Notes under the pieces: model-generated
The model's input: only the letters and a program-made list of their open reading frames with translations
What the model was told of the DNA's origin: nothing
Databases searched by the model: none
Source of the DNA: Octopus sinensis
Taxonomy: Eukaryota
Assembly (NCBI RefSeq): GCF_006345805.1
Contig: NC_043022.1
Location: 17,422,001 to 17,486,000 of the forward strand
Direction of reading: 5' to 3'
Length of the DNA stretch: 64,000 nucleotides
Made by a program: the position numbers and the translations under genes
Part shown: positions 1 to 64,000 of the stretch, piece by piece
Layout: each line of letters begins with the position of its first letter
Position numbering within the stretch: the first letter of the stretch is position 1

Positions 1-90
1 TATATACATACATATATACATACATATATATATATACATACATATATACATACATATACATACATATATATATACATACATATACATACA

Positions 91-125
<35 letters not shown>

Positions 126-542
126 GTACATACATACATACATACATATATATATACATACATATATACATACATATACATATAGATATATATACATATA
201 TGTATATACATACATACACATACATATAGATATATATACATATATGTATATACATACATACACATACATATATATACATACACATACATACATATATACA
301 CATACATACATATACACATACATACATATATACATACATACATATATACATACATACATACATATATACATACATACATACATATATATATACATACATA
401 CATATATACATACATACATATATATATACATACATACATATATACATACATATATACACACATACATACATACATATAACACACATATATATATATACAT
501 ATATATATATACATATATATATACATATATATATATATATAC

Positions 543-587
<45 letters not shown>

Positions 588-606
588 TATATACATATAT
601 ATATAC

Positions 607-639
<33 letters not shown>

Positions 640-1023
640 CACATATATACACATATATATATATCACATATATACATATATATATATATACACATATATA
701 CACATATATATAAACACATATTATAAAAATTATTTGATATGTGTATATATATAACACATATATACACATATATATATACACATATATACATATATATATA
801 CACATATATACATATATTATATATACACATATATACATATATTATATAATACACATATATACATATATATATATATACACATATATACATATATATATAT
901 ACACATATAACATATATATATATATACACTATATACATATATATATATACACATATATATATATATATATACAACATATATACATATACATATATATATA
1001 TATATATATATACATATATACAT

Positions 1024-1057
<34 letters not shown>

Positions 1058-1188
1058 ATATATATATATATACACATATATATATATATATATACACAAT
1101 ATATATATATAATATATCTATATATATACACACATATATATATATATATATATTACATATATATAATATATATATATATACACACATA

Positions 1189-1223
<35 letters not shown>

Positions 1224-1251
1224 CATCTATATATATATATAATATATAGAT

Positions 1252-1293
<42 letters not shown>

Positions 1294-1334
1294 TATAGGC
1301 AATCGTTGCTAAACCCTTATGCTTAGTATATACA

Positions 1335-1417
<83 letters not shown>

Positions 1418-1462
1418 TATATAATATATACATATATATATATACATATAATATATATATAC

Positions 1463-1501
<39 letters not shown>

Positions 1502-1564
1502 TATATATATATATTATATATATACATATATACTATATATTAATATACATATATATATATATAG

Positions 1565-1625
<61 letters not shown>

Positions 1626-1686
1626 TATATTATATATGTAATATATATATATATACACAATATATAATATACATATAGTAATATCA

Positions 1687-1717
<31 letters not shown>

Positions 1718-1770
1718 TATATATATATATATATATATTACATATATATATATATATATATAAATATTAC

Positions 1771-1841
<71 letters not shown>

Positions 1842-1857
1842 ATATATATATATACAC

Positions 1858-1888
<31 letters not shown>

Positions 1889-2043
1889 TATAATATATAT
1901 ATATATATATACATATATATTATATATATATATATATATAATATACATATATATAATATATATAACATATATATATATACATATATATATATACATTATA
2001 TATATATATACATATATATATATTACATATATATAATATCTAC

Positions 2044-2094
<51 letters not shown>

Positions 2095-2571
2095 CACACA
2101 TATATATATATACACATATATATATATACACATATATATAACCATATATATATACATACAATATAATACATACATATAATATACACATATATATATACAT
2201 ACATACATATATCATACATACATATACATACATACATACTTATACATACATTATATACATACATACATATATACATACATATATTATACATATATATACA
2301 TATATATATATATACATATAAAATATTATTTGAGACAAAACCACTATTTTGCAAAACAAACAAGGAAAGACTTAATCAATACATAAAATTTAATATATTT
2401 ATTAAATTTTATGTATTGATTAAGTCTTTCCTTGTTTGTTTTGCAAAATAGTGGTTTTGTCTCAAATAATATTTTATAATATTTTACTATAAAATTGGAT
2501 TTAATCCTAAATCTGATTTTTTTTCCCTGTAAATTTGGATATATTCCCTAATATTTATTATTTATATATAC

Positions 2572-2602
<31 letters not shown>

Positions 2603-2608
2603 CATACA

Positions 2609-2648
<40 letters not shown>

Positions 2649-2826
2649 CATTATATATATATTATACATATATACATATATATATATACATATATATATA
2701 GATACATATAATACATATACATATATATACATATACATATATTACATATATATATATAACATATATATATATACATATATATATATACATATATATATAC
2801 ATATATATATATACATATATATATAC

Positions 2827-2872
<46 letters not shown>

Positions 2873-3023
2873 CATATATATATATACATATTATATATAC
2901 ATATATATATATACATATATATCATATATATATACATATATATATATACATAATATATACATATATATATATATACATGATATTATACTATATATATAAT
3001 ACATATATATATACATATATATA

Positions 3024-3058
<35 letters not shown>

Positions 3059-3310
3059 CAGATATATATATATTATATATATATAACACAATATATACCT
3101 ATATATATATATACATACATATACTACGATATATATATAATACATACATATATATACATATATATATATATACATACCATATATTACATATATATATATA
3201 CATACATATATATACCTTATATATATACATAATATATATATATATATAACATATATATATCATATATACATACATATATACATATAAATATACATATTAT
3301 ATATATATAT
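1..3310. repeat. Compound (TA)n/(TACA)n microsatellite tract
   Basis: Directly visible, with small non-TA islands at about 1297-1327 and 2321-2560. Confidence 0.98.
2317..2478. repeat. Perfect inverted repeat, 78-bp arms with a 6-nt spacer
   Basis: 2317-2394 is the exact reverse complement of 2401-2478; the spacer is atattt. Confidence 0.95.
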
Positions 3311-4020
3311 TTTATTTTATTTAGTTTCAGCTCACAAGCTGTGGCCATGCTAGGGCACTGCCATTTGGTTTGCTACATGATTTTACTTCACGAATGCTTT
3401 TTAGCAAATGCCATCTGATGCATGAGAGAGTTTGATGCAGCTGCCCTCATCTGCAACTCCTGCCGTGAAGTTGGTTCATCTGGGACACCTGACAAGAAGA
3501 GATCCAGTTTCATTTTAAAGACATCTGCATCCACTCCATGCAGGTCTCTTAGGTTCTTCGGGAGGATATTGAAGAGCTGTGGGCCTCGGAAGCCCAGGCT
3601 ATCACAGTATCTTGTCCTACATCTTGATGGCAAATTTGGAGTCCTTGGCACTATGCAGTGGTGCCCAGTTCTGGCATTTGTGTAACTCTCGATGCCAAAG
3701 TTTGGGACAAGTCCTTCTAGGATCTTCCAGATGTATATTATGGCATATCTTTCTCACCTACGCTCTAAGGAATAGAGTCTCAATCTCTTGAGTCTTTCCC
3801 AATAGCTTATACGCTGCACAGAGGCTATCTTCTTCGTGTAGCTTCGTTGGATCACCTCAAGTTCTGTGATTAACTTGACACTGGATGGTGACCATAGCTG
3901 AGAGCAATAGTCAAAGTGGCTTAGGACAAGTGTCCTCCAGAGGACCATCATGGTTTCCTGGTCTCTTGTTCTAAAGGTTCTAAGAATCCATCCGGTCAGC
4001 CGCCTACATTTCATTGCCAA
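3311..4020 (-). mobile_element. CR1-clade (Zenon-like) LINE, 3' end
   Basis: ORFs read LVLSHFDYCSQLWSP...YWERLKRLRLYSLERR and SLGFRGPQLFNILPK...KLDLFLSGVPDEP, the C-terminus of a CR1 RT. The tail ends in (taaaa)n. Confidence 0.88.
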
Positions 4021-4287
4021 TTTACCAGCGTCGCTTCACTGGCACGTGTAAAAAGATTCGACTGAGGTCATTGCCAGTACCGCCTGACTGGCCCCCATGC
4101 CGGTGGCACATAAAAAGCACTCACTACATTCTCGGAGTGGTTGGCATTAGGAAGGACATCCAGCTGTAGAAACTCTGCCAAATCAAGATTGGAGCCTGGT
4201 GCAGCCATCTGATTCGCCAGCCCTCAGTCAAAATCGTCCAACCCATGCTAGCATGGAAAGCGGACATCAAACAATGATGATGATGAT
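4021..4287 (+). mobile_element. RTE-LINE 3' tail / RTE-tail SINE ending in (GAT)n
   Basis: Contains ggttggcattaggaag...catccagctgtagaaac...catgctagcatggaaagcggac...gatgatgat, the same tail found on the RT-bearing RTE copies in this window. Confidence 0.85.
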
Positions 4288-5253
4288 ATTTCTGTAGATG
4301 AAGCCATGATAGGCTATAAGGGCAGAGTACATTTTCAGCAGTACCTGCCTGCTAAACCTACTAAATGGGAGATCAAGGTATAGGAAGTTTGTGAATCAGA
4401 GACTGGATATTGTGTAAACTGCGATGTTTACACAGGTAAAAAATATAATGGAAACAGACCATTTGGATTGGCACATGATGTAGTATCGTCTTTTACTGAA
4501 ACATTTCACCATCAGTACCAACACCTCTATTTTGACTGTTTCTTCTTTTTTCCTTCAGTGACTTTTGTAGAAAATCTTGCCCATGTAAGTACTTACACAT
4601 GCAATACTGTTATGGGAAACTGTAAGGGTTTTACCCTGTGAAATGAAAGCAAAATTTTAAAAAAAAAGGGGGACATCTTACAAATGCAAAAAGAAAATTT
4701 ATTAGCTAATGCTTTCAAAGACAAAAGACTGATTTTATTTCTGTCTTCTAATGAACAACCTGGTGTTGGTGCTGAGGAGAAACCCCTAGTGAATATTTGT
4801 TATAACAAATATATGGGTGGCTTGATAAATCCAACCAATATCGGGCATATTACCCAGTTGGTCGACCTGGGAAGAAATGGTGGAGGTACATTTTGTGGTT
4901 TTTAATTAATTTAACTATAGTAGATTCATATATTGTACATGTAAAAAGCCACAAGGTACCTCCACCACCAAAGGACTACGACCATTTAATATTGCATCTC
5001 AGATACGCGAGTGCTTTTCTTCTAGAAAGTACAGAACTGGAAGAAAAGCAAAATTAACTGAGGCTGATGTCAACAGAAAAAATATTGACTTTCATAAAGT
5101 CGAAAAGATACATGGAAGAAAAAGTTTGCGGACTGTGTTTGCTGCCAAAAAGAAAAAATGCAAAAGGGTATCAAATTGAGACTTTGTATATGTGCTCCTT
5201 TTGCAAAGTTCCATTGCGTAAAGGGTGCTTTGAGCAGTTTCATGACAGAAATA
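4288..5253 (+). mobile_element. piggyBac transposase remnant (catalytic core and Cys-rich C-terminus), pseudogenised
   Basis: Reads ISVDEAMIGYKGRVHFQQYLPAKPTKWEIKV*EVCESETGY, then LYFD, YNKYMGG, GRPGKKWWRYILWF and CGLC...IETLYMCSFCKV...CFEQFH. Contains stops and frameshifts. Confidence 0.9.
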
Positions 5254-6817
5254 TCATCATCATCGTTTAACGTCTGCTTTCCATGCCAGCATGGGTTGGA
5301 CGATTTTGACTGAGCGCTGGCGAACCAGATGGCTGCACCAGGTTCCAATCTTGATTTGGCAGAGTTTCTACAGCTGCATGCCCTTCCTAATGCTAACCAC
5401 TCCGAGAGTGTAGTGGGTGTTTTTTACATGCCACCGGCATAGGGGCCAGTCAGGCGATACTGGCAACTACCTCACTCAAATCTTTTTACACATGCCACCA
5501 GCACAGGTGCCAGTAAGGCGACGCTGGTAACGATCACACTCGAATGGTGCCTTTTATGTGCTGCTGGCACGGAAGCCAGTTAGCCACTCTGTCAACGATC
5601 ACACTCATATGGTGCTCTTTGCACCCCGCTAGTACGGATGCCAGTCATTGAATGTGATTTTGATTTCACTTGCCTCAACAGGTCTTCACAAGCAGAGTTT
5701 AGTGTCCAAAGAAGGAAAAGGTACGCATAAGTGGGCTGGTTATGCTCCTGGCATAGGCCATAAGTTATGGTGTCATTTAGCTTGCCGGGTCTTCTCAAGC
5801 ACTGCATATTTCCAAAAGTCTCGGTCACTAGTCATTTCCTTGGTGAGGCCTAATGTTCGAAGGTTGTGCTTCACCACTTCACCCCAGGTCTTCCTGGGTC
5901 TATCTCTTCCACAGGTTCCCTCAACCACTAGGGTGTGGCACATATTCACACAGCTATCCTCATACATTCTCGCCACATGACCATACCAGCGCAGTTGTCT
6001 CTCTTGCACACCACATCTGATGCTTCATATGTCCAACATTTCTCTCAACATTTCTGTCGAGTATGCACACTGACATTACACATCCATCGGATCATACTGG
6101 CTTCATTCCCTACAAGCTTACGCATGTTCTCAGCAGTCACAGCCCTTGTTTCACTGCCATGTAGCCTGGCTGTTCGTACACAAGCCTCATACAGTCTACC
6201 TTTTACTCTCAGCGAGAGGCCCTTTTTCGCCAGCAGAGGTAAGAGCTCTCTGAACTTTGCCCAAGCTATTCTTATTCTAGCAGCTACACTTTCAGCGCAC
6301 CCACCTCCGCTACTGACTTGGCCACCTAGCTAATGGAAGCTATCAACTACTTCTAGTTTTTCTCCCTGGAATGTGGCGGAAGTTGTTCTCTGCGCATTTT
6401 CACTGTTTATTGCTCCCCCCAATTAGCCTTCCTTTGATATTAGTGCACTTCTTATGTGTCCATAGCTTACACTGGGTACATCTTATCGAGTTTCTACCTA
6501 CGCCTCTACTACAGATTGAGCAGGGCCATATACCTGAAGGGATTTGTGGTTTACCTGCCTTCCTACATATTAGGACTTTGGTTTTAGCTAGGTTGATTCT
6601 AAGGCCCTTCGATTCTAATCCTTGTTTCCACACTTGAAACTTCTCTAGTTCTGATAGTGACTCAGCAATTAGAGCAAGGTCATCAGCATAGAGGAGCTCC
6701 CAGAGGCATCCTGTCTTGAATTCCTCCATTATTGCCAGGAGGATTATGATAAATGAGAGGGGGCTGAGGACTGAACCTTGGTGGACACCTGCCTCTACCC
6801 TGAATTCTTCAGTGTAC
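5254..6817 (-). mobile_element. 5'-truncated RTE-clade LINE (RT C-terminus, 3' UTR and (GAT)n tail)
   Basis: Reads WELLYADDLALIAES...GLRINLAKTKVL and RQLRWYGHVARM...GRDRPRKTW...WKYAVLEKTRQAK*, contiguous with the tail. Confidence 0.92.
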
Positions 6818-7534
6818 TAACTATATTATTTTATATATTCCTTTTTATTTTATTATAAATAATATGTGAAAGTGAGAAATACATATTAATTTTCAGTATG
6901 TTACACACCTGATGTCACCTTTATCTCACCTGAGCTTTTTTTTTTATTAGATGCATTGTTATGTAAATAAATTCGCTAAATTGTATAAGAGTACATAACC
7001 GATGGTATATTGACTAGTAAAATAGTTTTGTACTTTATTTTCAATGAAAACAATTGCATGAAATATAGAAAAAGAATAAAATCTTGTGCCAGTTACACCT
7101 GTATTTTAATTAATTCAAATTAATGTACCTCATCTTGAAAAATGTAAAATTGTTGGCAGTTGACAGCTGGGATAATTTTAGTAACAAATCAAACAGGTAA
7201 GATCTATTAAGAAAATGAATTTTAGGGTTTATTTATAATGTTATTGTTTTAACACCTGTTAATTAAATTTACCTGCCCATGAAAGTCAAATTTAATCAGA
7301 AAGATCAGCTAAAATTACATAACTATAAACCACTGGCATATAAGCAGCCATTTACAAAATTTCAAATCTGTATGTAGAAAATTAACAAAGTTACAAGCAA
7401 ATATTGTGGCCACCCCTCTTGAACTTGAATAAATCAAAATGAATGTGAAGAGATAAGCATTACATTTGATAGATTAATGTGAAGAGTGAAGGGTTAATTG
7501 ATATTTTCAGTCATAAATTGAAGAAAAAACTCAC

Positions 7535-7599
7535 TTTGAAAGGTGGGATAGGAGGCCCAGCAAGAAAAGGCACCCTCCCACATCTTTTTACCAGTTCAC
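7535..7599 (-). CDS. GIGYF2: GIGYF coding exon 12
   Basis: Encodes GELVKRCGRVPFLAGPPIPPFK, comparable to vertebrate GDIMKMWGRVPF. ttttcag acceptor, gtgagt donor, 65 nt, phase 1 to 0. Confidence 0.93.
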
Positions 7600-10500
7600 C
7601 TGAAAAGAGAAGAGGACATTCAAGTAGCAGCACATATTGCAATATTGTTGGCAAATCAGTTCACACCTTTTGGCTCTACTACAAAGAGAAAAGTTCAGAA
7701 AGAGTTTCAGGCATAACCTGAGAGACATAGAAGTGAATGGATTTAACAATGAACCATTGCTAAGCTTTCCAAATTATAAGAGCAATTGTAAAACAAAAGC
7801 TGATAGAATGAGTTATAAGACTATCGGTGATGAAGAAGATAAAGGCAGACATGGTGATAATCAGCTTTAGATTTTTAATCCTAATCAATGTATTCTATTC
7901 TCTTTTCAGAACTAGGGAGAACAATAGTGGCCAGTGCTTATGAGGAGATGGAGTAACTTTGGAGATTCTTTCCTTCAGTAGTATTTTTAACTGTTGTAAA
8001 GTGAAGGAGGTGGAATGGGGAGAGGCAATGACAATAGTCTCAAGCAGTAGATCAAGTGTTGAAAGTAGATGAGAGAGTTAAAACTAATACAGTACAGATG
8101 CTGGTTGGATATAACACGAACCCATAAATACCACATTTCTATTGAGCTAATTGCAAGAGAAGTTTCTAGCTAAAATCTAAATTTGCATTCATGAACCTGG
8201 AGTATGTTTTTGATGTGATTACATGCTTTGAAGTTAGTACTGAGAAATTGTGAAATATATAGCAAGATTAGTAACAAGTTAGAGGAGAATTTAGCGAATA
8301 AGTGAGTTTACTAGGCTTCTGTCACAAGTTTCCTATTTATTATAGTTTTTTTGCTTAACCCTTTCGTTACTATATTTCTGACCAAAATACACCCCTCATG
8401 AGTTTCAATTAAATTCTAAAATAATCATGAATTTAGGCTTGTTTCATTAAATAACTGTAACTTTTTTACTTATCAACATATTAAAGTGATATTTGGAACA
8501 TAATTAAAGAAAGGGTTCTTAATCAATTCTATTGCATAACTTTTGTCTCAAAGTGACTTTAATTACAGGTAAATCCAGGTAAATTGAGCAAAAGGTAAAA
8601 ATATTAAAATTTTGTTTAAACATCACCATAGAAAATGAATCATCAGCTAATATTCAATTGGGTATGCAACAAAATTTTGATAAAGAAGAATTGTGCACAT
8701 CACTAGATCATCAGTTGAATTTAATGCACAACAGGTGTACCATAAAGGTGGAATAAAGTGAAATGCTGGAATCCACCGCAAGTTTGACTGAACTAAAGAA
8801 ATCAGTCAAAAAAATAATATACGGCCCTGGTTATGGTATGGAAGTGATAAATTCCAGACAACATCGTTCCCTAGGCCATGCTGACTAACATTATTTTCCC
8901 TGTATAAAAACTAAATCCACGCAGTACCCAGTATTTGATTCACAAATTTTCTGAAATTTGAACCCCCATTTTGTGTTCGTTTACATTCTGCGTAAGCTTG
9001 TTTCCGCAGTGATCGCTTCAAACAATAACTTCCAGACCACATCGTACCCTAAACCATGCTGACTAACATTAGTTTCCCTGTAAAAAAACTAAATCCACAA
9101 CAGTACCCAGTATTTGCTTCACAAATTTTCCAAACTTTGAACCCCCATTTTGTGTTTGTTTACAATCTGCATAAATTTGTTTCCGAAGTGATCACTTCAA
9201 ACTAGCATACTGAAAAAAATAAAAGTCTAATGGTTTCACTTCCGAAGAAAGGCTATAGATAAACTTTATCTCCTCAGAAAAATTGTTAATAAAAACATTT
9301 TTAAAGTTTTTTACTTCATTCCGATGTAAAATCGTCTTTGCTGTCGCCATCGCCGCTTTGTTTCTTCAGAATCGCTGCTTTCATTTTCAGATAAAAAAAT
9401 ATCCTATTCATTATTTTGTACACCACGTGCTTTAGTACCTATTTCATTCTTTTTCTCGATATCTCCCTATTTTCCGTTGGAAAAGCTTTAAATTCGGAAT
9501 CAATGCTTGATAACATGAAACTCCTATCCATTTTCAAAGTTGAAGAAAAATCGATGCCGAAAAAAATGTGGAAAAAAAATCTCCCAAAATTCACTGAGTT
9601 GAGATATCACGTCAAGCAATGTCGGATACTATAAGCCAACTATTTACAAAGTGAAATCGCATGTTTTAACGAATGTACCAACGAGATTTGGGTTCAAATT
9701 TACATTTAAATAACAATAGGTTCTCTCGGCCGGGTTGGTATTATGAACCAAAAACTTTTTCGGCCAGATACGGCCGGGTTAAGGAAGCAACCAGAAAGAC
9801 CTTGAAAACTTATATAATCAAAACAGTTCCCTTTACATTGTATGCTGAAGAGCTGCAGCTCCCAAACTTCAAAAAGTGTTCTAGATTCCACAGCCTGAAA
9901 AGTCAACTTGGCAAAGATTAGGTGACCTTGTTTTATATGAAGAGAAAGTAAATTATTTAGTATTGTGGAATTCAAACAATGGATACATAAAAATGCAATG
10001 GTCAGAGAAGCAGATCTTAACTGCTAAATATAGAAGAAGGAATAACAGTAAGAGCATCATCATCATTTCACATCAGTTTTCCATGCTGGCATGGGTTGGA
10101 CAGTTTGATAGGAGCTGGTAAACTAGAGAGCTGCACTAGGTTCTAATTTTTGGTTTTGGCAAGGTGTCTGGTTGTATGCCCTTCCTAACACCAACTGCTT
10201 TACAGAGTGCATTTTTATATGAATTTATCAGTTCACAAAGTGATCAACTATGAATCACAGCATTGATAATATAGTAGCAAGAATAAAAATCAAGTGGAAA
10301 GGTTTATCTTAGTGAGCAACAAAGATATTTTCTGTCTTTGGAGAAGGTAGCCTGTGTAAAGAATATAATGCTGCATGTTAATAAGTGATGAGTATTGAAT
10401 ATGGAATAGCAATTAAAATTTAAAAGAAGCCAGCATGCTTTATGTTAATCAACATGAAGTGTAAATCAAATGAGAGCAAAGAGGAGACTGAATAGAATGC

Positions 10501-13500
10501 AATAGTAATGCATGCATTTACATAAATAAGTGATGTAAATGGTTGAGTGTTGGGTTAAAAGGTATTATGTGAAAAATACCCCATGGTATCAGAAGAACAC
10601 AAAAGATATGGAAAGAAACAGGGAGTTAGAGCTTTAAGAGTGCTGGATTTGACATAAAGAATAACAAAGGATGAAATCAAAAGACAATATATGTGTATGT
10701 ATGCATGGGAATGTAAAGGTTCTGCAATAAATTGTATGCAGAACTTATGCCAGCAGGGAGAAATATCTAAGGAGGAGATGGTTATGATGATTTAGACTTT
10801 GAGGAAAATAATTTCTTAAAATGGGATTTGGTCAGAAATTTTGAAAGGTGCAACAGAGTGAAGCTGACCCAATATATTACTGGTATTGTTGATTTTAGAG
10901 GGGAAAAAAAAACAAAAGGATTTTTTAAAAAAATGTTTCTGGTTTCAATTAGGTAGAAAGAACTTTGCAGGTATCCAACCCCAGCTCAGATGTTGATGTA
11001 ATTCATGTTGAAGTTGAACAGTTGCAATTCAGTGTCTGTGAAATAGAAGTAACAGTAGGTTTGCATCCTTGAGAGAAAAAATTGGGAAACTGGTTAGTGG
11101 GGCCTGGAAGAAGAGACACAAAATGTGTTACAAGATGCGAGATAGATGTTGGGTGAACCTGGGTGAAAGCAGAGGCATAGCAAAACAAGAGATGCCAGGG
11201 GCCCTTGCTCCCAGATGCAGGTGTAAAGGGGGAACAAAATTTCTTCAGGCCTTCCATGCCTATTAAGGTGGAAGGTGGGGATCAAATGTGTCTATCCCTA
11301 GGGACAGAGCTGAGATCGATAGAAAAGGCAATGGAAACTGTATATTTTGGCTAAATACTAGAATGTGTTGCTAAGTTAGTGCTTGCCAATCACCTTCATA
11401 GCTTTAATTTGAGAATGTTTTCATATGTAGCAGCAACTTGTCCCTTATATGAGAGTAGTATTCAATTGTGGGTCTCTGTCAAAGCCTCGTAAAGTCAATA
11501 GCTGCACAGAGCTGAAATATTATCTGGCTATGAAGAAGAAGACTTTTCTGTAGGATGCAATTTTTGGTCCTCATTCACAGGACAAGAATCAGGTGTAACC
11601 CATAGAGTGGTCTAGCCACGAGATTTTTGTGCCAGACATAACCAAATGCCTTGCTGATGGCTAGCATAACAATGTTTTCAGTGATTTTCTCGAGATAGAA
11701 GGGCAATTCATATGTGAGATAAGAAAACAAGTGCCAAGTAGAACTGGCTCTACAGAAACCATGCTGGCAGTCATTTAGTAGGGAAAGAGATTCAAAGTGT
11801 TCCATCACTTTCGATATGTCAGAGTGAGAATGAAGAATTGAAACAAATATCACAGCTTCTCATCTTCCTCACCCATTTTTGTGCCTAGTTATATTATTAT
11901 GGTCCTGAAGGCATTAGCCATATAAATGACCATGGTGACTGGAATTGTCACTTGCCTCTTAATTTACAACAGAGTTCTCAAGAGTCTTGCTACCCAAAAT
12001 TTACTGTTCTAAGAACTTCAAACTAGAACAGAAAAAAAAAATAAATAAATACTCAGACACAGTTACTGTGAGATTAAGATACCTGTACTTATGGCCATAA
12101 AGCCATGAATTCAAATTTTACTATAACTACTGGCAATCCAGTATGTTAACGTCAACATGGCTGGAGTTCTTCAGGGCATATGTGGAAAGCATCTTTCTCT
12201 AGGAGTTGAAACCTGGATTGTGAAGAACAAACTTCAAGGATTCAGAACATTTCATATTGTGAAGAGCAAAGAGGAGATTTATGCACACATTCCAGCAATC
12301 TCTATTAGTGTTGCTCAAAGCAGAGCAGGCTTTGCAGGACAGTGCAATCAGGCTGAATAACAAGCCACATCATGTGTTGTATTTCGGAAATTTCAGTACT
12401 TTAATAAATGATTTAACTTTTCCACTACATTCATGCTATAGGTACGGATACACAACATGAGACCCTAAAAAAAGTTGATAGACAGAAAAACCATGTCACA
12501 AGAGGGTAAAATGCATCTCAGCTGCAGTCACTTCTGTACTATGCATCCCTTAGTGAATGTTCAAAACTTTTACTATTTGCCCCTGCCTTCTATATATATC
12601 AACTTTGATTGACCATAAACAATAAACTAAAATGAAAAAATAAAGAAACAATAATAAAAATAATCTTTAAATTCACTGTTCCTACCAAGAGGTTGGTAAT
12701 AATCATCACAGCTTCTTTTAACCATGAGTTTCATAGCAAAGTAACCAACTGAAAACCACTCTGACATCTCTTCTGTGGAAAATGGCCCTGAAGAAGGAAA
12801 TTTATAACTTAATACAGTCAATTTCAAAAGATAAGAAACAGGTATTTATATAAAATACTTTAAACATATCAAGAAATAAAAAAAAGTTTTAATAAATAAA
12901 CAAAAATTGTTGACAATTTTATCATTGGAGAAATGATCCAAAATCTGACAATTTGATTGTTCATTAAGCTACAAAACAATTAAAAGATTACAATTTTGAA
13001 TGCTCTTGTTTAGGCACAAATTCAAATTTATAGGGAAAAGAAATGAGATTTCATAACATCTATGCTTTTTCTGAAGGTCGTTAAGTCGATTGATTTCAAC
13101 TGACAAGTGATCCTTAGAAATTCTACCTTCACCCACAATATTCAAAACTGTATCAAATATACCAAAAATATCTAAAATCCAGTTGAAACAATGCTCATAA
13201 TAATGCAAATAGGGCTCTCATATAAGAACAACACCTGTATTCAAATTTCGCTGGTAACAAGGAAGCCAGCTTCTTCTTGTTGGACCTGCCAGAATAAGCA
13301 GACAAATCTCCTTCAAGCAAATCCTTACTATCTCAATAATTGGATAATGTTGTCCAAAGTATTCATAGCAAGACTGGAAGGTTATGGTTGGAATGTCTGA
13401 TTATATATAGTTTGCTTGATCAAGACTATTCTGGAGCTAAACAGCATTTTATACAGTATAGACAGGGGGTGGGGAGATACTAATTTTACAATCACTGGCC

Positions 13501-14503
13501 CACCAGATGCATCGAATTCTGCTCTACAAAATATTTCCATAATATTTCCATCTTCACAAATATTGGGATCCTCCTCAACATTAATCCTCCCATGACCTTC
13601 TTTACTAAAAATCAACTACTCTAACCCAGGTGCAGGTGTGGCTATGTGGTAAGAAGTTAGCTTCCTAACCACATGGTTCTAGCTTCAGTTCCACTGCATG
13701 GCACCTTAGGCAAGTGTCTTCATCTATAGCCTCAGGCCAACCAAAGCCTTATGAGCGGATATGGTCGATGGAAACCGAAAGAAGCCCATCATATATGCGA
13801 GTGTGTGTGTACAGTGCAGGCATGGCTGTGTATTAAAAAGTTTGCTCCCCGACCACATGCTTCTGGGTTCAGTCTCACTGTATGGCAAGTATCTTCAGAA
13901 AATAAAAGAAGCCATTGTGTGTGTGTGTGTGTGTTTCTGTAGCCAACCACAGCTTGACAACCAGTGTTGGGTTGTTTACCTCCTTGTCACTTAGTGGTTT
14001 GGCAAAAGAGACCAACAGAATAAGTACCAGGCTTAAGAAAAAGAAGTGCTGGGGGTTGATTCACTGACTAAAAACTCTTCAAGGCAATGCTCCAGCATGC
14101 ATACAGTCTAATGACTGAAACAATTAAAAGGTAAAAGATGACCCTACCTAAGGAGACACTCCTCCTAATTTCTGGCTTCAGCTCAAGACCACAACCATTT
14201 GTAGAAGATAATGCAAATATAACATTCATGCATTCCTGAGGAGCATTTCAAGGAAAGCACTGAATTACTTTCTTATACTTTTAACATAATTCTCGTTAAT
14301 GGTTCATATATTTTAATCATTACAAATTTTCAAAAAGGGCCTGTAAAAATATGAACCTTGTTCGTCTCCCTGCGGATCTCGGTAAAACCATTCATCATGG
14401 TTTGAGGTCTCCACTTGCGTTTCCACACTCTTCTTTGGCTCTTCATCCTGAAAAAAAAAGACAGAAAATAAGGAATTTAAAGTGGGTAAGAGATAAATAC
14501 AAC

Positions 14504-14534
<31 letters not shown>

Positions 14535-17500
14535 AACGTAAGAGACATCCACTAGACCTCATCACCATTATTTATTTCTTCAACCCTTTAGAGCTTAGAC
14601 CGGCCAAAAATTATTCCCTTTTATTTGTTTGAACCATCTGATTCCTGTATGATATCACTAAAAAAAATAAATCACATCATTGAATTCTTGTAGCTTTGAG
14701 ATAATGTGAGATAAAGCCTTTCCTGTCTTTATTCAAGTAAAAATACAGTGAAATGTTTGAGACTTCTTGGTTTTTTGAACGTTTGAATACAAGTGTATAT
14801 CTTAGTTTTTAATGATATGGCACCAGCAAGTAGCAATTCTAACTTCAAAAGTTTTACTCTTGATGATGTCATCATTATCATCCAGTGTTTTAAATCTGGG
14901 CTTTGTCCCTGATCTACCTCAATGCCATAGCAACGGAGGCAGGCTATCATGAGGCTTTTTTGGAGCTGGATTTTCTATGGCGAACATACCCTTGCTTACA
15001 CCAAACCTCAGTTTCTACACATGAATGGTCCTGAGACCAAGGTCTCTACCACAATTTTTAAGAAATGTAGTGGAAAACTAGCTCAGGATGGCAGGGATGC
15101 TCTCCCTGAAACCCCTTTCGGAGCACCCCCTACCTATGAAAACAGTGATTTGTCTTCAGACGAATCATATTGACATTTATAAATCTTAGTCACACGGGGA
15201 AGATTTTGACAATGAAATGATACAGAAAACATTACAGCAACATGGTTGAACATTACTACTACAACCACAATTCATGATTTCACAGAAAAGACTAGTCCAC
15301 AATACAGTCTACCTCCCGATGCTCAACCATTCAACTATTTACTTTCAATTTTTTTTTGAAACTATCGTGGAGGAAACAAATATGCTCAACACAATTTCTA
15401 TCTGTAGAAGACCTGATCCACTATGGCAGCCAAGTGATACTGCACAAATGTGACCTTTTTTTATACTATAAACATTATGTTTGGCCATTATTCTGTCTAT
15501 TTCAGAACCATGTCATCATGTAAATATAATTTTCCATAGTTTCGTCTTCCCTGTTGTTGCCTCTCCTATGTAAGGTAGTGAACATATAGTGCAAAAATAT
15601 GATAGTGTAGTATATTAAGGCTATTGTTTGTCTATGAATACTGCCAAATGTGAGCTTTCTTTTCAGGTACATGATGCTGCTGTACCCCGTCCCAGGGTCT
15701 CAAGGGCCCATACCTCCCACACCCTCAAGGTTGGCACTCTCGACATCGGCACACTGAAAAGTAGGTCTAGTGAGATTGTTGAGATGCTTGAATGGAGATG
15801 TGTCGATATGTACTGTATCCAAGAAGTAAGGTGGAGAAGAGGTTCTGCTAGGTTCCTCACAGGCAAAGAACACAGGTACAAGATTTTCTGGACAGGGAAC
15901 AGTGATGGGGTTGCAGGCATGGGTATACTTCTTGCGGAGAAATGGGTGGATAAGGTAATCAAGGTAGTCAGAGTATGTGACAGAATACTTAAGATTAGAT
16001 TAGTGCTTCATCATGGGTTAGCAACCATTATCTCGGCCAGGGGTACCCAATGAACAGAAAGACCAATTCTATGACACCCTCCTGCAGACTACCTCGTTGA
16101 CGAATGAAAGGGACCATCTCTTTGTGGCTGGTGGACATGTTGGACAACATACAGGGGTCTTCCATGGTGTACATGGAGGCTACGGTTTTGTTTACCACAA
16201 TGTGGAGGAAACCAGGTTGCTGGAGTTCTGCGATGCAAATAGCCTTATGGTTTGCAATATTAACTTCAGGAAACCTGCCAGACACACTAGCAAAATTGAC
16301 TACATCCTCACCAGAAAAAGGGAAAGATGGCTGCTTATAAATGCCAAAACCTTTCCAGGCGAAGAATGTACCCCACAACATAAACTGGTAGTTAGTGACT
16401 TCAGGATCAGGGCTAAGTGGATGCCCAGTTGGACCTAAGAAGCATCAGATGTGGTGTGCAAGAGAGACAACTGCGCTAGTATGGTCATGTGGCAAGAATG
16501 GATGAGGATAGCTGTGTGAAAAAGTGTCACACCCTAGCGGTTGAGGGAACCTGTGGAAGAGGTAGACCCAGGAAGACCTGGGATGAAGTGCGACCTTCGA
16601 ACATTAGGCCTCACCGAGGCAATGACTAGTAACCAGGACGTTTGGAAATATGCTGTGCTTGAGAAGACCCAGCAAGCCAAGTGAGACCATAACCTCATGG
16701 CCTATGCCAGGGGTATAACCAGCCCACTTATGCGTACCCTTCCTTCTTTGGACACTAATTTCTGTTTGCAAAGACCTGTTGAGGCAAGTGAAATCGAAAT
16801 CAAATTCGATGACTGGCTTCCATGCTGGTGGCACGTAAAAAGCACCATTCGAGCGTGATTGTTACCAGCGGTGCCTCACTGGCACTTGTGCTGATGGCAC
16901 ATGAAAAAATATTTGAGCGAGGTTGTTACCAATGCCACTGGACTGGCACCTGTGCTGGTGGCATGTAAAAAACACCATTTGAGCGTGGCCATTGCCAGTA
17001 CCGCCTGACTGGCCCTCGTGCCGGTGGCATGTATAAGCACCTACTACACTCTCGGAGTGGTTGGCATTAGGAAGGGCATCCAGCTGTAGAAACTCTGCCA
17101 GATTAGATTGGAGCCTGGTTCGCCAGTCCTCAGTCAAACCATCCAACCCATGCTAGCATGGAAAGCGGATGCTAAATAATGATGATGACTGTTACTGAAT
17201 GTTTCTCAAGAAATATGGAAATAATTTTTCTACAAATCTTGGTCCCTTGCTTAGAATGAGACCCCACTCCTTACTAACTGCATTCAAAATGCATATAAAA
17301 CATTCTACAAACCTGGGAGATACCTATCCATCAAGGAGAGCATGGTGGGTTATAAGGGTTGAGTGCATTTCTGACAATATATGCCAGGAAAACCCTCAAA
17401 GTGGGGGATCAAAGTTTGGATCAAATATGTGAAGTGAATACTGGGTAGTGCTGTGGATTCAATTTCTATTCAGACAAGAAGAGACAACAATGTAAGCCAA

Positions 17501-20500
17501 CATGGCCTCGGGTCCAGGGTGTATACTATCTTTTGACAAGTTTTTCAGTTTGGTCAAACCTGCAGAGGATTTAGAAGCTGTAGCAACAGAAACATGTGCT
17601 GCAGTGATTGCAAGTCGGAAAAGGATGCCATTTGGATATTTTAAAAAAAAAGAAAGTAAAATTAAAACAAAATAAATGAAATGATCCAATGGCAGAAAGG
17701 AGATTTGCTAGTGACCACATCCTGAGATAAGAGACAAATCAATTTTCTATTCACACATGGATGAACATGGCACCCCATTTGTGAACCTCAAATAGAACAA
17801 GTATGTAAGTGGTGTAGACCAGTTGAATCAAATAATGAGTTATTTATTACTTGGTTAGTACACCAGGTATTAAATGGTGGTAATATCTAGTTTGGTACAT
17901 AGTAAATATGATTATTGCTAATGTGTTTTTTAAATTGTGTTCCAAAAATCACATGTCAATAAAATAAGAAGCCATTTTACAAAATCAGACTAAATTCACA
18001 TCTACTTTAGAAACAAACAAGGGATGTATTTTGGTTAGAAATATAGTAAAGAAAAGGTTAAGGATTTCATGATGCCTTTCATCATCATCATCATCATCGT
18101 TTAACGTCCGTTCTCCATGCTAGCATGGGTTGGACGGTTCGACCGGGGATCTGGGAAGCCAGAAGGCTGCACCAGGCTCCAGTCTTATCTGGCAGTGTTT
18201 CTACAGCTGGATGCCCTTCCTAACGCCAACCACTCCGTGAGTGTAGTGGGTGCTTTTTACGTGCCACCTGCACAGGTGCCAGGCGAGGCTGGCAACGGCC
18301 ATGGTCGGATTGGTGTATTTTATGTGCCACCGGCACGGAAGCCAGACGAGGCGGAGCTGGCATCGGCCACGAGTCGGATAGTGCTTTTTACGCCATGAGT
18401 CGGATAGTGCTTTTTACGTACCACCAGACCAGGGATCCTGGCTGGTTCAATATACCTTTGAAGGTATATTTCATCAGGCAGCTTTTTATTAATTTCAACT
18501 TTAATGAATCTATGGTCATCAAAAGGATGAACCTGAGTAGAGCAACATATGCAGAAATTCCTAAGCTTGTGTCAGCGAGTATTCAAAGTTTTGTATATGT
18601 GTCATACATAATTCTAAATATGAGATCAAGAAATACAGCAGACAGGAAATTTACATTTAAATTCAATCTAAAGAAACTGAAATTGGGATTTGCACAGACT
18701 ACCAAGATGGCAGAATCTGATAATCCATGAACAATAAAAATCTTGAAGATTAATTCCATCAACAGGTTCAAACAACATCAGCTACCACTGCTATCATCCT
18801 CATTTAATGATAAGGAACATTATGAAAAAGGTTGGTATTAAATCTCATATCATCTCAAAAGATATTCTGTTTGACATGAGGTTCTTGAGAAGATGTGGCC
18901 ACGTCAGTGAAACTGAGTTCTAGAAGCGCTGTGTGTCCCACCCATACTTAACAACAAAATTTCTCACACACCCCACCACAACAAACCAAACTACATCTCT
19001 TCCTCACATTTCCGCTTCATGCATTGTGCTTACCTCCCATTCCCCAATCCTGTCCTCTTGGCGCTGTGCCACTGTATCATTGCTCTCTGCTAACCCACCA
19101 ACCGGTGTATTCCACCCATATGCCCTGTCTCACTGTATCATTGCTATCCTCTAGCCTCCGACCTGTGTTCCACACATACATAACAAGAAAACTTTTCACA
19201 CACCTTACCCCAACAAACCAATCTACATCTCTTCTCTTCCTCACATTTCCTCCTTCATACACTATACCTAGCTCATGGCCCTGTTCCTCTATCATTGCAA
19301 TCCAGTAGCCCCACATACACACACCGACTATATATACCCAGGTTTTCGCTACTCACTACCTACCTTCGCACTCTTTAATCACACTCCCTTCACAATATCC
19401 TGCCACTTATTTTATGGCATTCAAACCTGAAGGATATGCCCTGGCACTTCCCACCATTTACATCTCCCTCTTCCTTTACTCAACCATCCCATTTATATTC
19501 TGATCCCCCGTCCCTTGTGAGTATGTCCAACATTTTGCCACCATCTCTATCCTGCTGTCACCCACTCACTCTCTCTCTCCTTCTCCTGCACTTCCCTTAA
19601 ATTGGGTAACCATATATTACCTTTGCGGTAGCACAACTGTTTCTGTCTTCATTCCTGATCTCTCTCTCTCTCCAGCCAGGTAACCTTGTACTTGCTTTAC
19701 AGCAAGACACCTGCTTCTGTCTCTGTCTCACTATAACATTTCATCATCTGATACAAGATCACCTCCTCTAATGTTCCTTCCCTCTTGAAAGGTTTTCTTT
19801 TTGTCTTGCAAGTACTTGGTGACCCTGTCAGTACAGGTACCACTTAAAAGCACCCAGTCCACACTGTAAAGTGTTTGGTGTTCAGAAGGGCATCCAGCTG
19901 TAAAAACCTTGCTAAAACTGACCACACCTGTGCTTTGTGCAATGTAAAAAGCATTATGTCCACTCTACTGAGTAGCTGGTGTTAGAAAGGGCATCCAGCT
20001 GTAAAAATCATGTAAAAACAATTACAGAAGTCTCGCCAGCTCTTGTCAAGCCATCCCACCCATGCCAGCATGGAAGGCAGATGTTAACCGATGATGAAGT
20101 GAAGCCACAAGTTTTTGTTGCCCATAGATAATTAGATTCTGCCAGTCATTCACCAAATCTATCAATAAGCTGCCATTTACTGTATCTATCTCCAGTGTCA
20201 AAAATAAGTTTTCTTCTTGAGTGTCACCATGTCAGTGCCTGTACTGGTGTCAGCTAAAAGCACCTGTGTCAGTGCCACATAAAAAGCACCCAGTCTACAC
20301 TCTGAAGTGGTTGGTGTTAGGAAGAGCATCCAGCTTTAGAAACCATGCCAAAACGAACAACTGGAACTTCACCAACCTATCTGACCATGCCATAGCAAAG
20401 ACAAGTTTTAGCCTGAACTAAAGATGATTTCTCCACATCAGCAACATAAAAATTAGGGTCACTGGGCGAAATGCTATCCATAATTCTACTAGTGGACTCT

Positions 20501-23500
20501 TCAACTGGGTTGTAAAAACAATATCTTACAATGTAAAAATTTTACCAGGTTTATGAGACAAATTTATGGCAATCTACTTTCTGTTTACCTTGTTATGTCT
20601 GTGACTAAAAGCATTTTTAATGGCCTCTTCTGCAAGTGATATAGGAAATTTACATTTTGATTAATTGTCCAAGAGAAATGACAAGGTCATTAATAGGTTG
20701 TCCAGGTGGTTCTTTCAATGAATACAGCCTTAGTCATTCAATAAGTACATTTTTGCAACTAGTAAATTTAGAAGCCATGAAATTCTTTCATCTTAAATAG
20801 CAGGTAATATCATCATCTATCATGTCTGAAAAATTTGCCATAAAATTTTTGCTGTGGGAAAATTTATCATAGGAAATTTCACTGTAAAGGAAGGCACAGA
20901 AGCAGACTGTAAACTAGAAAACTCATTTTAAAGAAATTACTTTTCTCTAATTGATAAATTAGTTGATGAAGTTGCCATTTTAAGAAAAGAACTTTTTTTT
21001 TGTACAATTAATCTTTTTTTACAGCATATTTTCCTTTATGTATCTTCAACCTCCATTTTTGTAATTTGATACTATTCTATTTTATCATAGTAAGAACTGG
21101 CTGATGAATTTCCCAGATTTAATTGATTCAAATTCATTTTATTTTTCTTATCAAGTCTTATACGTCTAAGTTACCCGTCAAACTGAATAATAAATTTATG
21201 AAAGACCTCTGCACCATTATTTGTTAAAAGGACAATTGATTCTTATTAACAATCTTCACAGCAAAGTGTATTGTTTTGCTGGCTGTTTTCTGTACATTAT
21301 TTACAATGGGACTAGTTGGGAGTTTCTTAACTTTGTCACTTATTCTGATGACTGCTTCCACTGGCTCACCTGAACTTTTAACAGACTGATTCTCCAATAG
21401 AGCCTTCCATGTATTAAAATAACTTCTGAAGAGTTAAGACTGTTGTTATCCATAATTTCCAGGAATCAATATTCAATCACAGATGTATTTTACACCTCTA
21501 ATAAAGTTGTTTTACCCACATTTTATAATAAATTTTAAGCTGTTTGTCTATAGGCTAATACTTATAAGCAGAGGACTCAATGTTTTCACATAATGCTACA
21601 GATAGTAATTAACAAAACAATGTAAGACAAAGTAAATAATATCCAAAACTACAGTAACAATTCATAAAATACAATCTTACTTCCTTTGTAACATCAGCAA
21701 CAATGTTTTCTGCAGTCTTTTTCAGCCTGTCCAGGGTATCTTCATCAGAGATAGCACCAGAATTATTGTCTTTAGATATTACATCTAAATGTGGAGGGCA
21801 CATGACATCAGAATCTATCATGGAGCAGTTTTTTGTTAACATGGGTGGCACAGCCACAATGACTTTGTTCTTCAGGGACACAGGATCTGAGGCCGGTGAT
21901 GGAGGATTCATGTTCACAGCAGAATGTGCTGTTTTGCTGGGTGATTTCTGTACACTATTTACAATGGGACTAGTTCGCAGTTTCTTAGCTTCTTCACTTA
22001 TACTGATGACTGCTTCCACTGGCTCACTTGAACTTTTAACAGACTGATTCTCTAATGGAGCCTTCCTTGTATCAGCCTAGGAAAGACAGTGAAAAAAAAA
22101 AGTGAAATAAAATGCCCTGAACATTTTCCTGTTACATTTCATATACTTACACTGACTTTAGGACAGATTAAAAAGTGGAAGAAAAGTAAAGCTACACCAA
22201 CTAAATATGAAACTCAATAGTAACAATTACTAGAAAACAACCTAACCATCTATTTACTCCCAATCTATAAATTATAAAATCAGTCTTGCGCATTCTTAAG
22301 CAAGCACAAGTGCAGGTGTGTGCATGTCTAATGGACATCAAGACACAGCCAGTAGCAAATGAAAGAAAAAGAAAATGTAAGTTAATAAGTGGAACAGGCA
22401 CATGATTTGACACTGAATAAAAAGAGAAAAGGAAGAAAAAGAAAGAGAACCATTTGATGGATTTCTCTTAAATCAAGTTTTTCTCTCAGTATGTTTGTAC
22501 TCTGGAATCCATGCATGCAGTCATTGCGCATCCCTCAGAGAATTCTTGCCTCATTCCTTTCCAGTCGCCTGCATTCAAGGCCCATGTCTCACCACCAGAC
22601 ATCATTACAATTCAAACACAAGCATGATACAATCTGCCCTCCACTCTGAAGGAGAAAACTTCTGCTGCTGGAAGAGGTTCACTGAACTTTTTCCCACCCA
22701 TTCGTATCCTGACCACTAAACATTCTGAACAGTTGTTTCCCCTGCAAATTACGTCACAGGTAACAGAACCTATTGACTACTTCTAGTAAGCCAGCTGGGA
22801 ACTGAAAAGAATCTATTTTTATAAAAGCAAGGTGCCACATAAGCACCCAATATACTGTGTAAAGTGGTTGGCATTAGGAAGGGCATCCAGCCACAGAAAC
22901 CAAGATTATTGTGCCTAGTATGGTCCCTGGCCTTGCCAGCTCCTGTCAAGCCATCCAACCCATATCAGCATGGAAAACAGATGATGATGATGATAAATAC
23001 ATCTTAAATTGCATTTAATCCATATTTTTGCTGATAAAGCATGGTAAACATTTATCCCTGGAGATTGCTTATGTGCAAATATTTAACAACTTTGCTTCAA
23101 GCATGAAAGTGTTATCAATAGCTTATTCCATCATCATCATTTAACGTCCTTTGCCCATGCTGGCATAGGTTGGACAGTTTGACCAGGATTAGCAAGCTGG
23201 AAGACTGCACCAGACACCAGCTTGATTTGGCATGGTTTCTATGGTTGGATTCCCTTCCTAATGCCAACCGCTCTGAAAGTGTAATGGGTGCTTTTACATG
23301 CCACTGGCACAGGTGCCATCTGTGTGACACCAGTATCTGCCATGACTGTGATTTTACTTGGTTTGATGGGTCTTCTTCTCAAGCACAGCTTAATGCCAAA
23401 GGTGTCGGTTAACCATCATTGCCTCTGTGTTAGCAGATTTTAATAGGAAATAAGTCACAGCATTTGAAGTGATGAAATGATTTTAGTTAATAACATACCA

Positions 23501-24033
23501 CACTGATGACTTTAGATTTTGTGGTGTTCTTTCCTCAATTATTTTTTAAGACTTTGTCTTTTTGCATTTCAATCTTTAACAAAGCATTAGAGATAGCATC
23601 TAGATTATTGTAAAGCTTTAGAGTGGTAGTGTTGGATTTGATCAAACTCCCCAAATAAATTCGATAGAACTCTACACATCAATTCTAAAGATTTTATAGT
23701 AAATTGGGTACTGCATGGTTCAGCCTCCTTGTCCTCTAATGGAAAATATTCAAAACAACAAAGGCTTCTTCTCACCCCTTTCATTTCACAAGAAGCTTTT
23801 GTCTCAGGCTGATCTTCCCAGTGGTCATCATGAATGGGTGGGATTTCTTTCTTTTCTCTTCTGTGACCTTTGAGTGAAACATCTTTCATTGGATCCTTCA
23901 GAAACAAAATAAAATTAAAATTAGATAATTAATTTGGTTTGGTATGCATTTTTCCATCCTGGCAATATGCAAGCTAAGTTATGCAACTATTCTATTAAAG
24001 TATTTTCCTTTAGCACCTTCCCCTCTCTCTCTC

Positions 24034-24080
<47 letters not shown>

Positions 24081-27000
24081 AACACATAAAGCCACTGTTT
24101 AAAGAAAATGAGTCACTGAGTGCTGATCTTGTGAGAAAAAGCAAAGGATATATGGCAATAAGCAAACTTGAGTTGTTCAACACCACAGATCCACACAAGA
24201 AAGAGGTAACCATTAATTACATCAAGATCAAGGAAAATGTAATATTGGCTACTGATGAGATGAATTTAGCAATAGCCACACATGGTCTTCCTGCTGTTCT
24301 TTTAAAGAGATGCCACAAAGCTCTCACAAAACCACTGCAGATATTGTTCAAGAATCTCCTTGCTTGTAAGCAAGCAACAAAAGGGAGTTGACTAATCACT
24401 CATAATTAGGTCAGCTTAACAAAACAAAGAAAATTAAATTAACAAAGACAATCTTCTGGAAAGGAAAACAAAACACAAACAATGAATAACAATATGTAGC
24501 AGACCCTATGGCAATTCAACAGGATAAATCAGCTTATTTGAATGTCTACTTTCCCATCTACCAATGCATGTTTGTCTGCTCTCATAGTACCAATAAGCAT
24601 TTAAACCTAATGAAAAAAAGCAGTGCTCCAGCATGGCCATAGCCTTTGGTCTGGAACATGTAAAAGAAGTATAATATCCACAGCTATTTCCTAACTAATG
24701 TTATGTCACTTTAATTTAACCACCTATCAATATATCTTTTGATGCATAAATTTATAGATCAGGACATTGTTTCATTATGTGAAATATTTCAACTGAACCA
24801 GCAATTTGAACTGCAAATGCAGAACAATAAAACCCCACCCACCCACTCTCTTTCTTGTTTTTTCCCACTATTTCCATTTCCTTCTTTGTCGCTTCTCCCT
24901 TTGTCTCTACATGTCTCCATTTGAGTTGGCTAACACACTGAGAAAACTAATAGACCACAGAAACAAGAATATTACAATAATTAAAAGCACAAACTCACTT
25001 TATTTGAAACAAAAATCCCATTTGAGTCAAATGTACCAGTTTCATTGTAATCTTCATCATTCGGAACACTCCACTCAGGCATATCTAAACAAGAAAATTA
25101 AATAAAGAGTTCCATACACATCTTTAAAAACTGTGAGCTGGTATCCATACACACACATTTTTTATTTGAATATAATTTTACTGAGAAGATAAACCTATTG
25201 TTTTTGGACCCAGGGGATCAAAGGTGCTCCAGCCATTGCCATCACTTTCTTTTTCTTTCCCCCTCATTTTCAAACAATGTACGGAGCCAAATTATCCAAT
25301 AAGTTTTCCTTTCTTAAGCTGTTAATGTAATACAAGAGATATTTTGTTATTTCTAGCAGGCTGAATGAGTGTCAAGACTTATTCAGATGGTACAGAGTTG
25401 GATTGAATTACATCACAATGTATGTTATTCTTCTGCTTTCAGAGCTCAAATGAGTCTGGGGTTACAGTTCTCATTCCTCATAACAAGGAAGATAAATGCC
25501 AATAAATATAGTCACTTCCATTGGAAATAATGGAAGTGTTCAAATTATAAATTTATTGGTTTACTTAACTAGGTACAAAAACCTTCTATTTTAGGAGAAA
25601 ACAGTACAAAACTTGGTGTCATTAATACTTTTGTAATTAGCATCAACAGCAGAAGTTGAATGAAAATCAGGATTGAAATCATGGCACAAGTTACAGTTGT
25701 AATGCAGCTTTATTTTAAGTAATTGTTATTTATAAGATATTAGGAAATGATTTATTTATATGTTATGCATGGAGTGAAATTAACTCTGCCATATTATGTT
25801 AAAAGTACAAGTGTCTGTGCAAATACAATAAATCAGTAGCTTTGTTGATTGTCAAAAGTGATATAAGGTCTATTATTCATTCATGCTTATTGAACTCACT
25901 TGTATATATATATATGTGTGCATATCCTGTATCACGATATTATGTATGGTGTAAGGCAGCAAGCTAGCAAAACCATTAGCACACTGGACAAAATGCTTAG
26001 CAGCAGTTCATCCATCTTTCAATTCTTAATTCAAATTCTGCCAAAGTCAACTTTGCCTTCCTTCTCTTTTGGGGTCAATAAAATACATACCAGTTACATA
26101 CTAGGGTCAATGTAATCAACTAGCCTCTTTCTCCAAAATTTCAGGCCTTGTGTAGAAAGGATATTAGATATGAGGGTCAAAAGTAGAACTTGAAAATTTT
26201 TCTCCACTTCTTAGTCTTGAGAATTTAGATGAAATATTTCAAAGCAAAAGATATCCATCTTAGTTGCTATGTTATGATTAAATTAAATTTGCAACTCTAT
26301 ACCAACTAGAGCAGGTTAGGTTACTTTGATTAAAATACTCCAGACTCACCAAAAGAACAACCATACTGTCTGCAATTAACTGCCATTCATTCTGTCAGTT
26401 TGTTTCCTTACCTCCATCATCCCACATCTCAGTGCTTCGGCTGCGCTGAAAGCTCCTTGGTCTGTCCCGGTCACGGTCAAATGTGTGTTGCCTGTCTTTG
26501 AAGAAACCTATACCAGTAGTGCTTTTAGTGCGTTCAGAATCCAAACCTCGCCATCTTTGAGAAGCTAAAGACAAGATAAAAGCAAAACATTTTATAGCAA
26601 ATAATATTGGAACAGAAGAATGCAGTTGATCTACCAAATTAAATTCTATTAAAAGCAAACTAATTATGGACAAGTATATGAAGAAGCCAATAAATATGCA
26701 AGCTGGAATACTAAAACTAATGAAAATTCATACGTTTGCCAACAAGATAACTGGCTACAAAATAAAGCAATGACTTAAACATTTAGCATTTAAACTGGCC
26801 AGATCAGGCCAAAATATTCTGTTTTATGTTCAAATCAGTCAGATCTGGCTTCTCACACCAACCCAACAATGTCATTCTAAAAATAATACAATCACCTCAT
26901 CGAAATTTCAGAGCTATGAGATGATACATGATTAATTCAAAACAATGAGAATAAATAAGACTACCCCCCATCCAAGTGGTTTTCTACGAGCCCCTAGATA

Positions 27001-30000
27001 TTTTCCCATTCGATTCCCAATTCTAATAATTTTAATATTTTACATCAAATTATTTTTTCGTATAATAGTGTTCACTTGCTTAGTAAAGATTGCTTTCATT
27101 ATTTTATGTCATAATCTCTCTTTTCTAACAAACATCAAGGTAGTTTGTCAAGTTTTACCTTCCCCTCAAAGCAACATAGAGATTTCAATTCAACAGTGTG
27201 TGTGTGACAGAGGGGGGAGGGGCAGAGAACATTGCAAACAATGAATGAAACAGACATGAAACGAAAAACTTTGTATAAATAGAAGGGCATAACTACAGAT
27301 GTTGCCCACGTTGTTGCCTCATAACATCCAGAAAAATTAATACTTTTTAACAAAATTTTCTACAAATACCACTTACACACTGTAGCTTCAGAGTATACAG
27401 GGATTTATGGGAAAGAATTTTTCTGAGGGGGTGGAGAGATGAGTTTCAGAAAATTCACACAATCCGACATTTTTTCTCTAACTTTTCAGGAAAATCTTTT
27501 AATGAAAGTTTATACATACCTTTTGAAAAGGCATAGATTACGATTATAAAGAAATTTGCGGGGGGAATTTTTTCAGGGGGGTTGGGGAGAGGAGTTTTGG
27601 TAAAACAGCGTTTCAGATCAGGAAGACCAACTGAATAAGTTAGAACTACTGTTTTGACGGGGATTTTCCCCATTTTTTTTTTTAACTGCAGCCTTTGAAA
27701 TGATTGGAGAGAGGGAACATCTTTGTATGAAAAAGGTTAGAATTTTTTTGTCTTATTATGTCTCTTCCCTCATCATCCCACTCCAGACCTATTTTGGCCA
27801 ATTTTTATTTTTTGCACTTCAAAACCATAGGAGGAGCTTTTTCAGTAAAAAAAAAACAACAAAAAATTGTTAATATTTACTAAGGGAAAAATGAGTGATT
27901 TAAGGAAGATTTGGCTGTTGTTTCTAGCACATCGCAAGACAACATTCTTCATTTCTTTATCACTTTCACATGTATTTGTTTTTCAATATCTTTCTCCCCA
28001 TACATTTATCTGGAAAACGGACGTTAAACGATGATGATGATATATATACATATATATAAAACAAAAGATGAGTGTGTGTGTGTGTGTGTGTAGTATGTAT
28101 GCATGCATTTCTAGTTTTCAACTGATTTTCACCTAACTTTACACACACATTACTTATATGCCAAAGATGGTCATGCACTATTACATTTTGCCCAAAGCTC
28201 TCACGTAATGCAAGAAACCAACCAGGAGAAAAGGAGTTTCTCCAAAAACTGCAGTTTTCAATCAATTTTCTCCCTTTTCTCGCTCTATTTATTTCTTCTC
28301 TTTCTTTTTCTCACTTTCACCCTCTGCAATACTTCCTCTCTTTAAGTCTATATTTCTTTCACTCACTCTCTCTTTGAAAACTGACTTCAGTATATTTCAG
28401 TTTAGGCATGCATAAATATCTTTGTCGTCATGCTATTTTGTACCTTCTCTCTACATTACTTATTTAAAAAATTTTACACTCCATCTATTTAAATACACTA
28501 TTTACATTTCTCGCTCTATCGAAAACTGTTGTGATACAGCCATACTAACCAATGAGAATTCAACCATGCCACAGAGTATTCATGTGTGGCTCAAGTTTTT
28601 TCACTCAAGCTATTTTCTTCTACAGCTTTATACACTAAAATTGGATTTGTAATTTCTGTCTACAAATTGACTTCCTTGTGTGATATATTGTTTCACTTTT
28701 ATTCGTTCACTATTAATTCTAATGTGATAAAACTATAATATTGCTTTACTTTTATTCATTCACTTTTGTGTGTGAAATTTGGTGCGTTTGATATGTATGA
28801 GATAGTAAAGGGCATTTTATATCACATCACATATGAGTGCATATGTGTCTCTGAATGTGTATGTATCTCTGACTCTGTGTGTGTTTCCACATTAGGTAAG
28901 TTATTAAACACACACACATCTATCTACACATACATATACATGTGACGACTGATATGCGTGAATGTATGTCTGTCTGTGTCTCTCTTACTATATGTATATA
29001 ACTGTATGTGAGAGTTTATGTGTGCATATCATCACATCTTGTATATGAATGTGTCTGAGTGTGTGTGTGTGTGTGTTTCCGCACCTGTTACGTATGTTAT
29101 TAAACACACACATACCTCTACACATACATATGTAACGAGAATGGCTGGAAATGAAATTCTCGACAAAAAACAATTCAAGTTATATGAAAATACACATCTA
29201 CTGTTCAATAAACAGTTCATAACTGTCACAGCAGTTGCAAGGTATTTACAATTTGCTTATATTTGGTTAATTTACACTGCATACTAAAATATAGACACAC
29301 TACATACATACAACTGCTTACAAAAATAGAGATTAATGTATTTTATTTTTCTGTGTTCATAATTTTTTGTTTAAAATATTGAAAAAAATATGCCAGCAAA
29401 GGAAAAAACGTGATCTCTCTGGAAACATCTATAAAGCAAGGAGGAGTGCAGAAAACCAAAGGTGAGAGTCTCAAGAGATAAGGGACATGACACTTTACAA
29501 AGATCACCAAATGCATGCTGCAGTACATCAGATGGAGTTCCAAGAGAGAAGAGAGATGAGATTTTTCCAAGATCATCAAAGACATGCTGCAGCACATAAT
29601 GCTTAGCACATCAGATTAGGCAGAGGTCCAATAGAATAGCTCTGAGAAACAGACCATGTAGAAATTCGTTCTTCACAACACCTGCAGCTACTTTCAGATA
29701 TGATCCATCACATTTTTATAAAATACGATAATTCTGTCCAAATTAGTGTGCTAAACTATTATTTCCACAAACCGGTCAGCCAAGCAGCGTCCCATTTGTC
29801 CGATGTACAGGGAATGGCAGAGAGAGTAGGAGATGCAATAGATGATATTGCTGGAGGTGCAGGTGAAGGAGTCGATGATGCGATAGGCTTGCCGGTGAGG
29901 AGGGTGGTGTTGGAGAAGTAAGGGCAAGTGCAGCAGCATGGGCGGGAGCAGGGGAATGAGCCGGGTTGGGAGGTAGGTTTGGGGAAGAAGCTGTGGACCA

Positions 30001-33000
30001 AGAGGTCTCGTAGGTTGTGGGCTCATTTGAAGGAGGGGAGGGGTTGGTTAGGGAAGATGTGTGAAGTGGTCAGGTCGGACTGGAGATGCCGGAAAGGTCG
30101 GAGAACAGTGCGTTGAAGATGTAGGGTGGTGGGGTGGTAGGTGAGGGGAAAAGAGAGGCAGGAGATTGCAGGGCGGGTTCGGGGGAAGAGAGCAGATGCA
30201 CGGTCCACAGAACATGCTCTGGCAAGGGTGGTATCGATAGTGGTGAGGGGATATCCACGTAGGATGAAGTGGCGAGCTATGAGCTGAAACTGAGTCTCAA
30301 AGTCATGGTCGCCACTAGAGACTGCGTAGACGGAGGAATTGGGAATAGGGAATGGAAAGCTTGGTGTGTTTGGGGTGGGAGGAGGAGAAGTTTAGGTATG
30401 ACTGTGAGTCTGTGTTTGTAGTGGATGGAGGTGGTAAGAGTGGAGTGATGAATGCTGACCGAAATGTGAAGAAAGGAGACAGAGGTGTCAGAGATAGTGC
30501 AGGAGAAGTGGAGGGCAAGATGGAAAGATTTGATGAAAGAGAGGAAGGAGTCTAGATGTTCACGGGAGTGTGAGGTGGCACCAATACAGTCATCAATATA
30601 ATGGCCATATAGTTTGGGAGTGGGACCAGTGAAACTAGAGAATATTTGGGCCTCAACATAGCCAACGAACAGGTTCGCATAGTTGGGGCCCATTCTCGTT
30701 CCCATGGCCACTCCCAAGACCTGCTGGTAGAACTTGCCCGCGAATGAGAAGCGGTTGAGTGAGAGGACAAGTTCGGCCAGACGAACGAGTGTGGAGGTGT
30801 CAGGTTGGGGATTGGGTCGGAGGTCCAGGAAGTGTTTCAGTGCACACAGCCCCTCGTGGTGAGGGATCACAGTGTAGAGGCCCTGGATGTCCAGTGTAAA
30901 GAGAAGTTTGGAGGAGCCAGGAGGGAAGGAGAAAGAGTTGAATAGATGAAGAGCATGGTTGGTGTCATGGATGTGAGAAGGAAGAGAAGCCACAAGGGGG
31001 CAAGGACACGGTCGAAATATTTGGAGATAAGCTAGGTGGGGCAGTTACAGGTGGAGGCAATGGGGCGGCCCGGGTTGTTGGGTTTGTGGATTTTGGGGAG
31101 GAAGTAAATGGTGGGGATGCGGGGGGTTTGGACAATGAGGTTGGATGCAGTGTGGGGGAGACAGGAGGACGAGATGAGGTCATGGATGGTAGAGGAGACC
31201 GTCAGTTGGTAGCTGGGCGCGGGGTCAGAGGGCACAGGGCAGGAGAGGGAGGTGTCATGGAGTTGGCGAAGAGCTTCGGCCTTGTAGAGGTCCATGCACC
31301 ATACCACCACACCTCCACCCTTGTCGGCCAGTTTAATAATGATGTCAGTGCACCTCGCATTATTGAGGTGAGGGTAAAAATTTAGATTGCAATTTTTTTG
31401 TTGCTTATATTCCACCAATGGACAACGTGTGTGTTACATTGGTGTCATCATTCCATAAAATGTGTTTAATTAGAGAAAAATATTGAAAAAAACATCAATA
31501 CATGTGAGTGTTACAATATTGTTTTTTGCTGGGGGTTTTTTTTTACCAAAAAGGCTCCTCCAAAGTTTTTTAAAATGGCCAAAATCGATCCAAATATTAT
31601 TTGTAAGGCTTTAAGGCATTCCAAATAGCTATAAAAACAAAATCAGTTTTTGTTTTTACAAAAATAATACAAAGCACCATCCGAATATGGCCAATGTTAG
31701 CGCTGCTTTGACTGGCTCCCATGCCGGTGACATGTAAAAATACCATCCAAACACGGTCACTGCCAGCCCCTTCTAGCCCCTATGCTGGTGGCACGTAAAA
31801 AGCACCCACTACACTCTGAGTGGTTGGCATTAGGAAGGGCATCCAACTGTAGAAAACACTGCCAGGTCGGATTGGAGCCTGGTGTAGCCTCCTCACTTCC
31901 CAGATCCCTAGTCGAATCATCCAACCCATACCAGCATGGAAAATGGACATTAAATGATGATTAAAAAAAATTTTCATTCAATAAATAATGTCTTTATATT
32001 ACATATACAAAATAAACAATGGGTTTTCCAAATAGTGAATTAAAACTTGAAACGAAAACAGTGAAATAGAGAGTGAGGGGCTTTGCGGATGAAAACAGAA
32101 TACTCTGCAGTGAATGCATTGAATATTTAAATTTGTGTAAAATTGGAGTTCATAAACTCAACAAACATCAGAAATCGAAATTATAGGAAATTTCTTGGAA
32201 CATGAATTTATAAAAACATTTCCAGATGGTCAAACCTTTAATAATTGCTTCCTTTTAGTAACTGTTACATAACTAATTAACAAGCAGCTTTCTCCATTAT
32301 AATATAGAAAGAAAGATACTTATTGATAAGGACTAATCACTTTAATAACCAAGTTAATTGCCAACAAATGGATTACAATTATCTAATAACTCCAAGGACA
32401 GAACTTATTCCTTAGTTTTTTTGTCTACTTCTCCATGCTAGAAAAGAGAAAAACATGCAATACAAGAGCCTTCTGCACATCTCAAATTCCAATATACATG
32501 GTACCAGTGAGTTCTATGTTAACTTATAGCATGGTTTTACATTTTTATTTAGTTGGCCTGCTATTTCAGTTCAGGATTTTATGACTGAATGTTAATGTTG
32601 GTACCAGCCCTTCTTCTCCAATGATGTTAAATGTAACAGTTACACATGGAAAATTTGCTTCTTACTTCACATCATAAGTACACCAGGAGCAAAAAACATT
32701 CTACTTCAAAAATATTTTTAACATTTAAATAAAATAAGACATATCCAAAAATACATAACTATTTCACTGTGATCATCATCATCATCATCATTTAGCGTCC
32801 GTTTTCCATGCTAGCATGGGTTGGACGGTTCAACTGGGGTCTGTGAAGCCGGAAGGCCGCATCAGGCCCAGTCAGATCTGGCAGTGTTTCTACGGCTGGA
32901 TGCCCTTCCTAACGCCAACCACTCCGTGAGTGTAGTGGGTGCTTTTTACATGCCACCCGCACAGGTGCCAGACGGAGCTGGCAAACGGCCATGAACGGAT

Positions 33001-35553
33001 GGTGCTTTCACGTGCCACCGGCATGGGGGCCAGGCGAGGCTGGCAGCGGACACGACGATCGGATGGTTCGCTTAACCACAGCTGCAACTTCCACTGATGT
33101 TGATCGGCCTCAATTTTGGTTCTGCTTTCTGATATCTGATTTGATTTGGTTTGATTTTCATTTTGATTTTGATTCTGACTGTTCTCACTGGTCTTGATCG
33201 ACAAGACATAAAGAATTATAAAATTCAGAAAATTTTTTAAATATCAAAACCAAAATAACAAATTGAATTTTAAAATTATGTAGTTAGGTTTGATAAGATA
33301 AAAACACCAAAGTGAATAGTTTATGGTTTCTCAAAACTTCAAAAAATAGTAAACAAAGTGAGAAGTTGAAATGAAAATAATCTGTGTGAAATAAGAGAGA
33401 CTCTGGTTTTGTTTCTGGAATTTCTAAGCAGATACAGATCAGAAGAACAACATGAAATAACACAAATTTCACTTACCATGAAAACCATATCAGTGTTAAA
33501 TAAAACAAATAATATAAAAACAGTTGGGAAATACAGTTAAATAGTTAGTGGGACGGGAGTTGCTCAAACTGTGGTAACAAAGCCTAAAGATGCTTTATGA
33601 AGCTAGTTATCTCATGCCAACACACAAAAAGAATTAAATTACAATAGGAATTGTAAATTTTTTTAATGATTCAATAACAAAAATAATGTTGTCCAAAGTT
33701 AAATGTTTTGAAGGGTTTCAGTAAATTTTGTTCCCTAAATACTGAAAGGCACAGTTTGTTGAGTTTTTAGGCCCATTGCTAAATACACCAATGTTAAACA
33801 TCCCCTTAAAAACATAGCATTGCATCCCCAGCTAATGTAAATAGATACTTTATAGAGGTAGGGACTCTGTGGAGATAAGAAACAAAATTCTGGCTATAGA
33901 TATGTGGAGATAGAGCTTAAAGCAGTACACAGTGGGAACACTTTATAAATGCCGAGTGTTTTTTTGTTTGTTTGTATCGTGGAGCACAAATTTTATGAAA
34001 TAAAAAATAAAAGTTGAGAAAAACATTTAGAGCATTAATACGATCTACTACTAATATTTATTTCATAATAAATATACTTTAACCCTTTGCCTATAACTTA
34101 CCCCAACGTGGACCCATCTTCCTCCAATCTCCATCATCGTCTTCTTCAGTAACCAAAGGCATGACTGATTTTTCAAACAAGAAAGATAACATAGATTTAA
34201 ACATTCTAAGACATAGATGAACATGTGGCAGGAAAGGAGGATTGCAGAATGATGAAGAGTCAGAATAGCACAAAGAAAAAAGAGAGTCTGAGGGGCAAGA
34301 GAGAGAGGGAGGGGGAAATAAATCATTGCTATAATGTTAAACTGTTGTATATCCAGTTCTTTTGGTCAAACTCTCCTATCTCCAGCTGCTTCAGATGCCA
34401 AGATATCAAAAATTGTCAAAGTGGAGTACAACGGTTTTGCTATGGAATGGTATATTGATATAACTATTTTTTTGTTTTCTGAAAAAGCAACATTTTGGAA
34501 GTGTGACACTTCTGCATAACAGCAATGAAATGTAATAGAAATAGGATAGGAGTAGAAATGGTGAAAACTGAAGGATAAACAATGAATCGAAGTCATGGTC
34601 GATGCCAGTGCCATGTAAGAGGTACCCATAAATCAAAGTCATGGTCATTCGCTGCTGGTGTCATGTAAATGACACCCATACATCGTAGTTAGGGTTGTTG
34701 ATGGCGCCATGTAAATTGCACTTGTGAATCAAGATGGTTGCTGCTGGTGCCATGTAAGTGGTATCCATACATCATAGCCATGGTCATCAACAGTGCCATG
34801 TCAAATGATACCTGGGAATCGGGGTTGTTGATGGTGCAACATAAATGGCACTTGAGTCGTGGTCGTTGCCAGTGCCATGGAAATGGTACCCATGCATTGT
34901 AATCATTGCCACCACCTGTGAATCATAGTCATGGTTGTGTGCCAGTGTCATGTAAATGGGACCTGTACTGATGGCACATAAAAGTACTCATTACACTTCT
35001 GAAGTGGTTAGCATTAGAAAGAGCATCCAGCTGTAGAAACCATGCCATATCAGACTGGAAGCTGATGCAGCTCTCTGGCTCATCAGCTCCAGTCAAACCA
35101 ACTCACCCATGCCAGCGTGGAGAGCAGACTTCAAATGACGAGAAAATGTAAAAGACAAAAAGGAGAAAAATAAAGAGATAAGGAAGGAAGAATTGGATAT
35201 GAGGGAGGGGAGTAGAGCATGAGGAGAGAGGGGGAAAATTGAAAGAAAGGAACAGATGAAAGAGAGGAGGAGAGGAACGGAAAGAGAAAAAGGTGAAAAT
35301 GAGGTGAAGAGAAGGAGGAAAGACAAAAGATGTGAAAAAGTGTATTGGTTATAAATCAAAAGGGCACCTAGCAAGATTTGAACCCAATGTTGATGGAAGC
35401 ACAAGCATAGTTGTGTTATGAAGTTCACTTCCCAATAACATGGTTTCAAGTTCAGTTCCACTATGGAGAACCTTAGGAAAGTGGCAAGCATCTTTTACTA
35501 TAGTCCTGAGCTGACCAAAGCCTTGTAAGTGAATGAAAACCAAAAGAAGCTTG

Positions 35554-35589
<36 letters not shown>

Positions 35590-38500
35590 ATGTACACAAA
35601 AGCTACTTGCTGCAAGCTGTGTTATCTCTTCTATCAACAACATACATGCTTGTTCCACACTTCAAGGAGCTTGTGGAATAAGGGATCCCTTATTTTAAGA
35701 ACAAGTAAGGGTTAATGACAGAAAGTGCACTGGCAGTAAAACACTGTCCCAATAACATATTCATCTAACCTATGCTAGCATGGAAAAAATGTAAGTAAAA
35801 TGAATGGGTGATAGCCAAGTACACTTAATATTTCATGTAAATGGCTGAGCTTGCAAAAAAAAGGGCAAAATAAAGAGAAAAATGGCATGCTAATGTTGAC
35901 TCTTCTGGATCTTATACTGAATCAACAAAGTTTATGTATAGTGACTTCAAGGATGAGAATTTCAAGTGCATAAGAAGCTTTCTCTTAATGCTTTTAGAAC
36001 AGGAATTGGAGGCAGAGTTTTGCATTAAGATATAAAACAAACTTTGGAATGTAAACTAATCAACATGTAACTTTAAAGAAAAAAGGCAGAATTAGAAAAA
36101 AAAAGTACTTAATTTCTAGCTCTATTTAATCTAATTAAGGAGATAACTCACACAAGCACAGGAATAGATTAATGTAACCAATTCACCATGTTAAAAATTA
36201 AAAAGAAAGCAAAGATTGTCAAAGCATGAACAGAACACCATCAAAGCGTCTATCAAGGGTTAAATTTAGATTAATGCAATACAAGCTTTTATCTGAAATT
36301 AGTTTAACCCTTTAGCATTTAAGTTGACCATATCCAGCCAAAATATTTTACATGGTTTCATGTTCAAACTGGCCGGATTTGGTCTCTCATGCACACCCTA
36401 CAATGTCATTCTGAAAATAAACAATCACATCATTGAAATCTCAAGGTTACAAGATGATGTGCTATCATTTTCAAACAATATGCATCATATTTGACAGGAA
36501 ATTCTGAATGCTAAACGGTTAATAGTTAAACGAAAAATTAATCCTAATCAATGCAAAATAAAAGCATTTCAATTAATGAAAACTTACACGAATATCAATC
36601 TGAAGAACAGTGTCAAACGAAATCTATATCTTTATAAATATAAATATTGGTTTCAGATTTTGGCACAAGGCCAACAGTTTCAGAGGAGGAGGAGGTAAGT
36701 CTACAGCATCAACCCCAATGCTCAACTGCTACTTATTTTATCGACACTGAAAGGATGAGAAGCAAAGTCTAACTTGCCGGAATTTGAACTCAGAACATAA
36801 AGAGAGATGAATTGCTGCTGAGCATTTTGCCTAGTGTGCCAATGATTCTGCCAGCTCAATGCCTGATAATAATAAATTACATTTGCTGAACACATGCTGG
36901 CATAGAAAAAGGGATATAAAACAAAGGAATATATGCATCATCATCGTCAATGTTTTAACTTCCACTTTTCCATGCATGCAAGGATCGGATACAATTTCTG
37001 TGGCTGGGTACCCTTTCTGTTGACACAAAATCATCTGTTTCCAAGCAAGGTAATATTTCCCTGCAGTTTGACAAGTTGTTGCAGAAAATTAGAAATGACC
37101 AACACCATTTGTATGACAGTGACACATGGAATCAAGACACACACACAATGGCTTCTTTTAACTTCATCAAACAACTCCACTCACAAGCTTTTGGCTGCCC
37201 TGTGGCTATTGTACAAGACACTTGATGTGCCATACAGTGCAAATGAACCAAAAAACCATGTAACTTCTTACCACATAGCCACACTGTGTGAAGATATTAT
37301 AATTAAATATTTTCACAATATATTTTATACTTCTGCCTTTTACATTGTTACAATGACATGGAAGTGGTTTTTATTTTTGGGGGGTTTTTTAAGACATATC
37401 TTATAAAAGATATCTGTGCAGAAGGACAAAGGTTTAGGTCTTTGGTCTTCCCTGTCCTGCTCTATAGTTGTGAAACTTGAACACTGTCTGAGAACCTCAA
37501 GAACTGCCTGAACTCCTTTGGTATCAGAACGCTTCACAGGATTATGGCTTTACCACTGGTCAAATTTCGTATCCAACCAACAACTCAGAAACTGGGATGC
37601 ATTCTGTTACTTGTATAATTTGGTGGCCCCAGTTCAGACTGTTTGGCCAGGTTATTCAATTTTCCAACCCGCTTACTATGTTCTTTTCATTGGGGATCTG
37701 GCTGGGTTGACAACTTGAGTTGGTTGACCACATTCCACATGGTCATGACAGATGAATTATTTCGGAGATGGAATCTGACTGAGACTCTGCCCAACAGGTT
37801 GCCAAGGAGGACCAAGGAGTATACTGACAAATGGTCAATACAGCAATGTGCTGCTGCAACAACATATAGCTCCATATCTGATCTGACTTCAGAAGACAAA
37901 GAGCAGCGGTCACAGCTTGAGGCCAATGGAAAGAGAAGAAACTATCTTCACACTTTATGACCTGGCTCAAATGCCTGAAACAAAGTATTCACTGCTAATA
38001 GTATCCAAGAAACAGTGCAGTTGAATCAAGTGACTGATGAAGCCTACCACCCAAGGACAAGAACTGAACTTCTAACAGTATTTCACATAGCTTTCAGACA
38101 CAAGGCTATGCTTGATCCTAGGCTATGGGTGAGGAAACTTCCTCATGATACTGTGTTGTAGATCAAAACCCAAAGCAACTTCCTTAACCATACAGCCATG
38201 CCTAACCCTATTAAGTTGGAAGACTGTATACTCTAATACATGTCAATTTATGAGAGGTAAGCAGGAATTACATAACCCAAAACATGATGAAAGAAAACTA
38301 GCAGTTATGATTAATATTTTTCAGCACTGAATATTTAGTAATTAATATTAGCTTCACTACTTGAATACACACACACACATATATATATATCCATCCACAA
38401 TCTTCATAACAACACTTACCCCATCGTTCTCGAGAGCAAGCTTTCCTCCAATCACCTTCATCATCATCTAGTGATTTTTTATCACGCCAATTCTCATTGC

Positions 38501-41500
38501 TGAATGATCTGGAATATTCTTTAGCTGGATGGGCAGAGTCCTCAAAGCTTCTAGCTGAATAACTACGTTCATACCGTCTGTGAGAAAAAAAAGGGAAACT
38601 ACATTTTCTATAGATTATTTATCTATTACTGATCATTAAAGATGGTAAGAAATGAGATGACAATTTGTTCTATATAGATTTATTTATGAAAAAAATTATT
38701 TTACTGAATAGTTTATAGACACACGAGTTATATGAGAGCTTTAATCATTACTTCAGGATACAAGTTATGACAATTCTCTCTTTTCCAAGTCAAAATTCAA
38801 TTTTTTTTAATTAGAAATTTTGGTGCGGTGAAATATCACATCAAGTCTTCAGTTGAAAATAAAAGCACACATGCACACAAACATTAAAGAAGTTATTCCA
38901 TTTCAATGAACAATATGATGGTTTGCTAACTGAAAAGCAGTGACTTGTGGTTTACAGTTTTGGACGAGACCACATTTGCACCAAATTCACCTGAGACAGA
39001 GAACATAAGAGCATGCATAAAAATAAAATAAATCCTTTCAGTGAGATTGAATAACAGTTTTTACAAGAAACATAATCAGTTGACTCTCTTCATTATTTAC
39101 TGAATGATGACTTAATATCAGACAGAACTGAAGGATGTAATAAAGCAGTCAGTATTCTGGATATAGACCCAGAATACAAGTTATGTGCTAACTCATTGCT
39201 TATTTCAGTGGTTTTCAACCAGGGTCTATATGGCCCTTAGGGATCCATATAAGATTAGATTTTGTTGATGTTAGGAAGGGCATCCACCCAAAGAAACCAT
39301 GACAAACAAGACTGGAACTTGGTGCAGCTCTCTAGCTTACCAGTTCCAGTCAAACCATGTAACCCGTGCTAGCATGGAAAGCAGATGCTAAACGATGATG
39401 ATGAAGAGTTTATCTCCAATAAATTGGTTATACTTCCACAAAACACAAAGTATTTTTAATAATTATTTTTATACAATTCCGAATTAATATTTAATTTTAA
39501 AAATATAATAGGCTAGGAAAGTTCACCCAAGTAAAATAAGAATCAAAGGGGGTCCAAAGGTAAAACAAAATGGTTGAGAAACACTATCATTTGTTAGAGT
39601 TGATGGTTTATATGAACACAAATATATTGCCAAGTGGGCAAAATTAAATACTGTACAGTACTTACAGAGTAACAGTTCTTCCAAAAGATACAAAAACCAA
39701 AATAAAGCCAAATTCAACAAAATATGGGAAGAAACATTTTGATCATATGACAGCAAGCACGAAACATTAATACATATATTGGTGCAAATATATAGGAAAC
39801 AATGTTGGATTCAATATGCAAGGTGTGTCATAAGATTTGTTTGAGGCCACCTCTTTCAAGAGCTCTAACTTTCTTCCAACTTTGTTTTTCTTTAGCTTAC
39901 TTTTCAGATAATGTCAGGCATCAGGTTGACTCAGCATTGTCTTAAAAAGTGTAGCATAGAGATAGAGAGATAGCTCACTTCCTGAAAGTTGCATGATCCT
40001 TCATTGTCAAAGTTCGAAAGGAGCTGGAAGCTGCTGACAGGGATCCAACATTAGCAGCTAAATGCAAAATGCATGCAAAGGGTACTAATTCCTTCAGAAC
40101 ACATAACTTTGTACAAAATGCTCAAGAAATAATCAATAAAAACTCCATAAAGTTAATTCGACCCATTGCAAAGGACCTGAAAATTTCAGAAGTGTTGTGC
40201 ATGACGACATCTGGTATAAGTTCTATGTGATGCAAAGGTCAGTTTATGTCGGATGTGACAAGAGAGAATTGTTCAATCTGAGCAGAGTGCTTTCCAAACA
40301 AGTTAGAACACCAAGAGGTTGGAATTCTTTGGTTTTCCTTTGATGAGAAGAACTCATCAAAGGCAAACCAAATGGATGACAGATGGTTATGCTGAGACCT
40401 GAATGAGGTTCCAGATGGTTCTGAGAGTCCTCAGCAACATGGGAAATGTCATGCCTCCTCGCTTTGTGTTCACTGGGCTTAAGAGTCAATACCATCATCT
40501 ACACAGAGGTATTGGAACAAGTTGTGAGGCCCTGAATAGACAGAGTGTGCAAGAGAAGACTACATTTTCCAAGAAGATTCTGTACAGTCTCATAAAGCTA
40601 CAACCCAAGCATGAATGCATGCCAATCTCTATGATCAAATTCTCCCAGACACAACCTTTTAGCTCACCAGATGGGACATGGTCAACAAAGAGGTTTATCA
40701 ACACCCCCATAACACCAGACAATGTCTGAAGTCTACCATAACCAGCACTATATCCAAAATTGATAAAGATCATCTGATTCAGGTATATCAATGCTTTTGA
40801 CTCCATATTGAAGTAGCCATTGATGCTAACTGTGGATTCATTGAATAAGTGTGATAAAAGAATTCCCAAGAATATTTGTGCCAATTTGTTTTTAAATACA
40901 ACTTTTCTTTGATGAGCTATGCACCTTTTTCTAAATTCATACAAATGACTTAAAAAAAACTGATGCATTTTGTATTATTTGAATTACAAACCTGTAAGTG
41001 TAATAAATATAGGAGGACATAAACAACTGTAGTCTAATATTCCACAAAATATTTTCATTAATTGAGATGTATTGCTGGACCAACTGATTTAACTTAAATT
41101 TGTTTCAATTTTTGAATGACATTATATTTTGATATCAAGTGAGAGAATAGAAAGTGAACCACTCCAGATACAAAACTTTTCCATTCTCTAAATCATCATC
41201 ACAACCATTTAACGTCCATTTTCAATGCCAGTATGAATTGCAGTTTGACAGGAGCTGGCAAGCCAGAGAGCTGAATAAAAGCATCAAATGTCTGTTTTGT
41301 CAAGGTTTCTACAGCTGGATGCCCTTCCTAATGCCAGCCACTTTACAGAGTGGACTGGAAGTAAATGTATATTTTTTAAAAACATTCTTATGCCTCCCAT
41401 GCTTTGTTTAACAAGAGAAATAGAAAGACTAAGATGAAGTAGATCAAACCTTACCTATCATCCCAGTTTTCTCGACTTCTATTCCGGGTAAAACTACTTG

Positions 41501-43893
41501 TTTCACCATCATCATATGACAGTCTTTGACCAAAACCCTCTGCTCGACCACGACCTACAGGATAAAAAAAAAATCCAATTAAAAGGAATAATAATGACAT
41601 AAAAGGCAATCAATTCCTTGCATTTCAAAGTACAAAGTTTTGGATGTATAGGGAACAGATAAGGGGGAATAGATTGGATAAAACAGAGTAGTTTAAGAGT
41701 GACATAAACTCCTCAAATCATCGAGTTTAATTTTAATAAAGAACTCACCTTCAATTCTAGTAGTCTTGTCAATGTTGGAGAAATTAGCCATATTACATTT
41801 CATGAATACATAACATACTAAGTCAATCATTATTAGAAACTGAACAACAACAAAAAACACATTGAGACTCTGATCTTTTGCATATTGGAAACCTGTATTA
41901 ACAGCTCTTTTGCCATTTCAGTTATATCTATTCATGACCTTAATTCACTTCTGTTTTTTTTCGGTTAAATAAAAAAAAAAACAGTAAATAAAGTGTTGAT
42001 TGACACGAAAATATATAAGACTAATGAATACCATTTAGAAACATGCAGGAGAAAATTGCAGAGGCATTTAGTCTTGAGTCTCAACTCCAGTGCCAGTATT
42101 TGTTTGTTTAATGTATTTTGTTCCAGGTTCAACAGAGACTTATTTGAGGCAGAACTTTACTAGTTGATGTTTTTCAAGTAAGAGATTTGAATTCACAAGT
42201 TTTCAAAAGTGTATAGAAACAAGCCTTAACCTTTTAGCATTTAAACCAGCCATATCCGGGCCCTGAATGTTTTATCTGCCAAATCTGGCCAAGCACACCT
42301 ACCCTACAATCTCATTATAGAAATGAAGAATCACATTATTGAAATCTCAAAGCTACAAGATAATATGTGATTAAATGAAAATATTGTGAATAAATAAGCA
42401 ATGCATTTGACAGAATAATGTGAATGCTAAACAGTTAATGTCAACAAGGAATGTAAACATCATCTCACTGCTTCACTCAAACAGTGACAAGCAAAGATAT
42501 GAAATGTTAGCATTCATACACACAAACACACGATAGACTTGCACACAAGTTTCCTTCTACCAAATACACTCACAAGGAACTGGGTTTTAGTAGAAGATGC
42601 TTGCTAAGATGTTGGATATTTGGCCTTGTGACTGGCACAGTCTTATTAGATTTTGGGATCGATCCGGTACAGGAATAGGATTCTGGATTATTCTTTAATC
42701 TTTTCTTTTGTAAAGTTTCACATGGTTCTCTTGTACACACATACACTCACACATTTTCAGCAGTGAACATTACCATCACATTTCCATTGTACATACACAC
42801 ACATACATGCAAGCAAACATATCTTTCTTTTACACACACACACACATACACCTCAAACGCCATTCCTCAGCTTTTTCACTTCCTTCATTATTCATCTATC
42901 ACCCCTTCCTTTCTCTCTCTCTGCCACTTTGTTTCCTCTTTCTCATTGTCATTATTTTCTCTTCCTCTCACTCATGGCTATTACTCTCATTACTTCATTA
43001 TTAGTATTTCATCTCCTTTCCCTCTCACTCAATTTGTATTAGCAGATGTTACAGATACATATTTTTCCGACCACGATACAGTATGCATTTCATTACAATT
43101 ATAATTATGTTCAATTGCATTTCTCTCCCAAAGTTCCTGTTCCATTTCAACAAATGTTTCCAAAACTTTTACACAGTGATTCCCAAAGACTTTTCAACGT
43201 GTGCGCTCAAGTCATGCAAATATTTTCGTTAGCCAGATGATACACACACAGCATCATAAACACGTGCCTGCACACCCACTTGCACATTCTATGACTCCCA
43301 CTGGGATCAATCACATATCAGACAAGGTATATGGATTATTTTTCTGCTTGAAAATGATTGGGTTCATTTTGAGGATTCTCATTTGTGAGAGCAGTCGATT
43401 TTATTTCAGATATTTTCATTTTAAAAATCATCTCCGGTTAATGTATCAACCCCACTCAACTGCTGGTCACAATGGTTTCCCAGTAATCCTTCTCAAATCA
43501 TGTAAGCATGCCCTGGCAAAACCCCTCCAGATTTTCTTCCAGAGCTTTCTTGCAAATGGCAGGCTGCAAGGAAGCTGAAGGGGGGGAATAAATGTGTCCA
43601 ATCCATAAAAGGGGAAGCAATATATAGATATAAATATATACATACATATATATATATATATATACATACACATATATACATACATACATATACATACACA
43701 TATGTATATACACACACATATAGGCGCAGGAGTGGCTGTGTGGTAAGTAGCTTGCTAACCAACCACATGGTTCCGGGTTCAGTCCCACTGCGTGGCATCT
43801 TGGGCAAGTGTCTTCTGCTATAGCTCCGGGCCAACCAATGCCTTGTGAGTGGATTTGGTAGACGGAAACTGAAAGAAGCCTGTCGTATATATG

Positions 43894-43934
<41 letters not shown>

Positions 43935-46900
43935 TTGTGTGTCTGTGTTTGTCCCCCTAGCATTGCTTGACAACCGATGCTGGTGTGTTTATGTCCCCAT
44001 CACTTAGCGGTTCGGCAAAAAGAGACCGATAGAATAAGTACTGGGCTTACAAAGAATAAGTCACGGGGTCGAGTTGCTCGACTAAAGGCGGTGCTCCAGC
44101 ATGGCCACAGTCAAATGACTGAAACAAGTAAAAGAGTAAAAAGAGTATATATATATATATACATATATATATATACAAATCAAAAATCAAAATCAATTCA
44201 ATGACTGGCGTCCATGCTAGCGGGGTACAAAGAGCACCATACGAGTGTGATTATTGACAGAGGGGCTAACTGGCTTCTGTGCCAGTGGCACTTAAAAGGC
44301 ACCATTCGAGTGTGACTGTTACCAGCGTCGCACTACTGGCACTTGAGGAGCCCCATGCTAGTAAGGTATTAAGAGCACCATCCGAGCATGATTGTTGCCA
44401 GAGCGGCTATCTGGCCTCCGTGCCAGTGGTACGTAAAAAACACCATTCGAGCGGGATCATTACCAACATCGCCTTACTGGCACCTGTGCTGGTGGCATGT
44501 GTAAAAAGGATTCGAGCGAGGTTGTTGCCAGTGCTGCCCAACTGGCCCTGTGCCGGTGGAACGTAAAAGCACCCACTATACTCTCAGAGTGGTTGGCGTT
44601 AGGAAGGGCATCCAGCTGTAGAAACTCTGCCAGATCAAGATTGAAGCCTGGTGCAGCCATCTGGTTCGCCAGCCCTCAGTCATACGTCCAACCCATGCTA
44701 GCATGGAAAACGGACGTTAAACAATGATGATACACATATATATACACACACGTATATATACATATACATATATATACGCATATATATATATTTGGGGGCC
44801 TGTTGCATCATAATAAAAGCAAAATTTCTTTCCTGAGAGATCTTACTGCATGCAATCTAGCCCTATGAAGAGCACTCGTAGAAACTCACCTCAACCCTGA
44901 TATAGAGGATGCAGAAATACATGTACCAAACTATGCCATACTGCAAACAGACAGAAGGGAAAGGAGCCATGGTGGAGTTGCTGTATACATCCGTGACAAC
45001 CTCACACACTCTAATTGTATACATTAATTGTATATGTAAGACAACATAATATAGTCATATGCAATAGATATTGCCCACCAGATGCTCCAAACCACATAGG
45101 CAAGTTTAAAGATTGCCTCACAAGAATTCAAGTAATCCTCATGAAACTGGAACACCACATGACCATATTTCTTATGGGTGATTTCAACTTCCCCAACGTC
45201 AAATGGCCCGAAGGTCTCATACTCTCAGGAATGACTAATTCAGGTAGAGTCCCAGCTCAACCTCACCAATGCCCTATTCATGGAGCAAGCTGTACTCAGA
45301 CCAACTAGGACGAATAACATTCTGGATCTCTGCTTCACAAACAATATGCACATCGTTCATGATGTGAAAGTGCCGCTGACATTAGTCTCGGATCACAACA
45401 TAATAGAGCTGTCTATGTTTGGACCGAAAGTAACCAGAGACATACAACCTAAAGGAAGCACCCGAAATCTCTCCAATCTGAACTTCCACAAAGCAGACTG
45501 GAAATCGATCCAAAAAGAGATCCTCAGAGAGTACTGGCCAAAATGTCTCTCCACACCAGACATTGAAATGAAACTAGAATTTTTCATGTCTGTTGTGCAA
45601 GCCATATGCCAGAAATTTGTCTCAGAGCACAAGGCCAAAACAAACAGGAACAAGATTCCAAGGGAGAGGAAGATCCTCATGAGACGATGGACGAAGGTTG
45701 CAAATCGCCTCAACCAACATCCCCAAAATAGCAAAAGGTCCCTCCCAGAAACAACACTGATGGAGATTGAAAAAAAGCCTGCAAAAATCATATGTGGGGA
45801 GAGAGCAAAGAAGCATGGGTTATAAAAAAACATTAAGTCAAACCCAAAGGCTTTTCATTACACGAAAGAAACAGCCTCAGTACACTGCAAGATAGGACCC
45901 CTCTTCCAAAAGGATGGCACCCTCACATAGAGTCCAACCAGGATCAGTGAGGTACTGAATGACCAATCCAAAAGCCTCTTTACCACTCCGTTGGAACAGA
46001 CAAGTGAACAAACCAGTGGATTTCTTTGCCGCCTCGCCTATAACCAGCGATGCAGTTACAATGGAATACATCAACATTAGCAAAGATATACTACTAGCCA
46101 TCGATGAGATGGACACTAACTCAACTGCTGATCTTGATGGTTTCCCAGCAATGCTCCTCAAATCGTGCACGCGTGCCCTGGCAAAACCCCTCCAGATTCT
46201 CTTCTAGAACTTTCTTGCAAATGACAGGCAAGCAAGCAAGCTGAAGGAGAGAATAATATGCCCAATCCATAAAGGAGGAAGCAGAGCAGATGCCAAAAGC
46301 TACAGGCCTATCTCTCTTGATTTCACACATCAGCAAAGTCATAAACCAGATAGTCACAGGGAAACTAATCGCATTCCTAGAAGAAAATGACTTGCTGAGT
46401 GATACCCAGCATGGCTTTCGACCACGTAAAAACTGCCTGACCCAGCTCTTACAACACTATAACTGGGTGTTGAGGCAGTTACTCAACAACTCAAGGTTAT
46501 AGCCCAACTAATTAGGGAGAGAGTTAGTTTAGACAAGATTCAATTTGGTTTTGTACCAGGAAGAAGCACCACTAATGCTGTATTTCTGGTAAGACAGCTG
46601 CAGGAGAAATACATAGCCAAAGATAAACCACTGTACTTGGCTGACGTTGATATGGAGAAAGCCTTTGACAGGGTCCCCCAATCCCTTCTCTGGTGGTTAA
46701 TTTGGAAACTAGGGACAGATGAGTGGTTAGTGAAAGCTGTACAAGCCATGTACAGGGATGCTGTCAGTAAGGTGAGAGTGGGCAACGAGTATAATGAAGA
46801 ATTCTGGGTAGAAGTAGAGGTTCACCAAAGATAATTCCTCAGCCCCTCTTATTCATTATAGTCCTCCAGGTAATAACAGACGAATTTAAGACAGGATGCC

Positions 46901-49900
46901 ACTGGGAGCTCCTCTATACCGATGACCTTGCTCTACTAGCTGAATCACTACCAGAACTAGAGATGAAGTTTCAGGTGTGGAAGCAAGGTCTAGAATCGAA
47001 GAGCCTTAGAGTCAATCTAGCAAAAACCAAAATCTTAGTAAGTAGGAAGGCAGACAAATCACAAATCCCTTCAGGTAGATGGCCTTGCTCAATCTGTAGA
47101 AAAGGTGCAGGTAAAAACCCCATAAGATGTACCCAGTGTAAGCTTTGGACACATAAAAGGTGCAGCAATATCAAAGGAAGGTTAATTGGGAAGATATTTT
47201 TTGTGTGTGGCAGATGCATAGGGGCAATAGACACTGAAGATATGCAGAAAACAGCTTCCGTCACATGCCAGGGAGAAAAACTAGAAGTTGTTAATAACTT
47301 CTGTTACCTAGGTGAGCAAGTCAGTAGCAAGGGTGGATGCTCTGAGAGCATAGCTGCTAGAATAAGAATGGCCTGTGCAAAGTTCAGAGAGTTCCAACTT
47401 CTGCTGATGACAGTACCCAACTGACCCTACTATACTGTGTAGTTGACAAAATCAAAAACAAACACTGCGCATGCACAAATTTTAAAATATAAAATGGCGA
47501 CAATTTATCCATCACACGCTGTATATATTTGATTTATATACTTTTCACATATATCTTCTTTTTATCATTTATTTACTTTTAATTTTAATTTGTATTGTGA
47601 ATCAATATTATGTGTGTTTCTGTGCATTTATGTTTGCATATGAATTCCATTTAGCTGATGGTGTATGTATTTCATCTTCTAGTTTTCTTCAAAAATAAAT
47701 TCCTGTATTTCATTCTGTTTTACCTCTACCAGTAATTTGCACAATTCTTCTATATGAAAATTTTGTTATAGAACACCCAATTGAATATTAGCTAATGACT
47801 CATTTTCCATGGTGATAGTGAAATAAAAAAATTTAAATAATTTTATATTTTGTTGATTCTGCATTTACCTGTAATTCGATTTTGGGGTTAAGAGCCTTTT
47901 CTTAAGTTGTATTCCAAGTATCACATTAATATGTTAATAAAAAAAGAGAAGTTAAGGTTGCTTTAAGAAATCAGTCTTATGTTACCATTATAATAGAATT
48001 TAATTGAAACACATAAAGTGCATATCTTGCCTAGAGATAAAGTAATAAAAAAGGTAGTGCCAACATTTCCACCTCTTCCTAAACCATAGCAAGATATTTT
48101 TACATAATGAAACTTCAGATTTATAGGAAAGCAACTGGAAAATGCAATTTAACATTTTCCCAAGCAGAAAATCAAAAAATTTTACTATTACACATATTTA
48201 GACATCCAAACAATCCAATTTATATATGTGTGTGTGTGTATAAGCTAATGATTTCCAACACAAATACAATGAAGCCAAGCACTTACCTCTTCCTCGACCT
48301 CGTTCCCCTCCTCCTCTGCCTCCCCTTCCACTGCTTCCTCCTCTCCCAGACAATCGAAGAACTGCACAACTGTTCACTGACTGGGACATAAGCCGCTGAA
48401 AAGACAGGCCATAGGATCATTAGTCGTTATCATGCACCAGTTAAAAATTGGGGAATAAAATAGTTTCAGGTTTTTCTGGGGTTTTTTTTCATAATCAACT
48501 CCCTTTTAAGCAGCTGCCTAAACCACAATTATTTTGAAGTATTTTTCTCCGTCACCACAGAGTTTACCTCTCGTGCTGGTGTTTAACAGTTGGGAACCCT
48601 GCTGTTGCTCTTACAATTGGAGAGAGAGAAAACATTTCACCTGTCTCATTTGTTACACCTCTGTAACACACTGTCTGTACTTGACAACTATAAAGCCATG
48701 AACTCAACCATACTCACTGCCCTAAACATCAAAAAGTGACAACCACATACATCTTGATTCAACTGCTTTCATAAAGACATTAACATTTCCCATAATTTTG
48801 CTACAGGCAGATAAATATATACATAGGAGGTTGTCTTGATTCATAATATGCAGGTTTAGTGTTCTTTACCCACATTTTGTTTCAGTTTTATAACCCTTTC
48901 AATGCCCATTATAGTCAGTTTGCGTAATGATAAATAAGCGACATACATTTACATTTCAAACACACCCAACTCCAATAATTCTTTGTCTTTTAAAATTACT
49001 AAGCAACAACTATGAAAACTCTATTTTCTACTTTCATCCTACAATATGGTTCAAAACTTTCTCAACAGATTGAAAATGAACTATCAAAACTGTTTGAAGC
49101 TGATATTACAAGATTTCAGATTGGAAGTCCTTAGTTTCATCCAGACATTCCACTGTCAATGTCTAATTACATCTATTATGTAACATTGTTTAATTTAATG
49201 GACGTCAGTGAATTAGCATCACTGCCTTCAATGTTGAAGACAGTTACTCAACTCGTGGTCACTCTGCATGCACTCCCTCAAACTCTTCCTTGAAGACTGA
49301 AAATGGTGGTTCTTACAGATATCACATATCTTCCCAATAGCAGGACACTTCCCCACACTATGGATCATGGTATTGATCAGACAATCAGATGTTGTTATAC
49401 ATCAAGTGTCACAAGGCACTTCCTTGCATTGTTCTTGTTTTCGAACGATGCCACCTTCTTGCTGGCTAGGCAAACAAGCTAACATTTCCCCTGGCTATTC
49501 CATCACAGAGTGGACTGGAACAACATGAAATGAAGTGTTTTGCTTCAGAACTTCCAGCCCAGGAATCGAACTCTTGATCTAGAAATCATGAGTGCTATAC
49601 ACTGACTAAAAGACCACATGCTTTCACACATTGTGGATAGAACCACAAATTTTACATGTAATCTTTTTCTGACAAATTCTTCTAGCATATTATTAGTAGG
49701 TGTCAAATTAAAATCAATTGTTTCAAACTGCCAAATATGGCTAAGATAGCCTGGCAACAGCATTTCATGTCCTGAAGCTCCATCTGTTCAAATATTTCAG
49801 AATTATGTGCAGAATTTAACAGTCCATCAATTAGTTACATTTGTAGGTCATTTTTAGCAGAATATCCTTCTGCCTCCGACTTATCAATTTCACAAAAACA

Positions 49901-51637
49901 TGCAGCTCCACTCATAATAACAATGTATCTGGTTCAGATTCAAAAAACCTGTCCTCTCAACAAGGATATTATAGTCTTTTGTGTGTGTTTCTGTGAAGTT
50001 CATCTCCTCCAGTACTTTACACTATCACAGAGGTTACTTTGGAACTCTGATTTAGCTATCAGTGTCAGTTCAATTTGCAACTTGCAGAATTATTTGAAGG
50101 TTGAATTCGTCTTTTATCCTTTCAGGGTCCATAAAATAAGTACCAGTTGAGCACTGGGGTCAATGTAACTGAACAGACTTAACCCCAAAATTGTTGGCCT
50201 TGTGCCAATTTAAAGCCAATATTCTCAACTCTTACTTAATTATTTCTTTAATATTAGCAGGATACTTGACTTTCTTTAACCCAGGCTTCAGTGAAATTAG
50301 GATCAGACAGTGATTCTCCAAATCCCATCAACAGTGCCACTGTTATGACATCAATCAGTGAAAGTCATTCAGGCTGAGTCATATATCATCATGGAAAACA
50401 CATGCAACACGACTGTTGTAAAACAATGATGTAACAGTTACAACATAAACTCATAAGAAGCGAGAGTTCAGTACCTTGTCCATTAGACAACTATACCAAT
50501 CATCACTAGAAATGTAAAAATTTATTAACTAGGCAGAACAGATTAGGTTTGTGTGTGTGCGCAATGTTCATGCTTATATTATGAAGAAAACAGAAGACAA
50601 CAAAACAGTCTTGATATAAATCTCCCATTCTTGACTACAGAGCAGATTTGAACTTGAAAAGTCACACAGGGCTGCTATGCTTTCTGTCAACACCAACAAA
50701 GAGCAAAATTCAGGGGTTTTTTTTTTTAATATTTTTTTCCTTCATTCATTCATGATTGAATTATTAAATACATTTCTTGACAATCTTTTTCAACAAAACT
50801 ATTCTGAAGGCCTTGAAAGATTTCACTTCTTGATACACCCTCAGCCCACAGAGAACAGACGATCTCTATAAGATACTTTTCATGAGAGAGAGCAAAAGGT
50901 CAACTTAACATTTCAAGGTTAAACATATACCATAGTCACTCATGGGATGAAAACAATAGCTAATAAGTGCTGAGCTCTAATTGTGGAAAGTAGCTGTGGA
51001 AGGGATAGACCTAAGAAGACATGGGACGAAGTGGTGAAAAAGGAAATGTCAAGGGACTGGGAGATGTGGTGATTTGCTGTACTTGATAAAACACGTCAAA
51101 CTAAGTAGAATCATTGTCTTCTTTTCAGGTATTGATACCACATAAAAAGTACCCATGCTGGGGCTGCATAGAAACGCCTGTGACAGAGGCACATAAAAAA
51201 CACCCAGCACACTGTTAAGTGGTTGGCATTAGGAAGGGCATCCAGCTGTAGAAACCATGCCACAATAGACCATTGGAGTCTGGACAGCTCCCTGCTAGCC
51301 ACCTCCATGTCAAACCCATGCCAGCATGGAAAGTGAATGTTAAACAATGATGATGCACATGATTAATGTCTCACCCCATGCATGTGCGTGTGTATTGTTA
51401 ACCGTTTCTGTGATGGCATCCAGTCAGAGAGGTCCCAACTGTCCGAGTCATTTATCTTACTAATTACAACTGGATACTCTTCTTATTGCCAACCACTTTA
51501 CAGAGTGTATTGGGTGTGTTTTCTCATGACACCAACACAAAAGAGGTTAAATAATGCAACCTCAGGACTTTATGCAATCTCTGATCGTTTGCAAAGCTCA
51601 CATCTAGCATACAGCTACATATGTCTCTACCATAGCC

Positions 51638-51690
<53 letters not shown>

Positions 51691-54600
51691 CCTGGCGCCC
51701 GTGCCGGTGGCACATAAAAAGCACCATCCGATCGTGGCCGTTTGCCAGACTCGTCTGGCACGTAAAAAGCACCCACTACACTCATGGAGTGGTTGGCGTT
51801 AGGAAGGGCATCCAGCCGTAGAAACATTGCCAGATCAAACTGGGCCTGGTGCAGCCTTCTGGCTTCCTAGACCCCAGTTGAACCGTCCAACCCATGCTAG
51901 CATGGAAAGCGGACGCTAAACGATGATGATGATGATGATGATGATATATATATTTATATATATATATATATATGTGCGCCTTTAACAGGGCAAACCAGAA
52001 TTTTTTCAAAAGGGATCTGTGAGCTGGGTTCAATCAAAGATGATTGAACCCAACTTGTGAAATCCTGTTTAAAACAATTCAGGCATGCACTGTTGTGTTC
52101 ACTTCTTTACCTACACTTTCATTTTGTATCATGAAATCTTTGTCTTCAAAGACTGTCCTTCATTGGGCCAAACAGATTGAAGTTGAAAGGTTCCAGATCT
52201 GGACTGTATGGCAGATGGTGGACCAGGGCCTGCCTACTCCACTTTGCTAAGTGCTCAATTTGTTGCCACAGCTATGTGCTTTTGCATGGGGATCGTTTTC
52301 AGATTCTTTTTTCAGATTCGTTTTCAGATTCTTTTTTCATCCTAATGGTTTCCCTGTGTTTTTTGATTGTCTCAATGTATTGCTCACTATTCATGGCAGT
52401 TAAATTCCAGAAAATCCAAGAGAATGACACCGTTACCATCCCAAAAAGCAGTGACTGTAGTGTTCTTTGCTGATCACTGGCTCTTGAACTTCTTAGGCCT
52501 TGGAGAGGAAGTGTAACATCCATTTCGCAGAAAGCCTTCATTTCTGGATCATAAAAATGTAGCCACATATCATGTGTTATCACCAGATAACAAAAAATGC
52601 TATCTTCATTGGTCTGGGAAGCTTCCAGTAGACCAGAGCAAGCTTCCATACTTGTTGTCTCCTTCAAATTAAGTGTTAACTGCTGAAGCACCCACAATTC
52701 TTCTAAGCACAGTCCAGTTGTGCAACAAACTCACATTCTGAAACTTAGTTTGTCCCCAACTATTGATTTGTTCACTCACTGGTGAGTCATATCGGTGCTT
52801 ACAATTGATTAGTTTATCTTCAATGCTGGTTCCCCTTCTTTAAACTTCATCCATCTGAGCACAAAGTCATTGTTAATGGTGCCATCTCCGTACACAAACA
52901 ACAGTCTTCTGTGGATGTCAGACAGCCTGTGACCTTCCTTCATCAAGAACCCAGTGATGACACTGTGTTTTTGTTTGGAACCCATTATGCCTGAAATGAA
53001 GAAGAACAGGAAGAAGGGTTACAAAAGAGGATGAGTTACTCTCTGCCAACATGTGCAATTTGAATGACTTCAGTCGGTTCATAAAAAGATTATGTTCACT
53101 TTTGCAATACTTTCAGTATACCCCTTATATGTTAACAAAGCATCAACAACAGTTCCTTCTAAGCTGTATACATGCGACACACACCAACAATATACCAGTA
53201 AGGGTAATTACAACACCCTAACAAAGAGAGCAATTTTTGTTCTTGTAGCATTAACAATGCCATATAGCAGTGTGTGTGTTTTTATTTCACTTCACAAAAC
53301 TGTTTAACCATAGAGTGCAATATGAAAATCATATTAATATTTGAGTTACATTTTAGAGTTGAAAAAACTGTTAAAACTGACATTAAGAACATGTACAACA
53401 ACTTAAAATATTTGTTAATACCAACGACAAAAAGTGCTTTTTGTGTACAGAAATCAAAAGTAGTGACTTAGATGAAATGATGTAGAATTCATGGAAGAGA
53501 GACACTCAAAAGACATCTCAATCAATCAACAAAATTAAGTAGACTTATTATGCACTGCTTACAATTTTCATGAATTCTTCAAGAGCCCAGGGTCATATGG
53601 CAGAATACTTTCATGTCACGGATCATTAATTCAGCAAAGATTTAATATTTTGAATGTTTTGCAAAAGGTGATAAATATTTGCAATACTTCTTATAATTGC
53701 AAACAAAAGTACTCTTTTAGTTAAAAAAAAAAAATGGTTAATGTTATATATCAAATTTGATTCCACTCAAAACAAGTTATGAAATGCCTGCTAGAATAAA
53801 TTATCATCAGCAAGCAATAGTAAAGCAATTTTTACATAAATGGTTTAAGAATTATATTCTTAACCTATTGGATCTGCAACAGCATTGCTGCAGAAAGGAA
53901 TTTCATATTCCTCAGACTAACATCACATTACTCACCAGGCAAATCTATGCAATAACAAAACCTGATAAAGCACTGCTTCTGATGAAAGATACAAAAATAC
54001 TTCCTTGATTTGTATAGAGAATAATTTTCAGATGATCAGAAAGGAAGCCTGATCTGAGAAAATTACTGAAATCACAAAATATGTGACGTGCAGACCATTT
54101 AGGATACCTTTTTGTGAAAGAATTAATTAAACATTATAAAATACTACTAGTTCAATATTTCTAAAGATAAATATTATTTGAAGAGTTTACAAAATTGTTT
54201 TTTCTAGTAGAAGAAATGTTTTGGATAAATTTTTAAAAATTTGTTGAGATTTTACAGAGTTTTATTATATAACTACATGTTTCTAATTTGCTATGAGGTT
54301 GTAACGATACCATTGTGAAGATGGTAAACTGAAACAGAAAGATAAACTTCAAATATTAATATTACAACAATGAAAAGCAACCCAACAAAGGAGGTGACTC
54401 TACACTCAACTTGCGAAAAATAGTAGCCAAATTACCTCTACATTACAGCCTACTGTCTTGGGGAAAAGGGAGATACAATGTCCCTAATATGCAATGGCAA
54501 GAGGATGGTCATAGTTTGACCACCCTATGGCACAAGTTTGCTTAGTCAGGACTGACATGAAACTAAGCAATAATAATGAAGGAATCTGAGATCAAATGTA

Positions 54601-57600
54601 TCAAGTACACAACCTGAAATTCTTGTGCACAAGAAGATTTCTAATTGAATTTCTGCTGATAAGGAAAACTCATCAGAAACAAAAGCAGAGTCAAATAGCA
54701 AAATTGGCAGACTGAAAATATTCTGGAAATATGCTGCAACTTGGTCATTCTCAATTATCCAAAGTTGAAATTTACAATTTATGAAATCTCTAAGCCACAT
54801 TTTATTATTTGATGAAGAATAAATTAGAGGCTTATTTGTATAAAAAGTCTGTGCGTTAATTTTTTATCTAGCTGCTGCAGTTTAACCTTTTCCTTACCAA
54901 AATCATACATGGTCATCTGTTATCAAACCATCCATCAGAATTTACTGGTTTAAATCAAAATACCAACATAAATTGTTAATTTACCTGTGTTGGTATTTTA
55001 ACCCTATTGTGCCATATTCCTGATAAAACAGAAATGGCCAACACAAAATCCCTACCAGATTCCCATTGAAGCTGTAATGAACAACACATAGAAAAAGATA
55101 AAATACTCAAAATAGACAACCAATCATGTTGCAGTTTTGTAGTCAAGTGTGTTCATGATTCATAGTTAATGGTGTCCCCATATAACTGTCTTATTTTTTT
55201 AAATATAATTTTTAATAGAAGGAAAAGGTTGGGGGGGGGGAAGCACTGAAACAAGCATGTAACAAACTTAGCACTTCAACTGGTAAACAAGCAAAGGCCT
55301 ACACTCTTTACAGTTGATGAAATTACTGATGGTGTTTATTCTTCAGATGAAAAGTTTACACTTATGCAGACAATGAAAGTGATTCAATCAGACTGGTGAA
55401 AGTTGAGGAAAGTAGCAATTTGGGTTAACAAATACAATAGCTGAGAGACAGGCTTATTAATGTGGTATTCCTGAATTTTTTTTTTTTTTGTGATTCTGTC
55501 CATTAGTTTGTCTGTAATGAACAAATATGTAGTTGAGAGATATTGTTATTCTCCTGAATGTTTTTGCGATTAGTTTGTCGGTAATCATTACTTGAGTTGC
55601 ATATGCAAGTAGTTATTTTTTTGCTCAGGAGCCCAGATGGAGGGTAAAGTTAGACACAGGGGACCAGGGTTGAGAGGGTAAATAACTTAATATATAATTT
55701 CACTAAATAAATGCCAGTTGTACACAATCTGACGTTGATAAGGGGTTCATTTTATCTCTTTGGAATTTGGCTGTTTTGAAATAAAAACCATTGCTTTCTT
55801 TATGAACTTTGAATGTTTCAATTTACAATAATATTTAAAACACATCAGTAAAAGTGGTGATTTCCAGAAAGAAGACTGATAACTTTATAAATATTTATTT
55901 TCCAAAAATTTCAGGAAACTTGGACCCAATAAGTCATTCTGAAAATCAATTGGCTATCTACTTTTGTTTATTCCAATTCAGTGATGGAGACTTATTCCTA
56001 TGCAAAATGTAAACTAAAGAAAAAACAGTGAACTTCATAAATCAGGATATTTCTGCATTTACCATTAATATGTAATTTCAGAAGCTATAAAAAATAATTT
56101 GCTTAGCACATTTTGTCTGGACCAAAACCACACATCATCTCCAAACACTCTTGTTTCCTGTGACTTTAGAGATTTTCTATTTGTAACTTGACATCACAAG
56201 ACAGCTAATCAATATACATGATTCTAGGTTGAGACTCCCCATGGCTCAGAATGAGCTCATTCATTAATTCATCTTTGCTTCAGTAGCAGTGACCGGTATA
56301 TCTTGTGCTCTACTCTTGGGGATATTTCCAGAATCCTCTTCTTTTGTCAGATATCATTTCCACAACTTGTCAAGAACAGTATACAACATACATGTATAAG
56401 TCCCATCAAGCTTGCTTTCTACCATTTTTGTCTGAGTCCATGTAAACAGTAAAGAGAAACTGATTCAACCATGGCTCTGAAGAATTCCCTTTCCATTCAG
56501 TCAGGCAGTGTAGACTTCCAAATTGTTTCTAATTCATTCCATGCTTTTGCTATGTAGATTAATACATGTTTTCAATACATATCACTTCTGAGATAAGTAA
56601 ATCATTCGTCTTTCTTCAGAGGTATTCTGCTCAATGAGGTGACCTGGCCACACTGGTTAAACTATATGCATTCAGTCTTCAAATATTCACATCAAGGCCA
56701 ATCCTGGAAGCTGCCTCTTCTACTGCATGCAGAAGTTTTTCAACATCTGTTACCTTGTCAGCAAATAGTGCAAGGTTCTGTGCAAAATCAGCATCAGCGA
56801 TTTCCCTGGCTGGATATCTTGTTTCTTGCTTTCTATAGAATAAAACCAATGTTACTGTGAAAATCAATGGACATACACAGAACAGAGTCCAGTATTATGA
56901 TGAATATGTTTATCATCAAATAAAATAATACTGGCTCATTTTATGTGGTAATACTTATACAAACTTTAAATAACTTTACATTTCATTGACTTTAATCTGC
57001 ACCATCCGATAATTAGAATAATTTTGAAACAAAAATTCTGCAACAGATTTGCCTAAGAATCCTTTGAAGTAAAAGTAAGAAATAAAGTAGCTCAAAGGTT
57101 AAAGTTGATCTTAACTTTGTTTATTCCTTCTGAAATAAATAGAGTTACGGTCAGCTGAAAAATAAGTTAATGATAATTCATGCTGACAGTGAAAATAGAG
57201 TCAGGGATGATTATTATTTAAACATTGTAATTAAATTCATGTTTTTTTTTTTGTTTGTTTTTTAAAGTTGCTTCTTTACATTTCTTTTGATATGTTCGAG
57301 TCTTGACCACTTGAAATCTTGTTTGAGTTTTCCATTACAAAGACTGAGCCTTAATTTCAGGGTCATAGATTCACTATTTGTCATCTTATAGCCATATCTG
57401 AAAAGTTTCTTTCTTCCTCAACACAATCAAAGAGATCCTGCACAGCTGAATCTTGATCTTTCTGAGACAACCACATTCTACACACTGGACTTCCAAGCAC
57501 CGCTATGAACAATGCAAGTGAATGAGAATGGTGTAACTTAGTGTGAATTTGCAACATATGTAAATTAATATCTTTTATAGTAATTTGGAATTTTATACCA

Positions 57601-60600
57601 TTTTTGTTTTGTAAATTGTCTCCTTGTAGAAAATACTTAACCAAAAAAATCAACTGTCCGTGTGTCACTTGTAATGTGATGTAGGCATAAGCAAGAAACT
57701 TCTTGCTAATACAGAGTACATAACAATAAATACCTAAATCATTTGGCCAAGCATCACAATATAAACTCTTAATTTTGAATGAATGTCACCAAAATGATGA
57801 ACACAATCATTTTGGCTTTCAGTTACAATATTCAACACTGATGCGTGTGTGTGTAATATCTGACGACAAGCAATATCTTGAGGAAACTTCATTAAACAAT
57901 GTATAAACTCAAACTTAAAGTAAACTCAAAGCTTGCAACCAAGTTTTAACAAGTTTTAATTCATTCATGTTGCCAAATGTCCTTTAGGAAGGCAAAAAAT
58001 AAACATAACAGTTTCTATTTCTCCTCTTCTACAACTCACAGAATTTCAATATGTAAATTTGACTGTAGATAAAATAGAAGCAGTCCCCCCTCTTTTTTTT
58101 TATACAAATATGCAAAAATAGGTCTTCAGTGGTAGGTACCCCAATGCTACAATTTACAGATTGCTACCAACAGTGTAACAACAAAATAACTATATGGTGC
58201 CTGTTGCTACAGGTGACAAGTATTTAAACAATAAGGACAACACCCCAGAAAATATAGCTAAATCAGAAACAAACAAAATAATCTTAATAACTCACCTGTT
58301 CCTCTTCCGTAGGAGGTATATAAGCCAAAGGATCTTGAGGTTTGTCAACCAAAATAAAAGAAAAAAGTTTTAAGTCTTCAGGTATTTTGCTTGAAGGCAC
58401 AAACAGTGCCAACATTTCTTCTCGACCATAACGGTAATCAGCTAGCTTAAATTTCCCCAAACCTGGAGAGGAAGGTGGGGTGCCCATGCTGCTTGCTTTC
58501 TGCAGCCTGAAAAAAGAAATCAAGTTTAACATTAAAACAAGGTACTAAAACAAAGTAAGCCAAAAAATTATATCAACTATTAAGATTTCAAATATCACAG
58601 TAATTACAGGCCATCCCTACTTTCATTCTTTCGTTTAGGCAAAAATAAATCATCTATCTATATAATACTAAAACTATGTGATAGCTTGCTTGCATGCTTG
58701 TCAGTAATTTAATACAGCCAAACCAGCACACAATGGAAAAATACTCTGAAAGTGAGGTAGCCCTGAAATGTGAAAACAAAGAGGATAAAACAAGTTTCAC
58801 GTAAATTGGACCACGAGTCCCTGGGATATGCAATTTTACAGGTACCTTTATGATTGCATGCTTGCTTGCGTGCGTGCGTGCTTGTCTGTAATTTAATAAA
58901 GCCAAACAAGCACATAATCGGAAAATACTTTGAAAGTAGGGTACCACTGAAATGTGGGATCTTTACGTCTTGACCGACAGATTTTAAAATAATTTTTTGT
59001 AACTAAACACTTTCAGACTTCGGACACTGGTAGAATGTCTCATATTAAATATCTTTTACTCTTAGCATTTTTGAGAAAAACTTATATTTACGAAGTTATT
59101 TCACATTAAAGTTGTTGTATTTCGGTAATTTCAGCCAATCAATGACATGTATTCAGCTGAATAAAGTTACCACCTTTGTTTGTCAACAACTATCAGTGGT
59201 GTATTTTTCGTTTGTCACTGTTATGACATCGTTCATGCATTTGTACTGGTTTTAGCTTTAAGGTTTTAGGGTTAGGGTTGTCATAAATAACAGTGACAAA
59301 CGAAATATACACCACCGGAAGTTCTTGTTGACAAACAACAGCACTAATTTTATTCAGTTGAATACACGTCATTGATTGGTTGAAATTACCGAAATAGGAC
59401 AACTTTAACGTGAAATAACTTTGTAAATATAAGTTTTTCTCAAAAATGCTAAGAGTAAAAGATGTTTTATATGACACATTCTACCAGTGTCCGAAGTTTG
59501 AAAGTGTTTAGTTACAAAAAATTATTTTTTACATCTGTCAGTCAAAAGGTAAAGATCCGAAATGTGAATACAAACGGAATAAAACAATTTTAACGTAAAT
59601 CAGACCACAGGTTCCCAAGATACATGGTTTTTTTCAGGCACCTTGAACTGTTGGTGACCCAACAGATCACAGGAAGTATTTCTTAAAATATAAACATACA
59701 AACTTTATGACATGTCATAATTCTAAAGCAAATCAAATTTTGCAGATCAAAATTAGATCAGTTTTTGTTTTCTATACCCATGACAGAAAAACTAATAAAA
59801 CTTAGCTCATATGGAATCATTTAAAGGAAAAATAAGAAATAAAATTTATAATGAATGGAGAAAACTGAAATTCAGTATTCTCAATTATTTTCTCTACTTG
59901 GGTTGAAATAGCAATATAAACACATCAGTTCCACAGAATAAGAGTCCTGAATATTAAAATGTACAGGAAAGATTTTAAAATCCATACATAATGCCTAAAA
60001 TTTGTCAAAGGCTGTCACAGATCACATTGCTATCGACTTTTTCCTTTAGTCATCATCATCATCGTTTAACATTGGTTTTCCATACTGGAATGGGTTGGAC
60101 TGTTTGACTGAGGTCTGGGAAGCCAGGAGGCTGCACCAGGCTCCAGTCTGATCTGGCAGTGTTTCTACAGCTGGATGCCCTACCTAACGCCAACCACTCT
60201 GAGAATGTAGTGGATGCTTTTTACATGCCACCGGAACAGGGGCCAGAGGAGGCTGGCATCGGTCACGTTTTGATGGTGCTTTCTACATGCCACCAGCACA
60301 GGGATCATAACTACAATTTCCGTTTGATTTTGATGTACTTGACTCAATAGGTCTCCTCAAGCACAGCATGTCACCCTACGATCCAGAGTACTTTTGAATG
60401 GGCTGGTTATGCAACATTGGTGTTGGTTTCAGCTGTGAACCCACTTTATTTGTCAGGTCTTCGCAGTCACAGCATATCTCCAGAGGTCTCGGCCTTTTGT
60501 CATTGCCTCTGTGAGGCCCAACATTTGAAGGTCATGCTTCATCACCTCATCCCATGTCTTCCTGGGTCTACCTCTACCCTGGATTCCTTCAACTGTTAGG

Positions 60601-62315
60601 GAGTGGCACTTCTTCACACATATCTCCTCGTCCATCTGTAGTACATGACCATACCAGCACAAATGTCTCTCTTGCACACCACATCCGATGCTCCTTATGT
60701 CCAACTTTTCTCTCAGAGCGCTTACACTCTGTCGTGTGTGCACACTGACATTACATCATGCTAGCTTCATTTCTTTCCAGTCTACACAAATCCTCAGCAG
60801 TTACAGACCATGTTTAACTGCTGTGAATCATGGCAGTTCACACACATACATCGTACAATCTACCTTTCAATCTGAGTGAGAGGCCCTCTGTCACCAGTAG
60901 GGTAACTTTGCCCAGGCTATTCTTATTCTAGTGATAACACTCTCTGAGCATCCACTCCCATTACAGACTTGATCACATAGGTAGCGGAAGCTATCAACTA
61001 CTTCTAGTTTCTTCCCCTGGTATGTGATGGAATCTGTTTTCTGAGCATCTGTGGTGCTTATTTCCCCTGTGCATCTCCACACACAAAAGCTATCTTCCCA
61101 GTTAATCTTCCTTTGATGTTGCTGCACCTCTTGTGTCCATCTTATGGAGTTTCTAACTGCACCTTTTCTACAGATTGAGCAGGGCCATCTACCTGAAGGG
61201 GTGTGTGATATGTTCGCCTTCCTACTTACTAGAACTTTGGTCTTTGCAACACTGACTCTAAGGCCCTTCGATTCTAAACCTGGTTTCAACATCTGAAATT
61301 TATTCTCTAGTCTGGTAGTGATTCTGTGCTATGAGGGCCAGGTCATCAGCATAGAAGAGCTCCCAGGGGCAACCTGTCTTGAATTTCTCTGTTATTGCCT
61401 GGAGGACTATGATGAATAAAAGGGGACTGAGGGCTGATCCTTGGTGGACCCCTACTTCTACCTGAAATTCTTCACTATACTCATTGCCAACTCTAACCTT
61501 ACTAACGGCTTCTCTGTATAGGGCCTGTACAGCCCTTATTAACCATTCGTCAATCCCCAGTTTCTGCATCACCCACCAGATAAGGGATCAGGACCCCGTC
61601 AAAGACTTTCTCCAAGTCCACAAAAGCCAAGTATAAGGGTTTATCTTTGGTTAGGTATTTCTCCTGCAGTTGCCACACCAGGAATATAGCATCAGTGGTG
61701 CTACTACCTATCACAAAACTGAACTGCATCTCATTTAAGCAGACTCTCTAAATTAGTTGGGCTATGACCCTCTCCTTGACTTTCATCACCTGATCCAGCA
61801 GTTTGATACCCCTGTAGTTATTTCTATCTAAAGCACCACCATTACCCTTGTAGCAGTTGACTATGGTGCTGCTATGCCAGTCATTGGGTATGACTCCATC
61901 ATGAACTTCCTGGTTTAATATGCAGGTGACTAGGCCATAGCCCACACCACCAGATGTTTTAAGCATCTCAGCAGTGATCCCTGATGGGCTGGGGACTTTT
62001 CCTGGTTTCATACCCTTAATTGCTTTATCTACCAGGTAGCTGTCTATTCAGATAGTACTTGTTGAAATCAAATTAAACAAATTGGAGGAAACTAAAAAAA
62101 AAATTTTTTTTTCCATTTTTTTGTGCATTTTTCAGTAGAACAGATTTTGAATTTAACATTAGTTACATTGGAAACCTTACTTTATGTTCACTACAGCCAT
62201 GTTACATATATCACATGACAGGAAATGCATCAAGTTCCTGATAAACATGAAATTTTCTATATTTCAATCAAAATAACAGTATGAACAAACCCTTCTCGTT
62301 CTTTCTCTCACTATA

Positions 62316-62354
<39 letters not shown>

Positions 62355-62631
62355 CATCATCATTTAACAACCATTTTCCATGCTAACATGGGTTGGACAG
62401 TTTGAGAGGAGCTGGCTAGGCAGAAGACTGCACCGGCTTCACTAGTAAGAAAGACAAACAGACAGACAGATATGTATGTATGTATATATGCATGCATGCA
62501 TGTCTATCCAGTTGGTTATCTTGGAACCAAAGAGATATGTAGATTATGACAAAGACTTCTTGGAAGCTCAATAAATATTTCCACTTACCATTCTGGACCT
62601 AACTTCATTGTTTCTGCCATTTTTCTTGCTT
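7535..62631 (-). CDS. GIGYF2: GIGYF1/2-family gene (GRB10-interacting GYF protein), 5' 12 coding exons; 3' end lies outside the window (below position 1)
   Basis: Manually spliced exons join in frame (1623 nt, 541 codons). The order of motifs matches GIGYF1/2: GPEW start, 4EHP motif, RGG tract, PEW/FD motif, GYF domain. Invertebrates typically have one pro-orthologue, so the '2' in the symbol is nominal. Confidence 0.95.
8359..9778. mobile_element. Non-autonomous piggyBac-like element flanked by TTAA
   Basis: Ends are TTAA|CCCTTTCGTTAC at 8355 and GGCCGGG|TTAA at 9779-9782. CpG-rich interior with a 178-bp tandem duplication. The TIRs match only at the terminal CCC. Confidence 0.55.
10055..10210 (-). 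mobile_element. Degenerate RTE 3' tail
   Basis: catcatcatc...ttccatgctggcatgggttggacag...gcccttcctaacaccaac. Confidence 0.75.
11300..11870 (-). mobile_element. Old CR1/Jockey-type LINE RT remnant
   Basis: Reads ISKVMEH...LLNDCQHGFCRASST...MLAISKAFGYVWHKNL (degenerate QHGFR and DISKAFDxVWH). Confidence 0.7.
12686..12787 (-). CDS. GIGYF2: GIGYF coding exon 11, GYF signature
   Basis: Encodes GPFSTEEMSEWFSVGYFAMKLMVKRSCDDYYQPL (GPF...M..W...GYF). cttcag acceptor, gtagga donor, 102 nt, phase 1 to 1. Confidence 0.96.
12960..13620 (-). mobile_element. Highly decayed LINE RT remnant
   Basis: Fragments YNQTFQP*PSSL, QEEAGF and LDIFGIFDTV resemble RT motifs NYRPISL, EQAGF and DFxKAFDSV. Many stops. 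Confidence 0.4.
13628..14125 (+). mobile_element. tRNA-head SINE with CR1-type tail
   Basis: A/B-box-like head (tggctatgtgg...ggttctagcttcagttcc), cttaggcaagtgtctt core, internal (TG)n, and tail gctccagcatg...gactgaaac. Confidence 0.8.
14357..14447 (-). CDS. GIGYF2: GIGYF coding exon 10, first half of GYF domain
   Basis: Encodes DEEPKKSVETQVETSNHDEWFYRDPQGDEQG (WxYxDPQG). tttttcag acceptor; weak donor G|gttcat; 91 nt, phase 0 to 1. Confidence 0.92.
14950..17930 (+). mobile_element. Second piggyBac transposase remnant, split by an RTE insertion
   Basis: N-terminal part at about 15270-15500 reads LPPDAQPFNY...IVEETN...WQPSDTAQM. Core at 17190-17930 reads YKPGRYLSIKESMVGYKG*VHF*QYMPGKPSKWGIKVW and NKYVSGVDQLNQ...KWW*YLVW. 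Confidence 0.8.
15660..17188 (+). mobile_element. Internally deleted RTE LINE: AP endonuclease joined to the 3' end, RT missing
   Basis: Reads LKVGTLDIGTL...CIQEVRW...KIDYILTR...QHKLVVSDF, then jumps near 16428 to the last ORF codons, 3' UTR and (GAT)n. Confidence 0.88.
18080..18420 (-). mobile_element. RTE 3' tail, near-consensus
   Basis: (CAT)n cgtttaacgtccgttctccatgctagcatgggttggacg... Confidence 0.88.
19820..20400 (+). mobile_element. Two or more degenerate RTE 3' tails
   Basis: aaaagcacccagtc...gaagggcatccagctgtaaaa repeated; gttaaccgatgatga at about 20095; another partial copy at 20240-20400. Confidence 0.7.
21681..22076 (-). CDS. GIGYF2: GIGYF coding exon 9
   Basis: Encodes ADTRKAPLENQ...DEDTLDRLKKTAENIVADVTKE, matching the helix that precedes the GYF domain. 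tttcctag acceptor, gtaaga donor, 396 nt, phase 0 to 0. Confidence 0.9.
22840..23410. mobile_element. Tail-to-tail pair of RTE 3' tails (+ 22840-22994, - 23129-23410)
   Basis: (GAT)n ends at about 22994 and (CAT)n begins at about 23129. Confidence 0.8.
23776..23895 (-). CDS. GIGYF2: GIGYF coding exon 8
   Basis: Encodes DPMKDVSLKGHRREKKEIPPIHDDHWEDQPETKASCEMKG. ttctgaag acceptor, gtgaga donor, 120 nt, phase 0 to 0. The region is poorly conserved, so the boundaries rest on phase and splice signals. Confidence 0.75.
24215..24385 (+). mobile_element. Short CR1-type RT fragment
   Basis: Reads LATDEMN...HGLPAVLLKRCHKALTKPLQILF, homologous to 46090-46220. Confidence 0.75.
24999..25084 (-). CDS. GIGYF2: GIGYF coding exon 7, DDX6/Me31B-binding motif
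   Basis: Encodes DMPEWSVPNDEDYNETGTFDSNGIFVSNK, comparable to vertebrate LPEW...GTFDSSGAF. gtttag acceptor, gtgagt donor, 86 nt, phase 1 to 0. Confidence 0.94.
25930..26155 (+). mobile_element. tRNA-head SINE (second family)
   Basis: gctagcaaaaccattagcac...aaaatgcttagc...ttcaaattctgccaaagtcaactttgcc...ggggtcaataaaat. Related copies at 36648-36860 (-) and 50090-50220 (+). Confidence 0.7.
26412..26564 (-). CDS. GIGYF2: GIGYF coding exon 6
   Basis: Encodes ASQRWRGLDSERTKSTTGIGFFKDRQHTFDRDRDRPRSFQRSRSTEMWDDG. tctttag acceptor, gtaagg donor, 153 nt, phase 1 to 1. Confidence 0.9.
26775..26960. mobile_element. Truncated TTAA-type MITE
   Basis: ttaaacatttagcatttaaactggcc...; same family as 36304 and 42226. 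Confidence 0.7.
29390..29745 (+). mobile_element. Possible Helitron Rep/Hel N-terminal remnant
   Basis: Frameshifted MP..RKKRDLSG..., repeated DHQxHAA units, TFRYDPS and DNSVQI resemble Helitron N-terminal repeats and the AFxYDP motif. Weak evidence. Confidence 0.35.
29760..31372 (-). mobile_element. Penelope-like element (RT plus GIY-YIG endonuclease), frameshifted
   Basis: Reads IKLADKGGGVVVW, YFLPKIHKPNNPGRPI, LFTLDIQGLYTVIPH, GVAMGTRMGPNYANLF, YIDD and FTCTSSNIIYCI...LYIGQMGR. Confidence 0.93.
31690..33200. mobile_element. Tail-to-tail pair of RTE 3' tails (+ 31690-31961, - 32772-33200)
   Basis: Two conserved tail motifs in opposite orientation, about 810 bp apart. Confidence 0.85.
34102..34164 (-). 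CDS. GIGYF2: Candidate alternative GIGYF exon 5b (MPLVTEEDDDGDWRKMGPRW); acceptor uncertain (34164, 34205 or 34287)
   Basis: Strong donor TGG G|gtaagt, and the peptide repeats the end of exon 5. All three candidate acceptors keep the frame. Confidence 0.65.
34590..35140 (+). mobile_element. RTE-tail element preceded by a tandem array of about 8 hairpin units
   Basis: Units resemble gtcatggtcgttgccagtgccatgtaaatggcac, followed by gtggttagcattagaaagagcatccagctgtagaaac...atgacga. Confidence 0.75.
35355..35530 (-). mobile_element. Partial tRNA-head SINE
   Basis: Reverse complement of the 43723 family head (caaggctttggtcagctcagg...aaccatgttattggg). Confidence 0.65.
36304..36522. mobile_element. 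piggyBac-type MITE with TTAA target duplication
   Basis: TTAAccctttagcatt ... aatgctaaacggTTAA; TIRs match with 1 mismatch. Confidence 0.85.
36648..36860 (-). mobile_element. tRNA-head SINE (second family)
   Basis: Reverse complement reads gagctggcagaatcattggcac...gttctgagttcaaattcc... Confidence 0.7.
37400..37780 (+). mobile_element. RTE/BovB-like LINE C-terminal remnant
   Basis: Reads RTKV*VF..VFPVLLYSCET*TL...LHRIM...WSNFVSNQQL (degenerate PVLLYGCETWTL). Confidence 0.7.
38420..38577 (-). CDS. GIGYF2: GIGYF coding exon 5
   Basis: Encodes RYERSYSARSFEDSAHPAKEYSRSFSNENWRDKKSLDDDEGDWRKACSRERW. ctcacag acceptor, gtaagt donor, 158 nt, phase 2 to 1. Confidence 0.92.
39270..39405 (+). mobile_element. 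RTE 3' tail
   Basis: gttaggaagggcatcc...gctagcatggaaagcagatgctaaacgatgatgatg. Confidence 0.8.
39825..40780 (+). mobile_element. Tc1/mariner-superfamily (maT/DD37D-like) transposase remnant
   Basis: Reads WFSFDEKN, DRWLC, MVL.VLSNMGNVMPP, VNTIIYTEVLEQVVRP, IFQEDSVQSH and PHNT. Contains stops and frameshifts. Confidence 0.8.
41195..41360 (-). mobile_element. Partial RTE 3' tail
   Basis: catttaacgtccattttc...tttctacagctggatgcccttcctaatgcc. Confidence 0.75.
41455..41554 (-). CDS. GIGYF2: GIGYF coding exon 4
   Basis: Encodes GRGRAEGFGQRLSYDDGETSSFTRNRSRENWDD. ctgtag acceptor, gtaagg donor, 100 nt, phase 1 to 2. Confidence 0.92.
42226..42438. mobile_element. piggyBac-type MITE with TTAA ends
   Basis: TTAAccttttagcatt ... 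gaatgctaaacagTTAA. Confidence 0.8.
43440..43620 (+). mobile_element. Short CR1-type RT fragment
   Basis: Reads STAGHNGFPVILLKSCKHALAKPLQIFFQSFLANG; close to 46120-46280. Confidence 0.8.
43723..44143 (+). mobile_element. Full-length tRNA-head SINE with CR1-type tail, near-consensus
   Basis: A box tggctgtgtgg, B box ggttcagtccc, cttgggcaagtg core, internal (TA)/(TG) tract, tail ggcggtgctccagcatggccacag...(taaaagag)2. Confidence 0.88.
44180..44730 (+). mobile_element. RTE 3' UTR and tail with about 5 internal repeat modules
   Basis: Starts aaaatcaaaatcaattcaatgactgg, as in the LINE 3' UTR at 16795, and ends gttaaacaatgatgat. Confidence 0.85.
44793..46492 (+). mobile_element. CR1-clade LINE: endonuclease and N-terminal RT, 3'-truncated
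   Basis: Reads SHGGVAVYI, YCPPDA, MGDFNFPNVKW, PTRTNNILDLCFTN, SDHNIIE and DTQHGFRPRKNCLTQLL. Frameshifted. Confidence 0.92.
46493..47413 (+). mobile_element. RTE LINE RT core, truncated at both ends
   Basis: Reads IAQLIRERVSLDKIQFGFVPGRSTT, DMEKAFDRVP, LYTDDLAL and LRVNLAKTK. Confidence 0.92.
48287..48395 (-). CDS. GIGYF2: GIGYF coding exon 3 (VNSCAVL and RGG tract)
   Basis: Encodes RLMSQSVNSCAVLRLSGRGGSSGRGGRGGGERGRGR. cag acceptor, gtaagt donor, 109 nt, phase 0 to 1. Confidence 0.95.
49330..49628 (-). mobile_element. tRNA-head SINE (third family)
   Basis: Reverse complement begins gtgaaagcatgtggtc...gagttcgattcctgggctgg (B box). Related copy at 62885-63112. Confidence 0.65.
50960..51945 (+). 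mobile_element. Cluster of RTE 3' ends (50960-51360 +, 51380-51530 -, 51690-51945 +)
   Basis: GRDRPKKTWDEVVK remnant plus tails; the last copy ends in (GAT)8. Confidence 0.82.
52040..53127 (-). mobile_element. mariner (DD34D-like) transposon remnant
   Basis: TIR-like TAAGGGGTATACTGAAAG at about 53127. Reads DIHRRLLFVYG, ITHDMWLHFYDPEMK, AFWDGNGVILLDF and HLPYSPDLEPFNFNLFGPMK. Confidence 0.85.
56200..56870 (-). mobile_element. RTE-like LINE RT C-terminal remnant (distinct family)
   Basis: Reads IADADFAQNLALFAD...EEAASRIGLDVN, IWKSTLP...FFRAMVES and KLDGTYT. Confidence 0.7.
57270..57670 (-). mobile_element. Second mariner remnant
   Basis: Reads DLFDCVEEERNFSDMA then DDK**IYDPEIKAQSL*WK (degenerate GDETWxYxYDPExKxQSxxW). 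Confidence 0.6.
58296..58506 (-). CDS. GIGYF2: GIGYF coding exon 2, 4EHP-binding region
   Basis: Encodes LQKASSMGTPPSSPGLGKFKLADYRYGREEMLALF...PLAYIPPTEEEQ, with the canonical YxYxxxxL-phi motif. ttttcag acceptor, gtgagt donor, 211 nt, phase 2 to 0. Confidence 0.96.
58677..59632. repeat. About 184-bp tandem duplication; the second unit is interrupted by a MITE
   Basis: Unit 1 (58677 to about 58845) aligns to unit 2 (about 58850-58956 plus 59567-59632). Confidence 0.85.
58957..59558. mobile_element. Long-TIR MITE (Merlin-like), 602 bp, 8-bp TSD GAAATGTG
   Basis: Arms of about 270 bp (GGATCTTTAC...GTAAAGATCC); TSD at 58949-58956 and 59559-59566; 52-nt spacer containing TTAGGGTTAGGGTT. Confidence 0.9.
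60051..62055 (-). mobile_element. 5'-truncated RTE LINE (RT, 3' UTR and (GAT)n tail)
   Basis: Reads GKVPSPSGITAEMLK, NYRGIKLLDQVMK, GVHQGSALSPLLF, LFYADDLALIA and WYGHVLQM...GRPRKTW, contiguous with the tail at 60051. Confidence 0.93.
62353..62440 (-). mobile_element. RTE tail fragment
   Basis: catcatcatttaac...ttccatgctaacatgggttggacag. Confidence 0.7.
62589..62620 (-). CDS. GIGYF2: GIGYF coding exon 1 (MAETMKLGPEW); exon starts at 62631 with 11 nt of 5' UTR
   Basis: Acceptor tttttcag at 62632, ATG at 62620, donor TG|gtaagt (phase 2). Matches the conserved GIGYF N-terminus xxGPEW. Confidence 0.9.
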
Positions 62632-62884
62632 CTGAAAAATCAAAAGGAAATAGAAAAATTCAGGATTAAAATTTGTTTTTTCTTGTATTTAGAAAATTTA
62701 GTGTTGAGTCATACAATGTTTAACAAAATTGTTCAGACAAGATCCTTTACAACCAGAAGTTTTAATCAACCGACAGATGATACTGCCTATGGAACTAATA
62801 TAAAAAAGAAAATAAAACTGTCAGTTACGATGACAACTCTTCCAGTTGAGCCAATAAACAAAAGAGCCTACTTGTGCAATTAAC

Positions 62885-63112
62885 ATGCAGGCACCTCAGA
62901 CACACGCCTTTAATGTAGTTGTCAAGGAGATCCAGCATGACACAGAATGTGACAAAGCTGGTCCTTTCAAATCCAGGTACCACTTCTTTTTGCCAGTTGA
63001 GTAGACTAGAGCAATGTGAAAATAAAGTGTCTTCTTCAAGGACACAACATGCCCCCATGACCTTACAATCATGAGCCAAATACCCTAACTACTCAACCAC
63101 ACACCTTCACAT
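62885..63112 (-). mobile_element. tRNA-head SINE (third family)
   Basis: Reverse complement reads gtgaaggtgtgtggttgagtagttaggg...catgttgtgtccttgaagaagacactttatttt. Confidence 0.65.
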
Positions 63113-63889
63113 GGAACTTGTTAACAGCCACTTTAAATATGCCTAATCATGTACAAACACAAAAGGAAAAGCCTGCACTTATATTAACATATCAATGATA
63201 TCTACACAATATTCCTAGTAACAGTTTCACATCATCTTTCTGAACGATAAGTGTTTTATACCTCAAACAGACTGAGTTATTCCTCCTAACTATTACTTCA
63301 CTACAAGTGTGATCCTGCCGTTTCATATCATCATCATCATCATCATGGTTGTTTCTCAGGTTCCACTGCTAAAATAGGCATCACCATTACTTTTTCCTCA
63401 CTTAATTCAAGTACCCCGTATCTCGAGTTTAGGCCTTGTAATGACAGCATTGTTATTCCCAGCTTGCATCATACAGTTTCTCTTCTGGTGTTGAAGTATT
63501 ATTCTTTTTATACATCTCCTGATCTGTGGATTAGGAGTTAAACCAAAAGTGCATGGATCTAATGTTACAAGAAACCAGAAAGACATGCTGACATCACCAT
63601 AAGAAGATTAGTATCACTGAATAATAACTGGCTTAAAATGACAAACTTTCCTTGCCAGAAAAAGAATACTTTATCCCATTTTAATTGCTTAGATCATCAG
63701 GTGATGTAGCACCGTTTTTGTAAGGAATGAAGCCAATTTCCAGTTGCCAAGAATAAAGATTATTGGAGTGAAATTTGGGAGTGTTGAGCAATAATAACAG
63801 TAACTTCAAAGTTTTGGCCAGCTTCATCTTCAAAGGACTGTAATACATTTGAGTTCATCTTGACTTCATAAAGTCTCTGGTAAGTTTAA

Positions 63890-64000
63890 TTAATGGGCTA
63901 CCATTGTGTACTCTGTCTATCAAGGGCCTCACAACTTTCTCCAATACAACGGTATAGGTAACGTCATTGACTCTTAAGCCCCGTGTAAAACAGTGAGGAG
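63890..64000 (-). mobile_element. maT/DD37D-like transposase fragment running off the window edge
   Basis: Reads PHCFTRGLRVNDVTYTVVLEKVVRPLIDRV, homologous to 40455-40550. Confidence 0.75.

What the first reader, a model, noticed from the sequence alone, without database searches (positions are those of the whole stretch)
34102..34287. Probable duplicated GIGYF exon: a second acidic-GDWRK...RW motif, either cassette or mutually exclusive with exon 5
Seen: exon 5 ends DDDEGDWRKACSRERW-G|gtaagt, and 4.3 kb downstream an intronic stretch ends EDDDGDWRKMGPRW-G|gtaagt with the same donor and phase. Among the aligned identical residues, four differ only at synonymous third positions (GAT/GAC, GGT/GGA, AAA/AAG, CGA/CGT), which suggests both copies are under protein-level selection. 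Three in-frame acceptors exist. 34164 (63 nt) and 34287 (186 nt) are phase 1 and would add the exon after exon 5. 34205 (104 nt) is phase 2, matches exon 5's phases, and would replace it. Established: vertebrate GIGYF1/2 carry one acidic-GxWR...RW motif between the 4EHP- and DDX6-binding motifs. Inference: a cephalopod isoform switch that doubles or swaps a short W-containing interaction motif in a translational repressor.
Basis: partly seen in the sequence, partly recalled or inferred. Interest (0 to 1): 0.75.

Follow-up and report, generated by a model that had tools for sequence, protein, structure and literature searches.

The report
Duplicated mini-exon in octopus GIGYF
A 63-base coding exon in an octopus translational-repressor gene (GIGYF) is an old, cephalopod-specific copy of the end of the exon before it and adds a second tryptophan-containing motif to the protein; the exon is real, but whether it is switched on and off by splicing is still unknown.

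Summary
On the minus strand, exon 5 of a GIGYF gene (38577-38420) ends DDDEGDWRKACSRERW-G|gtaagt. A 63-nt stretch 4.3 kb downstream (34164-34102) reads (V)MPLVTEEDDDGDWRKMGPRW-G|gtaagt in the same phase.

The motif occurs exactly twice in the six-frame translation and never in 200 randomised windows.

It is a real exon, not intron:
- The 63 nt, its tcag acceptor and its gtaagt donor are conserved without indels in Octopus bimaculoides, Argonauta hians and a more distant unidentified cephalopod. The surrounding intron does not align.
- The Argonauta gene model splices exon 5 to this exon to exon 6. An O. bimaculoides RefSeq model splices it to exons 6 and 7.

Scallop, limpet and another lophotrochozoan have no second copy at the same place. 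Of 197 retrieved GIGYF sequences, only the cephalopod one carries two motifs.

Only the 34164 acceptor is conserved. The 34205 and 34287 acceptors, and the idea of mutual exclusion with exon 5, are rejected.

Regulated skipping is plausible but unproven. The acceptor is weak, the exon is phase-symmetric, synonymous change is low and the upstream intron flank is conserved. No transcript data were within reach.

The motif's partner is unknown. This is an ordinary kind of event (tandem exon duplication) in an interesting place.

The parts
34102..34164 (-). The 63-nt duplicated exon. It is phase 1 to 1 and encodes (V)MPLVTEEDDDGDWRKMGPRW(A/G), the second acidic-GDWRK...RW motif.
   Evidence: Sequence and translation. 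Conserved at 63 nt with no indel in O. bimaculoides (L002 9999-10061), Argonauta (L001 24883-24945) and L003 (8253-8315). Present in protein models P0001, P0060 and P0079.
34165..34192 (-). Conserved upstream intron flank with the acceptor: ..tgttatctttcttgtttgaaaaatcag|. A pyrimidine tract is set back behind a purine-rich spacer, which makes a weak 3' splice site.
   Evidence: The four-species alignment is conserved to about -27. The BLASTN block between window and L003 extends 28 nt upstream of the exon, against 2-6 nt for exons 5 and 6. Pyrimidine fraction at -13..-4 is 0.40, against 0.8-1.0 for the neighbouring exons.
34095..34101 (-). Donor gtaagtt. It is identical to the exon 5 donor and is part of the duplicated unit.
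38420..38577 (-). Exon 5, the parent copy. Its last 49 nt or so (38420-38468) encode DDDEGDWRKACSRERW and end at the ancient phase-1 boundary RW-G|gtaagt.
   Evidence: The same ...RWG|gt boundary appears in many invertebrate genomic ORF hits (P0066, P0071, P0073, P0075) and in Pecten.
26412..26564 (-). The next exon, (A)SQRWRGLDSERTKS...EMWDDG, to which the 34102 donor is joined in the gene models.
   Evidence: The junction ...GPRW-A-SQRWRG is in P0060 and P0079.
24999..25084 (-). Exon encoding the DDX6/Me31B-binding motif (PEW ... FDx4F): DMPEWSVPNDEDYNETGTFDSNGIFVSNK.
   Evidence: Motif definition from PMC12249416.
58296..58506 (-). Exon 2, holding the 4EHP-binding region (KLADYRYGREEMLALF..., PLAY).
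   Evidence: Motif definition from PMC12249416.
41455..41554 (-). Exon 4 (GRGRAEGFGQRLSYDDGETSSFTRNRSRENWDDR), phase 0 to 2.
12684..12788 (-). GYF-domain exon (GPFSTEEMSEWFSVGYFAMKLMVKRSCDDYYQPLG). It identifies the gene as a GIGYF.

Best explanation
Window 34164-34102 (minus strand) is a genuine 63-nt coding exon of a cephalopod GIGYF gene, the scaffold of the 4EHP-GIGYF translational repressor.

**Origin (inferred from homology).**
- A tandem duplication copied the last 45-50 nt of exon 5 together with its phase-1 donor (acidic run-G-D-W-R-K-x3-5-R-W-G|gtaagt).
- This happened in the cephalopod lineage after it separated from bivalves and gastropods.
- A new acceptor and about seven new codons (MPLVTEE) were recruited upstream.

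**Splicing (shown at gene-model level).**
- The exon is spliced between exon 5 and the old next exon.
- It inserts 21 residues and so puts a second copy of a conserved tryptophan-containing short linear motif into the disordered N-terminal effector region.
- The insertion lies about 50 residues upstream of the DDX6-binding PEW/FDx4F motif.

**Inferred, not shown.**
- Inclusion is probably regulated rather than constitutive. Skipping keeps the reading frame.
- Functionally, the exon raises the number of W-motifs from two to four in that short stretch. This would increase the avidity for whatever partner reads the ancestral motif. CCR4-NOT W-pockets and RNA are candidates only.
For: **Not chance; paralogous with exon 5**
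- The motif occurs twice in the window and 0 times in 200 randomisations.
- The alignment of the two copies includes the donor.

**Purifying selection as an exon**
- The 63 nt are 97%, 92% and 90% identical to O. bimaculoides, Argonauta and L003, with no indels.
- Acceptor and donor are intact in all four, and the flanking intron is unalignable.
- Against L003 the exon is the best conserved N-terminal block: 87%, against 77-84% for exons 2-6.
- Of 13 substitutions, 8 fall at third, 4 at first and 1 at second codon positions, my count from the four exon sequences. Four of the replacements are D/E swaps within the acidic run.
- Both differences from O. bimaculoides are synonymous.

**Use in gene models**
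- Argonauta protein P0001 reads ...GDWRKACSQRWGSVMPLLSEEDDEGDWRKMSPRWGQASQRWRG....
- O. bimaculoides XP_014785473.1 and .2 read MPLVTEEDDDGDWRKMGPRW-A-SQRWRG... and continue into the PEW exon.

**Lineage-specific**
- No second copy lies in the homologous introns of Pecten (434 nt), Patella (587 nt) or L009.
- Only the Argonauta protein among 197 retrieved GIGYF sequences has two motifs.
- Orthologous copies resemble each other more than the paralogous copies do, so the duplication predates these lineages.

**Hints of regulated inclusion**
- The length is 63 = 3 x 21 nt, with phase 1 at both ends.
- The acceptor is weak and its weakness is conserved.
- Synonymous divergence is 0.10 and 0.18, against 0.46 and 0.62 in exons 2-7 (Fisher p = 0.044 and 0.008).
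- The conserved intron flank upstream is longer than at neighbouring exons.
Against: - No transcript reads or isoform sets could be reached. Neither inclusion in the window's own species nor any skipping has been observed directly.
- The two gene models may not be independent. The Argonauta annotation could have used O. bimaculoides proteins as hints.
- The O. bimaculoides model is a fragment that starts at the exon's own ATG and runs into intron 7.
- The dN/dS values rest on 20 codons and reach 0.83 against Argonauta.
- Within Octopus the exon shows two synonymous changes, more than the 0.04 per site of neighbouring exons would predict.
- Low synonymous change and a weak acceptor also fit a constitutive exon that depends on exonic enhancers.
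- No function is known for the ancestral motif. It has no Pfam family and no solved structure, and it is not assigned in the GIGYF papers read.
Confidence: 0.8

Rival explanations
1. The exon is constitutive. It is simply exon 6 of every cephalopod GIGYF transcript, so there is no isoform switch and the protein always carries two motifs.
For: - Both available gene models include it and none omits it.
- Its donor is perfect, GGG|gtaagt.
- Its purine-rich interior (GAAGAAGA, GGAGGAAGA) could act as a constitutive enhancer that compensates for the weak acceptor.
- Its conservation equals or exceeds that of neighbouring exons.
Against: - The acceptor is weak and that weakness is conserved.
- Synonymous divergence is reduced about three- to five-fold.
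- 28 nt of upstream intron are conserved.
- The exon is phase-symmetric.

These are the usual marks of conserved cassette exons (established knowledge), but none is proof.
Confidence: 0.4
2. The exon is mutually exclusive with exon 5. A 104-nt version starting at 34205 (phase 2 to 1) replaces exon 5.
For: In this window only, the AG at 34207-34206 gives an open 104-nt stretch with the same phases as exon 5.
Against: - The 34205 acceptor and the 41 extra nucleotides are not conserved.
  - O. bimaculoides has an 86-nt insertion plus an in-frame stop there.
  - L003 has a stop two codons upstream of the 34164-type acceptor.
  - Argonauta shares no sequence there.
- The Argonauta model contains both exons.
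- Replacement would delete RYERSYSARSFED...SFSNENWRD, which is conserved across molluscs.
Confidence: 0.02
3. It is a conserved non-coding intronic element, or a decoy or pseudo-exon that is not translated, and the gene models are wrong.
For: - Synonymous sites are unusually conserved, which points to constraint at the nucleotide level.
- The O. bimaculoides model is an odd fragment.
Against: - The reading frame is open and exactly 63 nt in four lineages.
- Changes concentrate at third codon positions and in D/E swaps.
- Both splice sites are kept.
- The motif it encodes is the protein's own conserved motif.
- No stable or covarying RNA structure was found. The single-sequence z-score is +1.9, and there are 0 compensatory pairs.
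Confidence: 0.05
4. The resemblance arose by chance, or a GIGYF-like motif evolved convergently inside an intron.
For: None beyond the short length of the match.
Against: - 0 occurrences in 200 randomised windows.
- Same strand, same gene, same phase and the same donor heptamer.
- Conserved in other cephalopods.
Confidence: 0.01

Closest known systems
The single acidic-GxWR...RW motif of GIGYF1/2 in vertebrates and other invertebrates, for example ..EDDEGSWRVAGSRRENERW.. in a vertebrate fragment and ..EEGDGDWRKAGSSKW-G|.. in Pecten
   Same: - Same position, between the 4EHP-binding region and the PEW/FDx4F DDX6-binding motif.
- Same core: acidic run, G-x-W-R/K, then R/K-W.
- In invertebrates the same phase-1 intron follows directly after the second W.
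   Different: All 129 non-cephalopod sequences with the region have one copy. The cephalopod gene has two, and the second sits on its own 63-nt exon.
Alternative or additional exons born by tandem exon duplication (general phenomenon; my own knowledge, not tested here)
   Same: - An adjacent paralogous exon in the same phase with the same donor.
- Old and conserved.
- Phase-symmetric.
   Different: - Only the 3' third of the parent exon was copied.
- The two exons are used together rather than as alternatives, in the one full model available.
- Lengths differ (158 against 63 nt), so this is not the classic mutually exclusive pair.
Tryptophan (W/GW) motifs of GW182/TNRC6 that insert into pockets of CNOT9 and NOT1 (Chen et al. 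2014 and Mathys et al. 2014, as cited in PMC6009589)
   Same: - Trp flanked by G, D or S in a disordered, multivalent repressor scaffold.
- GIGYF binds CCR4-NOT through several weak, unmapped elements in its N-terminal region.
   Different: - No binding data exist for this motif.
- The CNOT9 site mapped in human GIGYF2 lies in the C-terminal half, residues 667-712.
- This comparison is an analogy only.
The 82-nt tandem array at the same exon end in the zebra mussel Dreissena polymorpha GIGYF gene
   Same: The 3' end of the homologous exon and its donor region have been tandemly amplified, 4.6 copies at 90% identity.
   Different: - It is recent.
- The unit is not a multiple of 3, so the copies shift frame.
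- One model reads through the copies (P0088) and another skips them (P0090).
- There is no sign that the copies form a conserved exon.

Membership tests
GIGYF (GRB10-interacting GYF) proteins: identity of the host gene | Canonical 4EHP-binding motif YXYX4L-Phi near the N-terminus | tested here: met
   Exon 2 encodes KLADYRYGREEMLALF, identical in the motif to the vertebrate hits. Definition from PMC12249416.
GIGYF (GRB10-interacting GYF) proteins: identity of the host gene | DDX6/Me31B-binding motif: PEW followed by a split FDx4F | tested here: met
   DMPEWSVPNDEDYNETGTFDSNGIF contains PEW and F-D-SNGI-F.
GIGYF (GRB10-interacting GYF) proteins: identity of the host gene | GYF domain signature GPF-x4-[MVI]-x2-W-x3-GYF | tested here: met
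   GPFSTEEMSEWFSVGYF at window 12684-12788. Signature from PMC12249416. Full-length mollusc homologues carry PF02213.
Exon born by tandem exon duplication | Significant sequence similarity to a neighbouring exon of the same gene, on the same strand | tested here: met
Exon born by tandem exon duplication | Functional splice sites and an open frame, conserved in other species | tested here: met
   tcag| and |gtaagt plus 63 open nt in four cephalopod lineages.
Exon born by tandem exon duplication | Absent from outgroups, so it is a derived duplication | tested here: met
   Pecten, Patella and L009 genomic loci. Of the 197 proteins scanned, 129 carry one motif, 66 (mostly fragments) none, and only the cephalopod protein P0001 two. 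Nautilus and named decapodiforms could not be examined.
Alternatively spliced cassette exon | Transcripts both with and without the exon | not testable with these tools
   Only inclusion-type models were found. No cephalopod transcripts or isoform sets turned up in the protein collections.
Alternatively spliced cassette exon | Frame-preserving length, suboptimal splice site, conserved flanking intron, depressed synonymous rate | tested here: met
   63 nt, phase 1 at both ends. Pyrimidine fraction 0.40 against 0.8-1.0. 28-nt conserved flank. pS 0.10 and 0.18 against 0.46 and 0.62. These features are supportive, not defining.
Mutually exclusive exon pair (with exon 5) | Same phases and interchangeable length, with never both in one transcript | tested here: not met
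   The conserved form is 63 nt, phase 1 to 1, against 158 nt, phase 2 to 1. The phase-matching 34205 acceptor is not conserved. Argonauta model P0001 contains both exons.
GW182-type W-motif ligand of CCR4-NOT | Direct binding of the Trp to CNOT9 or NOT1 pockets | not testable with these tools
   This is a resemblance only: GDW and RW in an acidic, disordered context. No structure or family covers the segment.

The most novel reading that the evidence does not exclude
Cephalopods use regulated, possibly tissue-specific, inclusion of this 21-residue exon to change the number of W-motifs in the effector region of GIGYF, and so tune how strongly the 4EHP-GIGYF repressor recruits a decay or repression partner. 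That would also mark the so far unassigned, pan-metazoan acidic-GxWR...RW motif as a real interaction module, with a natural one-copy and two-copy comparison available to test it.
Probability: 0.25. Interest if true: 0.55.

Novelty: new member of a known kind. Interest (0 to 1): 0.35.

Why it matters
GIGYF proteins are central scaffolds of 4EHP-mediated translational repression, ribosome-collision surveillance and miRNA or TTP silencing.

The stretch between the 4EHP-binding and DDX6-binding motifs contains a motif conserved from cnidarians to humans. None of the GIGYF papers read here assigns it a partner.

A lineage that duplicated exactly this motif, gave it its own exon and kept it for a very long time is independent evidence that the motif does something dosage- or valency-sensitive. 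It also offers a natural contrast for binding studies.

For genome annotation, the practical point is that this 63-nt exon is real. It should appear in cephalopod GIGYF models, which are fragmented in O. bimaculoides and split in Argonauta.

Beyond that, the event is a routine example of exon duplication in a disordered region.

Tried and rejected
**Searches for transcript or isoform evidence**
- Two protein searches used octopus N-terminal queries. The only cephalopod model they returned was Argonauta P0001, plus one genomic ORF (P0059).
- The exhaustive representative search added the O. bimaculoides fragment P0060.
- A 1271-aa query was built from octopus exons joined to a Pecten C-terminus, because the word-index search appeared to return only proteins of about the query's length. 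It brought hundreds of full-length GIGYFs but none from a cephalopod.
- Skipping therefore could not be tested.
- One search did not return P0060 or P0079, although they match 100 residues of that query.

**More cephalopod loci**
- Logan contigs L004 and L011 belong to relatives of L003. They stop 1.3-1.4 kb upstream of the next exon and do not reach the cassette position.
- A DNA pattern scan of JGI metagenomes found nothing.
- The species of L003 could not be identified. A literature search on its accession numbers gave nothing. Its source looks like a host-plus-symbiont metagenome assembly, possibly of a decapodiform, but that is a guess.

**RNA structure as the reason for low synonymous change**
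- The single-sequence fold is less stable than shuffled sequences (z = +1.9).
- The alignment fold pairs the pyrimidine tract with GGAGGAAGAUG inside the exon, but without any compensatory change.
- This explanation is not supported.

**Family and structure searches on the motif region**
- No Pfam family matched.
- No meaningful PDB match was found.

**Rejected readings**
- The longer exon versions (34205, 34287) and mutual exclusion with exon 5 are rejected on comparative grounds.

**Flank identity**
- Short global alignments of the flanks were too noisy in pyrimidine tracts to use. The extents of the BLASTN blocks and the four-way alignment were used instead.
Full report
**What is in the window**

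The minus strand carries the 5' two-thirds of a GIGYF gene. I mapped its coding exons by translation and by tblastn with a cephalopod homologue:

| Exon | Window coordinates | Content |
|---|---|---|
| 1 | about 62620-62588 | MAETMKLGPEW |
| 2 | 58506-58296 | 4EHP-binding YRYGREEMLAL |
| 3 | 48395-48287 | |
| 4 | 41554-41455 | |
| 5 | 38577-38420 | parent copy of the motif |
| candidate | 34164-34102 | second copy of the motif |
| next | 26564-26412 | (A)SQRWRG... |
| PEW/FDx4F | 25084-24999 | DDX6-binding motif |
| further exons | down to 12788-12684 | GYF-domain exon |

The three hallmark motifs of GIGYF proteins, as defined in PMC12249416, are all present.

**Checking the observation**

Exon 5 ends ...DDDEGDWRKACSRERW-G|gtaagt. 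4256 nt further on, tcag|TCATGCC...CGTTGGG|gtaagt encodes (V)MPLVTEEDDDGDWRKMGPRW-G|gtaagt.
- Both end in phase 1.
- The motif, written as GDWRK, [DE]3G[DE]WR or G.WR.{3,9}RWG, occurs exactly twice in all six frames of the 64 kb. It never occurs in 200 Markov randomisations.

**Is it an exon?**

Three independent cephalopod loci could be fetched:
- Argonauta hians (L001);
- Octopus bimaculoides (L002);
- an unidentified cephalopod contig from an ENA assembly (L003). It is equally distant from Octopus and Argonauta, so it lies outside that pair.

The window is about 92-94% identical to O. bimaculoides in the introns that align. It has extra intronic insertions, so it comes from another Octopus-like species.

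In all four sequences the stretch is exactly 63 nt and open in the same frame. It is preceded by tcag and followed by gtaagt. Identity to the window is 97%, 92% and 90%. The intron beyond about 27 nt upstream and about 20 nt downstream cannot be aligned between genera. Against L003 it is the best conserved of the N-terminal exon blocks, at 87% against 77-84%.

The substitutions look like those of a coding sequence (with the positional counts being my own tally from its four sequences):
- 8 of 13 are at third codon positions and 1 is at a second position;
- four of the replacements are D/E swaps in the acidic run;
- both differences between the two Octopus species are synonymous.

Two public gene models use the exon.
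- The Argonauta protein (P0001) reads ...GDWRKACSQRWGSVMPLLSEEDDEGDWRKMSPRWGQASQRWRG..., that is exon 5, this exon, then the next exon.
- RefSeq XP_014785473.1 and .2 of O. bimaculoides (P0060, P0079) begin at the exon's ATG and continue across two removed introns into the next exon and the PEW exon.

The second model is a fragment. Exons 4 and 5 contain no Met, so a 5'-truncated model would start exactly there. That explanation is my inference.

**Which acceptor?**

Only the AG directly before TCATGCC (window 34166-34165) is shared by all four species.
- O. bimaculoides has an 86-nt insertion (a repeat fragment plus (GAT)n) 28 nt upstream of the acceptor, with an in-frame stop;
- L003 has a stop two codons upstream;
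- Argonauta shares nothing there.

Hence the 104-nt form, and with it the mutually exclusive reading, and the 186-nt form are rejected. Argonauta has a second AG 6 nt upstream, which its model uses. That adds two residues.

**Origin and age**

The similarity to exon 5 covers the acidic run, GDWRK, the RW and the donor heptamer. It does not cover the sequence before or after. So the unit copied was the 3' 45-50 nt of exon 5 plus the start of its intron.

The phase-1 boundary right after RW is ancient. Many invertebrate genomic ORFs end ...RWG(K), and Pecten has ...SSKW-G|gt.

Outgroups have only one copy:
- the homologous introns of Pecten maximus (434 nt), Patella vulgata (587 nt) and an unidentified lophotrochozoan (L009) contain no second motif;
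- among 197 retrieved GIGYF sequences, from cnidarians to mammals, 129 have one motif and only the Argonauta protein has two.

Orthologous copies are more alike than paralogous ones. The duplication therefore predates the split of Octopus, Argonauta and the L003 lineage, and there has been no later homogenisation.

**Constitutive or regulated?**

No transcripts could be reached, so this stays open. Four indirect features point to regulation.
- *Frame.* The exon is phase-symmetric, so skipping keeps the frame.
- *Weak acceptor.* The pyrimidine tract is set back behind a purine-rich spacer. The pyrimidine fraction at -13..-4 is 0.40, against 0.8-1.0 for the six neighbouring exons, and this layout is conserved in all four species.
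- *Conserved flank.* The conserved upstream intron flank is 28 nt, against 2-6 nt at exons 5 and 6.
- *Low synonymous change.* Synonymous divergence is 0.10 (Argonauta) and 0.18 (L003), against 0.46 and 0.62 for exons 2-7 pooled. Non-synonymous divergence is similar or higher (Fisher p = 0.044 and 0.008).

These are the usual marks of conserved cassette exons (my knowledge). They are also compatible with a constitutive exon that leans on exonic enhancers. An RNA-structure explanation found no support. I put regulated inclusion at about one half.

**What it does**

The exon adds 21 residues about 50 residues upstream of the DDX6-binding motif, inside the disordered N-terminal effector region.

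The papers read map 4EHP, DDX6/Me31B and, through the GYF domain, HPat, TTP, TNRC6 and ZNF598. They report only weak, multi-site contacts of the N-terminal region with NOT1 and CCR4-NOT. None assigns a partner to the acidic-GxWR...RW motif, and no Pfam family or solved structure covers it.

The best-supported statement is that cephalopods doubled a conserved Trp motif. That it works by raising valency for a W-pocket partner such as CCR4-NOT is analogy, not evidence.

**Verdict**

- The alternative acceptors and mutual exclusion are wrong.
- The isoform switch is untested.
- The exon already sits, unremarked, in two public gene models.
- It is a new example of a well-known kind of event, in a functionally interesting but uncharacterised motif.

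Noticed in passing
L010:13587-13967 (Dreissena polymorpha CM035919.1): The 3' end of the homologous GIGYF exon and its donor region are tandemly amplified: an 82-nt unit, 4.6 copies, 90% identity. One model (P0088, 1394 aa) reads through the copies in shifted frames and gains an 87-residue insert. Another (P0090, 1283 aa) skips them. This is an independent duplication at the same exon end in a bivalve.
   Followed up: partly
L002:~9884-9969 (O. bimaculoides), equivalent to window ~34193: An 86-nt insertion (a repeat fragment ending in (GAT)n) lies 28 nt upstream of the cassette acceptor in O. bimaculoides but not in the window. It stops just outside the conserved flank.
   Followed up: yes
L001:24875-24884 (Argonauta): There are two acceptor AGs 6 nt apart (cgaag|gctcag|TCATG). 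The Argonauta gene model uses the upstream one, which adds Gly-Ser. The other three species have only the downstream AG.
   Followed up: partly
window 34085-34195 (-) and orthologues: The conserved pyrimidine tract UAUCUUUCUU upstream of the acceptor is complementary to GGAGGAAGAUG inside the exon (10 pairs in the alignment fold). There are no compensatory changes, and the single-sequence fold is not unusually stable.
   Followed up: yes
window 33310-26702 (-): The intron between the cassette and the next exon is 7.5 kb here but 1.3 kb in O. bimaculoides. The extra 6.6 kb or so has no counterpart at the orthologous position in O. bimaculoides and contains repeat and reverse-transcriptase-like ORFs, for example 30277-30993.
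   Followed up: no
window 4071-4287, 5253-5544, 16916-17188, 18079-18365, 32772-33019, 44476-44724, 51692-51945, 60050-60300: These are many copies of one short interspersed repeat, about 200-300 nt and 75-90% alike. The same repeat is present several times in the O. bimaculoides locus.
   Followed up: no
window 6400-6729 (-), 61300-61572 (-), 45015-45825 (+), 46963-47424 (+): These ORFs show reverse-transcriptase (YADDLALIA) and endonuclease-like sequence. They are fragments of retrotransposons in the GIGYF introns.
   Followed up: no
window 124-3175: About 3 kb of TA/CA-rich simple repeat, which gives long YIYIYI-type ORFs on both strands.
   Followed up: no
L003:4774-4779: In the unidentified cephalopod, exon 4 appears to use a GC donor (gcaagt) where the other species have gtaagg or gtaggc.
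   Followed up: no
window 26412-26416 (-) vs L002:11555-11557: The last full codon of the exon after the cassette is GGA (Gly) in the window and Argonauta but Val in O. bimaculoides (MWDDG against MWDDV).
   Followed up: partly
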